From positions 128,001 through 192,000 of the forward strand of contig OZ271854.1 in assembly GCA_965601925.1 (NCBI GenBank): DNA of 64,000 nt. The letters run 5' to 3'. This document shows positions 1-64,000 of the stretch, one piece after another. Positions within the stretch are counted from its first letter, which is position 1. Each line of letters begins with the position of its first letter. Position numbers and translations under genes: made by a program. Under the pieces are notes generated by a model that was not told the origin of the DNA, made no database searches, and was given only the letters and a program-made list of their open reading frames with translations. Origin of the DNA: Alkalispirochaeta sp. (GTDB taxonomy: Bacteria > Spirochaetota > Spirochaetia > DSM-27196 > Alkalispirochaetaceae).

Positions 1-980
1 GTCACGACCAACTCAGCGGCGTGCGGCGGGCGTCCGGCGGCGGTGTGGATTTGACTGCGTACATCCTCGAGAAATCGATCGAAAAGCACGTCCGCATCGC
101 GAATGTGATCCTGTGCGAGATAATCGTCGTATTCGTCGGTCAAAACGACGCGGTCGGCGGTGGTGAACTTGTGCCAGTAGATCATGTCGAGGACGTTGCG
201 GTTGGAGTACGCAAAGGCCGCCGATTGCGTCGTACCGTCGGGCTCGTCGAACATCCCCTCGTCGATACGCACATCTACGACTCCGGTCTCCGCGGGAACG
301 AACTCGGCAAGTGGTCCGGAGATGAAGTCGCCCCACGCCCAGTAGTTGTAAAACGCACCGGCGCGCGGGCGGTGCACCGCATCGGTCTCGAAGGCGAGGT
401 CGCGAAACCAATCCTCGACGTAGTCGGTAATCACCGCCTCCTCGGGATAGGTGCTACCGTGCCCGTATCGCGTCCCGAGGGGTGTGCTCAATGTGATGTA
501 GAGATCGACCTCCAACGGGTCGGGCTCCGCCGCTTCCAACGATAGCGCCAGGTAGGTGAGCACCGTGCCCCAGCTGTGGCCGACGACGACCAACGGCTTC
601 TCCTGCGCCGCTGCGTACGCAGCGTGCTCGCGTAAATATTGTCTTAGGCTATCCCTTCCCGAGTCCTCGAGGATATCGTCGGTTTGTCCCGTCGCGTCGC
701 CGCTCCACGGGAACGAGAAGATTTCAAACGAGTCGTCCAGGAGCGCGCTCAAGGTCTCGGTGAGGTACGCGTCGCGCTCTTCGAGCTCGAGTTGATCGAC
801 ACCGGAGAGCTGTGCAAGCTCACCGGCCAGCGTATTGACGAAGGAGAGCCCCTCAACCGCGACGATGACGGCGCCGGCATCGTCATCGTTCTCGCCCTCT
901 TCGACGATGCCCGTAAGGAGGTCGCAACCGGCGAGAACGAGCACTACCGCCGCCGCAATCAGTGAGTGGAACTTCATCAT
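1..980 (-). CDS. Lipoprotein with alpha/beta-hydrolase (lipase/esterase-like) domain; runs off the window edge, absent from the ORF track
   Basis: Manual translation from ATG 980: MMKFHSLIAAAVVLVLAGC (lipobox) ... KPLVVVGHSWGTVL (G-x-S-x-G) ... LYITLSTPLG; no stop before position 1. Confidence 0.8.
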   Translation of the reverse strand, partial: MMKFHSLIAAAVVLVLAGCDLLTGIVEEGENDDDAGAVIVAVEGLSFVNTLAGELAQLSGVDQLELEERDAYLTETLSALLDDSFEIFSFPWSGDATGQTDDILEDSGRDSLRQYLREHAAYAAAQEKPLVVVGHSWGTVLTYLALSLEAAEPDPLEVDLYITLSTPLGTRYGHGSTYPEEAVITDYVEDWFRDLAFETDAVHRPRAGAFYNYWAWGDFISGPLAEFVPAETGVVDVRIDEGMFDEPDGTTQSAAFAYSNRNVLDMIYWHKFTTADRVVLTDEYDDYLAQDHIRDADVLFDRFLEDVRSQIHTAAGRPPHAAELVV

Positions 981-983
981 ACG

Positions 984-2402
984 CTACCGAACGACCTCAA
1001 TGGTGAAGACTGCATTGGCTACAGTGCCGCCCTCCCTAAAGTTGAGCTTATGCTTCTTGGCACTGTTCCAGACGTCGTTCATGTAGACATCCATGGTCCG
1101 AAATCCCATATCATCGTCGCCGGTAATGTCGTCCTCATAAAGGTGGCCGGCCAAAACGATATAGGACTCAGCTTCACTAAAATCGGAGAATGTGTGCCTG
1201 GAACTCCCATTGACGGTAATATAATTTCCCGGGGCGACCTGACCTTCCGCATCCGCGTCACCCTCGGGTATATCCCAAAGTTTCGGGCCATAGATCACCG
1301 CCATACCGGGGCTGTGCAGCTCGAATCGAAGGTCGCCGTAGAGTTCCGCGTTGTTACCCGCATCGTCGGTGCTGACGAGCTCTATACGTTCGAGCGTCAC
1401 CTCGACGGTAAGCGATCCGTCCACATCGACGTCCGTCTCGTCGACGAGGGCGAGAAACGCCTCCTCGAGCGCCGTCGCGCGCGCCGCATCATCGGCGAAC
1501 TCCCAGATTGCGATCAGCGGGTTTGTCGCCAGTACGCCCGACTCGGGGAAGCCGACGAACTGCGGGTTGGCGCCGACACTCTCGATCCACCGCTGGTAGT
1601 CGTTGTCGTTAATGATGTTTTGTCCGAACTCGCTTGCGCCGCCGTAGACGTTGAGAGTGCGTTGTGCGTTGGACTCGTAGACCGAACGGTCCTCGGTGGA
1701 CACCGTCTCGGTCTCAATGCCTGCCGATACGAAGACGGCGTCGAATGAGGCGGAGGCCATTACCGAGAGGCTTCGACTCGTCGATATCTGCGACATGTCG
1801 AAGGCCATGTTGTAGTCGAGACGACCGCCGACGTAGATACTCTGCACGACGTGCGTCCCGTAGATACGGAATAGATCGAGGGGGGACACGCTCGGATTGT
1901 CGATATCCTCACGGGCTCGCGGCGTCAGATAAGCTCGCAGTTCATCGACACGCGGGTTGTCGATGGAGAGCTGCGTCTTGTAAATCTGGCTCTGGACGGT
2001 GGCGAACGAATACTCGGCGCGGCCGTAGGTGTCGGATGAGAAGTTGGTCTCGACCGAGCCGCTGAACGCCTTGTAACTCCCGGAGACCCCGACGCGCGAT
2101 GCGAAGCTGTCGGAGTAGTCGGTGATCGTGGTACCGGTGTAGGTTTGGAACGTACTCGTCTCGATCGTACGCTCGCCGACGATCCCGGCCGCCTCCAGTG
2201 CGTCGTAGGAGAGTACTTCGGCTCGCACCTCCCGCGCGTCGGCGAAATTACCGAAAATGTTGTATCCACGTCCGAGGTTGCGGTTGGGAGGAATGGGCGG
2301 CGGTCCGTCGTCTTCTTCGAGAAATCCCAGGACCGTATCGCACGAGGCGAAAAACACGATCGCTCCCAACACCGTGAAAGATAACTTCAATACTCCGTTC
2401 AT
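984..2402 (-). CDS. MACPF/perforin-domain lipoprotein
   Basis: Lipobox FFASC; LGRGYN N-terminal motif; YGTHVVQSIYVGG MACPF signature; acidic beta-rich C-terminal domain. Confidence 0.85.
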   Translation of the reverse strand: MNGVLKLSFTVLGAIVFFASCDTVLGFLEEDDGPPPIPPNRNLGRGYNIFGNFADAREVRAEVLSYDALEAAGIVGERTIETSTFQTYTGTTITDYSDSFASRVGVSGSYKAFSGSVETNFSSDTYGRAEYSFATVQSQIYKTQLSIDNPRVDELRAYLTPRAREDIDNPSVSPLDLFRIYGTHVVQSIYVGGRLDYNMAFDMSQISTSRSLSVMASASFDAVFVSAGIETETVSTEDRSVYESNAQRTLNVYGGASEFGQNIINDNDYQRWIESVGANPQFVGFPESGVLATNPLIAIWEFADDAARATALEEAFLALVDETDVDVDGSLTVEVTLERIELVSTDDAGNNAELYGDLRFELHSPGMAVIYGPKLWDIPEGDADAEGQVAPGNYITVNGSSRHTFSDFSEAESYIVLAGHLYEDDITGDDDMGFRTMDVYMNDVWNSAKKHKLNFREGGTVANAVFTIEVVR

Positions 2403-2698
2403 TGTCCCCTCCGTACCTCGGTAATAGATGAGTAAATCGCTTCGGTTCCTACAAAAAAGAGGATAGCTCTCCGGTGGTACGGAGGCTGTATATCGTTCGA
2501 TATATTTTGAGCCCCGGCGTGCATTTCGGGTGTAGGCGGCGCATCGATACGCGGGCCGCAGTACCGGAACGGCTTGTCGACCCGAGCGCTACGGGGCGTA
2601 TCGGCAAGGGATACGGCGGCTTTTTAGATGTTTACCGGACGGGAACGAACGAGACGTGCGGGGACGAACCGTCGAGAGGGCGATCCGTCCCCGCACGG

Positions 2699-2910
2699 TT
2701 ATTGCCCGTTTTCCACGATCCAATCGTCGACCTGTGCTTGCACGAGGGCGACGAGCGTCTACAACTCGTCCAAATCGGGGCTGAAGCCGAGGGTCGGAGA
2801 GACGCCGGCCGACCGATTCAATGCGCGCACGTCTTCGAAAAGCGTGTCCGGTCGGCCCACGCCGTTTTCTCGGACGTCGAGCCGGCGCGTGAATCGGTGC
2901 ACGCCATCGC
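2699..2910 (-). pseudogene. Possible C-terminal gene remnant with in-frame TAG
   Basis: Protein-like reading ...FSPDLDEL*TLVALVQAQVDDWIVENGQ* continues past TAG 2759-2761. Confidence 0.3.
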
Positions 2911-2978
2911 CCTTCACACCGCGTTGACGATCGTGGCGCGCCGTCGCTATCGTCAACTCGTGCAACGGGACGTACCGC

Positions 2979-3413
2979 ATGAATAGATTCACCCTGATCG
3001 CCGAGGCGCACCTCGTTCTCGTACGCGGCGGCAGTACGTTGATGCTCAGACGCTTCAATACGGGTTACGAGGACGGCAACTACTCGCTGGTGGCCGGTCA
3101 TATCGACGGAGGAGAGACGGCGCGTCGGGCCGCGGCGCGAGAGGCGGCTGAGGAGGCGGGGCTGACGATCGATCCGGAGACCCTCACGTTGTTTCACCTC
3201 GTGCACCGTCCGGCGGATGTAGAGCGCGTATCCTTCTTCTTCACTACCGACTATTGGTCGGGAGAACCTCGTAATATGGAGCCGGACAAATGCGACGATC
3301 TCGCGTGGTTCCCCGTGGACCGACTGCCGGACAACACGATACCGTACGTCAAGCAGGCTCTCTTACGCGGGCTCGCAGGGGAGCGCTATTCCGAGTTCGG
3401 CTGGCCGAGTTGA
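2979..3413 (+). CDS. NUDIX hydrolase
   Basis: Nudix box [29 protein letters not shown] motif. Confidence 0.92.
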
Positions 3414-3492
3414 CCGAACGGGGTGCGCGTTGAGTTAACGGCGCTCCGTCCCGTCGACGACTCGATTCGCCGTCTCGGGAGCGCGGTTTTTT

Positions 3493-5940
3493 CTATTCGC
3501 TCGCCAACGCCACGCCGGCCGACGTAAGGCCGTCGGCGTGAGCTTCGGCGGTGATCACGCCTCGCAATCCGGTCGTCCGCAGGATCAACAGACATTTCCC
3601 GTTGAACGCCGTGCGTCGCGATCGTCGGAAGCTCTCGAAGCTCGTCGGATCGCCGGATCCTACACCCGCAAGAACCGCCGGGCCCGCGATATCGAACACC
3701 ACCGGTGTCTTCGCCCTCGGAACGATTCGCCCCTCCGCGTCGATCACGTCCACCGTTATGTATGCCAAGTCGATCCCGTTCGCCTTCACGCCGATTCTAT
3801 CGGGAGTCATCCGCAGTGAGGTCGCCTCGCCGGCGGTGGAAACGGTCTCCTCGGCCCAGTACGCTCCGTTCTTGTACGCCACGACCCGAAGGTGTCCCGG
3901 CTCGTACACGGTGTCGTCCCATCGCAGGCGATATTCGGCCGGCCCCTTTCTCTTCCGTCCCAGAGACGTACCGTTCAGAAACAGTTCGGCCTCGTCGCCG
4001 CTCGTATACACGTGAACGGGCGTCACCTCCCCGACTCGCTCCGGCCAACTCCAATGGGGGAGTATGTGCACCATCGGATGGTCGGGCCGCCACCGGGATT
4101 GGTAGAGGAAGAAGCGATCCTTCCTGAAGCCGCACAGATCGACGATACCGAAATACGACGAGCGCGCACGTGCGGCGCCGCCGATCGCGTCCAGCATGGC
4201 GATCGCCTCGTCCTTCCACGGATCGTCGTCACGAAAGTTCAAGGCGTTGGTCTCGTCCCGGTTATAGGGCGTCGGCTCGCCGAGGTAGTCGAAGCCGGTC
4301 CACACAAACTCGCCGGCAATCCACGGAAATCGGTCCTGGTTACGAAACTCCGCGTCCGGTGAGGTCGCCCACGGAGGACCGAAGAGATCGTACGAGCTGA
4401 CGTGTCCGTCGACCGCTCCATTCTCCAACCCCTCTTTGAGGGGGAAAAAGTACTCGCCGCGGGAGCTTACGGTCGATCCGTTTTCGGTGCCGAGAATCGG
4501 ATGACTCGGATAGACCTCGCGGGCTCGTTCATACTCCTTGTCGGTGGGATAGTGGATTCCGATCACATCGAACATCCGCGCGTACCCCGTTTCCGCGGCG
4601 GCGTGATCGTTCAGGCTACAGTAGATCGGGCGGTCGGCGTCGTGGTGCCGAAACTCGGCAACGAGATCGGCGAGAACTCCGTGTCGGCTCGGATCGTGCT
4701 GCTCCACGACCTCGTTCCCGATACTCCACAGAATCACCGACGGATGGTTACGGTCGCGGAGGACAAAGTTGCGGACGTCGCGCTTATACCAATCATCGTA
4801 AAAGACGCCGTAATCGTCGGCGGTCTTCGAGTGTTTCAGACCGTCGAAGAGCTCGTCGATGACGAGCAATCCCATCCGGTCGCACAGGTCCACCATCTCG
4901 GGCGCCGGTGGGTTGTGAGCGGTACGGACGGCGTTGGCGCCCATCTCCTTCATGATCTCCAACTGACGCTCCATCGCTCGACGATAGAAGGCGCCCCCGA
5001 GCGGTCCGTGGTCGTGGTGGAGGCAGACTCCGTTGAGTCGCAGCCGCCGGCCGTTGAGGACGAAGCCGCGATCGGCGTCCCAGCCGAACGTCCTAAACCC
5101 GAATGGCGTATCGACGGAGTGGAGCGCCACGCCGTCGTCCGACGTGAGGACCGTACGCAGAGTGTACAGGTGAGGGTGCTCAACGTCCCAGATTGCCGGC
5201 GTCGCTACCGAGAGAGTCTGCACGAGTCGTCGCCCGACGTCGGAGTCTCCCTCGGACCCCGACGGAACCACGTCCAACGCATCGACGGCCGACGACGCGA
5301 CGGAGTCTCCGGTGGGGGACAGCACGTGCTGCTCAACGAAGACCGTCGACGGCTCCTCCTCATGGTTCTCCACGGTCGTTTCGACCTCCACAGAGGCTTT
5401 ATCCCGGCCGATCGCGGGAGTTCTGACGTGCACGCCCCAGTGGGCGATATGACGACGCGGAACGACCTCTATATGGACGGCGCGATAGAGTCCGGCACCG
5501 GGATACCAGCGAGAACAATCCCGATCTTGCGAGAGGCGGACCGCGACGAGGTTAGCGGAGCCGAAGACGACGCGGTCGCTGGCGTCGACGCGAAACGAGT
5601 TGTATCCGTAGGCCCATTCGCCGACGAAGTGCCCGTTGACGTACACCCGGGGCTCCTTCATGGCGCCGTCAAAATCGAGGTAGACCCGTTTGCCCTCGTC
5701 ACGCGCGTCCAGGGTTATCGCCTTTCGGTACCAGCCGATACCGGCGTGAGGAAGCCTTCCGGTCCTCGCCGGGATATCGGGACGGAACGGTCCCTCGATC
5801 GCCCAGTCGTGGGGAAGGTCGACGCGCCGCCAAAAGAGATCATCTACATCGACCGCCTCGAGACCGGGCGGCTCCTCTACGGTGGTGCCGTCGGGCATCG
5901 GTCCGAAACGGGCAAATCTCCAACCATCGGTAATAACCAT
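3493..5940 (-). CDS. GH2 beta-galactosidase-like glycoside hydrolase
   Basis: LPHDWAI, GVCLHHD, RTAHNP, RDRNHPSVILWSIGNE and WTGFDYLGEPTP motifs. Confidence 0.93.
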   Translation of the reverse strand: MVITDGWRFARFGPMPDGTTVEEPPGLEAVDVDDLFWRRVDLPHDWAIEGPFRPDIPARTGRLPHAGIGWYRKAITLDARDEGKRVYLDFDGAMKEPRVYVNGHFVGEWAYGYNSFRVDASDRVVFGSANLVAVRLSQDRDCSRWYPGAGLYRAVHIEVVPRRHIAHWGVHVRTPAIGRDKASVEVETTVENHEEEPSTVFVEQHVLSPTGDSVASSAVDALDVVPSGSEGDSDVGRRLVQTLSVATPAIWDVEHPHLYTLRTVLTSDDGVALHSVDTPFGFRTFGWDADRGFVLNGRRLRLNGVCLHHDHGPLGGAFYRRAMERQLEIMKEMGANAVRTAHNPPAPEMVDLCDRMGLLVIDELFDGLKHSKTADDYGVFYDDWYKRDVRNFVLRDRNHPSVILWSIGNEVVEQHDPSRHGVLADLVAEFRHHDADRPIYCSLNDHAAAETGYARMFDVIGIHYPTDKEYERAREVYPSHPILGTENGSTVSSRGEYFFPLKEGLENGAVDGHVSSYDLFGPPWATSPDAEFRNQDRFPWIAGEFVWTGFDYLGEPTPYNRDETNALNFRDDDPWKDEAIAMLDAIGGAARARSSYFGIVDLCGFRKDRFFLYQSRWRPDHPMVHILPHWSWPERVGEVTPVHVYTSGDEAELFLNGTSLGRKRKGPAEYRLRWDDTVYEPGHLRVVAYKNGAYWAEETVSTAGEATSLRMTPDRIGVKANGIDLAYITVDVIDAEGRIVPRAKTPVVFDIAGPAVLAGVGSGDPTSFESFRRSRRTAFNGKCLLILRTTGLRGVITAEAHADGLTSAGVALASE

Positions 5941-6004
5941 ATGAATAGTGTCTATCCGTTTCGTGGCTTTGAAAATAGGACGGTATTACTCTCTATAAGA
6001 CGAT

Positions 6005-6820
6005 ATGAAACACTTACTCCTGAATCGCCGCATCCCGGGGCTAACCAACTATCCGATCTTCGCACGGGGAGTGGGTATCGATTTCGACCAAGACGCGGTC
6101 GACCGACCGGAAGGCTTTCCCTACCATCAGCTTCTCTTTTCCGCTCGGGGAGTGGGTACATTTCACGTCGCGGGAAAAACTCATCATCTCGGGCCGAATC
6201 GCGGAATCTTTCTGCCGTCCCATACGCCGCACAGCTACCATCGTGCGACGGCGAATTGGGCGACACATTGGCTCGTCTTCGACGGGACGCTGTGCGGAAC
6301 GTTGTTTCGCCAGCTCGGGCTCTCGGATGAGACGACATTCGACGTGCTGCGCGATTGGGATGTAGTCGGCATACTCCACGACGTGTACTCCCGACTCACC
6401 GAAACGACGGAGACGAACCACCGGCGCAACTCCACCGAAGCGTACCGGCTTGTGATAACGCTGCGCGACCATCTCCATACACCGAAAGCGCGCCCCGCTC
6501 CGTTTCAAAGACTCCTGGAGGATATGCAGCACTCCCCTGAAGGGGACTTCGGCATGACGACGTTGAGCCGGAGGCTCTCGTTGACGCCTCAATACATCTG
6601 CCGTCTGTTTCGAAACAACGTGGGGCTCCGTCCCGGCGAGTTTCTCCTCCAATGTCGTATGGAGCGGGCCAAAGAGATGCTTGTAGCGAGCCCCTCGCTC
6701 TCGGTTAAGGAGATATGCTACGCCGTGGGATACCGCGATACGAGCTACTTCATTCGACGTTTCCGCGCATACCAAAAGATGACTCCCGGCGAGTTCCGCA
6801 AAACCTTTTTCATGGGATAA
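6005..6820 (+). CDS. AraC-family transcriptional regulator (divergent from GH2)
   Basis: N-terminal cupin sensor; C-terminal VGYRDTSYFIRRFR HTH. Confidence 0.92.
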   Translation: MKHLLLNRRIPGLTNYPIFARGVGIDFDQDAVDRPEGFPYHQLLFSARGVGTFHVAGKTHHLGPNRGIFLPSHTPHSYHRATANWATHWLVFDGTLCGTLFRQLGLSDETTFDVLRDWDVVGILHDVYSRLTETTETNHRRNSTEAYRLVITLRDHLHTPKARPAPFQRLLEDMQHSPEGDFGMTTLSRRLSLTPQYICRLFRNNVGLRPGEFLLQCRMERAKEMLVASPSLSVKEICYAVGYRDTSYFIRRFRAYQKMTPGEFRKTFFMG

Positions 6821-6968
6821 GGTGCGGCGCCCCAAACGGGATCGCGGCTTTCCCGGCGGCCCTATCGCCCAGGTGACTCCATGATCGTCCCAACTCGTGC
6901 CAAAAAACTTGCCTCATATAATACGATTTTCGTACTATATGAATATCATTTTATTTGAGGAGCGTAGT

Positions 6969-8339
6969 ATGAGAAGAGTACTGCGATGGATCGTTGCGAT
7001 TCCATTGGCATTGGTGGCGTTGCTGGGAGCGGCCCTCGGCGCGTGGCACCTCTTTGACGAGACGCCCCGGCCGGCGGCGGCCGGAGAGACGGATACACAA
7101 TTCGACCTATCGCGTCTTTTGGTACTGGTAGACGGAGACATGACGGCCACGGCGTATGTGGACGGCAATCTCGCCCCGATAGAGGGCCTACAGGACGCGA
7201 TCGTCGAGGTGACCGACCCCGGCTCCGCAGTACACACCCGGACGAGTATCCCTGCGTCGAATACGGTAATGGGGTGGCCCGGTGCCATGACCGCGGATAC
7301 CGCGGGACGCTTCGCGTACGTCATCGAGGGTCGCGCCCAACTCGACCGCTCTCTGGAGACGCTGGAAAATGTCTTCCGCGATATGCCCAACGGACGCCTC
7401 CTTACCGTCGTCGATCTGGCGTCGGCGGACGTCGTCGAGACGGTCGAGGTCTGCGTACGCCCCAACTCGATCGATATCTCCCCGTCGGGCGACTGGCTCC
7501 TGATAGCGTGCGGCGACCCCGAGAATGAGCTCGCGGTCGTCGTACTGGCCGACGGCGCTGTGGACGAGGTACGCCGTTTCGACCTCGACCTGCCCGATAT
7601 CGCACAACGTCCCATCGACGGCGGGTTAACCTACGGAATGATTCACCCCGCAGGCAGCGCCGCCGGTATCATTCAGAGTAACCTCGGTGTCGCCCTCGTG
7701 CGATTCGACCGCGACGGCGACGGTATCCCGAGCGCCGCCACGGCCGAGTCGCCGATTACGGTCGAAGAGGCGTGGTTGTCGATCGGTCGGTGGACCCGAT
7801 CGGGCGGGCACTTTCTCGTCGCCGATACGGGATGGGGTCCCAGACCGATCGACGGGCTCTTTAACGGCCCCGGGGCGATCGTCTCCATAGCGCTCGATCC
7901 CGCCGGAGGGGAGCGCGGCGAGGTGTCGCGAGCCGTAGTATCCAAGAGTCCCGAGGCGTTCGAGCTCAACCGACCCGGAGACCTTTTGGCCGCCGTCAAC
8001 ATGGAACGGGCGTATCTGCCCCCCGGGGGCGCCCTGTCTCTCGCACCGGGACAAAATGCGTCGTCCCTTTCCTTGGTCGCGATCGACGATCGCACGGGAG
8101 AGCTCGAGACGCTCACTGATCCGGTCGGATTTCGCGGTATGCTTCCGGAGGACGCAGCGTTCGACCGCGACGGCGACCACCTGGCGGTCGTGATCTACCA
8201 GGACCACGACGATCTACGCAGCGACGGGTGGGTCGAGTTCTTCGGTATCGAGCGCCATGATGGCGGAGTCGAGATCGTCCCGACCGGGCGACGCCTCCCG
8301 ATGCCGCGAGGCGCCCACGATCTATTCGCGGTGGACTGA
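6969..8339 (+). CDS. Membrane-anchored beta-propeller (lactonase-like) protein
   Basis: GAGGAG RBS; N-terminal TM segment; repeated propeller motifs (ISPSGDWL, FDRDGDHL). Confidence 0.65.
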   Translation: MRRVLRWIVAIPLALVALLGAALGAWHLFDETPRPAAAGETDTQFDLSRLLVLVDGDMTATAYVDGNLAPIEGLQDAIVEVTDPGSAVHTRTSIPASNTVMGWPGAMTADTAGRFAYVIEGRAQLDRSLETLENVFRDMPNGRLLTVVDLASADVVETVEVCVRPNSIDISPSGDWLLIACGDPENELAVVVLADGAVDEVRRFDLDLPDIAQRPIDGGLTYGMIHPAGSAAGIIQSNLGVALVRFDRDGDGIPSAATAESPITVEEAWLSIGRWTRSGGHFLVADTGWGPRPIDGLFNGPGAIVSIALDPAGGERGEVSRAVVSKSPEAFELNRPGDLLAAVNMERAYLPPGGALSLAPGQNASSLSLVAIDDRTGELETLTDPVGFRGMLPEDAAFDRDGDHLAVVIYQDHDDLRSDGWVEFFGIERHDGGVEIVPTGRRLPMPRGAHDLFAVD

Positions 8340-8342
8340 ATC

Positions 8343-9038
8343 GTGACGTTCAAACGTATATTCCCCGGGCTCTGGGCCGCGGGCGGCGGCGTGAACGTCT
8401 TTGTAATCGTCGGCGACGGCGCGACGGTACTGATCGACACCGGTATGCCCGGCGCATCGTCCGTGCTGATCGACGCATTGGGTGCGTTGCCGGTTCTCAC
8501 CGACATCGTCGTGACCCACGCTCACTACGACCACGCCGGCGGCGCGGCGGCCGTTCAGGCGGCGACCGGCGCAACGGTACGAATGCATCCCGATGACGCC
8601 GCGCTCCTGGCCGACGGCCGATGGAAGCGACAAGTCGTCGCCTCCCCCACCTTCCACGGACGCGTCGGAACGTGGGTAATCGGCGCGAGCGCGCCGGCGA
8701 CGGTCGCGCCGGTGGTGCATACCGAGCCGCTCCGAGAAGGCGCGGTGCTCGATATCGCCGGTGGTATCGAGGTGTTCGAGATCCCGGGGCATTCGGCGGG
8801 GCAAATCGGACTGCGGTGGCGTGCGCCGGCGGGGACGGTCATATTCGCCGCCGACGCCGTCATGAACCTTGCGGGCTTACGCGAGCCGCTCCTTTACGAG
8901 GATCGGGCCACCGGCCTGGCGAGCATTACGAAGCTGGCCGACTATAGTGAGTCGGCGGTGCTGATGGTGTTCGGCCACGGCGGCGCTCTAAAGCGTCCGG
9001 CGCCCAAGATAACCGCGTTCCGGAACCGACTCGTGTGA
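8343..9038 (+). CDS. Metallo-beta-lactamase-fold hydrolase
   Basis: THAHYDHAGG, PGHSAG, FGHG motifs. Confidence 0.9.
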   Translation: MTFKRIFPGLWAAGGGVNVFVIVGDGATVLIDTGMPGASSVLIDALGALPVLTDIVVTHAHYDHAGGAAAVQAATGATVRMHPDDAALLADGRWKRQVVASPTFHGRVGTWVIGASAPATVAPVVHTEPLREGAVLDIAGGIEVFEIPGHSAGQIGLRWRAPAGTVIFAADAVMNLAGLREPLLYEDRATGLASITKLADYSESAVLMVFGHGGALKRPAPKITAFRNRLV

Positions 9039-9045
9039 CCGGTTG

Positions 9046-9549
9046 TCACGGTACCGCCGCGCCGCCCCGCCGTTTTGCGGTGCCATCGAGGTCGGTGGGC
9101 GGTCCCGCCTGCCGATTCCGCAGGAACGCCTCGGCGATGAGCGCCATGGCGGTGACGAAGGGTTCACGTTCCTCGGCCGGCAGAACATCCAGCATCGCCT
9201 GACTCGACGCGAGCTCCTCGGCGTCGATCCGACCGAACGCATCTCGGCCGGCCTCGGTCAAATGCAACGCGACGGATCGACGGTTCTCCTCGGGACGCAC
9301 TCGGTCGACGAACCCGCGCTTGACCAGCCGGTCGACGACGCTCGTCGCCGTGGTCGGCACCACACCGAGGTGGTGCGCCACCGCGACGGACATGCAGCCG
9401 GGATGGTGCGCAATGAAGCGTAACGTCTGCATATCCGGAGGGGCCAACTTCAACTCGCCGTGCGCGGTCGGCACGCTCCGTTCCATGATTTTCTGAATCC
9501 TCACGATCGTAAGAATGGAACTCTGCAGAGATCGCGTCATGTCGGTCAT
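9046..9549 (-). CDS. MarR-family regulator
   Basis: VDRLVKRGFVDR..ENRRSVALHLTEAG; start placed at ATG 9549. Confidence 0.9.
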   Translation of the reverse strand: MTDMTRSLQSSILTIVRIQKIMERSVPTAHGELKLAPPDMQTLRFIAHHPGCMSVAVAHHLGVVPTTATSVVDRLVKRGFVDRVRPEENRRSVALHLTEAGRDAFGRIDAEELASSQAMLDVLPAEEREPFVTAMALIAEAFLRNRQAGPPTDLDGTAKRRGGAAVP

Positions 9550-9658
9550 ACCTGTATAATACGATAATCGTACAAAGATAGCTACCGGATTTGCGGCATG
9601 GATGGCTTCCAACGCGCTCGCACGGCCGCAACGCCGTCGCCGTGAGTATCTTGCCTTC

Positions 9659-10516
9659 ATGCATGGAGCACACCCCCGTTTTTATCGACATACGAGACTC
9701 TCAGCCCTCGCCGTTCTGATTACCATATCGATCCTGGACGGCGCCCTCGCGCAGACGACGACCGATGAGACGACGGAGGTCGTCGGCCGGTCGGTTGAGG
9801 GCCGACCGATCACCGTTACCCGTATCGGGTCCGGGCCGATCGACGTGATCTTCGTCGGCGGCATACACGGCGGCTATGAGGCCAACTCGATTCTCCTCGC
9901 TCGACGCTTTGCGGAACACTTTCGTACCGCCGTCGACGAGTTGGCGCCTGAGTTCACCCTGCACGTCATCGAAAACATGAACCCCGATGGGCTATATCGC
10001 GTCACCGACGGGGTAGATCCGGCGGAGTTCGACTTTCGCGCCGTCGATACCGTGCCGGGGCGCTTCAACGCCCGCGGCGTGGACCTGAACCGCAACTGGG
10101 ACGGCCAATGGCGCCCGGTGAGCTACTGGCGCGGACGCGAAGTCGACGCCGGCTCCGAGCCCTTCAGCGAGCCGGAAACGCGCGCCGTACGCGACTACTT
10201 CCTACGCGTCGATCCGACGGCGAGCGTTTTTTTTCAGAGCGCGGCGGCGTTTCTATGGTACAGCGGCGCGGAGGAGGGCTGGGACGCATCGCTCCGGTTG
10301 GCACGGGCGTACTCAGCCGGCTCGGGCTATCGAGTGCTGCAACCGAGCGGGGGACCGAACGACTTCGATATCACCGGCTCGGCGGACGATTACTTCTACA
10401 CCATCGGCCACCGGAACGTAACGGTGGAGCTGACCACCCACTATGAGATCGAGTGGGAACGCAATCTCGCCGGTGTGCGCTCTCTGTTACGGACGTTACG
10501 ACAAGAGCGGGGGTGA
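9659..10516 (+). CDS. M14 zinc carboxypeptidase
   Basis: GGIHGGYE, NPDG, GVDLNRNW, FSEPET motifs; signal-like N-terminus. Confidence 0.88.
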   Translation: MHGAHPRFYRHTRLSALAVLITISILDGALAQTTTDETTEVVGRSVEGRPITVTRIGSGPIDVIFVGGIHGGYEANSILLARRFAEHFRTAVDELAPEFTLHVIENMNPDGLYRVTDGVDPAEFDFRAVDTVPGRFNARGVDLNRNWDGQWRPVSYWRGREVDAGSEPFSEPETRAVRDYFLRVDPTASVFFQSAAAFLWYSGAEEGWDASLRLARAYSAGSGYRVLQPSGGPNDFDITGSADDYFYTIGHRNVTVELTTHYEIEWERNLAGVRSLLRTLRQERG

Positions 10517-10589
10517 CCCGCGGTACGCCGTGCGGCCCGAAGCCCCGGGAAGTCTTCGACCGGCCCGGGGCGGGCTCCGCACCGATGTC

Positions 10590-11306
10590 CTATCGCTCCT
10601 CGAACGCACCGACATTCATCTGCGAGAACCACTCAATAAGCGGCACCATGCGGCGCGCGTGGTTCAGGCAGACGGTAATGAGATCGGGTGATGTAACGGT
10701 GTCGAACGGTACCTGGGTACCCACACCGATACCGGCGTAACGGAGAAGGTCGGCGCGCGGATGGTCGGCGGGGTACCCGCGCGGAACGCGCTTGTAGTGC
10801 GGCTCCTCCATGAGGGGCAATCCCGCGCGTGACAGATCGTCCAGAATCTCCTGCAGTCGAGTCCCGCTCTTCTCGGCGTCTACGGCCGCGCGGTAGCGTT
10901 CCAGAGCATCCTTGGGTATGCCGTGTTGCCCGCCGTAGAAGAAGGCGCCCGTCGTATCGAGGTGAAAATAGAAGCCCGGGAGCTCTACTTTACGCCCCTC
11001 GCCGACCCAAAAAATGACGCCCAGATTACGCTTGTACGGACTCTTGTCCGGCGAAAATCGCACATCGCGATGAATCCGCATCACCGAACCGGCGCCGTTG
11101 CGTCGAGTGTCGAAGGTGATGTCGGGGACGAGTTCGGCGAGCTCACGGCCGAGGCTCACGACGAACCGCTCCGCAGGCCGCAGGATCTCGGCCTCGTACC
11201 GATCGCGGTTCTCCTGAAACCACGCCTTGTTGTTGTTCTCGCCGAGCTCGAAAAAGAAACGCTGCGCATCGACGCCGAATCCGGAAAAAGAGCCGTTATC
11301 GCTCAT
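10590..11306 (-). CDS. DUF2461/TIGR02453-family protein
   Basis: ENNNKAWFQENR and RIHRDVRFSPDKSPYK motifs. Confidence 0.88.
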   Translation of the reverse strand: MSDNGSFSGFGVDAQRFFFELGENNNKAWFQENRDRYEAEILRPAERFVVSLGRELAELVPDITFDTRRNGAGSVMRIHRDVRFSPDKSPYKRNLGVIFWVGEGRKVELPGFYFHLDTTGAFFYGGQHGIPKDALERYRAAVDAEKSGTRLQEILDDLSRAGLPLMEEPHYKRVPRGYPADHPRADLLRYAGIGVGTQVPFDTVTSPDLITVCLNHARRMVPLIEWFSQMNVGAFEER

Positions 11307-12040
11307 GACCGTTCCTCCTGTGTTGTATCGTGGGACGAACATACCCACTCGACCGCCGCCGCGGCATGGAGCGCCGTCGTATCGTATGCGGCGATCGAAC
11401 TCGCCTCGGGGGCGATCAATAAGCCGATTTCGGTACATCCGAAAATGACCGCCTCCGCCCCCTCATCGGCGAGGTGACGAATAACGCTCCGGTAGTACTC
11501 TCGACTCTCGTCGCGGATTGTGCCGTAAACGAGCTCCTCGTAAATGATGCGATGGACCTCCGCGCGCTCATCGTCGGAGGGCACGACTACGTCCAGCTCG
11601 TATCGCTCACGAAGACGGTCGCGATAAAAGGGGCGTTCCATCGTGAACCGCGTCCCGAGGAGTCCGACGCGCCGACGCCCGTCGCGTCGGAGCGCGTCAC
11701 CGGCGGCGTCGGCGATGTGAATCCACGGAACCGTCGTCGCAGCGGAAAGCTCGTCGAACACCACATGCATCGTATTGGTCGCCAACAGGAGCACACCGGC
11801 GCCGGCGCGTTCCACTCCTCGCGCAGCGTCGATGAGAATCTCCGCTGCGGCGCGCCAGTCGTCGGCGCGTTGCATCGCCTCGATCGGCGCAAAGTCGACC
11901 GAATGGAGGAGAATCGGGGCGGAGTGGTGCCCACCGAGACGTTCCCGGTATCGGCGATTTATCTCTTGGTAGTAGTGAGTCGTAGATTCCCAACTCATCC
12001 CGCCGATGATGCCGATCGGCGACGACCCCGTGCTCGTCAT
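11303..12040 (-). CDS. Aspartate/glutamate racemase family
   Basis: IGIIGGMSWEST, ATNTMH, FGCTEI motifs. Confidence 0.92.
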   Translation of the reverse strand: MTSTGSSPIGIIGGMSWESTTHYYQEINRRYRERLGGHHSAPILLHSVDFAPIEAMQRADDWRAAAEILIDAARGVERAGAGVLLLATNTMHVVFDELSAATTVPWIHIADAAGDALRRDGRRRVGLLGTRFTMERPFYRDRLRERYELDVVVPSDDERAEVHRIIYEELVYGTIRDESREYYRSVIRHLADEGAEAVIFGCTEIGLLIAPEASSIAAYDTTALHAAAAVEWVCSSHDTTQEERS

Positions 12041-12486
12041 GGCCGGGATTATAGCACACCCTCCGATGTCACTTCGCAAGAGTAGCTAACGCATCAACCG
12101 AGCTGCGAGTGGGTAGCGCATGATATGCTGCGGCCCCGCGACACACGCCCCACATACTTCTCCTGGTGTTCGTGAACCTGGAGGTCGGAGACGGCCGGCA
12201 CGGTATGCGGAACGACCCGCTCGAACGTCACCCTCTTACCGCGCATGGCGTTCTTCTGTTTCGGTTTCCCGAGCATAAGTGAAGATACGGTATCATACAC
12301 GGAAGTCTTCTGCTCATGACCGACCCACGCCGCCATATCTCGTCGTTGTTTTACCGTCGAGTCGTCGACCGTACGGAGGAGAACAGTGGGCGGCTGACCG
12401 GATGCAGATCCGCTTAAAGAAGAAGCGCAATATAACGATTCTACCGGATATACACACCTATTAGTGATTCTCTACGAGTATTTTGT

Positions 12487-12515
12487 TTGACATAGCAACT
12501 AACAGGATCTATTCT
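12487..12515 (+). promoter_or_regulatory. Sigma70 promoter of the ArsR-GH2-ABC operon
   Basis: TTGACA (12487-12492), 17-nt spacer, TATTCT (12510-12515) in an AT-rich intergenic region. Confidence 0.7.
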
Positions 12516-12560
12516 GATCATAAATATTGACTAAACGGATATATAACGGAAAAATCGGAT

Positions 12561-13499
12561 ATGAACAGACTGCAAGGACGAATCCTTTCACTACCTTTGG
12601 AATCGGATGCGGCCAAACGTGTCATTTCGGCCCTCGACTCGGACAAACGCCGGGCGATCGTCAAACTCCTCGCCGCGCAGAGGCTCAACGTGAACGAGAT
12701 CGCGGAAACGCTCGACGTACCGCAGTCGACGGTGGCGCCCAACGTCAAAGCGTTGGAACAGGCGGGACTATTATCGATCGAAACGAAGCCCGGGGAACGC
12801 GGTGGTGCGCAGAAGATATGCTCTCTCGCCTATGACTCGGTCATCCTGGAGCTGCCCACCCACAACCTTACCGCCGACGATCACGCGGTGGAAATCGAGA
12901 TGCCGATCGGCTTATACGTCGATTTCGAGGTCTCCGCCACGTGCGGTATGTGTTCGGTCGATGCGATTCTCGGCAAGCTCGACGTCCCCGACACCTTTCT
13001 CTCGCCGGAACGGTCCAAAGCGGCGCTTATGTGGTTCTCTCACGGCTTCGTGGAGTACAAGTTTCCGCGCAACATCGAGCCGGGCCGGCGCATCACGCGC
13101 CTGGAGATCGGCGCGGAGATATGCTCCGAAGCGCCGGGGAGTAACCGTGACTGGCCGTCGGATATTACGGTATGGATCAACGGACAGGAGGTAGGGACCT
13201 GGACCTCGCCGTCCGACTTCGGCGGCGTGCGCGGCAAGCTCACACCCCACTGGTGGCGCCCGAGCGCGTCGCAGTACGGGCTGTTAACCCACTGGACCGT
13301 TACCGATCAGGGTGGATTCGTGGACGGCGACCGCGTCTCGGACATCACACTCGCGGAGTTGGATCTCGATGATCACCGCTCCGTCCGCGTTCGTATCGGC
13401 GTCAAAGACGACGCAGCGCACCGAGGCGGGGTCAATCTCTTCGGCCGCGGTTTCGGCAATTACGACCAGGATCTTCTCTTGCGCATGGAGTATGAATAG
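12561..13499 (+). CDS. ArsR-type HTH regulator of sugar operons (COG4189-like)
   Basis: N-terminal HTH; CSEAPG, WPSDITVWING, TPHWW...QYG motifs. Confidence 0.85.
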   Translation: MNRLQGRILSLPLESDAAKRVISALDSDKRRAIVKLLAAQRLNVNEIAETLDVPQSTVAPNVKALEQAGLLSIETKPGERGGAQKICSLAYDSVILELPTHNLTADDHAVEIEMPIGLYVDFEVSATCGMCSVDAILGKLDVPDTFLSPERSKAALMWFSHGFVEYKFPRNIEPGRRITRLEIGAEICSEAPGSNRDWPSDITVWINGQEVGTWTSPSDFGGVRGKLTPHWWRPSASQYGLLTHWTVTDQGGFVDGDRVSDITLAELDLDDHRSVRVRIGVKDDAAHRGGVNLFGRGFGNYDQDLLLRMEYE

Positions 13500-16262
13500 A
13501 TGAGGCGCGAGCGTATCGACCTCAACGGCGCATGGAACTTCGGCGTCTTTGAACGTACGGGAGGCCAAAAGCCGCCCGTGGGCGACAGGATCATCGATAT
13601 ACCTCGGAGCTATCAATCGGCATTCGAAGATCTCTTTTCCCACACCGGACACACGGCTTTCACCCGATCGGGCTTCGTCGTTCCCGAGGTTTGGTTTACC
13701 GACGACGTCGTACTGCACTTCGACGCCGTCAACTATTGGTGCGAGGTATGGGTGAATGGGACGCGTATCGGGGAGCACGAAGGGGGATACGCACCCTTCG
13801 AGTTCCGGATCACCGACTCGCTCGACCGCGATCGAGGCAATGAGATCGCCCTGTGGGTACTGCTCCCCGCTATCGACGACGAGCGCTTTCCGTTCACCGA
13901 GATTCCCCACGGTAAGCAGGATTGGTACGGTCCCGCCGGAGGCATCTGGCAGGACGTCTATCTCGAGCGTCGCCCCGCTTCGTACATCGCGTCGCTGCGA
14001 CTCACACCGGAACTGGACGCCCAGCGGGTCGCCGCGGAGGTGACGCTTGCGGGCCTCGCGACCGTAGGCCACGGGGGCGACGAGGCGGCCTACGAGTTTA
14101 CGACGGCCGTGGTGGAGCGATCGGACGAGGGCGAGACGGTCGTTACGGAGAGCCGCCGAGTGGTGGGGCCGGATACGACGCTTTCGGTGGTCCTCGCGAT
14201 CGATGAACCGCGTCCGTGGTCTCCCGACGATCCGTACCTGTACGGCGCGCGGGTCCGGCTCTATCGCAACGGAGAGCTCGTCGACGAGGTAGCGGACCAT
14301 TTCGGTATGCGGTCGGTGGCCGCCGTCGACGGCGAGTTTCTCCTCAACGGTGAGCCGTACTACGTGGCGGGCGCGTTGGACCAGGACTTCTACCCTCACA
14401 CCGGGTATACGCCGCCGTCGGTGGCGTATCTGGAGGATCAGTTTCGCAAAGTGAAGGCTATGGGTCTGAACTTGGTGCGGTGTCACATCAAGGTTCCCCA
14501 CCCCGCCTACCTCGAGGTTGCCGATAGGCTGGGCGTACTGGTCTGGTACGACCTCCCGAACTGGGGCGCCAGCTTCTCGGAGACCCTTCGTCACAGCGCT
14601 ACGGCTGCCGCCATGAGGCGAGGCGAAGAGCTTTTTGCCGAGGCGATACGACTCGACTACAACCATCCGTCGGTCGTCATCCGCACCATCATAAATGAGG
14701 ACTGGGGTACCGATCTCGTACATGATGCGGACCATCGACGGTGGCTCGAGGCGGCGTGGCAACGCTTCAAACGCCTGGACGCGACGCGTCTCCTCGTCGA
14801 TAACTCGGCCTGTTGCGACAACTTTCATGTGAGGACCGACATCGAGGATTTTCACATCTATTTCTCCATGCCCGACCATCGCAGAGCGTTTGACGCGCGC
14901 GTGGCGGAGTTTGCGGAGCGACCGGCTTGGACCTTCTCCGACGACGCCGCCGAGCGGCGCACCGGTCGGGAAGTGCTCATGCTCTCGGAGTTCGGCACAT
15001 GGGGATTGCCGAGCTTGACGCGGCTGGAGGCGAGCTACGGCGGCGTGCCCGACTGGATGAAACGGCGTCCGAGCGCGGCCACGACGGGGCGGTCCGGCGG
15101 GAGCGCGGAGGGCGCGGCGGTCGACCCTGCACGGGCGATCGGAGCCTTCGCCGATTCGGGACTGTCGAAGATCTTTCCAACCTTCGAGGACTACGCCGTC
15201 GCCTCGCAGCGGTTGCAGTTTCAAGCACTTCGATACCAGATTCAGAGGATTCGGAGCCACGGCGCGATTCGGGGATACGTCGTCACGGAGCTCACCGATC
15301 TCCACTGGGAGGCGAACGGTATGCTCGATATGGGACGCAATCCTAAGTCCCATTTTTCGCTGTGGAAAAACGTCAACGGCCCGGATCTCGTGATACCGCA
15401 CGTCGCTCGGTATACCTTCTTCGCCGATGAGACCGTTAAGGTCCATCTTTCGGTTTCGCACTTTTCTCATGACACATTGCACGGCGGCGTTATTCGCTGG
15501 GAGGGAGAACCGGGGCATCACCGGGGCGAGTTACATATCGACCGCTGTCGGCGGGGCGAGGTTACGCCGATCGGTACGGTACGCTACCGGTGTGAGGCGT
15601 GCACCAAGGCGACGACGGTCACCTTTCGCTTTGTATTAATGACGCGGGACGGAACGGTCGTCACCGAGGGGAGCCTCGATATCGGCGTGTACCCGAACCT
15701 GGACGTCGCTCCCGGCGGAGCGATCTACTGCCGTCACGACCGTCTCGCCGAATACCTCCGTCGCTCCAGTGTCCCGTTGACCGGCACACCGACGGATGCC
15801 GTGGTTGCCGTCGTCGACGGTCCGCCGACCACCGAGGAACTACAACTTGTGGCGGCGGGCGGAACGCTTATCGCGGCCCTTTCGACACCGGGCGAATATA
15901 CGGTGGGGGTGAGATCGGTGCGCACCGTCGCTCGCACGGATGTTCTCTCGGGAGATTGGGCGACAAACAGCAACTGGATCTCGCGCGACGCCTTCCCCGG
16001 TGTCCTGGGCGACGGATTACTCGGATTCGAATCCGAGGGAATCGCCGGAGAACTGGTGATTGAACGTGTATCGGACGCAACGTCGCTCGTCGGGCTCGTC
16101 GTGGGGTGGGCGTACGACGGCGGCTCCTACTGCCTTAGGTGGGAGGAAGCCGCCGGCGGCCGGATCGTAGTCGTAACGTCGCCGATCGGACGTGCCGCGG
16201 ACGAGCCCGCCCTGTCGGCATTCTTGGGAGATCTACTCCGCCTGAATGCCGCGCCGGTGTAG
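13500..16262 (+). CDS. GH2 glycoside hydrolase
   Basis: HEGGYAPF, GIWQDV, LDQDFYP, RCHIK, YNHPSVVIRTIINEDWG motifs. Confidence 0.9.
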   Translation: MRRERIDLNGAWNFGVFERTGGQKPPVGDRIIDIPRSYQSAFEDLFSHTGHTAFTRSGFVVPEVWFTDDVVLHFDAVNYWCEVWVNGTRIGEHEGGYAPFEFRITDSLDRDRGNEIALWVLLPAIDDERFPFTEIPHGKQDWYGPAGGIWQDVYLERRPASYIASLRLTPELDAQRVAAEVTLAGLATVGHGGDEAAYEFTTAVVERSDEGETVVTESRRVVGPDTTLSVVLAIDEPRPWSPDDPYLYGARVRLYRNGELVDEVADHFGMRSVAAVDGEFLLNGEPYYVAGALDQDFYPHTGYTPPSVAYLEDQFRKVKAMGLNLVRCHIKVPHPAYLEVADRLGVLVWYDLPNWGASFSETLRHSATAAAMRRGEELFAEAIRLDYNHPSVVIRTIINEDWGTDLVHDADHRRWLEAAWQRFKRLDATRLLVDNSACCDNFHVRTDIEDFHIYFSMPDHRRAFDARVAEFAERPAWTFSDDAAERRTGREVLMLSEFGTWGLPSLTRLEASYGGVPDWMKRRPSAATTGRSGGSAEGAAVDPARAIGAFADSGLSKIFPTFEDYAVASQRLQFQALRYQIQRIRSHGAIRGYVVTELTDLHWEANGMLDMGRNPKSHFSLWKNVNGPDLVIPHVARYTFFADETVKVHLSVSHFSHDTLHGGVIRWEGEPGHHRGELHIDRCRRGEVTPIGTVRYRCEACTKATTVTFRFVLMTRDGTVVTEGSLDIGVYPNLDVAPGGAIYCRHDRLAEYLRRSSVPLTGTPTDAVVAVVDGPPTTEELQLVAAGGTLIAALSTPGEYTVGVRSVRTVARTDVLSGDWATNSNWISRDAFPGVLGDGLLGFESEGIAGELVIERVSDATSLVGLVVGWAYDGGSYCLRWEEAAGGRIVVVTSPIGRAADEPALSAFLGDLLRLNAAPV

Positions 16263-16388
16263 GAGCGGCAACGGATCTATTCGTTCCGCAAAGGAGGTGC
16301 ACGGTATGTAGAAGATGCGTGCAGAAAAGCTTCCCGCCCCGCAAAGCTCGGGGGGAGATACCACAACCCATAAAAAGGAGTTGGAACC

Positions 16389-17651
16389 ATGACGATACGA
16401 CGCAGTGCGATACTGCCTGCAATAATCGTGCTCGGCTTGCTCGCCGCACCGACCCTCTATGCCTCGGGGGAATCGGAGCAGGCGTCACAAGCCGGCACGC
16501 AGACACTCTCCATCTGGACGCTATTCACCGGTGGAGAGGGCTCGATTATGGCCGATTTGATTACCGAGTTCAACGAGACCCACCCCGATATCACGATTCA
16601 AGAGCAAGTGATCGAGTGGGGGCAGTACTACAATAGGCTCCTCACGAGCCTCGTGGGGGGAACGGCACCCGACATCGCGATCATGCACCTGGCGGTACTG
16701 CCGGACTACGCCTCCAGGGGCGTTCTAACCTCCATCGACGACGCCCTATCGGCGGAGTTTCGCGACCTCTTTCTCGACAACATCATGGGAAAGGCGCATT
16801 ACGAGGGGAATCTCTACGCCATTCCAATCGATACCCATCCGTTGGTGCTCTACTACAACGAGACCGTTCTTCGCGAGGCGGGACTCGTGGACGGCGCCGG
16901 GAACGTGATGGTTCCGGGAACGTGGGACGAGCTCTACGAGTACGCCGAACGCGTGCGAGAAACGACGGGGAAGCACGGCATCACCATGGAAGCAATGGGG
17001 GCGACGTTGGGCGAGCGGTGGTTTACCGCCCTCTATGCTCAACACGGAGGGTCGCTCACCGACGAGGCGGGCGCTCTCGCGGTCGACACGGACGTAGCCG
17101 AGCGCGCCTACGAGACGATCCTCGCACCGTTCAGCCGCGGTATTGCAGAAGGCCCCATGACGTACGACGACGCCGAGGCGCTCTTTCAGAGCAACCGGTC
17201 GGCCTTTCACATCAACGGCGTCTGGGTGATGGCCGTCTACCCCAATCTCGACGGGTTTGAGTTCGGCGTAACGCAACTACCCGCCGTTGAAGGCTCCCGC
17301 CCGTTCACCTGGGGTGACAGCCACTCCCTGGTATTTCCCGCATCGGGCGACGCGGCACGGCTCGAGGCGGCTCTCACCTTCGGTCAGTGGTTTTCGAACC
17401 GCACGATGGAGTGGGCCGCCGCGGGCCACCTTCCGGTCAACGAGTCGGTGCTCGCCTCAGCCGACTTTCGCGGCCTCCCGATGCGTGAAGACTACCTCGC
17501 CGCGGGAGAGAACGCCGTCTTGGCGCCCTCGACCCAAGGATGGTCGCGAGTACGCGAGGAGATGTGGGAAATCGCGGAAGCGGTACTCCTCGGCGATATC
17601 ACGCCTACGGCCGCCGCGGAGCGGCTTTCGACCGCCGCCGTGGAGCACTGA
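16389..17651 (+). CDS. Sugar ABC transporter substrate-binding protein
   Basis: Signal peptide; APDIAIMH, YAIPIDTHPLVLYYN motifs; AAGGAG RBS. Confidence 0.92.
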   Translation: MTIRRSAILPAIIVLGLLAAPTLYASGESEQASQAGTQTLSIWTLFTGGEGSIMADLITEFNETHPDITIQEQVIEWGQYYNRLLTSLVGGTAPDIAIMHLAVLPDYASRGVLTSIDDALSAEFRDLFLDNIMGKAHYEGNLYAIPIDTHPLVLYYNETVLREAGLVDGAGNVMVPGTWDELYEYAERVRETTGKHGITMEAMGATLGERWFTALYAQHGGSLTDEAGALAVDTDVAERAYETILAPFSRGIAEGPMTYDDAEALFQSNRSAFHINGVWVMAVYPNLDGFEFGVTQLPAVEGSRPFTWGDSHSLVFPASGDAARLEAALTFGQWFSNRTMEWAAAGHLPVNESVLASADFRGLPMREDYLAAGENAVLAPSTQGWSRVREEMWEIAEAVLLGDITPTAAAERLSTAAVEH

Positions 17652-17715
17652 TCGCGCACGACACACCGCCCGACTCTTCGATATCGGGGCGTCGGGCCCG
17701 GCGTGAGGAGGACGC

Positions 17716-18585
17716 ATGAAATCGGCTCACACCACCGTTACGGGATATCTCTTTTTTCTCCCTTTTTTTGTCGCCTACGTGGCGGTGCGCCTCGCACCCT
17801 TCGGGCACTCGATATGGCTCACCTTTCACGAATGGGAGATCCTCTCACCGCCGGTCTTCATCGGCCTGGAGAACTACCTCGCACTCTTTACTACGCCCCG
17901 CTTTTGGACCTCGATGCGCAACACCTTCTACTTTGCCGCGCTCACGGTGCCGCCGTTGGTCCTTACCGGTTTCGTCCTCGCCGTTCTGGTGAACGGCCCG
18001 ATCGTCGGGAAGGCGCTCTTTCGCGCGCTCTTCTTCCTTCCCAACATCCTCTCCATATCGGTGGTCTGCATCACCTGGATGCTGTTATTCAACAACTCCT
18101 TCGGCCTCATCAATCGGATGCTCACGGCGGTCGGGCTCGGACAGGTGGGGTGGCTTACCGACCCTTCGGTCGCTATGGTCTCCATCGGAATGACCACGAT
18201 CTGGTGGACGGTGGGGTTCAACTTTCTGATCTATCTCGCCTCGATGCAGCAGATACCCGACTCGCTTTACGAGGCGGCCCAAATGGACGGCGCGAGGCGG
18301 CGGCATACGCTCTTTTTTATCACCATTCCCATGTTGCGCAAGACTCACGCAATCGTCGTCGTACTCCAGCTCCTCGCCTCGCTCCAAATCTTCGGACAGG
18401 TGTACATCATGACCGGCGGCGGGCCGGGAGGGCATACCCGTGTCATCATTCAGTACATCTACGAAGAGGGCTTCCGCCACTTCAACATGGGATACGCGCA
18501 AGCCATGGCGATCGTCTTCTTTCTCTTCATGCTGGGAATCGCGTATCTGCAGATTCGGATCACCACCAGAGCGGAGGACCGGTAG
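17716..18585 (+). CDS. Sugar ABC permease
   Basis: Hydrophobic; EAA loop LYEAAQMDGA. Confidence 0.93.
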   Translation: MKSAHTTVTGYLFFLPFFVAYVAVRLAPFGHSIWLTFHEWEILSPPVFIGLENYLALFTTPRFWTSMRNTFYFAALTVPPLVLTGFVLAVLVNGPIVGKALFRALFFLPNILSISVVCITWMLLFNNSFGLINRMLTAVGLGQVGWLTDPSVAMVSIGMTTIWWTVGFNFLIYLASMQQIPDSLYEAAQMDGARRRHTLFFITIPMLRKTHAIVVVLQLLASLQIFGQVYIMTGGGPGGHTRVIIQYIYEEGFRHFNMGYAQAMAIVFFLFMLGIAYLQIRITTRAEDR

Positions 18586-19413
18586 ATGGGCGCTCGGATC
18601 GTCGGACGGAGGTCGCATCGGATCGTTCTAACGGTCGCGACCGCAATCCTTCTCGTCGTCGCGCTCTTCCCGATCTACTGGATGATCTCCTCTTCGGTGA
18701 AATCGAACACCGAGATTCTTACCTCCCGCATCGTACCGTCGCACATCGTCGTGGCCAACTACACCGCGATCCTCGAACGCGCCCCGGTAATCCGTTGGTT
18801 CGTCAATAGTCTCATCGTCGGCGCCGGAACCACCTCGATCGCCGTCCTTCTCAGCCTCCTTGCGGCGTACTCTTTAGGCAGGCTACCGTTTCCGGGGCGA
18901 CGGGTCCTCTTCCTCGTGGTACTCTCGGGCTTCATGATCCCGATCCACTCGATCATGATTCCCCTTTTCGTCATGTTGGGAGCGATGGGTCTGGGGAACA
19001 GCTACGGAGGTCTCCTCCTGCCCTTGGTGGTACATCCGGTGAGCGTTCTCGTCCTTACCCAGTACTTCCGGGGAATCGAACAGGAGTTTGAGGATGCGGC
19101 GCGGCTGGATGGGGCGGGAGAGTTTCAGATTCTCTTTCGCATCATGGTTCCCATGGCCGTACCGGCGATCGCGACCGTCTCGATCTTCATCTTCACCTAC
19201 TCGTGGAACGAGTTTCTGTGGCCGTTGCTGATCGCCCAGACGGCGGACATGTACACCCTCCCGGTGGGACTGGCCACTCTGGCGGGGGGAGACATCAACA
19301 TCACCTACGGCCCGATCATGGCCGCCAACGTCATGGCGAGTCTTCCGGTCTTTCTCGTGTACGCCTTCTTCCAGCGTTACATCGTCGCGGGAATCGCCAT
19401 GGAGACGCGCTGA
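18586..19413 (+). CDS. Sugar ABC permease
   Basis: EDAARLDGA; WNEFLWP motifs. Confidence 0.93.
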   Translation: MGARIVGRRSHRIVLTVATAILLVVALFPIYWMISSSVKSNTEILTSRIVPSHIVVANYTAILERAPVIRWFVNSLIVGAGTTSIAVLLSLLAAYSLGRLPFPGRRVLFLVVLSGFMIPIHSIMIPLFVMLGAMGLGNSYGGLLLPLVVHPVSVLVLTQYFRGIEQEFEDAARLDGAGEFQILFRIMVPMAVPAIATVSIFIFTYSWNEFLWPLLIAQTADMYTLPVGLATLAGGDINITYGPIMAANVMASLPVFLVYAFFQRYIVAGIAMETR

Positions 19414-19427
19414 AGGGAGCCGCTTCG

Positions 19428-21305
19428 CTACACCGAGGGGGAGCGCTCTTCTCCGGCGTCGTCGATACCCGTCTTGTAGACACTCACTTCGGTATCGAGC
19501 GTCTCGGTGACCTCGTCGGTCCGTTCGGTCACCTCGGAGACGCGATCCAGGGCGCCCTTCATATGCGTAGAGGCGGCGGCGATGGCGTCGACCCGCCCGA
19601 CGACGGAGCCCGAAATGTCGGTGACCTCCCCCATTGCCCTCTTGTTTTCGACGACCGCTTCGGCCATCTCCTCGCCGCCCTCCCGCACTTGGGCGGAGAT
19701 GTGGTTGAGACTCGACATCGCCTGGAGGATCTGCCGCCCGCCGCCCTGAAGCTCCGTGGTATTATCGGCGATCTCGTCGAAGGCCGAGGTCACCTCGTCT
19801 ACGCTTGCGTTTATCCGGAGAAAGACGCCGCTGGTCGTCTCCCCTTCCCGCGCCGCCGCCTCGATATTGTCGACGATTCCCGAAAGCACCCCCTCGATCT
19901 GGTGCGAGTTGACCGACGACGCCTCGGCCAGCTTGCGTATCTCCTCGGCGACGACCGCGAATCCCTTGCCCGCCTCGCCGGCGTGGGCGGCCTCGATGGC
20001 GGCGTTCATCGCCAGAAGGTTGGTACGCCCGGCCATATCTTTGATGAGTTCCGCGGCCGAGCGAATCTCGTCCACGCTTTCGTGGACGGTACGGATGATG
20101 CCGGCGGTCGTCTGTATCTTCTCGAGCCCGTCGGTCGCCACCCGCGCGAGCCCGTCCATGGAGGCGCGTTTTTTTTGTGTGACGCCGCCGACATTCGTAA
20201 TGGCGGCGATCATCTGCGTCACCGACGCGGTCGCCTCCTCGACCATGCCGATCTGCTCGTCCAACATCCGTTCCAGTCGTCGCACGTTCTCCTCCACCGT
20301 ATCGACCGTCCGGGTCGATACGCCGACCGCCGCCGAGAGGCGCTCCATCTCCCCATCGATGCTGATCGCCCCCGCGCCGACCTCTCGCGACATGCGTCCC
20401 AACTCCGATACACTCACGATGAGCTGTTCCTTGACCGCGAGATTCCTTCTCGAGGCGCGCTTTATCCGCGACATCGAGCGCCCCAACTCCTCGGTAAAGA
20501 CGTTGACGTCGTCGCTCAGTCGCCCCAACTCGTCGCGACTCGTCACCTCTATTCGGTCGGCGAGATCTCCCTCCTTCATGCGCTGAATGCCGCGTTCGAT
20601 ATTGAGCACGTGCGAGCCGATGCGGCCGGTAATCGCGATGCCGATTATGATCGACGCGAGAAATATGAAACCGATGACGAGCACCACGATGCGGTGCGTC
20701 CGTGCCTCGATCCGGTCGATCTCGCGGGCGATGATGCTTCGCTGCATCGCCAGGTTCTCGACCGTGCCGGTAGTCGTAACATCCACGACGTACATGGCCG
20801 AGGTGAGCGACGTTACGTAACGGCTCACCTCCTCGACGCCGCCGTCGGTGAGAACGTCGCGCGCGGTCAATAGTTCCATTACGGTGAATGAACGTCCCGT
20901 ACCGACGATCGCTTCCGCAGCTCGCGATAGCTCGACCGAGCGCGACCGGAACGCCTCGTACGCCCCGTCGATGTCGTCACGAAAGCCGGCCAGCGTCGTA
21001 ACGGACGCGGCCACCGCATCGTTCAATCGCGGCAATAACCGCACCGATTCAACCCTACCGAACGCGGCGTCCAATACGTCTTTTGCTTCGTTGATGTGAT
21101 CGATCTGGTTCCGGAAATTCTCGCTGTCGATACGGTTAATGTGATTGGCGAAGGAGAGCATCGCCTCGCCCAGATCGTCAAGGAGTGCTTGTTCCTCCTC
21201 GATAGCGACAATTGAACGCGAGACGAACGACTGTGCAGCGAAAGAGAGCAGATTGGCCGCACCGACGGCTACAACAAGGCATATGAGCTTAAAACGAATC
21301 GACAT
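19428..21305 (-). CDS. Methyl-accepting chemotaxis protein
   Basis: Two TM segments, HAMP domain, TNLLAMNAAIEAAHAGEAGKGFAVVAEEIRKLA. Confidence 0.95.
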   Translation of the reverse strand: MSIRFKLICLVVAVGAANLLSFAAQSFVSRSIVAIEEEQALLDDLGEAMLSFANHINRIDSENFRNQIDHINEAKDVLDAAFGRVESVRLLPRLNDAVAASVTTLAGFRDDIDGAYEAFRSRSVELSRAAEAIVGTGRSFTVMELLTARDVLTDGGVEEVSRYVTSLTSAMYVVDVTTTGTVENLAMQRSIIAREIDRIEARTHRIVVLVIGFIFLASIIIGIAITGRIGSHVLNIERGIQRMKEGDLADRIEVTSRDELGRLSDDVNVFTEELGRSMSRIKRASRRNLAVKEQLIVSVSELGRMSREVGAGAISIDGEMERLSAAVGVSTRTVDTVEENVRRLERMLDEQIGMVEEATASVTQMIAAITNVGGVTQKKRASMDGLARVATDGLEKIQTTAGIIRTVHESVDEIRSAAELIKDMAGRTNLLAMNAAIEAAHAGEAGKGFAVVAEEIRKLAEASSVNSHQIEGVLSGIVDNIEAAAREGETTSGVFLRINASVDEVTSAFDEIADNTTELQGGGRQILQAMSSLNHISAQVREGGEEMAEAVVENKRAMGEVTDISGSVVGRVDAIAAASTHMKGALDRVSEVTERTDEVTETLDTEVSVYKTGIDDAGEERSPSV

Positions 21306-21658
21306 CGTCGTAGTCTTCTCTTTTTTATGACTGTCGGCCGATCGCGAATGATCGGACCGGTCCGCCGACGGGAACATCGCATGCGCCGCCGGTCGCCACC
21401 GGTGAGTCTATGAGAACGCGTTCTCCTACACCGTGAGAGATGGTTCGTATAGCGAGATTTTTGTATACAATATCTCGCACTCAACATGTGACACCATTGT
21501 CTCATTCGATGACCGAGGTGTCAAGATTCGAATATTGTCGACGATCGACGATGCAATGTCATTGAACCAACGGATATACGCCGCGCGCATCGCTCGGTAA
21601 CGCCGCGTACGGGGGGCGCCCCTGTCCGGCGACATTTGTTTGCGCTATCATCGCGGGC

Positions 21659-22510
21659 GTGTATACCGCCGTCGATCCCGATCCGCGTCTATCGTCGTTT
21701 GTCGATCGCTACTGGTTTGTACGCGCCGCGCCGGAGTCGAGCTACACGCTCTCGGTCGATGTGTACGTCGACGCGCAGGCGGATCTGGTGCTGAACTTCG
21801 GCCCGCCCTACCGCCGGCGCCACGTCGACGGGACGCATATCGATGTCGCCGTATCGAGTGTCGATGCACAACGCACCTCACCGGTAGTGATCGAACAGGA
21901 GGGTAACGTGCAAGTGTGCGGGGCTCGATTTCATCCCGGCGGACTGGCCGCGTTTACGCGCGCGAAGATGGCACACCTCACCAACCGGATCGTCCCGACG
22001 CACGAGGTGCTCGGTGAGGCGGTCGAAGTTCTCGAACGAGAACTTACAGCGAAATGGACCTCCGCGACGCCGGAGGAACTCGCCGCGCGCCTGGACGCCT
22101 TCTTCGTCTCGGCGATGGTGGAGCGGCGCCCGTACGCCACCTTTTTACGACTCCTCGAGACGATCGACCGCGAAGGACCTTCACTCGCATCCGTAGAAGA
22201 ACTTGCGGAGTTCGCCGAACTCTCCCACCGTACGATCGAGCGGCTCTTCGCGACACATATGGGGATCACGCCCAAACTGTACCTGCGGATCGCGCGATTC
22301 CAGCGCGCCCTCAAGAAAATGATGGACGATCCGGACTGCGATCTCTCGACCGTGGCGTTGGCCGAGGGGTACTACGATCAGTCTCATCTGGTACGGGAGT
22401 TTCACGCCTTCGCCGGTGGAGTGCCACGGCGCTACAAAGGCTATCTCCCACAGACGGGCGCGGACTTCGCGCCCAACGTGGTACGCTACGACGACCCGCC
22501 GGGGCGTTAG
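21659..22510 (+). CDS. AraC-family regulator
   Basis: GYYDQSHLVREF HTH motif. Confidence 0.88.
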   Translation: MYTAVDPDPRLSSFVDRYWFVRAAPESSYTLSVDVYVDAQADLVLNFGPPYRRRHVDGTHIDVAVSSVDAQRTSPVVIEQEGNVQVCGARFHPGGLAAFTRAKMAHLTNRIVPTHEVLGEAVEVLERELTAKWTSATPEELAARLDAFFVSAMVERRPYATFLRLLETIDREGPSLASVEELAEFAELSHRTIERLFATHMGITPKLYLRIARFQRALKKMMDDPDCDLSTVALAEGYYDQSHLVREFHAFAGGVPRRYKGYLPQTGADFAPNVVRYDDPPGR

Positions 22511-22647
22511 CCCGCCGCCGACCGGAGACGCTCGACACCGGCGGCCCAACCGACTCCGACCGAGCGCGCTCGGCGCGGAACAGCAGCGCGAACGACCGAT
22601 TCGCTTCCGGCGTTCCGCGCCGGATCAACGAGCGACGACGGGGATCG

Positions 22648-23043
22648 CTACCACGCCGCGAGGATAGCGCCGGCGGCGACCGCCACCAGTAGATCGAATC
22701 CCAGATCGATTGCAACCGCGACGCGACCGACGCGACCGAATATCGCGTGCAGTGCATAGCGCGGCGCAATGATCCCCAACCACGCTCCGGCACCCAAGGC
22801 GACTCCGCCGCCCACGCCGGCGACACCCAGACGCCCCACCGCGATCGCCATCGCGTAGGTAAAGACGACCGCCGCGATCACCGTTGAGGCCATGGCGGCG
22901 GGGTGCGTCTTCTTGAGCGCGTCCGCCTCCAAGCGGTATCCCAACGCCCACGGCCTCCCGAAGAGCACCGAGTACCACACGAATCCCAGCAACTGACTGA
23001 CGACGACGGTCACCAACACGGCGACGTGATTGATCGCTCCCAT
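22648..23043 (-). CDS. DUF1761-like small membrane protein
   Basis: INHVAVLV..LGFVWYSVLFGRPW; four TM segments. Confidence 0.8.
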   Translation of the reverse strand: MGAINHVAVLVTVVVSQLLGFVWYSVLFGRPWALGYRLEADALKKTHPAAMASTVIAAVVFTYAMAIAVGRLGVAGVGGGVALGAGAWLGIIAPRYALHAIFGRVGRVAVAIDLGFDLLVAVAAGAILAAW

Positions 23044-23138
23044 TACGACTCCTTTCGGTGTCGATGGTACGAAGGGGTGTCGCGGTGCGTCTTGGACAAA
23101 CGCGACACGACGATCGGTCGAACAGCGGTATGAGCGGT

Positions 23139-23540
23139 CTATTGCGGCGCGATAAGGGGTACGGTCGGGGAATAGGTGCGGTACCGCCGGGCGTCGCGGG
23201 TGAGGAGGCGAAAGCCGGCGGACGCAGCGTGTGAGCCGATGTAGAAATCGGGAAGGGGGGAGCGACGCTCTCCGCCGCGCCTGCGATAGGTGAGAAACGC
23301 GCGGCCCGCGCCGAATGCCGCCTCGTACGGCAGCTCGTGTCGTTCGATACCGAGGAGGTGGAGTTGTGAGGTAAGTTCCCGCTCGTGCGCAAAGGCGAGC
23401 GACACCTCGGCAAAGACGATCGGGTTAACACACGCACCTTCGCCGGCAAGGGCCTCACCGAGTCGCGCGCGGGACCACGCCTCCCACGTCTCGTCGGCGG
23501 TGAACAAGTCCAGCAAGACATCCGAATCGACGAGAATCAT
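23139..23540 (-). CDS. vapC: VapC PIN-domain toxin
   Basis: MILVDSDVLLD; PLPDFYIGSHA; LLTRD. Confidence 0.9.
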   Translation of the reverse strand: MILVDSDVLLDLFTADETWEAWSRARLGEALAGEGACVNPIVFAEVSLAFAHERELTSQLHLLGIERHELPYEAAFGAGRAFLTYRRRGGERRSPLPDFYIGSHAASAGFRLLTRDARRYRTYSPTVPLIAPQ

Positions 23541-23770
23541 GAATCGTCGTCTCGGGTTGGTCGCATGACCTCGTCGGTCGTCATCGGTATCGTCGCGCTA
23601 CCGGTCGCACGCATCAGCCGTTCGCGGATCTCCTCGGTGCGGCTCAGTGCCGGTTTGATTAACACACCGGCGTCCGTCGCCACGAATGTAACTTCCGTCT
23701 CGGGTTGCAAGCCGAACTCATCCCTCAGCTTTTGTGGGATCGTTACCTGGCCTTTACGGTTGACCTTCAT
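23537..23770 (-). CDS. vapB: AbrB/MazE-type antitoxin
   Basis: KGQVTIPQKLRDEFGL; 4-nt overlap with the toxin gene. Confidence 0.9.
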   Translation of the reverse strand: MKVNRKGQVTIPQKLRDEFGLQPETEVTFVATDAGVLIKPALSRTEEIRERLMRATGSATIPMTTDEVMRPTRDDDS

Positions 23771-24365
23771 GAATATGAGTATTTCGAACCGGAAGTATTA
23801 CCGTCAAATACCGAAGGAGCCGCGGCAGCATGTCTCGTCGGATATGACGTTGTAGCTAAAACCGCGAGAAACGCATCTAAAAGCCAGCATGTGTGCCTCG
23901 GTCGAAATCAGATCGACCCACACAGCCGGGCGCAACGCAGGCCGTCCGGGAATCGTTCTTTAGCCGACTCACCTATGATCATGACCGTGAACATCCATTG
24001 TGTGGCGTTTTCCAAATGTCTGCTCGATTTTACGGCTATGATGTAACTCCATTCGTTTCCCACACTATCAATCTGAACCGACTTCGCTGATCGCAGTTGG
24101 AAGGAAAACGTGTCGGTCTGAACCTGTGCAAAGACGGTGACGGACGAAGCCGAGAAGACCGAGCCCGAAACGTAAGGGTCAAGTCTACCGCACCTCGGAG
24201 AACGGTATGTTGTTGATCTAATCAACTCTGGGCGCTCGTTGGGGCTCATCAATGAGCACACGATTCGCTGCTGATCATTCACGTACGTGAAGGAGTTGGC
24301 CGTCAGGAATCAGGTATTCCTTGACGCATGGAACAAAGACAGTGTTTCACTCTCCTGACATGCGA

Positions 24366-25026
24366 CTACGACTTCCATCTTCGCCAAGCTCCAACGGCTA
24401 TGTGAACTAGCTTCCGGGATAGGACGATAGCGCCTATGTTGTCGCGGATCAATCTGTTGTAGGCTTGCAGACCAGCGTGTCTCGTCGAGAATGTCCGTAT
24501 CATACTCAGAGTTGAAAAACCGTTTGAGAGTCGCGACGATCTACGCCCAGACCTCATCCCGACAGTACTCGATCGGATCGCGGCCCTCTAATCGTCGGTC
24601 CATCAACTCCGCCTCGAATGTCTTCTGCACCGACCTACTCCCACTGCCACTGTTCACCGCGAGGTGTCGGAGCATACTGACGTGCTGCACATCCTCGCAT
24701 GCGGCCAACCGCTCGGGATCGGCCCCGGTGTGCTTGAGTAGACGGAGATAAATCGAGAACAGTTGGGCGTGAATCTGGGGCATACGCTACTCGACATACT
24801 GCAGCGGCTTGTAGGGCGAGTTCCCGGGCTACTCCACGTTACCGTTGACGACGATGGATCTCCCTTGCCGACGGCAGTACTGCCTCCGCGACGCGCAAAT
24901 GCATAGAGTAGCACCACAACGTCTACCGAGCCCCGGCCGGCCACTACCCACCATTTGAGTGTCGGCATCGATACTATCCTCATATGGTCCTCGATCTAAC
25001 CGATGCGTCTTCGCACTGTCATTCAT
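24366..25026 (-). pseudogene. Degraded gene of unknown family
   Basis: One frame broken by TAG at 24829, 24787 and 24541, plus an apparent frameshift near 24480. Confidence 0.5.
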
Positions 25027-25047
25027 AACCGGAGGAAAGAGTCCACG

Positions 25048-26943
25048 TCATGAAAGAATAATGCTTCGTATCGTTGTGCTCCCACCCGCGCTCGTAACCC
25101 TCATGTTCGACCCATCCGAGTACAGGAATGTGCTGTAGCTACCACTTGGTGGGACAACAGCGTAGTCTCGCCAAACGCTATCTGAGCCTCGGATTTCGAG
25201 CTTACCGGTTGTCCCAGCAGCGGTCGTCAGCTCGAGAAAAAGGTACGCCGGTCCCGGTAGTGTGCGGGGGGTACCCAATCCAGCAGTTGTTGCGCTGGCA
25301 TTCCTCGAACCCGCCGTTGTCGGGACAACCGTTCTGAACTGCACATCGTCAGTTCTCCTCACCGCCTGATCCATCGGATGCAGTTCATTTTCACCCTGCC
25401 CCGTATTGACCGACGGCGCCCATATAGGATTAGAGAAGGTCTTTGACCCGTTGATCGTCTGGTTACCGCTCGTCTTGACGCTTGTTGCGTCGACGTCGTC
25501 GACGTATTGTTTCCGCGCGGCTTCGTTGCCGGCTGTCGGATTGGCGTCTGGCAAGACCGGGATACTCGCGAATGTCTTGCGTCCTCCTACCGTCTGATCA
25601 CTCACAAGATCGACCGTATTGGCGTCTACCTCCGCCCTACTGTACACATCGAGCGTTGTCCGGGCGGTTGCGGCGTCCGCGGCCGCGCCGAGATCTCTGG
25701 TGTACGGCGTGGTGATGCTGTGGAGTTTCATGGCACCGGCAAAGCGATAGATGGTGAGATCATTATCGCCGTCACTCAGGATCACATCGGTGTCGTTGAG
25801 TGCCCCTATGTACGTCTGTATTAAACTGGGAAGTGCCAATCCCGAACCAATCTGTACAAAGTCGCTTCCATCAAACCCGTACGTCCGAAGCTCATGGTTA
25901 TCCGCGTCGACGTAGGCAATCCGATCGGGACCTCCAAGCGGAGCCAGCCCATAGACCTGTGCAAAGCCCCACGGATGGTTCGCAACACTTAAGGGAAGGC
26001 CGTTACCTACCTGCTCCCATGTAGATCCGTTGAATTGTAGCCGCTTGAGGATCGATTCTGTGCCGTGAATCAGCGTAACCTGATTCAGGATGTGTCCGGT
26101 GACCGCGGGCCAGAATCCATCTGTGAATGTAATTGCACTACCTACCGGTGCCCAATCGGCTCCGTCGAAGTGATACGCCTGCATGTGCGGGCTTTGAGCC
26201 TCATAGAGAACAATGTCGTTTTCTCCAATTGTGGCGATGTTAACGAAGGACGACGACCCTATGGACCATAGCCAATTGCCGATTAGTGACCAATTTGTTC
26301 CGTCGAAACGGAACCGCCGAAGTTGAGGAGAGTGTGTGCTCGCTATGGCGATATCCGTAGCATTCAGGCGGGTGATCGAGAAAAGAGCCGCACCGATGAT
26401 AGCGAGACCGTTTCCCACCTGCGCCCAGGACGATCCGTCGTATCTGTATGTCCTCAACTCACCGGTAAGCTCTTGATACATTGCTATATCGGTGTGGTTC
26501 AGCGCCGTGAAACCGAAACCGCCCCGACTATCGCCGGGAAGCGGCCATGGTGTGCCGACCCGAGACCAAGCGATGCCGGTGCTCACCGCCGAAAGCGATG
26601 CACCGGGCACAAGCGTCGCAGACACACCGGCGGTACCGCTTACGGTAACGTCAGATGTTGCAGAATCGTTGCTCACAATCACGTAGCCACCCGGAGTGGT
26701 AAGCGCACCGTTCAAAGTGAGGGAAAGTGGAGCGTCTCCGGTAACCGTTATCAGCATGGACGAACTATACGCACTCAAGTCTACGATCTGATCCGAGAGA
26801 ACATCGATCCGATGTGGTATTATGCGTTCGAGTTTGATTTTCTTGTCACGATCGGTCCCGGCACCGCGGATGAGATACAGTATGTCGTCTAAGTGCGGAT
26901 CATTTACCTCCGAGAAGTCCAGTATTGTCTTATTACTCATCAT
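25048..26943 (-). CDS. Tail fibre / receptor-binding protein with inserted beta-propeller
   Basis: Last gene after the baseplate; fibre motifs AATARTTLDVYS, DQTVGGRKTF/NQTINGSKTF, EAARKQYVD; repeats of the form LRxYxFDGxxWxxVG. Confidence 0.8.
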   Translation of the reverse strand: MMSNKTILDFSEVNDPHLDDILYLIRGAGTDRDKKIKLERIIPHRIDVLSDQIVDLSAYSSSMLITVTGDAPLSLTLNGALTTPGGYVIVSNDSATSDVTVSGTAGVSATLVPGASLSAVSTGIAWSRVGTPWPLPGDSRGGFGFTALNHTDIAMYQELTGELRTYRYDGSSWAQVGNGLAIIGAALFSITRLNATDIAIASTHSPQLRRFRFDGTNWSLIGNWLWSIGSSSFVNIATIGENDIVLYEAQSPHMQAYHFDGADWAPVGSAITFTDGFWPAVTGHILNQVTLIHGTESILKRLQFNGSTWEQVGNGLPLSVANHPWGFAQVYGLAPLGGPDRIAYVDADNHELRTYGFDGSDFVQIGSGLALPSLIQTYIGALNDTDVILSDGDNDLTIYRFAGAMKLHSITTPYTRDLGAAADAATARTTLDVYSRAEVDANTVDLVSDQTVGGRKTFASIPVLPDANPTAGNEAARKQYVDDVDATSVKTSGNQTINGSKTFSNPIWAPSVNTGQGENELHPMDQAVRRTDDVQFRTVVPTTAGSRNASATTAGLGTPRTLPGPAYLFLELTTAAGTTGKLEIRGSDSVWRDYAVVPPSGSYSTFLYSDGSNMRVTSAGGSTTIRSIILS

Positions 26944-26950
26944 GCTCTCC

Positions 26951-27493
26951 TTAGTTGCCGGTTCTACTCACCACGCCGATCGGGTTACCCAGGGCGTCGG
27001 TTAGAGTATTTCCTTCCCCATCCTGTAGATACCCGTACAACAACCCCAACACCCCCGCAGGACTGATGGCCTGTAGCTGCTCCTCTGTAACATCGGCGTC
27101 TGTGCGTACGTTGTACTGCGCCGGCGTGTGATTCCACTCCGGCGTGTACTCCACATAGGTCGCCCCGAAGAGCGCCTTTAGAATGCCGATAATCGCCTCC
27201 GGCTCGGCGGAGAAGGTCTGGGCACCCCTCGCCTTCAACCCTTGGCGGTACTCCTCGTCGGTCCTTCCACCGCGCTCCTCGCGCAGAATCCGGCCGATGG
27301 TATCGAGCTGCGCCCCTTCGGCGGTATCGATCCGGAAGCGATCGCGTATCTCAAAGAGCGCCTCCTCCAAATCCTCGGCCTGCGTGTTCGCCGCCCGCAC
27401 GACTCCCTGCAGGCGCGGTGACTCTTTGTACTGGTCCAGAATCAGATTGAGCGTGACCGCATCGTAGTCTGTAATCCGTGAAATCCTCGACAT
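26951..27493 (-). CDS. Baseplate wedge protein (DUF2612-like)
   Basis: QYKESPRL; IDTAEGAQLDTIGRIL..R..DEEYR; follows baseplate J. Confidence 0.8.
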   Translation of the reverse strand: MSRISRITDYDAVTLNLILDQYKESPRLQGVVRAANTQAEDLEEALFEIRDRFRIDTAEGAQLDTIGRILREERGGRTDEEYRQGLKARGAQTFSAEPEAIIGILKALFGATYVEYTPEWNHTPAQYNVRTDADVTEEQLQAISPAGVLGLLYGYLQDGEGNTLTDALGNPIGVVSRTGN

Positions 27494-27514
27494 CGCTCCT
27501 CCTTCACACGGCTC

Positions 27515-28966
27515 TTACGGCTGTGTGAGCGCCTCCACGGCGACTCGGTCCGCGGCAAAGGCGGCGAACTCCCGCTCCAGAATCGAGACGTTCTCCGCGC
27601 TGAAAACGGGAGGATCTTCGGGGTTGTCGGTAACGCCGATTCCGATCTCTACGCCTCCCACACCGGAGACCGAATAGATTGGTATCAAGAGACGCTGACG
27701 AATCACATCGACACCGATACTCTGGTTCTCTTCGGCCCATGCGACGATCGCGCTCCGAATCGATTGGTCGCCGTTTGCCGGGTACTGCTCCTCAATATAG
27801 AGCTCTCGGCGCACCCTTACGTGGATAAAGCGCGCCGTGGGTCGGCTGAAGGCGATCTCTTGCGCCCGCCCCTCCGAATCGGTGACGACAACCGATGTAT
27901 TGCCGAAGGGTTGGATACCGGCAGGCATCGTCTGCCAGATGACCTGCCCGATATCCTCATCGGTACCGCCAACAGCAACCACCTCGAAGCTCTTAGGCGG
28001 CCTGCCCTCGGTGTCGAGCTCCAAGGTGCGGTTACTCCGTACCGAGACTTGTTGAATACCCTCGACGCGGTTAAGGAGTCCGGACCTAATCGCCTCCTCG
28101 GTGGCGTTACCGGCGATCAGCGATTGATCGCGCCGGATGCGGAGCTCCTCATCGGTCTCGGCGTTGCGCCCCGTGACGCCCGCTGCCGGGTTTACGGCCT
28201 CGTCCAACCCCGTCACCGGGGTAACAACCGTGGTGAGAGTTGCAGGGGGAACGGGATACGGACCGGCATCCACCGCGGTAAATCCGGCGGCCGATGCTAG
28301 GAGCGTGAAAGAGAGCGTCGCCGACGCGCTCACCGAAAAGTCGACGGTGACGTGGCGCAGAGAAAGGCGATCCTCCCTGTTGACCGCCGTTCCACCCCAC
28401 TCCCCGACGGCGATCGCGGCGACCAGGGCGTTTACAACCTCACGCTTTCCGTCGCCGGCAACCGCGACGTAGGTGTAGTCCACGCCGTCGACGGCAACGG
28501 TGTAGCTCTCGCCGCCTCCGCTCGACGGCTCATCCACATCCAACTCGACGTCTCGCGCCGCGGCGAGAGAGATCGCCGTCGCCGCGTCGATACGGAAGTC
28601 CGTCGGCCCGTTGGGCTGGCGGAGCCGCAGTGTTGAGGGAACAGCTGCACCGTCCTCCCCGTACAAAAGCACATCGGAGACCACCGTACGTCCGGCGCCG
28701 ATGCGGCTGACGCCCGTCTCGGCGGCGATATTGTCCAGGGATACGCCGGTGGCTTGGCTGGGGTCGCGGGAGGTGTAGATCTCCTGTGCCGCGTCCCACA
28801 ACTGCGCCTCGCGCCGTGAGAGGAGCCCCACCAACTGGCCGAAAGGCCCTTCCGCATCCAGATCGATATCCTCGCCGAATACACCCTGGAACGCCGTCTC
28901 CAGCTCGCTTTTGATCTCCGCCAACGTCTTACGCTGAAACCCTGTGGCGGTAACGTAGCGCCCCAT
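27515..28966 (-). CDS. Baseplate J/gp47-family protein
   Basis: ATGVSLDNIA; GRNAETDEELRIR; PPKSFEVVAVGG; IAFSRP. Confidence 0.9.
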   Translation of the reverse strand: MGRYVTATGFQRKTLAEIKSELETAFQGVFGEDIDLDAEGPFGQLVGLLSRREAQLWDAAQEIYTSRDPSQATGVSLDNIAAETGVSRIGAGRTVVSDVLLYGEDGAAVPSTLRLRQPNGPTDFRIDAATAISLAAARDVELDVDEPSSGGGESYTVAVDGVDYTYVAVAGDGKREVVNALVAAIAVGEWGGTAVNREDRLSLRHVTVDFSVSASATLSFTLLASAAGFTAVDAGPYPVPPATLTTVVTPVTGLDEAVNPAAGVTGRNAETDEELRIRRDQSLIAGNATEEAIRSGLLNRVEGIQQVSVRSNRTLELDTEGRPPKSFEVVAVGGTDEDIGQVIWQTMPAGIQPFGNTSVVVTDSEGRAQEIAFSRPTARFIHVRVRRELYIEEQYPANGDQSIRSAIVAWAEENQSIGVDVIRQRLLIPIYSVSGVGGVEIGIGVTDNPEDPPVFSAENVSILEREFAAFAADRVAVEALTQP

Positions 28967-29331
28967 TAGATACTCACCTCCCCCTCGACGATCTCGCCAC
29001 CCTCGGCACGCACGGTGAAGGTCACGGTATACTCGCGCAGCGCCCCGTCGTAGGTAGTGCGAAATGTCACCACCTCGGCGACGCCCTCGATCCCCGATAC
29101 GGCGGAAAGAAGCAGTGCATTAACCTCGTTCAGGTCCGCCTTGCCGAGGATCGACTGAAAGTACGGCACGCCACCGGAGCGCGCCAAAAACCACTCACCG
29201 CGATACCACCGGAGTCGCGCCTCGATCTTCTGCGAGAGATACTCGCCCGTATCGGCGGTTAAGCGCAGGTTGTACCGCTCGTCGATCGCCAAGTCCCGCG
29301 TCGCGGGATCCACGTAGAGTTGCGTTCGCAT
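28966..29331 (-). CDS. Baseplate sheath-initiator (gp25/GP46-like)
   Basis: QKIEARLRWYRGEWFL..GVPY motif; position before baseplate J. Confidence 0.8.
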   Translation of the reverse strand: MRTQLYVDPATRDLAIDERYNLRLTADTGEYLSQKIEARLRWYRGEWFLARSGGVPYFQSILGKADLNEVNALLLSAVSGIEGVAEVVTFRTTYDGALREYTVTFTVRAEGGEIVEGEVSI

Positions 29332-29335
29332 ATGC

Positions 29336-30295
29336 CTACCCCGCCGTTACCTTCGTCTGACCGGCGCGCTGAACGAACACCGTGACCGAGAGCGTGCAGC
29401 TGCTGCCGCTTCCCGTTACTCCGGCAATGCCGCCGACGGTCACCTCGTCGCCCTCCCGTATCGGGAGTTTGCCGCCGCTTACGACCTTAGCCGCAGTCGC
29501 CGGGAGGGTCGCATTCGTCGGTGAGGAGGCGACGCACGCTCCGTCGGTGATCCCGGCGGGTATGGTGATCGCCGCGCCGTCCATGTACACACCGCGGCCG
29601 TCCGCCATAAGCGCGGCCGACGGCGCACCGGTAAAGACGGCGGGCGTTCCCGTTACCGGAGCGCGGTAGGCGAGTATTGCCGATGAGGTGGCGATCGCCT
29701 TGGCGTCGGCTCCCGGTCCGCCGGGGGAACCGCCCCCATCGCCGGCGGCCTCGAGAGCACTCCGATACGCGTCAAACACGTTTTGGAACGCCGTCCACTC
29801 ACCGCCGTTGTCTATCATCCACCGCGGACAATCCTTGCCGGTGCAATCGTGGTGGCGGAGTACGCGCTCCCGCTCCGTTATCCCGTTGCGATACAGGATG
29901 TCGGCCGCCAACTCGGCACCGGCGCGGAGCGTCGCCGGATAAAACTCGCCGGTAACGGTGGGATGACACATCTCAACTCCGATCGTGCGCCAGTTAGGCA
30001 GCCCCCCGAGAAGCGTCTCGATCTCGGGAAATGTCTCGTCCGAAGGTCCGGCGTGCCACGCCGTCTCATCCTCGGGAATCATGCGAATGATCTCGCCGTC
30101 TAGCCCCACCACGTAGTGTGCCGACTTGACGCTATCGGGCTCAGTTTGCGGCAATGTGTTGAAGTAGTCTCTAAGCTCCTGCGCATCGGTCCCGGGCCAC
30201 TCGGTCCAATGGACAACCACCCCCCGTAATGCAGGCAGCGCTTGCCCGGAGCGCGTATTGGGATGCACGGTAATCAGATCATCCCGAATCTTCAT
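29336..30295 (-). CDS. N-acetylmuramoyl-L-alanine amidase (Amidase_2) fused to a putative PAAR-like spike-tip domain
   Basis: VVVHWT, SAHYVV, AWHAG, IGVEMC, RHHDCTGKDCP; Gly/Pro linker; C-terminal ...KVVSGGKLPIREGD...AGQTKVTAG; AAGGAG before ATG 30295. Confidence 0.8.
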   Translation of the reverse strand: MKIRDDLITVHPNTRSGQALPALRGVVVHWTEWPGTDAQELRDYFNTLPQTEPDSVKSAHYVVGLDGEIIRMIPEDETAWHAGPSDETFPEIETLLGGLPNWRTIGVEMCHPTVTGEFYPATLRAGAELAADILYRNGITERERVLRHHDCTGKDCPRWMIDNGGEWTAFQNVFDAYRSALEAAGDGGGSPGGPGADAKAIATSSAILAYRAPVTGTPAVFTGAPSAALMADGRGVYMDGAAITIPAGITDGACVASSPTNATLPATAAKVVSGGKLPIREGDEVTVGGIAGVTGSGSSCTLSVTVFVQRAGQTKVTAG

Positions 30296-30347
30296 CGAAC
30301 CGCTCCTTCGCCGGAAGCCGCGGATGCAGTCTCGCAACGCGTCACGG

Positions 30348-30902
30348 TCATTGCAGCACCTCCAAGTTGCCTCCGTTGATCACGACCTTGTTGGAGGTCA
30401 TCTCCATGGTATTGCCGTTGGCGTCCGCAAGAACGATGTCGCCGCTCGCGGTAATCTCGATCGCGGCGCCGTTGTAACGCACGTAGAGCGAGTCCTCGGC
30501 CGGCGGCGGCTCGGGAGCCGAGCGAAAGCTCCACAGTCCCGGTATGCAGATCGCGTCGGTCAGCGCGTGACGGTGACTCGTCTCAGGCTCCACGGCGTCG
30601 GTGCCCTCGAGAAAGGAGCCCAGCGCCGCCTCCGAGAAAATGAGTAAACACCCATCGCCGCGCTGCAGCGGAAAGATGAGCTCCGCCGTACCGCTGGACG
30701 GGAAGACGACCGGCACGTTATCGATCGGTGGTATCTCGATCGCCCCGCCGAATCGTCGCCGCAGGCTCACCAGCGGCTTCACCCGCGCCTTACGCTCGCG
30801 GTGGCCCTCGTAGCTCTCGATGCGGCCGGGGAGCGCGGTATGTACATCCTCGAGGCTCGATAGGACAAAGCTGTTGAGTATCGCCACCGTATCGTCGCTC
30901 AC
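30348..30902 (-). CDS. Central spike (Gp138-like)
   Basis: HTALPGRI; VPVVFP; FPLQRGDGCLLIFSE; RHALTDAICIPG. Confidence 0.85.
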   Translation of the reverse strand: MSDDTVAILNSFVLSSLEDVHTALPGRIESYEGHRERKARVKPLVSLRRRFGGAIEIPPIDNVPVVFPSSGTAELIFPLQRGDGCLLIFSEAALGSFLEGTDAVEPETSHRHALTDAICIPGLWSFRSAPEPPPAEDSLYVRYNGAAIEITASGDIVLADANGNTMEMTSNKVVINGGNLEVLQ

Positions 30903-31726
30903 GCCGCCGCCTCCCCCTCCGCGATAAAGCGCTCTCCGTAGTTGCTTCCGAGAAACGCGATCCTCTCTACGAGAAACGTGCCCCGGACGCGATCGGTCCG
31001 AACCGTGATGAGACCGTTGGGCTGAAGCTTCGGTATGAGGACGGAGCGGAACCGCACTCGCCGCCGTGCGTCCTCCACCTCGGTAATATCCTCGACCGAT
31101 AGCAACCCCGAGTCGTAGTCCAAGAGGGTCGATCCGAACTGTCCGGACTGCCGGTCGCCGTCGCGATAGATCACGATCTCGCCGTTGTCGATGTAGAGCC
31201 CGCCGCCGTTGTTGGCCAGTATCTCTTCGGCGTAGCTCAACGCCCGCCGAGCACCCCCGGCAAAGACGAATCCGTTGGATAGCGCGATGCGCGCCTGGGC
31301 CTCGCCGAAAACGGCCAGCCCCAAGGCGGTCGCAACATCGCGAATCACCGTGGCAAGCTCGGTTCCGGGGGCGTAAGAGAGAGAGACGTTGGTTCGCGAC
31401 AGCGCCGTATCCCGACCCCGGAGCGCCGCCGCATGTATCGTTGTACGCCAGTCCCGGTCGCGCTTCTCCGACTGCGCATCGACGATCGATCCGATAAAGA
31501 GCGTACCCATCCCCTCGTCCTCGTACCCGGCACGAAAGATAAGGTTGCTGCCGATCCGCAAAACCTCTTTCCGGGTCTCCTCCGACGCGTTGTACACGGT
31601 AAACTCGGCGCGCTGTTGGGAGACGGCGATCGAGCGCTCCACCCGGAAATCGACGTGCAGACCCGACATATCCAGACCGCTGCCGTCGGCACCCACGGTC
31701 AGTTCGACCACTCTATTCCAGGCCAC
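30899..31726 (-). CDS. Baseplate hub protein
   Basis: AEFTVYNAS; FRAGYEDE..LFIGSI; position before the spike gene. Confidence 0.75.
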   Translation of the reverse strand: MAWNRVVELTVGADGSGLDMSGLHVDFRVERSIAVSQQRAEFTVYNASEETRKEVLRIGSNLIFRAGYEDEGMGTLFIGSIVDAQSEKRDRDWRTTIHAAALRGRDTALSRTNVSLSYAPGTELATVIRDVATALGLAVFGEAQARIALSNGFVFAGGARRALSYAEEILANNGGGLYIDNGEIVIYRDGDRQSGQFGSTLLDYDSGLLSVEDITEVEDARRRVRFRSVLIPKLQPNGLITVRTDRVRGTFLVERIAFLGSNYGERFIAEGEAAA

Positions 31727-32066
31727 GGACGTCCTCCCATGTATCGTATTCCTCCGAGGTCAAATAGAAGAGATCCCATCCGTTACCCAAATCGTCGTAC
31801 TCGACGCGCCCCCCCAGACTGTCGTCGCTCCGTATCACCATGAAGTCCCCGGGGAGGTCCGGCAGCGTCTCCTTTTTGTACCGCAGAACGGGATAGCCCG
31901 GAACGAGTTTGACGCCGTCGACGCGTCCCCCTTCGGTCTCGACGGAGAGGTGAAAAAAACCGGATCGAGTGTTGTAAACAAGACGCAACGAGGTGCGCAC
32001 GCCGTCCAGATCGATCGTCTGTCTGGTGTCCGCCGATACGCGTTGAAACGTTGGAATCTTTATCAC
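31713..32066 (-). CDS. Small baseplate/tail protein
   Basis: QTIDLDG..LRLVYNTR..DDLGNGWDLFY, typical of this slot in myophage tails. Confidence 0.65.
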   Translation of the reverse strand: MIKIPTFQRVSADTRQTIDLDGVRTSLRLVYNTRSGFFHLSVETEGGRVDGVKLVPGYPVLRYKKETLPDLPGDFMVIRSDDSLGGRVEYDDLGNGWDLFYLTSEEYDTWEDVRGLE

Positions 32067-32644
32067 TACCGCGCCCCCGCTAAATTGCGATCGATCCGCT
32101 CTTGCTGCGCCGGGGATATCGGTTCGGCGGTCGTCTGTCCCACATCGGCCGGGGGAGCGGCCTGACGGCTCACATCATCGCCCATACTCTCGACATCGAT
32201 CGCAACGTCGAGGTTGGCCCGTTTGAGGCTCACCCGCCGTATCGCTTGAAAACTGACATTGAGGGAGATCGCCTCCCCGGTATCGGCGGATCGCTCTACG
32301 CCGACCGACCGGATCGCCACGTCCTCGTACACCCGCATGACCGTCACGATGGTGACCAGCTCTCGACTGCGCCAGAGTCGTTCGATCTCGTTGAAAGCGT
32401 CCTGGGCGCGATTGCTCGTAAGCGCGTCGGTCTTGAGCGAGAAGTTGGAGATGAGGGCGGTGAGCGACCCGGACAGGAGCTCGTTCTCGATGTGGTCGGC
32501 GACGGCGCTCCCGTCCTCGACCGGATGGGAGGTAATACGATTGTTGAAGGTGTGCTCCTCCTTCAGTACCAGATCGAAGGAGAGCGATCCGATACGATAG
32601 TTCCGATTTCCCTGGAAAAAGAGTACTGCCGGTAGTTCAGCCAT
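32066..32644 (-). CDS. Dit-like / tube-initiator baseplate protein
   Basis: FDLVLKEEH..ITSHPVEDGSAVADH motif; follows the tape measure gene. Confidence 0.8.
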   Translation of the reverse strand: MAELPAVLFFQGNRNYRIGSLSFDLVLKEEHTFNNRITSHPVEDGSAVADHIENELLSGSLTALISNFSLKTDALTSNRAQDAFNEIERLWRSRELVTIVTVMRVYEDVAIRSVGVERSADTGEAISLNVSFQAIRRVSLKRANLDVAIDVESMGDDVSRQAAPPADVGQTTAEPISPAQQERIDRNLAGAR

Positions 32645-32646
32645 TC

Positions 32647-34038
32647 CTAAAACTCCGCATCGATAAACAGCTGACGAAGCTCCGCAGCGAACCGTGAGCG
32701 AACCTCGTCGCCCACGCGCTCGGCCACCGCCTCGCCGATCTCATCCGGTTCTCCCTCGACGCCGCTAACGTTCACCGAAATCGGCATGTCGATATGTACA
32801 TCTCCCGCTGCGCCGCGTACGCTCGGAACCATACGATCCAATATCTCCTCGGAGGTCGTGCCGGAACCGGCCAAAAGGGCCGGATCGAACAGCTGTCCCA
32901 CGGCCGGCAACGCCTCAGGGAGCGCCGGTGCCTCGCGAATCGCCGCACCGGTAACGCCGCGCCCCAGGGTGAGCTCCTCCTGCAATCGTAACTCGGTACG
33001 CCCTAAGAAGGCGGCAACGCGATCGACGAGCCGCCCGATAAAGCCGAACGCCTCACGCAGGGGTTGCAGGACCGGCTCGATAAAACGCGTGACATTCTCC
33101 ATGAGGGTCTGCACGAGGCCGCCCGCACGCTCTGCGATCACCCGAATGCCGAGCACGATCACCCGTGTCACCGCTTGGAACATCTCCGCCACTGCATACA
33201 CGATGCCGAAGACCCGCTCCAAATCGGGAATAAAGAGGGTTCGCAGCGCCTCCACGAGCTCTCCGACTATGGCTATCACACCACCCAGAATTGAGGCCGG
33301 CAGGCGCAGAAGCGCCACTGCGCGGCGAATGGGTGCGAGTATCGCCTCGAATAGCGTTCCGAGTCCCTGGACCAAGGGAGGAAGGACGTCGGTGAGCACG
33401 CGCACCGCGTCCTCCAGAATGTCGTTGATCCCGGAGCGCTCGATGAAGCGTATCTGCGCCACCTCCATACGCGATCCGAACTCGGCAACGGCACCTCCCA
33501 GGCCCTCGAAATCGACGCGTGTAGCGGCGGCCTCCTCGGCGACGGCCTGCAATCGCAGGGGCATCTCCGCGATGATCTCGTTGACGCTCAACCCCTCGTC
33601 GGCGAGGCTCACTTGGACCGCCGCGACCTCAGCGGTGGAAAGCACGCTCGTCTCGGCGGCCGAAAGCGTCGCCTCATTTAGCCGCTCCATCTCCTCCGCT
33701 GAGGCTCCCGTGGCGCGTCGGACGCTCTGCATCGCCTCCTCGAAACGTATGAAGGTCTCGGTCGCTGTGGCGATCCCTTGAATCGCCAGAACCGTCGCCT
33801 CTACCGCGAGAGCGACCGGCGAGATCGAAGCGGCGACGGAGTCGAGTCCCGGGACAATCTCCCCGAGCTGTTTGAGCGGCTCGGCAACCGCCTCGGTTTG
33901 AGCGCTGAATCTTTCATTGAACCCTCTCAATGAGGAGTCGACTGCGGACAGACCTCGGCCCACCTCGTTGGCGATGCCGTCCAGAGAGGACGCATCGAAC
34001 TGAACGCCGACCTTGTCCGCCAGCTCGCCAATCGTCAC
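32647..34038 (-). CDS. Tape measure protein (short, 463 aa)
   Basis: Helical and Ala/Leu-rich; partial TP901-type segment FEEAMQSVRRATGASAEEMERL; position after the chaperone. Confidence 0.8.
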   Translation of the reverse strand: MTIGELADKVGVQFDASSLDGIANEVGRGLSAVDSSLRGFNERFSAQTEAVAEPLKQLGEIVPGLDSVAASISPVALAVEATVLAIQGIATATETFIRFEEAMQSVRRATGASAEEMERLNEATLSAAETSVLSTAEVAAVQVSLADEGLSVNEIIAEMPLRLQAVAEEAAATRVDFEGLGGAVAEFGSRMEVAQIRFIERSGINDILEDAVRVLTDVLPPLVQGLGTLFEAILAPIRRAVALLRLPASILGGVIAIVGELVEALRTLFIPDLERVFGIVYAVAEMFQAVTRVIVLGIRVIAERAGGLVQTLMENVTRFIEPVLQPLREAFGFIGRLVDRVAAFLGRTELRLQEELTLGRGVTGAAIREAPALPEALPAVGQLFDPALLAGSGTTSEEILDRMVPSVRGAAGDVHIDMPISVNVSGVEGEPDEIGEAVAERVGDEVRSRFAAELRQLFIDAEF

Positions 34039-34346
34039 GTCGCGCCTCGCGCCTCGCGGTGCGTCGCTTCACGTCCCCGCTCGGCCGCCTCAATATCGTC
34101 TTGCATGTCCAACAGCGCGTTTACTCGCAAGATCTCCTCAAGACTCCACGTGTCGAGGTCGCGCAGGCTTAGCCTCATCTTCACCACGAGCCTCCAATAC
34201 GGCCACTCCGACTCTATGCGCCTCGAGACGTTGCCGACGTTGCCGAGCCGTTCGCTCCGTCGTCGCGACTCGTCTCGTCCGCGGCGGAGGTACGGATTGT
34301 GCTCGTTAGGTTGCCAATCCCGAGCTTCTCGGCGAGGGCGAAAGGG
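34035..34346 (-). CDS. gpT-like -1 frameshift extension of the tail assembly chaperone
   Basis: Open -1 frame from slippery C CCT TTC (34346-34340) to TGA 34037-34035; ...SEWPYWRLVVKMRLSLRDLDTWSLEEILRVNALLDMQDD... Confidence 0.75.
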   Translation of the reverse strand, partial: PFRPRREARDWQPNEHNPYLRRGRDESRRRSERLGNVGNVSRRIESEWPYWRLVVKMRLSLRDLDTWSLEEILRVNALLDMQDDIEAAERGREATHREARGAT

Positions 34347-34717
34347 CTGAAGTGGTTCCTCTTCATGACCTCGAAGGCGAGCGTGTACAGATCGACGATC
34401 GGTACGCCCTGGAGCGCGCTATCGAAGGTATCGTCGTCGATCTGCTCCGGAGCCCGTCCGGGACGCGAGACCTGAACGCACCCGAACAACTCGGTCAACA
34501 CCGCAACAAACTGATCGGAGGACAACGACCGTAGCGCCCGGGAGATACCGTCGAAGAGTACGCCGGCATCCAGGTTTCTCCAATCGCTCACACTCCCGCC
34601 GAGCCCGCCGGCCGCACTCATTACAAGCTCCATGATGGTCTTGTCGAGGCGCAACGCAACCCTCGGCTTCAATCGATGTATCACGTAGGTATTACCGCCG
34701 ATCGTTACTTTGTCCAC
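34214..34717 (-). CDS. Tail assembly chaperone (gpG-like)
   Basis: Lies between tube and tape measure; VTIGGNTY.. and LYTLAFEVMKRNHFSPF; GAGGAG RBS. Confidence 0.8.
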   Translation of the reverse strand: MDKVTIGGNTYVIHRLKPRVALRLDKTIMELVMSAAGGLGGSVSDWRNLDAGVLFDGISRALRSLSSDQFVAVLTELFGCVQVSRPGRAPEQIDDDTFDSALQGVPIVDLYTLAFEVMKRNHFSPFALAEKLGIGNLTSTIRTSAADETSRDDGANGSATSATSRGA

Positions 34718-34744
34718 CGCACGCTCCTCTCTTCGCCGCCGATT

Positions 34745-35185
34745 CTAGAGAATGTTTCCACCACTCACCTTAACGCTGGCACCGGTGTCGAACCGCCACT
34801 GCCGACTGCTCATGGAGTCGCTGAACTCGTCGTCCGGATCCTTGCCGATCCACGATTGCGGCGCGGTAAAGAGCGACAGCCCGTTGAGATCCTTTATCAG
34901 CAACGGAAACTTTCCCGTATTGGTAAGACGATCCTGCTCGAGGATACCGGAGAGGGCGTCGTTGGTAATGCTTGTCTGTTTGAGCGTAAGAGTCACCGAG
35001 AAGTCTCCCGCGTTCAGATTCACCCGATCGATGCCGCCGTCGGCGCCGCGAACCTTCTCAAACAGGTCGCCGTTGCGGGCAATCTGCACAAAGGTGCCCG
35101 AGGCGTAGCCGGTCACGATCACCGGACCGAAGGTAACGACGATCTGTTTGGGGTCGTAGGTGCGAACTATCGGATCTGCTGGCAT
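34745..35185 (-). CDS. Tail tube protein (DUF3277-like)
   Basis: RTYDPKQIVVTFG; GADG; TLTLKQTSITN; follows the sheath gene. Confidence 0.85.
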   Translation of the reverse strand: MPADPIVRTYDPKQIVVTFGPVIVTGYASGTFVQIARNGDLFEKVRGADGGIDRVNLNAGDFSVTLTLKQTSITNDALSGILEQDRLTNTGKFPLLIKDLNGLSLFTAPQSWIGKDPDDEFSDSMSSRQWRFDTGASVKVSGGNIL

Positions 35186-35201
35186 TAATCTCTCCTTCTA
35201 C

Positions 35202-36530
35202 CTATACCGTTACGGTTCCGGCGATCTTGACTTTGTGAATCGCCCCTTGCAGGTCGGCCTCGAAGGTCACGTCCGGCAGGCTGCGATTGGCTTTGTCGGT
35301 CTGCGAAACGTCGGCAGCCCTGGGCACCGACACCGCGACGGACTCGCCGACGAGCAGTTGACGCCGCGCCGCCTCGTCGAGGACGCCGCGTACCAACCCT
35401 TCGATGAGCGCGATTCCCGCGTCGGTAAAAGGGATCTTGTCGTTATTGATCAGGGATCCGAAGACCTCTTCCTGGAGTCTCGACTCCAACCAGTCGATGC
35501 CGCGAATAATGTCTACATACTCGCCGGAGGCGACGGTGCCGAACTGGGTCACCGGCACCCCCGCTACCTCGGTGTAGGTGTTGGCACGCTTGTCGAGCAC
35601 CTCGGTGCGCTGGGTTGTGGTAAGCTCGTAGGCCGCGACCCCCGCGATCGTCTTGTGGGCCCACGTCGCCGAACCGGGATTCTTCGGAAGCATCACCCCG
35701 TTAATGCCCGCGGTGGGATACTGCGCAGCCTCGGGATGGTACCACACCGAGGCGCGATCGAGATTCTGCGTCGTAGCCCATGCGGCGATATCGTTGGTGT
35801 CGGAAGTCGGCGGGTAATAGTAGGTCACCGCGCCGGTAGGTTGGCTCGCCCCACCGGTGACGGCTGCCTCGACGGTCACCACAGGACCGGTGGTCGCGAC
35901 GATAATCGTTCTGTTGTTACCGTCCACCGGATCGACGATCGCGGCAAACCCGGCGTTACGAATGGCCGTCGCAACCGCACCGAGAGTCGTTGCCTGATCG
36001 GCGGCGAATGGTACCGGGTCGACAGCCGTTACGGTACCGTTTACCGTAAGGCTCACCGCAATCTCGTTACTCGCGACAAAGTCGGCGCTGAACACGATCC
36101 GGGCGATATCGACGGCATCAATGAAGCAGATCTTCTTCTGCGTCGAGGCCCAATTCGCGGCGCTTTGTTGGTGTTCCGGTGCGAGGCTATCGATCACGAA
36201 GGTGTACCAGTTGTCGGTGGCAAGTTGGATCGCGCTCAGTGCGTCGGCCCACGTCGCGTCCGTTGCATCCTTACGCCCGACCATGACACGCGTCGGTCTC
36301 GGATTTTGTGAGAACACCTTCTGCGCGATCTTGTACACGCCGTCTCCGGCGCCCCACCCGTCGTCCGCCATCTCCTGGATGCCCGAGTAATAGCGGTGTC
36401 GCGGAAAGGATACGACCGTCTTACCCGGATCAAACTCACCTACGACGGCGAAGACGCCGAAGGACGCGCGCGCGACCGCTTGCGTCTGCCTTGTAATGTC
36501 GACCTGCACGATCTCGTTGAGTGCGCTCAT
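35202..36530 (-). CDS. Contractile tail sheath (DUF3383-like)
   Basis: IVQVDI; FSQNPRP; PGSATWAHKTIAGV; GEYVDIIRGIDWL; KIPFTDAG; GAIHKV. Confidence 0.88.
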   Translation of the reverse strand: MSALNEIVQVDITRQTQAVARASFGVFAVVGEFDPGKTVVSFPRHRYYSGIQEMADDGWGAGDGVYKIAQKVFSQNPRPTRVMVGRKDATDATWADALSAIQLATDNWYTFVIDSLAPEHQQSAANWASTQKKICFIDAVDIARIVFSADFVASNEIAVSLTVNGTVTAVDPVPFAADQATTLGAVATAIRNAGFAAIVDPVDGNNRTIIVATTGPVVTVEAAVTGGASQPTGAVTYYYPPTSDTNDIAAWATTQNLDRASVWYHPEAAQYPTAGINGVMLPKNPGSATWAHKTIAGVAAYELTTTQRTEVLDKRANTYTEVAGVPVTQFGTVASGEYVDIIRGIDWLESRLQEEVFGSLINNDKIPFTDAGIALIEGLVRGVLDEAARRQLLVGESVAVSVPRAADVSQTDKANRSLPDVTFEADLQGAIHKVKIAGTVTV

Positions 36531-37054
36531 ATCGCCTTACCTCCTATAGTCCCCTGGTATTGGACCGTTTCGATGTAACCCGGCCGGTAGGTGGTGACAC
36601 TTACCAGTCCGATACGGATTTTCACTGAATGTCTGTAGCGCCACTGTCCGCCGATCTGTCCCGAAGTCTCCGCGATTTCCGACTCCTCGCCGCGGTACGC
36701 CAGATTGGCCGCGGCGAAGCGATCCCTGATATCCTGCCGGTCCTGACTCTCGATCAGACGCCGCAACCGGTCGCCAAAGCCGTTGACCTCCGCAAGACTC
36801 CAGGTATCTTCATAGTCGTTGACGATCGTCTGATTGCCGAGTGCATCGACCGCGCCGACTTGTCCTCTACCCATGCGGACACGGGCCGGACGTGCATCGA
36901 TTATCACGTAGGGCCCCGTGGGGTCCGGCACCGATGGAACGGCCCCCTCTTGAGAGACGACGATGGAAATGCTTTCGCCTCCATCGATGTTGAGGACGAA
37001 ATCGATCCAACCGTGGATCTCCTGTCGCACCTCTTCGACCGTCGTTGCGCCCAT
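36527..37054 (-). CDS. Putative neck/tail terminator (cap) protein
   Basis: Overlaps the sheath start; P.PTGPYVII motif; size and position. Confidence 0.6.
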   Translation of the reverse strand: MGATTVEEVRQEIHGWIDFVLNIDGGESISIVVSQEGAVPSVPDPTGPYVIIDARPARVRMGRGQVGAVDALGNQTIVNDYEDTWSLAEVNGFGDRLRRLIESQDRQDIRDRFAAANLAYRGEESEIAETSGQIGGQWRYRHSVKIRIGLVSVTTYRPGYIETVQYQGTIGGKAI

Positions 37055-37084
37055 CAACTCGTTATCTCGTCACCTTCGCGTTCA

Positions 37085-37366
37085 TCACGACGTGCGCCGA
37101 GAGACGGTTCGCTTGCGACCCTTTTTTTGAGAGGTGGAGACGCTCCCGGAAGCACCCGGTCGCGAGCCTAACTCTTCGCCGTGCTCACGCTCCACCACGA
37201 TTACTCCGCGCCGCACCAGATCGCGTAGTCCCGTCCGGACGGCGCCCCAGTCGACGGCGGAAACCTCGTTGAGTCCCGGAAGCAGAGTGATATCCCGCAT
37301 GTGGACACCGTTATCGGCGACGACAGGGAATTTCTCTACGCTGTCTCGCGTCCACCGTATGATCAT
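37085..37366 (-). CDS. Small phage-like protein, first gene of the tail operon
   Basis: GAGGA RBS; ITLLPGLNEV..DW motif; basic C-terminal tail. Confidence 0.6.
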   Translation of the reverse strand: MIIRWTRDSVEKFPVVADNGVHMRDITLLPGLNEVSAVDWGAVRTGLRDLVRRGVIVVEREHGEELGSRPGASGSVSTSQKKGRKRTVSRRTS

Positions 37367-37523
37367 ACGTCGTCCTCAGTTAAAATTGATTTATTTAAAG
37401 GCTATTTATTATATAATGCTAGCATAGTTATCTTACATAGTACTGCTGCATTATGGCAATAAAAATCTACCTATTCATTCCTGAGGAAAAGTATGCGGTA
37501 AGTGTGATATAGATAATCTTCGA
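37367..37523 (-). promoter_or_regulatory. AT-rich leader / promoter region of the tail operon
   Basis: Sharply AT-rich; TATAAT on - strand (37413-37408); palindromes ATTATATAAT 37408-37417 and ATGCTAGCAT 37416-37425. Confidence 0.6.
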
Positions 37524-38399
37524 TTACTCTAAAAACTTTGGCCAATCTTCCTTCAGCAAGCGCGAGAGCGCTCGGTCGGCAAGGAGCTTGCCGCCGGTCT
37601 GGCAGGTGGCACAGTAGTTCGTCTCGTTCTCGGCGTAGCGGATACGTTGCACCGCCGAACCGCATCGCGGGCACGGCCGGCCGTACTTGCCGTGCACGGC
37701 CAGTTCGTCACGGAAGGCGGTAACTTTATCGGGAAACCCGTCTCCAACCTCAGCGGCGATCGTCTCGTACATACGCGCCAATACGGCGCGTGTCGCCTCG
37801 AAGAGGCGCTCCATCTCGCCGTCGGTCATCTTGCCGGTCTGCAAAAAGGGCGACAATCGCGCCTCATGTAGGATCTCGTCGGAGCAGGTGTTACCGACGC
37901 CGCTGATGATGCGGGGGTCGGTGAGGGAACGTTTGATCGTATGATTCTCCCGTCGGAACGCGGCGGCGAACTGCGCTCCGTCCGCCTCGAACACCTCAAT
38001 CCCGCCGGGGTTGTGTCCGGCGAGCCCGTCCTCTCCTCTCACAAGGTGGATCGAGGCTCGGCGCTTGGAGCCCGCCTCGGTAAAATGGAGCGCATCCTCA
38101 CCGAAGGAGAAGACCGCCAACGTCCGCCGACGGTCGACCTTCTTACTCGCTTTGTGCATCCGGAGTCGTCCGGCGATCATGAGGTGCACGACCACCCACA
38201 CGTCCTCGGGAAAGCCGAGGGCGATGCGCTTGCCGATGCGTCGAACGGCGAGGAGCTCGCGTCCCGCTACCGCGTCAATCGGAGGATCGACGGTCCGCAA
38301 CACGAAGGGATTGACGATATTCAGCGATTCCATAACGCGCGTGCGGAAGAGCGCATCGAGGCGTTCCACGTAGACACGCACGTCCGGGTATTCGGGCAT
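37524..38399 (-). CDS. Fpg/Nei-family DNA glycosylase
   Basis: MPEYPDV N-terminus; H2TH GVGNTCSDEIL; zinc finger CPRC..CATC. Confidence 0.9.
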   Translation of the reverse strand: MPEYPDVRVYVERLDALFRTRVMESLNIVNPFVLRTVDPPIDAVAGRELLAVRRIGKRIALGFPEDVWVVVHLMIAGRLRMHKASKKVDRRRTLAVFSFGEDALHFTEAGSKRRASIHLVRGEDGLAGHNPGGIEVFEADGAQFAAAFRRENHTIKRSLTDPRIISGVGNTCSDEILHEARLSPFLQTGKMTDGEMERLFEATRAVLARMYETIAAEVGDGFPDKVTAFRDELAVHGKYGRPCPRCGSAVQRIRYAENETNYCATCQTGGKLLADRALSRLLKEDWPKFLE

Positions 38400-38439
38400 G
38401 TGTTCAATGTAGCGGGCGGTCGCCGCGTCGGCTACTCGA

Positions 38440-40392
38440 TCAACTCCTCTTGCGCCCCACGCCCTGACGGTTGGTGAGGAGCTTCACCGAGCTGAGATCC
38501 TTGGTCGAGAGACGCACACCGGCGGCGCGCACTCCCTTTACCAGGTAGTCGTCGATGAGAAAATCCTCTTCGAGTTTCTGTATACGCGGCTTTTTTTTGT
38601 AACGAAGGCGCACGATAACGTTCGTGCGCGTAGTGAGCAACAGCGCCTTCGCCTCGTCGGGAACGAGTGCGTACTCTTTTTCAAGAATGTACTGCTCGAT
38701 GGTACACCGCTTGAGATAGGTCTCACCGGCGGCGTTGCGATACACTACCGAGAAGATACGTTCCGCGAGGGAATCTTTGTCGGCGAGTCCGGCGTACAGC
38801 ATTCCCGTGCCGACAAAGAGCTTCTCGGGCGCGGAGATGACGCGGTACTTCGCCGTGCCGTCGATCACGAGAACGCGGTCGTACTGAGAGACCGCCTCGA
38901 TTTCGCGCAGTGTTCCTTCGCCGGCGGTACCGCGCAGCTGCGTACCGAGATAGCCTTCGCCGGCGTCGTAGGAGAGCATCAGGTCGCGAACCGCCGCCTC
39001 GCGCACGTCGACCTTTTCGAATCCGGTGATCTGCGTTCGCCGGGGGAAGCGCGCACCGTGCTTCTCCAAGACGCCGTCGAGGAATCCCAGAGCGTACGTC
39101 GTAAGGTCGGCAAGATGCACGGTGATCTCGTCCAGTCGAGCGCGAATCGCATCGACCTCTTCGCGGTTCTTTTCGATGTCGTAGAGCGATATACGACGAA
39201 TGGGAATCTTGAGCAGCCGCTCGATGTCCTCAGTGGTGATTGCTCGGATGAGCTCCTTCTTAAACGGCTCGAATCCGGTACGCACCGCCGAGACGACTCC
39301 GTCGTGTGTACGCTCCTCCTCGATGCGTTTGTAGATTCGCTCCTCCACGAAGATCCGTTCCAGGGTCCGCATGTGAAGGCGATCCATCAAATCGGCGCGC
39401 TCGTGTTTCAGCTCTTGTTCCAGGAGCGTCACCAACCGTTCGGCGTGGTGCGCGATTACCTCCGAGACGGTCATCTGCCGCGGCTTGTCCTCGGCGATGA
39501 CCAACAGGTTCACCGAAATCGATTGCTCACAATCGGTGAAGGCAAACAGACCGTCCACGACATCCTGAGTGTAGACGCCTCGGGGAAGGCGAATTTCGAT
39601 CTCGACCTTCTCGGTCGTGTAGTCGTTGATTTGGGCGATCTTGATCTTACCGCGCCGCGCCGCGCTCTCGATTGAGTTGGTAAGGCTCTCGGTGGTGGTG
39701 CCGTGGGGGAGCTCGCGGATCACGATCCGTTTGTCGTCGGTCGTGTCGAGCTTTGCGCGTACCAGCACCTTCCCCTGCCCGTCGGCGTACTCCGAGACGT
39801 CCATGAGCCCCCCGGTCGGCACGTCGGGAAAAAGTTCCACCGATTCGCCTCGCAACCGCGCCTGGACCGCCTCGATCACCTCGCGAAAATTGTGCGGCAG
39901 AATGCGCGTCGACATACCGACGGCTATTCCTTCGGCGCCCAGAATGAGCCCCAGGGGAATCTTAGCCGGAAAGACGACCGGCTCCCGGTTACGTCCGTCG
40001 TAGCTGTCGACGTACTCGGTAAGCTCGCTTTTCCACAGGATCTCCCGGGCGATCGGATTAATCCGACACTCGATATATCGCGGCGCAGAAGCGGCGTCGC
40101 CGGTATAAATGTTGCCGAAGTTACCCTGCTGATCGATGAAGATCTCTTTCTGTGCCAAGACGACCAGAGCGTCGGTGATCGATGCGTCGCCGTGGGGGTG
40201 GTACTTCATGCAGTGGCCGACGACGTTGGCCACCTTGTGAAACTTGCCGTCGTCTATCTCCAAGAGGGAGTGGAGGATACGTCGTTGTACCGGTTTCAGG
40301 CCGTCGTCGAGATGCGGGATCGCGCGATCCTTAATGACGTAGCTCGCGTACTCGAGAAAATTGCGGTTGAAGAGCGTGTTGACGTATGCCAT
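38440..40392 (-). CDS. parC: DNA topoisomerase IV subunit A
   Basis: DRAIPHLDDGLKPVQRR; KYHPHGDAS; APRYIE. Confidence 0.9.
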   Translation of the reverse strand: MAYVNTLFNRNFLEYASYVIKDRAIPHLDDGLKPVQRRILHSLLEIDDGKFHKVANVVGHCMKYHPHGDASITDALVVLAQKEIFIDQQGNFGNIYTGDAASAPRYIECRINPIAREILWKSELTEYVDSYDGRNREPVVFPAKIPLGLILGAEGIAVGMSTRILPHNFREVIEAVQARLRGESVELFPDVPTGGLMDVSEYADGQGKVLVRAKLDTTDDKRIVIRELPHGTTTESLTNSIESAARRGKIKIAQINDYTTEKVEIEIRLPRGVYTQDVVDGLFAFTDCEQSISVNLLVIAEDKPRQMTVSEVIAHHAERLVTLLEQELKHERADLMDRLHMRTLERIFVEERIYKRIEEERTHDGVVSAVRTGFEPFKKELIRAITTEDIERLLKIPIRRISLYDIEKNREEVDAIRARLDEITVHLADLTTYALGFLDGVLEKHGARFPRRTQITGFEKVDVREAAVRDLMLSYDAGEGYLGTQLRGTAGEGTLREIEAVSQYDRVLVIDGTAKYRVISAPEKLFVGTGMLYAGLADKDSLAERIFSVVYRNAAGETYLKRCTIEQYILEKEYALVPDEAKALLLTTRTNVIVRLRYKKKPRIQKLEEDFLIDDYLVKGVRAAGVRLSTKDLSSVKLLTNRQGVGRKRS

Positions 40393-40611
40393 TGCTGGCG
40401 ATTTTCCACAAAAGGCGCCGCGATGTCACGGGGTCGCCCACCGATTCTCACCAGGATGCAAACTGCAAGGAGCACACGGGGCATCACCCTCATGTGCGCT
40501 TCTCCTCCGAACACACGCGCCGGGGGCGCCTACCGCCCCCTTTCGTATCGGGAACGGTCGGACATCGGTGTCCGTAGTGATCGGTTGCCGGCGCTTCGGT
40601 ATGATAGAGGG

Positions 40612-41355
40612 ATGAGCAATCGGAGTGCCGTGAAGATACAGCGAAACGAGGCGTTGGGTGAGGCGATCTGGAAGTACGGATGCGGCTCCCGAGCCGAGCG
40701 AGTTCACGCTCATGCCGAGCACTCCGTAGCGTTCGTCGTGCGGGGACGGACGCGTGCGAGGATCGGCTCTACACCGGTCGACCTTCGCGAGGGAGCGTGC
40801 ATCTTCATCCCGGCGGGAACTCCCCATCTATGCGCGCCGGTGGATCCGGCGAGGTTCGTCTACCACGTCGTGTATGCCCATGAATCGGTCGCCGCCGCGT
40901 TCGCTCGGTGCAATGTGTCCGACGACTCCGTTGTTGTCGGGCGCGCACAGCCGTCGGTCGCGGCGGATCTCCACAGCCTTTTTTCAAGCGCCTCGGTTCG
41001 CGAGACCGCTGAGCGCGAACTTCGCGAAATTCTCGCGAAGTGTTTCGCCGAACGCGAGGAATCATACGGTCCGTTTCGCTCCATTCTTCCGCGTATCGCG
41101 CCACATCCGCCGGTGACGGACGATGAGCCGGGGTCGCGATATCGACTCTTTCGGTGGTACAAACGACGGTACGCGATCGGTGTCCACGGCTACATGCAGA
41201 ATGCACGTATCGAAGCATCAAAAATCCTTCTCCGACGCGGTGTATCGGTCGCCCACGCCGCCGCGGAGTGCGACTTCTTCGACCAGAGCCATTTCGCCCG
41301 CACCTTTCGTCTATATACCGGGATGGCGCCTTCGGCATACCGGAACGGCCGGTAG
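40612..41355 (+). CDS. AraC-family regulator
   Basis: Cupin HAHAEH; FFDQSHFARTF. Confidence 0.85.
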   Translation: MSNRSAVKIQRNEALGEAIWKYGCGSRAERVHAHAEHSVAFVVRGRTRARIGSTPVDLREGACIFIPAGTPHLCAPVDPARFVYHVVYAHESVAAAFARCNVSDDSVVVGRAQPSVAADLHSLFSSASVRETAERELREILAKCFAEREESYGPFRSILPRIAPHPPVTDDEPGSRYRLFRWYKRRYAIGVHGYMQNARIEASKILLRRGVSVAHAAAECDFFDQSHFARTFRLYTGMAPSAYRNGR

Positions 41356-41417
41356 GTGCGCACAATTGTACAATGCGCCTCCCTCGTTCACGGTACAAGA
41401 TCGCCGGAGGAGGCTTC

Positions 41418-41813
41418 ATGAAAATCTCAATGGTTGTCGATGGCACGCTCCCCGTCGGTCTGGTTGCAAACTGCACGGCGGTACTGGGTGCCGCACTGGG
41501 CGCTCGGTATCCGGAAATCATCGGGGCGGACACCACGGATCGCACGGGATTGTCGTATCCGGGAATCACGACCGTTCCGATACCGATTCTACGGGCGAGC
41601 CGGGAGGCGCTCGCGGATATCGTCGGTACGGCGTCCGAAACGTCCACCTGTATCGTGTTCACCGATCTCGCCCAACGGTGTCGCACCTACACCGAGTACG
41701 AGCTGCAACTGGGGCAGACCGATATCGAACGAATCGCCGTCGTCGGCCTGTGCCTCATCGGTGACAAACGGACGGTGAATCGTCTGACGGGATCGTTACC
41801 GCTGTACCGATAA
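41418..41813 (+). CDS. DUF2000-like protein
   Basis: LPVGLVANCTAVLG; VNRLTGSLPL; GGAGG RBS. Confidence 0.8.
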   Translation: MKISMVVDGTLPVGLVANCTAVLGAALGARYPEIIGADTTDRTGLSYPGITTVPIPILRASREALADIVGTASETSTCIVFTDLAQRCRTYTEYELQLGQTDIERIAVVGLCLIGDKRTVNRLTGSLPLYR

Positions 41814-42036
41814 CACACGTTCCCGGGGACGTTGCGACAGGCGTCGCACGAAACGCGATATTGATGTACAATGAACGTCTCGCCGCCGCCGTCGGAGGCG
41901 GGGCAGCGCATGCGGTCCGCTCTCGGTACGCGTACGCTGCATGGGGGTCCGGCATGCGACGGCACAACATAGACCTATGCGATGATTGATGAGTAAATCT
42001 ATATTGTAAAGGTGTATATTCCGGGAGGACAGAGAC

Positions 42037-42501
42037 ATGCATTGTAGATTCTACCGAGCCTTAGTGCTCTCCGCGGTCGCTCTTGCGACGGCAACGCACG
42101 CGTGGGCACAGTCCGCAGATCGTATCGACGAGCTACTCGCACAGGAGTCGGCGCAGACCGGTAGTGCGGCGTATCTGATACTTGCCGCTGCACAGCTCAT
42201 AGACGAATCGGCCACACCAACACAGGCGGTCGAGTATGCAATCGCCGAAGGCATGCTTCCCCCGGACACCGGTCTCGACGAGGCCGTCACGTTCGGACGA
42301 TTCTCCTACCTCCTTACGCGCTCATTCGATATCCCGGGCGGTGTGATGTATCGCCTGCTACCCGGCCCGCGCTACGCGGCGCGCGAGGTGGTGTTTCAGG
42401 GTTGGTCGCGCAGACGGCGCGACACCGGCGAGCTCCTCGATGGAGAGACGGTTACGCGTATACTCAGCGTCTATTTGAACGAGCAAGGGGGAACGCAATG
42501 A
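42037..42501 (+). CDS. Secreted hypothetical protein
   Basis: Signal peptide; GGVMYRLLPGPRYAARE. Confidence 0.7.
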   Translation: MHCRFYRALVLSAVALATATHAWAQSADRIDELLAQESAQTGSAAYLILAAAQLIDESATPTQAVEYAIAEGMLPPDTGLDEAVTFGRFSYLLTRSFDIPGGVMYRLLPGPRYAAREVVFQGWSRRRRDTGELLDGETVTRILSVYLNEQGGTQ

Positions 42502-43880
42502 GGGCACGGAGCATAAAAGGGTCGTTTCCCCGAGGGATCGTAACGTTTCTCTTCCTTGTCGGCTTCGTCCCCGCGCTGTTCGCCTTCGACTGGGGCGGCA
42601 GCATCACGACGATAAACACTTCGCAGGCGGTCGCCGAGGGGTCGGACGACGATACATTCATCAATCGGGAAAAGCTCGTGATGTATCTAACCGGCAACAT
42701 CGGCTCAACGAGGGAGTACGTGACGCAACTCGGCCTCCTCTTCGATTCCGAGGAGCCGACGTTTGCCGTCGATATCGAACGCTTGTTCATACAGAATACC
42801 CGGACGCCGGAGAGCGAGTCGGTGGTACGCCTGGTAACGCGGCTCGGCCGTTTCAACGTTTCGGACCCCATCGGATACATCGTCCGCCACCCGGTGGACG
42901 GCGGAGCGATCGTGGTCAGCGGCAGGCGATGGGACCTGGACCTGAGCGCCGGCACGACGGCGTTGGTCAACAGATCGTTCAGTAACGCGTCCATGAGTAT
43001 CCGCGACGAGGTAGATATCGAGGACGAAGACGAATACTTCGGCCCGGGGCGCTTCATCGGTATCGTACGGCTCGGTCTTCCCGATATCGTTCCGACGCAG
43101 AATGTCGGTTTTTCCATTATCGCCCAAGAGGACATGCGCGATCCCTCTTCGGTCGTTCAGGAGGGGGATGAGCCGACCGATGTCGATGAGGCCGGCGGCG
43201 TCCTCGACACGCAGTACCTTCTGGTAACGATCGACGGGACGATCGTGGGCAACCTCTTCTACGAGGTGGGGTACGCGTTGGGTCTCGGACGAACCTTGAG
43301 CCTTATCGAGGACGAGGCGGCGGTCGGCGGCGAGGCGTATCGTTACGAACAGATTCGCTCGCACTTGGTAAGTGCGGGAGTCGAGTACTATCTCACCGAT
43401 TTTCTCTCTTCGGTAGTACGCGCAGGCGTAACCGTCACGACCGGCGACGACGACTACTCCTCATACACCGAAGGCAATACCGACGGCTACGCGACCATGT
43501 TCACACCGATCGCGGGACGCAGCGCCGGAGCGGTTTTCGGCCTCCAACCTGGAAACGCGACCATTGTCGATCTATCTTATGTATTAAGGCCGTTCGGAGG
43601 CGCGACGAGTTCTTTCCTGAGTGAGTTTCAGACCGAAGCGTCGTTCTACAGCTTCTTTCGCACCGCGGGGTCCGGTCCGGTGTCGGTCTCCGAGGTAGAC
43701 GCCTCTACCGACGAGGTGTATCTGGGAAGCGAAGTCGACGTCGCGTTGCGCTTTCGACCGTATAGCGATTTCGGGTTCGGCCTTACGACCGGAGTATTCG
43801 TAGGAAACGAGAGCGCACTGCTCGACGAGGTCGACAGTCTCGACTGGATCGTTCGCCTCCAGGCCTCGCTGAGCTTTTAG
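42498..43880 (+). CDS. Putative outer-membrane beta-barrel protein
   Basis: Signal peptide; amphipathic strands; C-terminal LQASLSF. Confidence 0.7.
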   Translation: MRARSIKGSFPRGIVTFLFLVGFVPALFAFDWGGSITTINTSQAVAEGSDDDTFINREKLVMYLTGNIGSTREYVTQLGLLFDSEEPTFAVDIERLFIQNTRTPESESVVRLVTRLGRFNVSDPIGYIVRHPVDGGAIVVSGRRWDLDLSAGTTALVNRSFSNASMSIRDEVDIEDEDEYFGPGRFIGIVRLGLPDIVPTQNVGFSIIAQEDMRDPSSVVQEGDEPTDVDEAGGVLDTQYLLVTIDGTIVGNLFYEVGYALGLGRTLSLIEDEAAVGGEAYRYEQIRSHLVSAGVEYYLTDFLSSVVRAGVTVTTGDDDYSSYTEGNTDGYATMFTPIAGRSAGAVFGLQPGNATIVDLSYVLRPFGGATSSFLSEFQTEASFYSFFRTAGSGPVSVSEVDASTDEVYLGSEVDVALRFRPYSDFGFGLTTGVFVGNESALLDEVDSLDWIVRLQASLSF

Positions 43881-43902
43881 GTGAAAAGAGGGGGATCAAG
43901 AT

Positions 43903-44571
43903 ATGAGGATACGCATGATAGCGATCGCGATGCTGGTACTCATTGCCGCGACCGGTTGGACGCAGGCGGAGTTCACCGCGGTCAACGGACGCGTGGAAGT
44001 CCGTGCATCGTCGGCCCGCGAGTGGTCGCCTGCCGAAGTAGGAATGCGCATCGACGCCAACACGATGATCTCGACCGGTTTCGACGCCTCGGCGGTGTTG
44101 GCCATGGGAGCGTCGACGGTACGGGTGGCGCAGCTCACACGGATGGAGTTCGAAGAGATCGTCGAAGAGCCCGATGCGGTTCGAACCAATCTCAACCTCA
44201 ATGTGGGACGGATGAGCGCGCAGGTGCGCTCGGTCGACGATCGTCGCCAGGATTTTCGCGTTCGTAGTCCGATCGCGACCGCGTCGGTACGCGGAACGTC
44301 ATTCACATTCGACGGCGAGCGTCTCGAGGTAGAGGAGGGACAGGTTTCGTTCTCCAATAGTAACAATCAAAGCCGATCGGTAAGTGCGGGACAGTCGAGC
44401 ACGACCACGGGCGACGAGCCGCCCGCCTCCCCGTCGAATCAGGCCGGAGAAGATGTGACGGTGGATATCGCTCCCGTCGGTGCCGGTAGCGACGACGAGC
44501 CCGACACCGGTGCGGCTACCGAAGGTGGCGGCCAGTCCACGCGCGGAACCGTCACGACCGAGATCAATTAG
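43903..44571 (+). CDS. FecR-domain periplasmic protein
   Basis: ISTGFDASAVL; SPIATASVRGTSF. Confidence 0.8.
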   Translation: MRIRMIAIAMLVLIAATGWTQAEFTAVNGRVEVRASSAREWSPAEVGMRIDANTMISTGFDASAVLAMGASTVRVAQLTRMEFEEIVEEPDAVRTNLNLNVGRMSAQVRSVDDRRQDFRVRSPIATASVRGTSFTFDGERLEVEEGQVSFSNSNNQSRSVSAGQSSTTTGDEPPASPSNQAGEDVTVDIAPVGAGSDDEPDTGAATEGGGQSTRGTVTTEIN

Positions 44572-44580
44572 GGGGCGCGT

Positions 44581-46089
44581 ATGAATGCGAAACATATAGG
44601 ACGGATTGCAGCGGGATGCGCACTTCTCGTGCTCCTCGGCTCGTGTATGATTGCGGGCGGGGACGACGATACGGGAGGCGTGCGGATCGGGCTGCCGGTC
44701 GTCGGGAGCTCCGCGGTGAGCAGCGGCGTCGATACGGCGCGCGTCTGGCTCTACACTGCAAGTAACCTCGAGTACGGAATCTCCGGCGGCGCGGCCCGCC
44801 TACCCGACGACAGTGCGAACTACGCTCAGGCGAGTCTCACCGCCGCGGGTGGAGAGGTGGTCATTGACGACATACCCGCGGGCGACGGATATCGCCTGGT
44901 CGTAGTGCTCGGCACGCTCGACGGGAGCGTTTTCACGCCGATCGACGTTGCCGAGAGCGACGCGTTCGAGATAGCCGGCGGCAGAGAGACTCGCCTCTCC
45001 CTCACCGCCGCTCTTGCGGGACCGTTGACCACGGCATTAGAGGGTATCGCCCTCAACGCGGTAGTGGAGACGCGCATCAGCGCCTCGGATATCGTGTTTT
45101 CCAGTTCGACCTCCACGGTCTACCAAGATCCGTTCAGTTCCGACACCTCCTACGGGGTGGGTGACTACTTCGGTACCGCACAGACGATCAACAGCGTCAG
45201 CGTGGGTCGATTTTCCGCCGGCAATGAAGCCACGTTCGTTAACACCGACACCGGTGTATACTCGATCGTCTCAGGCGGTTCGCCGGCGACGATCAACACG
45301 GCGCTCGCGGATTCGATGACGTCCGCCGGTATCGCCGATATCGTCGATTCGGGCGCGTTCTATGACGACGCCTCGGGTGATACGATCATCTATTATGAAC
45401 GTCTCGGGGGAATCGGCGGCGCGTCACTGACGGATCTTGCCTTCGGCGGATTGGCGGCCGACGCGTGGGAAGATTCGGGGGACGATTTAGGCGACTACAT
45501 CGACGAGGACGAGAGCCCGGTGCGAGCCGCAGCCAACAACACAACCGACACGGCCTACATCGCGAGCGTCCTCGGTACATTCGCCGTCACCCAAGAGTAC
45601 TACGAAACCGATTTCGATGCCGGCGCGATCATCGCCGGGAACGATGAGGCGGGTTTGACCTTCTGGGGAGTGGCATACCCGGGAAACGACCGCCCTCTGC
45701 GCATCACGCAGCTCGGATACATCGAGACCGACGGCGGGGAGTACTTGGCCGTCGGCACACCGCGCGGGGCCTTTACCTTTCCCGTCTCGGCAATCGCGCG
45801 CGCCTCGGACAACGGCGGTCTCATACCGGCGGATGACGTTACGCAGATAGCGTCGCTTATCGATCAGCCGATCCTCGATCTTTCGGTTAATGACGGGTAC
45901 GCGGCGTTTCTCACCGCGCGTTCACTCACGGTCACGGACGCGCTCACGGCCGATTTAACGGAACTTTATTCCAAACCGTTGCGCTCCGTGACGCTGGGGG
46001 CACCGAGTGACGTGTTTGTCGCCGCCGACGGGAGTGCGCCGGTGGTGTATATCGCCGGGAGCACCGGATTGACGAGCGTCACCGAGTAA
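44581..46089 (+). CDS. Acidic beta-rich lipoprotein
   Basis: Lipobox LLGSC; 502-aa ORF. Confidence 0.75.
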   Translation: MNAKHIGRIAAGCALLVLLGSCMIAGGDDDTGGVRIGLPVVGSSAVSSGVDTARVWLYTASNLEYGISGGAARLPDDSANYAQASLTAAGGEVVIDDIPAGDGYRLVVVLGTLDGSVFTPIDVAESDAFEIAGGRETRLSLTAALAGPLTTALEGIALNAVVETRISASDIVFSSSTSTVYQDPFSSDTSYGVGDYFGTAQTINSVSVGRFSAGNEATFVNTDTGVYSIVSGGSPATINTALADSMTSAGIADIVDSGAFYDDASGDTIIYYERLGGIGGASLTDLAFGGLAADAWEDSGDDLGDYIDEDESPVRAAANNTTDTAYIASVLGTFAVTQEYYETDFDAGAIIAGNDEAGLTFWGVAYPGNDRPLRITQLGYIETDGGEYLAVGTPRGAFTFPVSAIARASDNGGLIPADDVTQIASLIDQPILDLSVNDGYAAFLTARSLTVTDALTADLTELYSKPLRSVTLGAPSDVFVAADGSAPVVYIAGSTGLTSVTE

Positions 46090-46143
46090 GGAAGGACGGT
46101 ACAGGCCTCCCGCCGAGGAATAGACGGCGGGCATACGGACCAC

Positions 46144-46175
46144 AAAAGGGGACGCTCAATGCGTCCCCTTTTTTT
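46144..46175. terminator. Bidirectional intrinsic terminator
   Basis: AAAAGGGGACGC-TCAAT-GCGTCCCCTTTTTTT between convergent genes. Confidence 0.85.
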
Positions 46176-46353
46176 GCACTCCTGGAAACCGAGGCGGGAG
46201 AATACCCTCGTCGGTCGTTCTCCCCGAAGATTTGTGCGCCGTGTCGTATGCCGTTAACCGCGTGTCACTCGGAACACGGCATGGCGCGTCGGGCGAGAGG
46301 ACGTAGTCTACGGCTTCGTACGCGCCGGCCCTCACGAGAAAGGGCGGCCGCTC

Positions 46354-47361
46354 CTAAATGTGCAGTCTCATACCGATGATGCCGCCGTAGGCCCGCGTAT
46401 CTACAGCGTAATTCAGGTGCAGAAAAAGATTCAAAATCGCGAGTTTGATATCGGAACCGGCGTTGATCACCACGTTGAAATCGTTGAAATCCTGCTCGGA
46501 GAGCGGCTCGACCGACGGGGCCGTCGGGTCCGCGGAGTTGTTGATGTTGGCCGAAAAGTCGTCGGCCCCGGCGCGATACGTCGAGCGTTGGAAGTATCCA
46601 CTGACACCGATAAACGGGTAGGTAACGCGCAAGAATCGCGTCGATGCGCGCGCATCGATACCGATCGAATGGGTCTGCGCCTCGAACGTGATATCCCCGT
46701 TGAGATCGAGGGTCGTCTCACTCGCACCGGAACCGGTGGTAATCGGGTCGAGCTCCTCTAAATCGTACGAAAAATCTATCATGCTGAACACGTAGCCGAG
46801 ACCGACCGAGATCGCCGGGACGCCGTCCTGCTGTTCTACGAGCACTTTTCGAGCCCGCGTGCCGATGGTGGTAATCGTGGCGTCTACGCCGTCGACCGGG
46901 ATGAGCCCGCTCGCGGCCGCCGGCACGAGCCCAACCTGGAAATCGAGCTCATATCCACCGACGAGTCCTACGCCGAACGTGGCGCGCATGCTGGGATACG
47001 GAGCATAATTGTCGGTGACGTCGCGCACGCTCGAATCGTTGAGCCCCGCTTCGTCCAGGAAGGTGTCGATAAGGGCGAAGTTCTCAAACTTGGCCTCGTC
47101 GTCGGTAAACTCCAGCACACCCGGCGCTACGGTCGCGCCGGTAGAGAGAGAGAAATACATACGGGGGAAATCTCCCAACTCCGCGCTTCCCAATCCGTGA
47201 TTGAGAACCGACGCCGTCTGCAAGTTGGGCATGATCTCCTCTCCCAACTCTTCGAACACGGTCTGCAGATCGGTGGAAAGCTGATCCAGGGCCGACTGTG
47301 CGTACACGGTCGTCGTGAGAACAGCAAAACAGATACTCGCTACAACGCTTTTTCGCCACAC
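46354..47361 (-). CDS. Putative outer-membrane / surface protein
   Basis: Signal peptide; C-terminal amphipathic beta-strands. Confidence 0.65.
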   Translation of the reverse strand: MWRKSVVASICFAVLTTTVYAQSALDQLSTDLQTVFEELGEEIMPNLQTASVLNHGLGSAELGDFPRMYFSLSTGATVAPGVLEFTDDEAKFENFALIDTFLDEAGLNDSSVRDVTDNYAPYPSMRATFGVGLVGGYELDFQVGLVPAAASGLIPVDGVDATITTIGTRARKVLVEQQDGVPAISVGLGYVFSMIDFSYDLEELDPITTGSGASETTLDLNGDITFEAQTHSIGIDARASTRFLRVTYPFIGVSGYFQRSTYRAGADDFSANINNSADPTAPSVEPLSEQDFNDFNVVINAGSDIKLAILNLFLHLNYAVDTRAYGGIIGMRLHI

Positions 47362-47554
47362 AATACACCCCCTGTAACGCGGCCTTCATAGTAATGTACC
47401 CGAATATCGCCGTGGTATCCAATTGTTTTCATCAACTTTGGACGGCGCATCGCTCCCTCGGTGCAAAACAGCGCCTGATAACGGAGCACGGGCGGTTCGG
47501 GCGACCGTCAGGCGTAGGCCGATCCCGCGGCGCGCAACGATACGTACTCCGGCA

Positions 47555-48181
47555 TTACGACACCAGGGCGACCGCCTCGCGCGAGACCGACTCAATGCGC
47601 GCGAAGTCGCCTTCGGCGATCCAATCGTGCCTGACCATCCAGCTTCCGCCGCACGCCGCGACGCTCGGGAGCGCGAGATAATCGGCGAGATTGGCGGCGT
47701 TGATACCGCCGGTAGGCACGAAGGAGACCTCCGGAAAAACCGCCGCGACCGACTTGAGGAATCCCGCTCCCCCGGCGTGCTCGGCGGGGAAAAACTTGAG
47801 TACGTCGAGCCCGTATGACACGGCGCGCTCGATCTCGGTCGGGGTAATGGTACCCGGTATGTGGGGGATTCCGCGCTTAGCCGCATGCTCGACGATGTCG
47901 GGGTCGAAGCCCGGAGCGACGAGAAACTCGGCACCCCCGTCGATCGCCCAATCGATCTGCTCGACGGTTCGCACCGTGCCGGCGCCGACGCGCAGGTCTC
48001 CCGACGCATCGCGGCAACGCTTGATCGCCTCGGCGGCGGCGGCGGTGCGAAACGTGATCTCGATTACGGTGATACCCGCGGCAACGAGAGCGCGTCCTAC
48101 ATCGGGGGCACGAACGGCGTCCTCGATCTTCACGACCGGCACGATTTTATTGGTTCCCAGAAGCTCGATAACGGACTGCAT
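47555..48181 (-). CDS. eda: KDPG/KHG aldolase
   Basis: EITFRT; GAGTV; LKFFPAE; PTGGI. Confidence 0.92.
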   Translation of the reverse strand: MQSVIELLGTNKIVPVVKIEDAVRAPDVGRALVAAGITVIEITFRTAAAAEAIKRCRDASGDLRVGAGTVRTVEQIDWAIDGGAEFLVAPGFDPDIVEHAAKRGIPHIPGTITPTEIERAVSYGLDVLKFFPAEHAGGAGFLKSVAAVFPEVSFVPTGGINAANLADYLALPSVAACGGSWMVRHDWIAEGDFARIESVSREAVALVS

Positions 48182-48200
48182 ACCAGGTGACCTCCAGCGA

Positions 48201-49997
48201 TTATACGTCGATGAGATTGTCCATAATGAACTCCCGCCGCTCGGGAGTATTCTTCCCCATGTAGAACTCCAACGTCTCCTGTATCCCCTTGATCGTCTTG
48301 ACGTTGACCGGCACGAGGCGCATGTCGGCACTGATGAACTGACCGAACTCCTTGGGTGATATCTCGCCCAACCCCTTGAAGCGCGTCACCTCGGCGCCGC
48401 GAATCTCCTCGAGTGCCGCGTTGCGCTCCGAGGCGGAGTAGCAATAGCGCGTCTCGCGTTTGTTGCGCACGCGAAAAAGGGGGGTCTCCAGGATGTGTAC
48501 GTGCCCGGCCACGACCAGCTCCTCGAAGTACTGCAGAAAGAAGGTGAGCAAAAGGTTCCGAATGTGAAAACCGTCGTGGTCGGCGTCGGTGGTGATCACG
48601 ATACGGTTGTAGCGTAGGCCGGATACGTCTTCTTCGATACCGAGGGCCATCATCATGTTGTACAGCTCCTCGTTGCGATAGATGTCGCTCCGCTTTTTGG
48701 CAAACATATTCTGCGGCTTGCCGCGGAGGCTGAATATCGCCTGAGTATACACGTCCCGCGACGCGACCATGCTGCCGGTGGCGCTATCGCCCTCGGTGAT
48801 GAAGATTGTACTCTGTCCGGCCAGATCGTGACGGTCGCCGAGGTGGTACTTGCAGTCCTTGAGCTTGGGAATCTTGAGGGCGATCTTCTTCGCCGCCTCC
48901 CGGCTCTCCTTGCGTACCGCGTTGAGCTCTTTGCGCAACTTCTCGTTCTGCGTGATTTTCTGCTCGAGACCCTTCGCCGCGTCCTTGTTTTTGTGAAGAA
49001 AGTCCACGACCGCCGCCTTGACCTCGCCGACGATCCAGCTCCGGACATCGGAGTTACCCAACTTGTTTTTCGTCTGTCCCTCGAACTGCGGATCCTTGAG
49101 GCGAATGGCGATCGCCCCGGCAATCCCCTCTCTCACGTCCTCACCGGCGTAGTTCTTTCTGTAGAACTCGTTGGCGCCCTTCAGGATCCCCTCACGAAAG
49201 GCGCTTTGGTGCGTGCCTCCGTCTGAGGTGTACTGTCCGTTGACGAACGACCAATGCGTCTCTCCGTAGTTGGTCGTGTGGGTAAAGGCGAACTCCAATC
49301 GATCGGCCCTGAGGTAGGCGATCTCGTAGAGCGCCTTGTCTCCCACCTCGGCGTCCAACAAGTCCCGTAAGCCCCCTTCGGAAACGATACGCTCTTTGTT
49401 GTACACGATGGTGAGTCCGGCGTTGAGATAGGCGTAGTTCCACAACCGCTGCAGGATGAACTCCTCGTTGAACTCGTACTCGCCGAAGAGCTCGCGATCC
49501 GGACGAAACTGTACCCACGTGCCGTCGCGATGCTTGTCGGTCTTACCCTTCTTCTCGCGTTTGAGCACTCCGCGCTCGAACGCCGCCTCGGCAAAGCGCC
49601 CCTCGCGGAATGAGGCGGCGTGGAAGTGCTCCGAGAGGGCGTTGACCGCCTTCGTGCCGACACCGTTGAGGCCGACGGAAAATTGAAAGACCTCGTCGTT
49701 GTACTTTGCGCCGGTATTGATCTGACTCACCGCGTCGGTGAGTTTTCCCAACGGGATACCGCGGCCGTAGTCGCGCACGGTCACCGTCCCGTCGCCGTCG
49801 CGCTTTATCTCGATCCGCTTTCCGTGTCCCATGATAAACTCGTCGATCGCGTTGTCCACCACCTCTTTGAGGAGAATGTAAATACCGTCGTCAAAGTTGC
49901 CGCCGTCACCGAGACGGCCGATATACATGCCGCTTCGCAGGCGAATGTGTTCCAGGCTTGAGAGCGTCTTTATCGTACTTTCGTCATACTTGGCCAT
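48201..49997 (-). CDS. parE: DNA topoisomerase IV subunit B
   Basis: EVVDNAIDE; GLNGVG; TEGDSA; DADHDG; RFKGLGE. Confidence 0.9.
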   Translation of the reverse strand: MAKYDESTIKTLSSLEHIRLRSGMYIGRLGDGGNFDDGIYILLKEVVDNAIDEFIMGHGKRIEIKRDGDGTVTVRDYGRGIPLGKLTDAVSQINTGAKYNDEVFQFSVGLNGVGTKAVNALSEHFHAASFREGRFAEAAFERGVLKREKKGKTDKHRDGTWVQFRPDRELFGEYEFNEEFILQRLWNYAYLNAGLTIVYNKERIVSEGGLRDLLDAEVGDKALYEIAYLRADRLEFAFTHTTNYGETHWSFVNGQYTSDGGTHQSAFREGILKGANEFYRKNYAGEDVREGIAGAIAIRLKDPQFEGQTKNKLGNSDVRSWIVGEVKAAVVDFLHKNKDAAKGLEQKITQNEKLRKELNAVRKESREAAKKIALKIPKLKDCKYHLGDRHDLAGQSTIFITEGDSATGSMVASRDVYTQAIFSLRGKPQNMFAKKRSDIYRNEELYNMMMALGIEEDVSGLRYNRIVITTDADHDGFHIRNLLLTFFLQYFEELVVAGHVHILETPLFRVRNKRETRYCYSASERNAALEEIRGAEVTRFKGLGEISPKEFGQFISADMRLVPVNVKTIKGIQETLEFYMGKNTPERREFIMDNLIDV

Positions 49998-50101
49998 CGG
50001 GGTGTGAGAATAGCACAAAGGACGGCCTCGGACCAGCGAGACGTAGACCCGAAAACCCGCGCGGTTGGTGATCTTCGTCGCGTTAGACTACCTTATGAAG
50101 T

Positions 50102-51211
50102 ATGACCGAAGTGTGGGATGTAATAGTAGTCGGCGCAGGAATGGCGGGGCTGGCCGCGGCACACGAGCTTTCATCGGCGGGGCTGCGCGTCTTGGTGATA
50201 GACAAAGGGCGGCAAGTCGGCGGGCGCATGGCAAACCGGCGATTTCGGGGGATGCGTTTCGATACGGCGGCCCAGTTCTTCACCGCCCTCAGTGACGAGT
50301 TCTCCGAGTTGGTCGATCGAGCCGCCGAGGGGGGCGTTGTGGAACGGTGGTTTACCAAGCCGCCGCGTTCGTCGCGACAGGGTACCATTCCGGCGTGGCG
50401 CGGGGTCGACGCCATGACGGACCTTCCCAAATGGCTCGCCGCGTCGCTGCAGTCGCCCGAGGGGGAGGGCTCCGAGCCCGTGTCATTCGTACTGTCGCGC
50501 CGCGTGCTCTCCGTCTCGACGGTGGCGGGCGGTTTCGAACTCTCCGTTGCGCCTCCGGAGCACCGCGAAGCGGTGAGCGACACCTCGCCGGCATTCGCGA
50601 CCAGGAGCGTCATCCTCACCGCCCCGATCGATCAAGCGCGCCCCCTCGTGCCGAGCGAGATACCGTTGCCGCAGGGACTCGATCAGCTCTCATACCATCC
50701 GGGGTTGGCACTGCTACTCGAACTGGATAAGTATCCGTGCGGGATCATGGCTCGAGAGCACTACAGACGCTTTTTCTTCTGCGACGTGGAGTGGATCGCC
50801 GACAATCTTCGCAAAGGTCTCAGACCGGAATCCGAGGAGACTCTCTCCGGGGAACGATCCTACCTGACGGTGCATTTTTCCCCGGAGGTGAGTAGCGAAC
50901 TCTACGATCTCCGTCTCGACCGACTCGCGGGAAGCTTGGTCGAGCGTCTGGTAACGACGACGCTTCCCGAGGTCGACACCGAGGCGCAAGAGGCGTTGCG
51001 CGAGCTCGTACGCCGCGCCGCCGACCGCGGAGCGATACAGGTCAAGAAGTGGCGCTACGCACGCCCCGTGGCCGTCTGGCTCGAGTCCTCGGTACTTCTG
51101 GAACCGGGCATCGCGCTGGCCGGCGATACCTTCGGCGGCCCGCGCGTCGAGGGCGCGTTCCTCAGTGGACTGGACGCCGCGCGGTCGTTACGGGAGACGT
51201 ATTTATCGTGA
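50102..51211 (+). CDS. Renalase-like FAD-dependent oxidoreductase
   Basis: GAGMAG; DKGRQVGGRMA; WRYARP; VEGAFLSG. Confidence 0.85.
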   Translation: MTEVWDVIVVGAGMAGLAAAHELSSAGLRVLVIDKGRQVGGRMANRRFRGMRFDTAAQFFTALSDEFSELVDRAAEGGVVERWFTKPPRSSRQGTIPAWRGVDAMTDLPKWLAASLQSPEGEGSEPVSFVLSRRVLSVSTVAGGFELSVAPPEHREAVSDTSPAFATRSVILTAPIDQARPLVPSEIPLPQGLDQLSYHPGLALLLELDKYPCGIMAREHYRRFFFCDVEWIADNLRKGLRPESEETLSGERSYLTVHFSPEVSSELYDLRLDRLAGSLVERLVTTTLPEVDTEAQEALRELVRRAADRGAIQVKKWRYARPVAVWLESSVLLEPGIALAGDTFGGPRVEGAFLSGLDAARSLRETYLS

Positions 51212-51678
51212 ACCTCCGGAGAAGAGGTTCGTCGTTGCGCGGGACGCTGAAGCGGACCGTCCGTCGCGACCTATCGCACGGACTGTACTGTGCGATGACC
51301 CTCGCGGTCGTCGCGCTGCTTGTGGGGTGCGCGACTATAGCTCCGGGGCGCTCTCGGTCCGGCAACGGTGCGAGTACGGTCGAGGGGACCGACGATACCG
51401 AGGAAGAGGCTCCGCTCTTTCAGACCTCCGAGGACTATTGGGTCCAAACACCGTGGTTCAGCGTCAGTTCGATCATCATTCGGGTACGTACCACGCAGCC
51501 CCGGACCGTCATCGTACTCCCGGAATCGTCGGTCATGCGCGACTACATGACGAACGACCGGAACGTCGTCTTCGACGCCGATTCGATACCCCACCGCATG
51601 CGCTTTCTCTTCGGCCTGGGAATCAAAACGGGTGATATCGATCCCTTCTTCGACCCCGACCGAATCGACCGTCCGTAG
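51208..51678 (+). CDS. Hypothetical lipoprotein (start may be ATG 51295)
   Basis: LAVVALLVGC lipobox. Confidence 0.6.
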   Translation: MNLRRRGSSLRGTLKRTVRRDLSHGLYCAMTLAVVALLVGCATIAPGRSRSGNGASTVEGTDDTEEEAPLFQTSEDYWVQTPWFSVSSIIIRVRTTQPRTVIVLPESSVMRDYMTNDRNVVFDADSIPHRMRFLFGLGIKTGDIDPFFDPDRIDRP

Positions 51679-51737
51679 CAGTTCGAATAGCACACCGGGA
51701 ACTACGGTTCCGATTGGAGGGCGCGAATACGCCGTCG

Positions 51738-53186
51738 CTACTGTTGCCGCCAAAAGCGTCCGGTGAAGAGCACCAGCACGGTGTAGATCTCAAGCCGCCC
51801 CAACATCATAACGAAGGTGAGATACACCTTAATCCAGTCGGGAAAGAAGGCGTAGTTCTGAGTCGGCCCTACTCCGCCGAAACCGGGACCGATGTTTCCG
51901 AGGGTCACCAACGCGGTACTGAGGGAGGTGAGAATGTCGTTTCCCGCCGCGGCGACCAGAACGGTGGTACATAGAATCAGCACCATGTACAGGGCGACGA
52001 ACCCGCTTATCGCGTAAACGATGTCTTTTCGCAGCCGCTCGCCGCTCAATCGAATCGAAAAGATACCGCGCGGATAGACGAGATAGCGCATCTCGTTCCA
52101 ACCCTGCTTTATCATCGTTACGACGCGCACGACTTTGATACCGCCTCCGGTCGATCCCGAGCTTCCACCGACAAACATGAGGACGAACAGCACGATTTGC
52201 GCCAGTTCGGACCAGACCGCGAAATCGGCCGTTGCATACCCCGTGGTAGTGAGAATACTGGCCACCTGAAACGCGCCGTATCGCAGCCCCGCCCCGAAAC
52301 CGCCGTACTCTCCCCGCAGGGCGAGTGCGGTAATGAGGCTGGCGACGACGAAGATACCGATGTACGCCCTCAACTCGCCGTCCTGGACGATCGAGCGAAA
52401 CCGTCGCGTCGCGATCTTGTAGTACAGGACGAAGTTGACGCCGGCGAGTACCATGAATACCGTAATTACGATATCGATGTACGCCGAGTCGTAGGCGCCG
52501 ACGCTCGCATTGCGCGGCGAAAACCCCCCCGTCGCCATCGTCCCGAAGGTGTGAGTCAGCGCATCGAAGAGGTTCATCCCCCCCAAAAGAAGCAGCACGA
52601 CCTCCACGACGCTCAAAAGGACGTAGGAAAGCCACAGAATCTTCGCCGTCTCGGTGATTTTTGGGGTGAGCTTGTCGACGCGCGGTCCGGGCGCCTCGGC
52701 CTTGATCAACTGCAGCCCTCGTATGCCCAAAAGGGGGAAAATAGCGACCGTCAACACGATGATCCCCATACCCCCGAGCCAATGCGTGAGGGATCGCCAG
52801 AACAAAATCGAGCGCGGCAGATCTTCGATACTGGTGAGGATCGAAGCTCCGGTCGTGGTAAAACCGCTCATCGTCTCGAAGAGCGCGTCGACGTAGGATG
52901 GAATCGCGCCGGACAGGACAAAGGGAATCGCACCCACCAACGAGGCAACGACCCATCCGACACTCACCATCAGAAACCCGTCGCGCGTCGACACCTCGTC
53001 GTAATCGCGCCCGGCGAAGTGTACGAACGCCGCAGCAAGGGGAACGATCACCGCAACGGGAAGCAAAAAGGCCCGAAACGTCCCCTCTTCGCCGTCCGTC
53101 AGCGCCCAGATTAGGGGCGTCACCATAAACGCACACACGACGATAACCAGGATCGCCACGAACCGTAGGACCAAACGGGCATTCAT
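51738..53186 (-). CDS. trkH: Trk potassium uptake membrane protein
   Basis: SGFTTTGA; WLGGMG; GSTGGGIK; LGRLE. Confidence 0.95.
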   Translation of the reverse strand: MNARLVLRFVAILVIVVCAFMVTPLIWALTDGEEGTFRAFLLPVAVIVPLAAAFVHFAGRDYDEVSTRDGFLMVSVGWVVASLVGAIPFVLSGAIPSYVDALFETMSGFTTTGASILTSIEDLPRSILFWRSLTHWLGGMGIIVLTVAIFPLLGIRGLQLIKAEAPGPRVDKLTPKITETAKILWLSYVLLSVVEVVLLLLGGMNLFDALTHTFGTMATGGFSPRNASVGAYDSAYIDIVITVFMVLAGVNFVLYYKIATRRFRSIVQDGELRAYIGIFVVASLITALALRGEYGGFGAGLRYGAFQVASILTTTGYATADFAVWSELAQIVLFVLMFVGGSSGSTGGGIKVVRVVTMIKQGWNEMRYLVYPRGIFSIRLSGERLRKDIVYAISGFVALYMVLILCTTVLVAAAGNDILTSLSTALVTLGNIGPGFGGVGPTQNYAFFPDWIKVYLTFVMMLGRLEIYTVLVLFTGRFWRQQ

Positions 53187-53262
53187 TACCCATCATCTCC
53201 GGTGCGTCGGCGACTACCGTGCAGAGCCCATCCGCGACGGCGCGCGCGCGCGACGGCGCCCA

Positions 53263-54651
53263 CTACGTAAAGATCTCCTGAACGCGATCGGCGTGCTCCT
53301 TTTTGGCCACAACGACGAGATGATCATTGCCGCGGATCACGTTACTGCCCCCGGGAACCAAACTCATACCGTCCCGTTCGAGCGCAACGATCAACGAGTC
53401 TTTGGGAAGCGAAAGATTCCGAATTGCCGTGCCGACGGCGCGGCTGTCGGAGCGTACCGTAAGCTCGATCGCCTCGATCTTACCGTCGCTGATCGTGTGG
53501 ATGCTTCGTACCGCCCCGCTTCGGATGAACCGCAGAATCGTCGTTGCGATCGCGCTCTTTTGACTCACGGGCACGTCGATACCGAGCTGCGAGGCGATCG
53601 GAGCGTAACTCGCCCGATTCACCAGCACGATCGAGCGCGTTACGCCCAAACTCTTGGCGTACAACGCCGTCACGATATTGAGCTCCTGGTTGTCGGTCGT
53701 GGCAATCACCAAATCGGAGTTGGCGAAGTGTTGCTCCTCGAAGACGCCGTCGTCGGAAATATCGGCATTGATGACCAGAGCGTCGGGAAACTCCTCGGAG
53801 AGCTTCTTGCACCGCCGGTAGTCTCTATCGACGATTTTGACGTACCGTTCGTTCCCGGCGAGCCGTCGCGCCACGCGCTGAAAGAGCGACCCGCGGGAGC
53901 CGGTAAGGAGGTGCCGCGCTACCTGTTGCCCGATGCGGCCGCCGCCCACGATGATAATGCGCTTGAGCTCGCTGCGGCCCTTCCCGAGGGTATCGAAGAT
54001 CCTCTCGAAGTCGGTCTCGTTAGCCACGAGATACAGAATGTCACTGCCCGATAGGCGCGTATCGCCGGAGGGAATGAGGTACCGATTCTCGCGAATCACG
54101 ACGGCGACGAGAAAGGAACCAGGCAACACCTGGGAGAGCTCTTGGAGCGAGCGCCCTGCCAGAGGGCCGTCGCGCTCGACCACGACGGTACGAATCTGCA
54201 TCGTCGACTGCTCGAAAGCCATGATGTCACTCACCGCACCGAAGTCCATGGCGCGTATAATCGCCTGAGCCGCCTCGATCTCGGGATTAACGACGAAATC
54301 TATGCCGAGAAAACGCTTCTCCGAGAGTTTGCCCGCGTGGTAGTCGACGCTGCGCACTCGCGCGATCTTCGCACGCACCTGAAACTCCGACGAGACGATC
54401 CCGCAGGCGATCATATTCACCTCGTCGGAGTCGGTCGCGGCGACGAAATAGTCGGCGGTCTCGGTGCCGGCGCGACGCAGGATCTCGTGATTCGTGCCCT
54501 CGCCGGTAACGACCATGCAATCCAGGAGGTCGGCTACTCGAGAGGCGATATCGGGATTCTTCTCGATGAGCACGACGTTTTTTTTCTCGCTGATGAGTTG
54601 TTTCGCGAGCTGAAAGCCGACGGCTCCCGCTCCGACGATCACAACCTTCAT
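53263..54651 (-). CDS. trkA: Trk potassium uptake protein TrkA
   Basis: Two GxGxxG RCK domains. Confidence 0.95.
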   Translation of the reverse strand: MKVVIVGAGAVGFQLAKQLISEKKNVVLIEKNPDIASRVADLLDCMVVTGEGTNHEILRRAGTETADYFVAATDSDEVNMIACGIVSSEFQVRAKIARVRSVDYHAGKLSEKRFLGIDFVVNPEIEAAQAIIRAMDFGAVSDIMAFEQSTMQIRTVVVERDGPLAGRSLQELSQVLPGSFLVAVVIRENRYLIPSGDTRLSGSDILYLVANETDFERIFDTLGKGRSELKRIIIVGGGRIGQQVARHLLTGSRGSLFQRVARRLAGNERYVKIVDRDYRRCKKLSEEFPDALVINADISDDGVFEEQHFANSDLVIATTDNQELNIVTALYAKSLGVTRSIVLVNRASYAPIASQLGIDVPVSQKSAIATTILRFIRSGAVRSIHTISDGKIEAIELTVRSDSRAVGTAIRNLSLPKDSLIVALERDGMSLVPGGSNVIRGNDHLVVVAKKEHADRVQEIFT

Positions 54652-54801
54652 GTCGATCGGTTATATCAGCGCGGCCGAGCGCTGTCAAATCATTGTGCAC
54701 CGCCCCACCGTTCGCCCGCTTGCATAGGCGCGTCGCCGGCGAACGGTCGCTCCTTGATGGCGCGACACAAAAGCAATACACTACATGACGTGGAACGAGC
54801 G

Positions 54802-55101
54802 ATGGATAAGGTAAACTACAAGACGATCGACGGAGAGCGAAAAGAGCACGACACGATCGTCTACGCCCTCTCGACGTGTGCGTTCTGTCGACGGGCAATC
54901 GAATATCTCAAAAAACAAAAAGTTCAGTTCCGTTATACCTATCTCGATCAAATCGATGTGGAGACCAAACGCTCGGTTAAACGCGAGTTGGCCGAGCGTT
55001 TTGACAATATCGTCGTGTTTCCGATCTTGGTTGTCGACGATCAGCGAGCATACTCGGGTTTCACCGAGTCGGTGTGGGCGCGGGCCTTAGATTTGGAGTA
55101 G
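54802..55101 (+). CDS. Glutaredoxin-like protein
   Basis: LSTCAFC; FP; GF motifs. Confidence 0.85.
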   Translation: MDKVNYKTIDGERKEHDTIVYALSTCAFCRRAIEYLKKQKVQFRYTYLDQIDVETKRSVKRELAERFDNIVVFPILVVDDQRAYSGFTESVWARALDLE

Positions 55102-55111
55102 CAGCCCAACC

Positions 55112-55447
55112 ATGGCCGACCGCACCCTGGAACAGACCAGACAGTTTATCGAACGGGCGGCGCAGCGCAACGGGTGGGAGTCCAATCCCGACGAGGACTT
55201 TCGCGGGACGATCGCCGAGGGTCTCACCACCAACGCAAATCGCCACGGGTACTACCTGTGTCCGTGCCGCGACGGCGAGGGGAATCGCAAGGACGACGCC
55301 GATATCGTCTGTCCGTGTATCTACGCCAAACGAGATATCGAGGAGTACGGCCAATGCTTCTGCGGCCTCTTCCTCTCTCCCGCGAAGGCGCGCGAAACGC
55401 CGCTCGTCGTAGAACAGATACCCGAGCGTCGTCACCGGCTACACTGA
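55112..55447 (+). CDS. Ferredoxin-thioredoxin reductase catalytic subunit-like protein
   Basis: CPC, CPC and CFC motifs. Confidence 0.9.
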   Translation: MADRTLEQTRQFIERAAQRNGWESNPDEDFRGTIAEGLTTNANRHGYYLCPCRDGEGNRKDDADIVCPCIYAKRDIEEYGQCFCGLFLSPAKARETPLVVEQIPERRHRLH

Positions 55448-55458
55448 GCGCCCGGCGG

Positions 55459-56526
55459 CTAATCCTCACACAAGTCGCGACAACGTTTCACAAACGCGTC
55501 GACCATGTCGTCGCTCGTATCCCATGAGATCATCAGACGCGCCATCGACCGTTCGGCATCCCACATGTAGAAACCGAACTCCTCTTGAAGCGTCGCCACC
55601 ACCGGGGGCGGCAACTCGACGAAGACGCCGTTGGCCTCTACCGGATGGGCGAGACGCACGCCGGGGATGCGCGAAAGACGCAGCGCGAGCTCGCCCGCAA
55701 GCGCGTTGGCGCGATGCGCATTTTCAAACCATATATCGCCGGCCAGGTACGACAAAAACTGCCCGGCGATATAGCGCATCTTGGAGTGGAGTTGCGTCGT
55801 CTGTTTGCGGAAAAAGGGAAAGAACCGTTCTAAATCGCGGTTGAAGAAGACGACCGCCTCTCCGAAGAGAAGCCCGTTCTTGGTCGCGCCGAACGACAAC
55901 ACGTCCACGCCGGCCTCCGATGTAATCGCACGCAACGCGCGGATCGGAGAGATCGATTCCCCCGCACGCACGGATCGGGTGTGGACCGTCGCCGCCGCAT
56001 TCGCGATCCGGGCACCGTCCATGTGGACGGTCATCCCCGCCTCGTGCGCGGCGGCGGTTAGCTCGCCGAGCGCCGAGGGCTCGTATATCGTTCCGACTTC
56101 CGTTGCTTGGGTAAGCGACACGACCGCCGGCTGGCTGGTGTGCTCGAACCCCAGGCGCGAGAGAAACGGCGTTATGTCGTCGGGCCTGAGACGACCGTCC
56201 TCGCGCGCAACCGGCAGGAGCTTGAATCCCCCGATCGCCTCCGGAGCGCCCCCTTCGTCTTCGTTGATGTGGGCCATCTCGGTGCAGATAACCGCCTCGA
56301 ACGGACGCGCCATGCAACGCAGAGCGCTCACGTTGGCTCCCGTGCCGTTGTAGACGAAATAGACGCCGCAATCGACGCCGAAGAGCTCCGCAAGCGCCTC
56401 CCTGGTCGCCTTGGTAACGGTGTCGGCACCGTAGGCCATCTCGTGCTCGCGCGAGAGTTCTTGCAATCCCGACAAGACGGCCGGGTGCGCCGCCGATGCG
56501 TTGTCGCTTGCGAAAAGCTCTCTCAC
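55459..56526 (-). CDS. Low-specificity threonine aldolase
   Basis: FASDN; HMDGARIANA; SFGATKNG. Confidence 0.9.
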   Translation of the reverse strand: MRELFASDNASAAHPAVLSGLQELSREHEMAYGADTVTKATREALAELFGVDCGVYFVYNGTGANVSALRCMARPFEAVICTEMAHINEDEGGAPEAIGGFKLLPVAREDGRLRPDDITPFLSRLGFEHTSQPAVVSLTQATEVGTIYEPSALGELTAAAHEAGMTVHMDGARIANAAATVHTRSVRAGESISPIRALRAITSEAGVDVLSFGATKNGLLFGEAVVFFNRDLERFFPFFRKQTTQLHSKMRYIAGQFLSYLAGDIWFENAHRANALAGELALRLSRIPGVRLAHPVEANGVFVELPPPVVATLQEEFGFYMWDAERSMARLMISWDTSDDMVDAFVKRCRDLCED

Positions 56527-57788
56527 GACTCCGCCCCGTGTGCGGGCGACTCAGTCGGTGTCACGCCGTGATCCTCATCCCGCGCCTCGCGATCGTCGAA
56601 GAGCTCGCGCTCCAAGGCGATGAGCGCCGGATGGTCGGGTTCGAGCTTGTCGGCCATAGCGTAGTCGGCGCGCGCCGACTCGAGGTCGTCGAGGTCGCGG
56701 TAGAGCTGCGCTCGTGCAACCCTTGAGTCGATATGGTACGGGTCATATTCGAGGCAGCGCGAGAAATCCGCCAGCGCCGCATCCGTGCGGTCCAAGCTGC
56801 GATACACGACGCCGCGATAATAATACGCCTTGGTCGTCTGCGGTGAGAGACGAATCGTCGCGGAGAAGTCTTCGATTGCACCGTCGGAGTCACCGAGGGC
56901 GAAGCGCGCCATGCCGCGATGGCTGTGGATGATTGCGGCGATGTGCTCCGCCGGCTGATACGTGAGAATATCGGTGTACAACCGCGCCGCCCACTGGTAG
57001 TCCTTACGGTTGTGGGCGTGAAGCGCGTTAATGAGCATGCCGTCGATCGTATCGCTCCCGGTGTGGATCGACTCGACCTCCTCCGAGGGGTCGACATCGT
57101 GCGATTCGATACCGCTCGCCTGGGACCAGAACGTCTCACGGCGACGCATGAGTTTACTCTGCAGCGAACGCTGATAGTCGCGGATCTCCTGAAAGATGAT
57201 GTCCGATAGGGTCAGATTGGCGTTCAGCGCCGCCAGCTTTCGGCGGAGTTGCCGGTCGAGCGGGGTGAGTTCGGCTTTGTAGACCAACTCGTGCTCGACC
57301 TCGGCCCACGCATCCTGCAGGATGGTTCGAATCTGCACCTCACACGTCCAGCGCGTACCCAAATGGAAGCTGTCGCAGATATCGGCCGGCAGGCGTACCA
57401 GGAGATGAATCGACGAGTAACCGAACTCGGTCGTACCGAGATCCGATCCCTTGCGTTCGACTTCGGTGATGTCGAAGGCGTTGTGAAGCGTCTTCTCCAC
57501 GCGGCCGATGTCCTCTACAAAGGGACATACGACGCGTACTCCCATCAGATCGGTCACCTCGATCGTGTCGCCCGGGGCGAGCTCACGGGAACGGCGCAAT
57601 AACTTCTCGTAAATACTGTCAAACGTCTTAATGCGAAACTTGAGAGTGGGTCGCAATCCATCCTTTTCGACCGCGCGACGGATTCGCCGTTGCAACTCGT
57701 GGAGCGCCTTATCCAGGACGGTCGCGTGTTTGTCGTAGTCCTGCTGAATCTTCAGGCGCGAAGGAAGCGGAAGAGTATGGCGAAACAT
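56523..57788 (-). CDS. RelA/SpoT-type (p)ppGpp synthetase domain plus TPR repeats
   Basis: RIKTFDSIYEK; DLMGVRV; GYSSIH; EVQIRT..WAEVEH; C-terminal TPRs. Confidence 0.88.
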   Translation of the reverse strand: MFRHTLPLPSRLKIQQDYDKHATVLDKALHELQRRIRRAVEKDGLRPTLKFRIKTFDSIYEKLLRRSRELAPGDTIEVTDLMGVRVVCPFVEDIGRVEKTLHNAFDITEVERKGSDLGTTEFGYSSIHLLVRLPADICDSFHLGTRWTCEVQIRTILQDAWAEVEHELVYKAELTPLDRQLRRKLAALNANLTLSDIIFQEIRDYQRSLQSKLMRRRETFWSQASGIESHDVDPSEEVESIHTGSDTIDGMLINALHAHNRKDYQWAARLYTDILTYQPAEHIAAIIHSHRGMARFALGDSDGAIEDFSATIRLSPQTTKAYYYRGVVYRSLDRTDAALADFSRCLEYDPYHIDSRVARAQLYRDLDDLESARADYAMADKLEPDHPALIALERELFDDREARDEDHGVTPTESPAHGAES

Positions 57789-57828
57789 GCGGCCATCATA
57801 GCACGTCTGGTAGTATTTTGAAGCGGCA

Positions 57829-58956
57829 ATGAACCGAGCGGAACGACTGTTTTTGGAGGGCGTCTTCCTCCTGACACTCCTTGGTATGAGTCTCGCATTC
57901 CTGCGATTGATGCAACCGTTTCTCCTATCCCTGTTTCTCGCATTGGTGTTCGCCAACATCTTTCGGCGGCCGTTCGGCTACCTACATGAGAAAACGGGCA
58001 AACCCCGACTGGCGGCGGCCCTCACGATCCTCCTGGTCTTTCTCGTGGTGGCGCTTCCGGTAACCGTCGTCGCCACGCTCGTCTCGACCGAGCTTGCCGA
58101 GGCGATCTCCAACATTCGCCAGGACTGGAACGACATTCAGTCGATGTTCGCCCTTTCGGAGACGATCGAGTGGCTGCGGACCGTACCGGTGATCGGCTCG
58201 ATCGCGGAACACGTATCGCCCGGAGAGCTCAACGAAACGTTGCGGGAATCGCTTCTGAGCATCAGCGACTCGCTGCTCTTTATATCGCAACGCTCCATCG
58301 GCAACGTGGCCGGCGCGGTATTCAACTTTCTCATTATTCTCCTGCTCGTGTTCTTCTTCCTGCTCGACGGCCCGCGAGTGGTGAAACATCTCTACGAAAC
58401 GATTCCGATGAGCAACGCCGAGATCGACCAAATCGCCGGAGAGACGTTCAACACCACCAGCGCCACGCTCATAAGCACGATCATTATCGGTTTGATGGAG
58501 GGCGGTCTCGCAACGGCACTCTTTCTGATTTTCGAGTTACCCAGTCCATTCTTGTGGGGAGTTATCACGATGGTACTCTCGATGATACCCCTTATCGGAA
58601 CGAACCTCATACTCATACCCGCGGGACTCATCACGATTATTGCCGGTCGTCCCGTCGCGGGTGTGTTAATCATCGTCTCTGGGGCAGTGGGCGTCGCCAT
58701 TACACAAAATGTCATAAAGCCCAAACTTCTCGGGGATCGTTCGGGTCTCCATCCGGCCCTCGCGCTCCTCTCGACGATCGGAGGTATCGCGTGGCTGGGC
58801 TTGATCGGATTCCTGGTGGGGCCCGTCCTCGCGGCGATCTTCATCGTGGTGTGGCGTCAGTTTGCACAACGCTACCGCGGTATGCTGAACGGAAAGAATA
58901 CGCTGCCGGGCGAGGCGGCCGACCGGTCGACGGAGCCGCACCCGGACTCAGAGTGA
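57829..58956 (+). CDS. AI-2E family transporter
   Basis: FFFLLDG; IKPKLLG..LHP..GFLVGP. Confidence 0.9.
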   Translation: MNRAERLFLEGVFLLTLLGMSLAFLRLMQPFLLSLFLALVFANIFRRPFGYLHEKTGKPRLAAALTILLVFLVVALPVTVVATLVSTELAEAISNIRQDWNDIQSMFALSETIEWLRTVPVIGSIAEHVSPGELNETLRESLLSISDSLLFISQRSIGNVAGAVFNFLIILLLVFFFLLDGPRVVKHLYETIPMSNAEIDQIAGETFNTTSATLISTIIIGLMEGGLATALFLIFELPSPFLWGVITMVLSMIPLIGTNLILIPAGLITIIAGRPVAGVLIIVSGAVGVAITQNVIKPKLLGDRSGLHPALALLSTIGGIAWLGLIGFLVGPVLAAIFIVVWRQFAQRYRGMLNGKNTLPGEAADRSTEPHPDSE

Positions 58957-58985
58957 GTCCGCATCGCCGTCGGCGTCAACTCGAC

Positions 58986-60095
58986 CTACGTGTTGAACTT
59001 GAAAAACATCACGTCGCCGTCCCGTACGCGATAGCCCTTACCCTCTTGGCGCAACTTGCCCGCCTCGCGAACTTTCTGCTCGCTTTCGTAGGCGAAAAGG
59101 TCTTCCACGTGATACGTCTCGGCGCGGATGAATCCCTTCTGAAAATCGCTGTGAATTACTCCCGCCGCCTCGGGCGCCGTCGCCCCTTCGTGAAAGGTCC
59201 ACGCACGGATCTCCTTGGGGCCCGCGGTGAAAAAAGTACGTAATCCCAGCCCGGCGTACCCGCTTCGGATGAGCTGGGCGAGCCCCGGCTCCGAGAGCCC
59301 GGCATCTTCCAAAAAGGCACGCCGCTCCTCTTCGCTCTCGAGGGCGACGATCTCCTTCTCGAGCTGCCCGCAGATGCGCACCGCCTCCGCTCCCTCGCGT
59401 TCGGCGTACTCCCTGACCGCCGCCTCGTGGGGCGACGATCCATCCAGACCCGACTCGTCGACGTTGCATACAAAAAGCACCGGCTTCATCGTCAACAGGT
59501 GGAGATCGCGAATGAGAAGCCGCTCGTCGTCGGAGAGCTCGAGTCCACGCGCCGGACGCCCCTCTTGAAGCTCGGCCGAAAGTGCGTCGAGGAGCGGCTC
59601 CAGAGTACGTGAAGCGGCGACGACCGCTTTGTCATGGGACTTCAGCTCCTTGGCAAGGCGATCCCGGCGCCGGGTGACGGTCTCCAAATCGGCGAGGGCG
59701 AGTTCGATATCGATCGTCTCGATATCGCGCAATGCATTGACCGAACCGTCGACGTGGGTGATATCGTCATCCTCGAAACAGCGCACGACATGGGCGATGA
59801 TTCCCGTCTCTCGTATGTGGGCGAGGAACTGATTTCCTCTCCCCTCGCCCTTGCTGGCGCCCCGGACGAGACCGGCGATATCGACGAACTCGACTACCGT
59901 CGGTACGACCTTCTCGGTCGGTATGAGCTCGGAAAGGCGGTCCAGACGCGCGTCCGGTACCGGCACGACGCCCACGTTGGGATCGATCGTGCAAAAAGGA
60001 TAGTTCGCCGCCTCAGCGGGTACGGCGGTGAGAGCTGAGAATATGGTGGACTTGCCGACGTTGGGCAGGCCCACGATGCCGACGTTTACGGGCAT
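58986..60095 (-). CDS. ychF: Redox-regulated ATPase YchF
   Basis: GLPNVGKST; NYPFCTIDPN; DIAGLV; GFIRAE. Confidence 0.97.
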   Translation of the reverse strand: MPVNVGIVGLPNVGKSTIFSALTAVPAEAANYPFCTIDPNVGVVPVPDARLDRLSELIPTEKVVPTVVEFVDIAGLVRGASKGEGRGNQFLAHIRETGIIAHVVRCFEDDDITHVDGSVNALRDIETIDIELALADLETVTRRRDRLAKELKSHDKAVVAASRTLEPLLDALSAELQEGRPARGLELSDDERLLIRDLHLLTMKPVLFVCNVDESGLDGSSPHEAAVREYAEREGAEAVRICGQLEKEIVALESEEERRAFLEDAGLSEPGLAQLIRSGYAGLGLRTFFTAGPKEIRAWTFHEGATAPEAAGVIHSDFQKGFIRAETYHVEDLFAYESEQKVREAGKLRQEGKGYRVRDGDVMFFKFNT

Positions 60096-60194
60096 GAAAT
60101 TCTTCCTTTCATCATAACTGCTCGGGTTCCGAGGCGGCGGAGTATAGCATAGAGCGGGAGCAAACCGCTATACTTCGCCGGTAGCGAGAAAAAT

Positions 60195-61703
60195 ATGATA
60201 ATGTATGCGCACAACCGCCCCGCCGCCACGCCCCGCCTTTTTTCGTGCGTGGGCGTAATAATTCTTTTGACGCTGGTAACGATCGCGCCGGTATTCCCCC
60301 AAGGTCGTACGAAGAGGCGTCCACCGACCATCCAGTTCGATCGGCAGATATCGGGGGTCGTTCCGACCGTCGGCCCCGGAGCGGGTCGCATATCCTACCG
60401 CTTTGAGGTCTCCGATGAGGCGTTCGGCGTCCGCATCGAGCTTGCCAATGCTCAGGCGGATCTCGATATCGTGCTGTACGACGGCAACGGAGAACTTGCG
60501 ACGTTCTCGGAAACGACGATGTACAACGAGACGTTGGCGATCACACGTCTCACCGACCCGGAGCTCAGGACCGGAACGTACGGTTTGGATATCACCTACC
60601 AGTACAACCGTCCGCCGGTCATCGACGGCGTCGAGCTTACCGAGATACCGTTCGAGATGGTGGTGCACGGCATCGTTCCCGCCGTTCGCCGTCGCCTTCG
60701 TCCGGGGCAGGGAGTGAGCGACACCTTATTGCCGGAGGATTCCATGGTCGCGCTCTACGAGATCGAAGTGCCGATCGGAACCCGCGCGCTACGCCTCGAT
60801 GTGACGGACACCACCGCCGACCTCGACATATTTATCAACCGCGACCGCCCGACCATGACGCTGTACGAGTCGGACTATTGGTCGCAATCGGTCCGATCGA
60901 CGGAGAACATCATCATCGATCGCAACAGCTCTCCCCCGCTCCGTCCCGGAACGTACTACGCGGTGATCATCGACCAGATCGACGACACATACGAGACCGA
61001 CTTCGCCCTCACCGTCCACGACGAGGAGGAGGCGCCGCACGCACTCCTACGACACGTTGAAATTCCGACGGGACGCGACGGAATCGAACGAGCACTCGAC
61101 GCCACGGTGGAGCTGTTGACCTTCGGCGGCGGCGGCTCGGGCGTGCTGGTGAGTCCCGACGGATTCATACTGACCAACCACCACGTGATCGTCGACGAAT
61201 CGGGCGAAGCGGCGGACGAGATAACGGTGGGATTCACGCTGGACGCGGCGCTCCCGGCAGAGGAGCTCTTCTTGGCCGAGGTCGTGGAGAGCGCCCCGGA
61301 CCGCGATTTGGCCCTCCTGCGCATCGTTTCCGGACGATACGGACAGGAACTTCGACCGGGGTCCACGTTTCCCTACTTAGAGATTCGCAACGGTGGAACC
61401 GTCGGAATCGGCGACGACCTCCGCTTTATCGGATACCCGTCGATCGGCGGTACCGGCTCGCGCGCGACGATCACGCTGACTCGAGGGACCGTGGCCGGTT
61501 TCCAACGGGTGCCGTTCGGAACGCTCATAAAGACCGACGGTGAGATCAACGAGGGCAACTCCGGCGGCGCAGCGCTGGATAGCGAGCTTCGATTGGTGGG
61601 CCTCCCCACGGAGGTTGTCGGATTCGAGGCGGGACAGATCGCCTACGTCTATCCGGTAAGCGCAATCCCGCCGGCGTGGCTCTCTCTTATCGGCGTGGAA
61701 TAG
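60195..61703 (+). CDS. Secreted trypsin-like serine protease with PPC-like domains
   Basis: ILTNHHV; DLALL; GNSGG; two ADLD..GTY modules. Confidence 0.85.
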   Translation: MIMYAHNRPAATPRLFSCVGVIILLTLVTIAPVFPQGRTKRRPPTIQFDRQISGVVPTVGPGAGRISYRFEVSDEAFGVRIELANAQADLDIVLYDGNGELATFSETTMYNETLAITRLTDPELRTGTYGLDITYQYNRPPVIDGVELTEIPFEMVVHGIVPAVRRRLRPGQGVSDTLLPEDSMVALYEIEVPIGTRALRLDVTDTTADLDIFINRDRPTMTLYESDYWSQSVRSTENIIIDRNSSPPLRPGTYYAVIIDQIDDTYETDFALTVHDEEEAPHALLRHVEIPTGRDGIERALDATVELLTFGGGGSGVLVSPDGFILTNHHVIVDESGEAADEITVGFTLDAALPAEELFLAEVVESAPDRDLALLRIVSGRYGQELRPGSTFPYLEIRNGGTVGIGDDLRFIGYPSIGGTGSRATITLTRGTVAGFQRVPFGTLIKTDGEINEGNSGGAALDSELRLVGLPTEVVGFEAGQIAYVYPVSAIPPAWLSLIGVE

Positions 61704-61727
61704 CGGCAGCCGACGCCGCCGACACGG

Positions 61728-62780
61728 TCATGATCGCATCCGTGCGGGGCGCCGTCGGCATAGCGCGCGCGCAAGGCGGTGAAGTGCCCGACTCTCGCGT
61801 CGGATGATCGTACGTCCCAACCGCTCGAGACGGCGCATGTTCTCCTCGCTGGCGTCGTCCATCTCGGCGCTGACCTCTCCCAGGTCGGCGTTGAATCGAA
61901 AATACTCCACCCGCGGCAGACTCTTGAGCGCGTGGGCTACCGACTCGCTCTGGCCGTCCCACATCATCGAGGTGATCGGTACACCGTGAATCGGCGAGAC
62001 CCAGTCGAGATAGCCCCACTTACGAATGGTTTCGAACGGAAAGTGGCGTTTGCTGCGCCCCGTCCCAATGGACACGATGAGATACTGGCGCGCATCGGGA
62101 TAGAGTTTACGCGCCTCGACGTAGGCGTTGAGCGCCGGATTGTTGGCGACCAACCCGCCGTCGACGAGGCTATACGTCGTCCCGTCGCCCGAGACGATCT
62201 GGGCGGGAATGAAGTAGGTGGGAGCGGCGGTCGTCGAGCGTGCAATATCCTTTAGCAGAAAATCGTCGGACGGCTCTTTGGAGGTGATCGCGGCATCCTT
62301 GCCTCGCGCCGCCGCGCCGTTTACCACGTGGCGAAAGAAGAACGGCCCCCGATTATCGGTGTCATACGCGGTAACCAAAGTATTTGCGAGACATTCGCTC
62401 AACCGCGCATCGCCGAACAGTCGCTCCAACAAGGATTCAAAGGGATTCGCGTCGTACTTGTGCGCAAAGGCCTGCCGCATGGCGGATACCGAGGCGAATC
62501 GACCGACGGGAAAGATCGATCCGGACTCTTCCATGTAAAAGCGTACGATCTCCTCGGGAGACAACGGATTCGGCTGTACCAACCCGAGGGTGAGGAGCGC
62601 TCCGGTAGAGGTACCGGCAAAGATATCGAATAGTCGGTGAACGCGCACATCATCCGGGCGCTTCATCCACGTTTTGAGAAAACGCACTCGTCGGAGGATG
62701 TCGCGGATAAGCATAGCGGGAATGACCCCTCGCACGCCTCCGCCGTCCACGGAGAGGATGGCAACGGTACCGCGCTTCAC
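61728..62780 (-). CDS. Patatin-like phospholipase
   Basis: DGGGVRG; GTSTG; DGGL. Confidence 0.93.
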   Translation of the reverse strand: MKRGTVAILSVDGGGVRGVIPAMLIRDILRRVRFLKTWMKRPDDVRVHRLFDIFAGTSTGALLTLGLVQPNPLSPEEIVRFYMEESGSIFPVGRFASVSAMRQAFAHKYDANPFESLLERLFGDARLSECLANTLVTAYDTDNRGPFFFRHVVNGAAARGKDAAITSKEPSDDFLLKDIARSTTAAPTYFIPAQIVSGDGTTYSLVDGGLVANNPALNAYVEARKLYPDARQYLIVSIGTGRSKRHFPFETIRKWGYLDWVSPIHGVPITSMMWDGQSESVAHALKSLPRVEYFRFNADLGEVSAEMDDASEENMRRLERLGRTIIRRESRALHRLARALCRRRPARMRS

Positions 62781-62826
62781 CGCACGATCCTACGGGAGGG
62801 GCGCCACATCGTCACGGGGCGTTGAA

Positions 62827-63414
62827 TCAGATGTCGAACATGCTTTTCAGATGGTCGAATATCTGCGACAGAGCGCCGCGATATTGACCGTCCAAGCGCC
62901 CGAGATTGTCCTGCAACACTGCGGAAAATTCGGGATCGGTCGATGGATCGATCCGTACGGGGCGTCCGTACTGCTGCTCGAGCTGTTGCTCCTTCTGCCG
63001 AAGACGGGGCCCGAACTGCTGCCTGAGAGACTCGATCATCTGCTGACGATCGGCGAGATACTGGGAAAAAAACTCCCGCGTCTGCCGCATAATGCTGCGA
63101 AGCGTACCGCGGTCGCCCCCGAGCTCGGATAGAGCCTTCTCGGTGGTGTCGAGGTTTTCCAGATCGGATTCGTACTGCGGGAGGGTAAGATTGCTGAGTA
63201 TGACCTCAAAGAGCCCTTCTCTCACCCACGCACGACGCTCTCCCGGCAAGCTCGCGAGCTCTTTCGCTATATCGACACTCTCCCCGGACCGCAGGCGAGC
63301 GTATAGTCGTTTTCCATCTTTCTGCGCTTCGTTGCGATGCAGCGCTTCGGGATCCCCGGCGATGTCACGAGTGCGCTCCAGCGCGAGCTCCAAGGCGGAC
63401 TTTATTTCTCCCAT
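62827..63414 (-). CDS. Conserved hypothetical protein (DUF6657-like)
   Basis: MGEIKSALELALERT N-terminus. Confidence 0.7.
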   Translation of the reverse strand: MGEIKSALELALERTRDIAGDPEALHRNEAQKDGKRLYARLRSGESVDIAKELASLPGERRAWVREGLFEVILSNLTLPQYESDLENLDTTEKALSELGGDRGTLRSIMRQTREFFSQYLADRQQMIESLRQQFGPRLRQKEQQLEQQYGRPVRIDPSTDPEFSAVLQDNLGRLDGQYRGALSQIFDHLKSMFDI

Positions 63415-63728
63415 GGCCTCAATATAACAAAAACGCGGCGTGCGACGAAAGTGCGATCATGCGATACCGCCCGAGCCCTCAAAAGAAGTGCTGAAACCCA
63501 AACGACACGCCACCGGGATCGGTTCGTTCCGCTATTCCCCACCAAACGGACGACATTCCGCCACCCTTGACCGAGACTGCAGGATACGTACGTAATGGTC
63601 CAACGCGCACATCGGTGCAATGCCGAAGGGGACGGACACCGGTCGGTCGACGATACGCGAATCATCAGCGGTATGACCCAATACCGGATCGGACCGCGTT
63701 CACCCGTGGATACGGAGATGGATACACG

Positions 63729-64000
63729 ATGAAAGACAAACGGATAATCATCATCGGTTCCGCGGGAGCGCTGGGACGGCACGTTGTCGAGAAGGCAATA
63801 GCATCATTTGGAGTAGAGAGCATTGTGTTATCCGACTACAAGCCGAATAGACTCGAGGCTCAAAGAGAGGGAGTCGGGACGAGGTTCGGAATTTCCCCAT
63901 CGACCGAGGTAATCGACATACGCTCACCGGAGAGTATCAGGCGGGGCCTCGATACCGTTGATCTGGTAATCGTCGCAACACAGCAAATCGATCCGCTCAT
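63729..64000 (+). CDS. Rossmann-fold protein (saccharopine dehydrogenase-like), partial
   Basis: MKDKRIIIIGSAGALGRHVV; open to the window end. Confidence 0.6.
   Translation, partial: MKDKRIIIIGSAGALGRHVVEKAIASFGVESIVLSDYKPNRLEAQREGVGTRFGISPSTEVIDIRSPESIRRGLDTVDLVIVATQQIDPL

What the first reader, a model, noticed from the sequence alone, without database searches (positions are those of the whole stretch)
25048..37523. Intact headless contractile-tail operon: candidate new tailocin / contractile injection system in a probable spirochaete
Seen in sequence: 15 co-oriented, mostly abutting or overlapping ORFs with no visible disruption. The order is small protein, terminator, sheath, tube, chaperone, tape measure, Dit-like, small baseplate, hub, spike, amidase-tip, gp25-like, baseplate J, wedge, fibre. 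It is bounded upstream by a ~155-nt AT-rich leader and then fpg/parC, and downstream by gene debris and vapBC. There is no capsid, portal, terminase, integrase, repressor, replication or holin gene. Established: R-type tailocins and eCIS are head-less myophage tails. The parts here resemble DUF3383 sheath, DUF3277 tube, Gp138 spike and DUF2612 wedge rather than P2-like R-pyocins or Afp/PVC eCIS, and no AAA+ ATPase is present. Inference: this is a domesticated nanomachine rather than a decaying prophage, because only non-tail functions are missing, the operon has its own promoter and its composition looks host-like by eye.
Basis: partly seen in the sequence, partly recalled or inferred. Interest (0 to 1): 0.92.

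Follow-up and report, generated by a model that had tools for sequence, protein, structure and literature searches.

The report
Spirochaete headless tail with enzyme tip
An uncultured spirochaete and a sister lineage keep a complete, head-less phage-tail syringe at the same chromosomal spot, with a swapped targeting fibre and a cell-wall-cutting enzyme fused to the needle tip, so it is most likely a host-owned weapon against other bacteria rather than a decaying virus.

Summary
Observation confirmed. The 15 intact ORFs (plus a missed -1 frameshift chaperone extension) form a full DUF3383/Gp138-type contractile tail. The single-contig 5.05 Mb genome holds no cognate portal, capsid, adaptor or neck gene; its one head module belongs to an unrelated siphoprophage. 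Against related phages, the head was lost on both sides of ORF1.

An independent sequencing run holds a sister lineage with the same fpg-ORF1-terminator junction. Its tail core is 90-92% identical, against 86.5% for the adjoining leader-fpg-parC piece, and its fibre region is replaced. Simulated neutral decay at that distance always gave premature stops. The cassette is not found in 98 other genomes of the order.

ORF11 is an intact zinc amidase fused in front of a PAAR-fold spike tip. The fusion was found only here and in one relative.

Best reading: an independently domesticated R-type tailocin-like particle, with a peptidoglycan-cutting tip, released by an orphan lysis cassette elsewhere in the genome. 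Expression, particles, killing and promoter use are untested. A second headless (Mu-type) tail lies in the same genome, and separately derived headless DUF3383 tails occur elsewhere in the phylum.

The parts
37367..37523 (-). AT-rich leader (68.8% AT), with an extended -10-like TGCCATAAT at 37458-37450, TATAAT at 37413-37408, and a 10-mer shared with the orphan lysis cassette leader at 37439-37430
   Evidence: promoter activity not shown
37085..37366 (-). ORF1, 93 aa: N-terminal half of the small protein that follows the major capsid gene in related phages; C-terminal domain lost
   Evidence: HMM of phage post-MCP proteins hits it at E 4e-4 genome-wide; alignments
36527..37057 (-). tail terminator / sheath cap
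   Evidence: PF23961 E 1.6e-6; 47% identical to the L004 terminator
35202..36530 (-). contractile sheath (DUF3383)
   Evidence: PF11863, phrog_205 E 1.5e-79; solved relatives include Pam3 sheath 8hdr and phi92 gp130
34745..35185 (-). tail tube
   Evidence: PF11681 (below cut-off), phrog_280 E 2.9e-34; position after the sheath
34214..34717 (-). tail assembly chaperone
   Evidence: PF21822 E 5.3e-9
   Evidence: open -1 frame, visibly similar to the same frame in L004, L005, L008, L013, L025; same heptamer in L004; frameshifting inferred
32647..34038 (-). tape measure protein, 463 aa, with a hydrophobic segment near aa 240
   Evidence: PHROG TMP hits, best E 3.7e-13; hydropathy
32066..32644 (-). 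Dit-like tube initiator
   Evidence: PF21821 E 1.1e-28
31713..32066 (-). baseplate plug (Pam3 gp18-like)
   Evidence: PF22479 E 4.3e-16
30899..31726 (-). baseplate hub (E217 gp41-like)
   Evidence: PF22759, phrog_196 E 2.8e-42
30348..30902 (-). central spike (phi92 gp138 / E217 gp43 family), short C-terminus
   Evidence: PF18352 E 1.4e-22; PDB profile hits 3pqi, 8eon_F, 7yfz_w
29336..30295 (-). amidase-PAAR fusion, 319 aa: Zn N-acetylmuramoyl-L-alanine amidase (about aa 3-170; H29, E108, H148, C156), Gly-rich linker, PAAR-fold spike tip (aa 197-319, window 29707-29339)
   Evidence: PF01510 E 9.7e-25; XlyA alignment; residue positions; AF2 pLDDT 97.2; VIA Z 11.0, rmsd 2.1, 96 aligned to T4 gp5.4; complex model
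28966..29331 (-). gp25-like sheath initiator / wedge subunit
   Evidence: phrog_120 E 6.4e-21
27515..28966 (-). baseplate J-like wedge
   Evidence: phrog_6 E 1.8e-47
26951..27493 (-). DUF2612 wedge subunit
   Evidence: PF11041 E 1.8e-10
25048..26943 (-). tail fibre / receptor-binding protein, about 630 aa, with five 44-53-aa repeats, GC3 0.59; this region is replaced in the sister lineage
   Evidence: PHROG fibre hits; repeats; GC3; replacement
37524..40392 (-). upstream host flank fpg and parC, co-oriented; same junction in the sister lineage
23139..25047 (-). downstream debris and vapBC; not part of the conserved cassette
   Evidence: the X5 contig joins 23107 to 27027 through 1890 other letters

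Best explanation
This is a domesticated, R-type tailocin-like particle, derived from a myophage lineage with a DUF3383 sheath and Gp138 spike (Pam3/PAK_P1/E217-like tail parts) that has not been described as a tailocin source in the papers searched. SHOWN by sequence: the ancestor of this genome and its sister lineage lost everything from terminase to capsid, and also the three head-joining genes between ORF1 and the terminator. It kept every tail gene and the chaperone frameshift site. It joined a peptidoglycan amidase to the N-terminus of the PAAR tip. The fibre region has since been exchanged. INFERRED: the operon is switched on in some cells and builds capped tails, about 70 nm long by a recalled 0.15 nm per tape-measure residue. 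The cells lyse with the help of the orphan amidase/spanin-like cassette at C1:4,261,637-4,262,763 or of the resident siphoprophage. The fibre binds a surface glycan of related bacteria and the sheath contracts. The PAAR-tipped spike carries the amidase into the periplasm, where it cuts peptidoglycan so that the tube reaches and depolarises the inner membrane. The amidase may add lytic damage of its own.
For: Complete, intact tail. No cognate head: 113 upstream phage proteins by tblastn and 8 HMMs on a six-frame genome translation hit only the sheath, terminator and ORF1, plus one host gene matched by a non-head L007 protein. 43 head-region proteins of four spirochaete prophages give no hit. 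Family searches are empty (controls rang for 11, 39 and 94 only). All 16 of the 28 related loci that reach a capsid gene have adaptor and neck genes before the terminator. Run X5 (second study) has the same junction. Differences there: 463/5928 (7.8%) and 421/4130 (10.2%) in the tail, with net length change 0 and +6, against 440/3263 (13.5%) over ORF1 5' end-leader-fpg-parC. The fibre region is replaced by 1890 other letters. Neutral simulation with 442 substitutions gives a mean of 7.6 premature stops, and 0 of 300 runs were free of them. Codon use is inside the host range: distance 0.117, 87th percentile of 390 host blocks, against 0.150-0.156 for the resident prophage. The PAAR fold is supported. 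A spike-trimer/PAAR model scores 0.84 against a best control of 0.00 (contacts agree 100%, partner pLDDT at least 94; this mark was reached by 116 of 157 solved and 2 of 215 mismatched pairs). It is a textbook-type pair, so the pass shows likeness to solved complexes only. The amidase-PAAR fusion is kept in relative P0238 at 63.6% identity, while 92 of the 95 other family representatives are stand-alone proteins of 140 aa or less. The orphan amidase is shared with relatives at 84-87%. A conserved core with a variable fibre is the tailocin pattern (PMC12090994 passages).
Against: There is no holin, stand-alone endolysin or regulator at the locus. No SOS-like box was found in the leader, and the promoter is unproven. 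Retention is patchy: 0 of 16 other genus genomes and 0 of 98 other order genomes carry it, though many are fragmented MAGs. Site conservation rests on one independent run, in two contigs with a 10-nt gap. Their letters could not be read, so dN/dS and the sister's reading frames are not shown. The closest sheath and tube relatives (P0001, P0080) lie on a 131,807-bp contig for which no fpg homologue appeared among the best 120 hits; that contig's context is unknown and it could be a phage. The target could be non-bacterial or the producer itself.
Confidence: 0.62

Rival explanations
1. Domesticated contractile machine with another job: cargo delivery to, or attachment on, a eukaryotic or other partner (eCIS-like), or intracellular action in the producer (programmed lysis or cell-wall remodelling), with the amidase acting on the producer's own wall.
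For: A PAAR tip and the lack of an adjacent lysis cassette are eCIS/T6SS traits and not pyocin traits in Sarris 2014 (passages). No immunity gene lies next to the amidase. All evidence for selection fits equally well.
Against: There is no AAA+ ATPase, DUF4255 or T4 gp19-type tube, and no effector ORF beyond the tail genes. The only enzyme is a peptidoglycan amidase. A replaced fibre region points to an external, variable receptor.
Confidence: 0.18
2. Defective prophage remnant that has not yet decayed and has no host function.
For: Narrow distribution. ORF1 is a truncated head-module relic. The sheath nests among phage sheaths, nearest to L004, which has a full head. Debris and vapBC lie downstream.
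Against: The same head-less junction is present in a lineage 8-13% diverged, with no net frame-breaking length change. Neutral decay predicts about 7.6 stops and none are seen. Codon use is host-like. There is no integrase, tRNA site or att-like repeat. The genome's real prophage has singleton proteins, while tail proteins have close relatives.
Confidence: 0.12
3. Tail half of a split gene transfer agent or satellite-like element that borrows a head from elsewhere, for example from the resident HK97-like prophage.
For: The genome holds one complete terminase-portal-protease-capsid module at C1:3,712,244-3,718,028. Split GTA loci exist in spirochaetes (VSH-1, recalled).
Against: That head belongs to an integrase-bearing siphoprophage with its own tail, and its capsid and small terminase are cluster singletons. 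The adaptor, neck and closure genes needed to join a head were lost, and no cognate copy exists in the genome.
Confidence: 0.05

Closest known systems
R-type tailocins (P. aeruginosa R-pyocins from P2; P. syringae R-syringacin from a Mu-like phage)
   Same: Head-less contractile tail at a fixed chromosomal site, with a conserved core and a variable fibre (PMC12090994, PMC4542187 passages). R-syringacin also lacks an identifiable holin, and lysis in trans was proposed for it.
   Different: Different phage ancestry (DUF3383 sheath, KPP10-type tube, Gp138 spike, Dit-like, Pam3 plug). Has a PAAR tip with an N-terminal amidase. No lysis or regulatory genes at the locus. Spirochaete host. No activity shown.
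Tail module of DUF3383/Gp138 myophages (Pseudomonas JG004/PAK_P1-like, E217, phi92, cyanophage Pam3; nearest unnamed contig L004)
   Same: Same gene order from terminator to fibre, same chaperone frameshift site, and a spike ending in NLEVLQ followed by the PAAR gene. Sheath 58%, tube 66%, terminator 47% identical to L004.
   Different: Head, packaging, adaptor, neck and closure genes are gone. The PAAR gene is stand-alone in the phages L005 and L008 and fused to an amidase here.
Afp/PVC/MAC-type eCIS (PLTS of Sarris 2014)
   Same: Head-less, PAAR-tipped, no adjacent lysis genes.
   Different: No AAA+ ATPase, DUF4255, T4 gp19 tubes or VgrG-type spike; no separate cargo genes.
T6SS 'evolved' PAAR effectors and the T4 gp5 spike lysozyme
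   Same: A wall-degrading or toxic enzyme covalently carried on the puncturing tip (T4 gp5 recalled and in the table).
   Different: Evolved PAARs are defined by C-terminal extensions (10.1101/2023.03.26.534264 passages). Here the enzyme is N-terminal, the genome has no TssC/VipB, and no immunity gene is evident.
Head-less tail region of Leptospira licerasiae / L. interrogans proposed as pyocin-like (Ricaldi 2012)
   Same: A spirochaete tail region without head genes, suggested to be a tail-type bacteriocin (passages).
   Different: I did not show that this region is DUF3383-type. The head-less DUF3383 loci that I found in family f28 form a separate sheath clade (support 100) from this one.

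Membership tests
R-type tailocin | Complete contractile tail (sheath, tube, tape measure, baseplate, spike, fibre) | tested here: met
R-type tailocin | No head, packaging or replication genes at the locus, and no cognate ones elsewhere | tested here: met
   genome is 1 contig, 96.7% complete
R-type tailocin | Fixed chromosomal site in related strains, conserved core, variable fibre | tested here: met
   one independent run (X5); fibre identity of the replacement is inferred from position and length
R-type tailocin | Purifying selection on tail genes | tested here: inconclusive
   Indirect only: stop-codon simulation, net indels 0 and +6; dN/dS could not be computed
R-type tailocin | Linked lysis cassette (holin, endolysin, spanin) | tested here: not met
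   None at the locus; an orphan amidase plus two spanin-like ORFs lies elsewhere
R-type tailocin | Linked SOS-responsive regulator | tested here: inconclusive
   No regulator at the locus; lexA and recA are in the genome; no box from five recalled patterns in the leader
R-type tailocin | Particles made and bactericidal | not testable with these tools
   needs culture, EM and killing assays
Afp/PVC-type eCIS (PLTS) | AAA+ ATPase in the cluster | tested here: not met
   Pfam scan of all 15 ORFs and flanks; feature
Afp/PVC-type eCIS (PLTS) | DUF4255 and T4 gp19-type tube genes | tested here: not met
Afp/PVC-type eCIS (PLTS) | PAAR tip | tested here: met
T6SS | TssB/TssC sheath and membrane complex | tested here: not met
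   PF05943 absent from the genome, control rang; membrane complex not searched genome-wide
Gene transfer agent | Cognate terminase, portal, capsid and head-tail connector somewhere in the genome | tested here: not met
Defective prophage | Pseudogenised, strain-specific, foreign composition, att or integrase relics | tested here: not met
   ORF1 truncation and narrow range are the only fitting traits

The most novel reading that the evidence does not exclude
An enzyme-armed tailocin that sits between classical tailocins and injection systems: a free contractile tail from a phage lineage not described before as a tailocin source, carrying a peptidoglycan amidase on the N-terminus of its PAAR tip as a built-in warhead. 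It would be co-regulated with an unlinked lysis cassette, which also serves a second, Mu-type head-less tail with a very short tape measure. It would be one of several independent captures of DUF3383 tails across the Spirochaetota.
Probability: 0.35. Interest if true: 0.88.

Novelty: new variant of a known kind. Interest (0 to 1): 0.76.

Why it matters
No characterised tailocin from a spirochaete turned up in the searches run; only a 2012 suggestion for Leptospira was found. No paper held DUF3383 together with tailocin, nor the tailocin/PAAR/amidase term sets. The library lacks most subscription papers. If confirmed, this adds a new phage ancestry for R-type tailocins and a natural example of an enzyme carried on the N-terminus of a PAAR tip in a free tail. 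It also gives a young domestication, present in sister lineages and absent from the rest of the genus, in which the deletion steps can still be read against near phage relatives. Finally, it points to many undescribed head-less DUF3383 tails elsewhere in the phylum.

Tried and rejected
No RNA holder was listed for the stretch; this says nothing about expression. The metagenome scan with baseplate J gave one distant 4.4-kb locus. The genome-contig scan gave two distant loci. The single-sequence fold of the fibre was unusable (pLDDT 35), and the Atlas gave only scores of 0.76, so the fibre fold is open. Foldseek on the PAAR model had no hit at E <= 0.001, although PAAR chains ranked first. ORF1 matched no Pfam or PHROG family. 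Its likeness to the small first ORF of the second tail locus was not significant (hhalign E 0.18). The SOS-box search found nothing. The 10-mer shared by the tail leader and the orphan lysis leader occurs only twice in the genome, but 89 of 4424 upstream regions (12 of 180 AT-rich ones, the leader itself included) share some 10-mer with this leader, so it is a weak hint. No att-like repeats or tRNA were found. The downstream debris matched nothing else in the genome. An fpg homologue was not seen on the 131,807-bp contig among the best 120 hits. The careful sheath tree did not finish, so quick trees were used. Family searches had silent controls and are not relied on alone. No look-alike earlier findings were found.
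Full report
1. Observation. All 15 ORFs are present, open and co-oriented on the minus strand between 37366 and 25048. Gaps are -14 to +52 nt, except 175 nt after the chaperone. Pfam and PHROG give a tail-type family to 13 of them, Amidase_2 to ORF11 and nothing to ORF1. The 175-nt gap holds a -1 frame that is open from the heptamer CCCTTTC (34346-34340) to 34035. It resembles the same frame in five related phage loci, and L004 has the same heptamer. The window lies in a single 5,053,413-bp contig, 96.7% complete. A contig of the source sample matches 21001-40243 with no difference. A parC 93.5% identical is named Spirochaetales bacterium by its source.

2. No cognate head in the genome. The 15 tail proteins have no second copy, apart from two other amidases, a partial fibre match and a weak chaperone match. 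113 proteins encoded upstream of the sheath in 10 related phage loci were run by tblastn, and 8 HMMs built from them were run on a six-frame translation. The only hits were the window's own sheath, terminator (E 6e-19) and ORF1 (E 4e-4), plus one host gene matched by a non-head L007 protein. Portal, protease/MuF, capsid, adaptor and neck HMMs found nothing. 43 head-region proteins of four spirochaete prophages also found nothing. Family searches for Terminase_6N, Terminase_6C and phrog_222 were empty with ringing controls. Those for PF06381, PF09950 and phrog_264 were empty with silent controls. The genome does hold one head module, in an integrase-bearing HK97-like prophage near C1:3.696-3.731 Mb that has its own non-contractile tail. 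Its capsid and small terminase are cluster singletons.

3. What was deleted. Of 28 related loci (L002-L029), 16 reach a capsid gene. All 16 have adaptor and neck genes between capsid and terminator, and 14 have the small post-capsid gene. The HMMs were trained on 10 of these loci, but the post-capsid, adaptor and neck hits in L004, the nearest phage, are independent of training. A neck gene is seen in 23 of the 28; four are cut off too early, and L020 has no hit in 1.5 kb. ORF1 is the N-terminal half of the post-capsid protein. So at least two losses occurred: everything up to the capsid gene, and the stretch from mid-ORF1 to the terminator, which held exactly the head-joining genes. In a quick tree of 55 sheaths the window pairs with P0001 (support 100) and then with L004/P0002/P0005 (92).

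4. Conservation in a sister lineage. Five runs hold the stretch: four of one sample (probably the source) and X5 of a second study; four were laid. In X5 one 14,960-bp contig covers 31166-37093 (463 differences in 5928, net length change 0) and then 37172-40434 (440 in 3263), with 91 letters in place of 78 in the tail of ORF1. The sister therefore has the same parC-fpg-leader-ORF1-terminator junction. A 6,679-bp contig of the same depth covers 27027-31156 (421 in 4130, net +6), then 1890 other letters, then the DUF1761 gene at 23107-22646. So the fibre region is replaced, and vapBC and the debris are absent. The two contigs are 10 nt apart, and I could not read their letters. Placing half of the 884 tail substitutions on the window's lineage at random, with the run's substitution spectrum, gave a mean of 7.6 premature stops; 0 of 300 runs had none. 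The window has none. Protein relatives of unknown context are as close as host genes: sheath 85.7%, tube 94.5-95.2%, Dit 87.5-90.1%, against parC 93.5% and fpg 87-89%. Codon distance of the tail core to the host is 0.117 (87th percentile of 390 host blocks; GC3 0.75 against 0.73). The prophage scores 0.150-0.156, above the 95th percentile, and the fibre has GC3 0.59. Against this: no sheath match in 60 relatives or 98 other order genomes, many of them fragmented. All 16 other genus genomes have parC, with no fpg or tail gene in the 1.5 kb flanks held, and only 1 of 16 has an fpg of this kind at E <= 1e-40. The capture is young and clade-restricted, and fpg may have arrived with it. The 131,807-bp contig that encodes P0001/P0080 has unknown context, and no fpg on it appeared among the best 120 hits.

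5. The tip. The C-terminal 123 aa of ORF11 are homologous to the small gene between spike and gp25 in phage L008. A search of the 50% representatives gave 96 hits: the window protein, 92 stand-alone proteins of 140 aa or less, and three long repetitive proteins matched in short stretches. A search among proteins of 183-583 aa found the amidase fusion only in the window protein and P0238 (324 aa; 64.4% amidase part, 62.6% tip part). AlphaFold2 with 91 sequences gave pLDDT 97.2. VIA-align ranked six PAAR-type chains first: T4 gp5.4 Z 11.0 (rmsd 2.1, 96 aligned), P1 tip Z 11.0, c1882 PAAR Z 10.4; the next unrelated chain scored Z 3.2. A model of three spike chains with this domain scored 0.84 against a best control of 0.00. 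Runs agreed in 100% of contacts and partner pLDDT was at least 94; the mark was reached by 116 of 157 solved and 2 of 215 mismatched pairs. The last spike residues meet three PAAR strands, and PAAR residue 2 is at the base, so an N-terminal domain would hang beside the spike. This is a textbook pair and the pass shows likeness only. The amidase aligns to B. subtilis XlyA and keeps H29, E108, H148 and C156; reading these as the zinc and catalytic residues rests on recalled knowledge of the family. It is about 56% identical to the endolysin of the resident prophage and to an orphan amidase, so it was probably taken from a spirochaete phage lysis gene.

6. Release and control. The locus has no holin, free endolysin or regulator. 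An orphan cassette at C1:4,261,637-4,262,763 encodes an amidase and two membrane-anchored, spanin-like ORFs, 82% identical over 606 nt to the prophage lysis region. Its amidase has relatives at 84-87%, one named Spirochaetales bacterium. Lysis in trans is therefore plausible, as proposed for R-syringacin (PMC4542187 passages). The leader is unusually AT-rich and has -10-like words. But the promoter scan is below chance and finds no terminator after fpg, so read-through from parC-fpg is also possible. The 10-mer shared with the orphan cassette leader is a weak hint only.

7. Mechanism. Shown: anatomy, absence of a cognate head, site conservation in one sister lineage, fibre-region replacement, PAAR fold, amidase fusion. 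Inferred: expression, assembly of capped tails, release by lysis in trans, fibre-guided binding, contraction, amidase-aided passage through peptidoglycan, killing by depolarisation. I put host-selected retention at about 0.8 and the antibacterial tailocin-like reading at 0.62. Another domesticated role gets 0.18, an undecayed remnant 0.12, and a GTA or helper-dependent element 0.05.

8. Comparison and novelty. It works most like an R-type tailocin. It fails the linked-lysis feature and has a different ancestry, so it is not filed with the P2- or Mu-derived families. It fails the ATPase, DUF4255 and gp19 features of Afp/PVC eCIS (PMC4122934 passages), and the genome has no VipB. Evolved T6SS PAARs are defined by C-terminal extensions (10.1101/2023.03.26.534264 passages). 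Ricaldi 2012 already proposed a head-less tail region of Leptospira as pyocin-like (PMC3493377 passages; PMC4243447 passages). A 2026 detector preprint says predictions in Spirochaetota are uncertain (10.64898/2026.08.24.746745, one passage). Searches returned no paper; others listed none on a characterised spirochaete tailocin (listings only, apart from the papers named). No supplements were read.

9. Wider picture. In a phylum sample, 33 of 400 other genomes have a DUF3383-type sheath, 26 of 75 in family f28 (probably Leptospiraceae; my inference). I read 8 of these loci over 22-34 kb. Four carry full heads (G310, G335, G137, G413). Four show terminator to fibres with no head gene (G465, G305, G314; G169 judged from gene order and the neck test). 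Among 29 sheath loci with 1.5-kb flanks, 5 had a neck gene; sensitivity is limited, since the terminator was detected in only 11. These sheaths form a clade apart from the window's (support 100, quick tree), which points to separate captures. The own genome also has a second head-less tail of Mu type at about C1:4.899-4.917 Mb, shared with relatives at 89-99%, with only a 147-aa ORF where the tape measure should be.

Verdict: a real feature and a new variant of a known kind; interest 0.76.

Noticed in passing
G000:C1:~4,899,000-4,917,277 (L032, L036): Second head-less contractile tail, Mu type: small ORF, terminator-like gene, sheath, tube, chaperone, a 147-aa ORF in place of a tape measure, gpN-like gene, two baseplate J/wedge/fibre sets, an FG-GAP repeat fibre, and an inverted fibre cassette. 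It has an AT-rich leader. Tube, gp46 and wedge are 89-99% identical to relatives' proteins; the sheath matched only 1 of 98 other order genomes, weakly.
   Followed up: partly
G000:C1:4,261,637-4,262,763 (L030:9638-10764): Orphan lysis cassette (amidase plus two spanin-like ORFs, no holin seen) beside fusA, related to the resident prophage's lysis genes and shared with relatives; candidate release module in trans.
   Followed up: partly
G000:C1:~3,695,600-3,731,000 (L031, L034, L035): Apparently complete HK97-like siphoprophage with integrase next to a tRNA-Thr gene; capsid and small terminase are cluster singletons.
   Followed up: partly
L099-L104, L113-L114 (G465, G169, G305, G314): Head-less DUF3383 tail loci with several tandem fibre genes in family f28 (26 of 75 genomes have the sheath); their sheath clade is separate from the window's and includes head-bearing prophages.
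   Followed up: partly
window 37524-38399: This fpg type is found in only 1 of 16 other genus genomes, at another site; its C-terminus is 7 aa shorter than in relatives P0098/P0099. It may have been acquired with the cassette.
   Followed up: partly
window 25048-26943: The fibre's N-terminal about 110 aa match the second tail locus at C1:4,903,348-4,903,689 (39%), suggesting exchange between the two systems; it has five 44-53-aa repeats, possibly propeller blades.
   Followed up: no
L004:430-1164 and other phage loci: The head decoration-like gene before the capsid gene shares a roughly 100-aa domain with the sheath insertion (45% to window sheath aa about 140-240).
   Followed up: no
window 23139-25047: vapBC and low-GC debris are absent from the sister lineage, so they are a later insertion beside the fibre gene.
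   Followed up: partly
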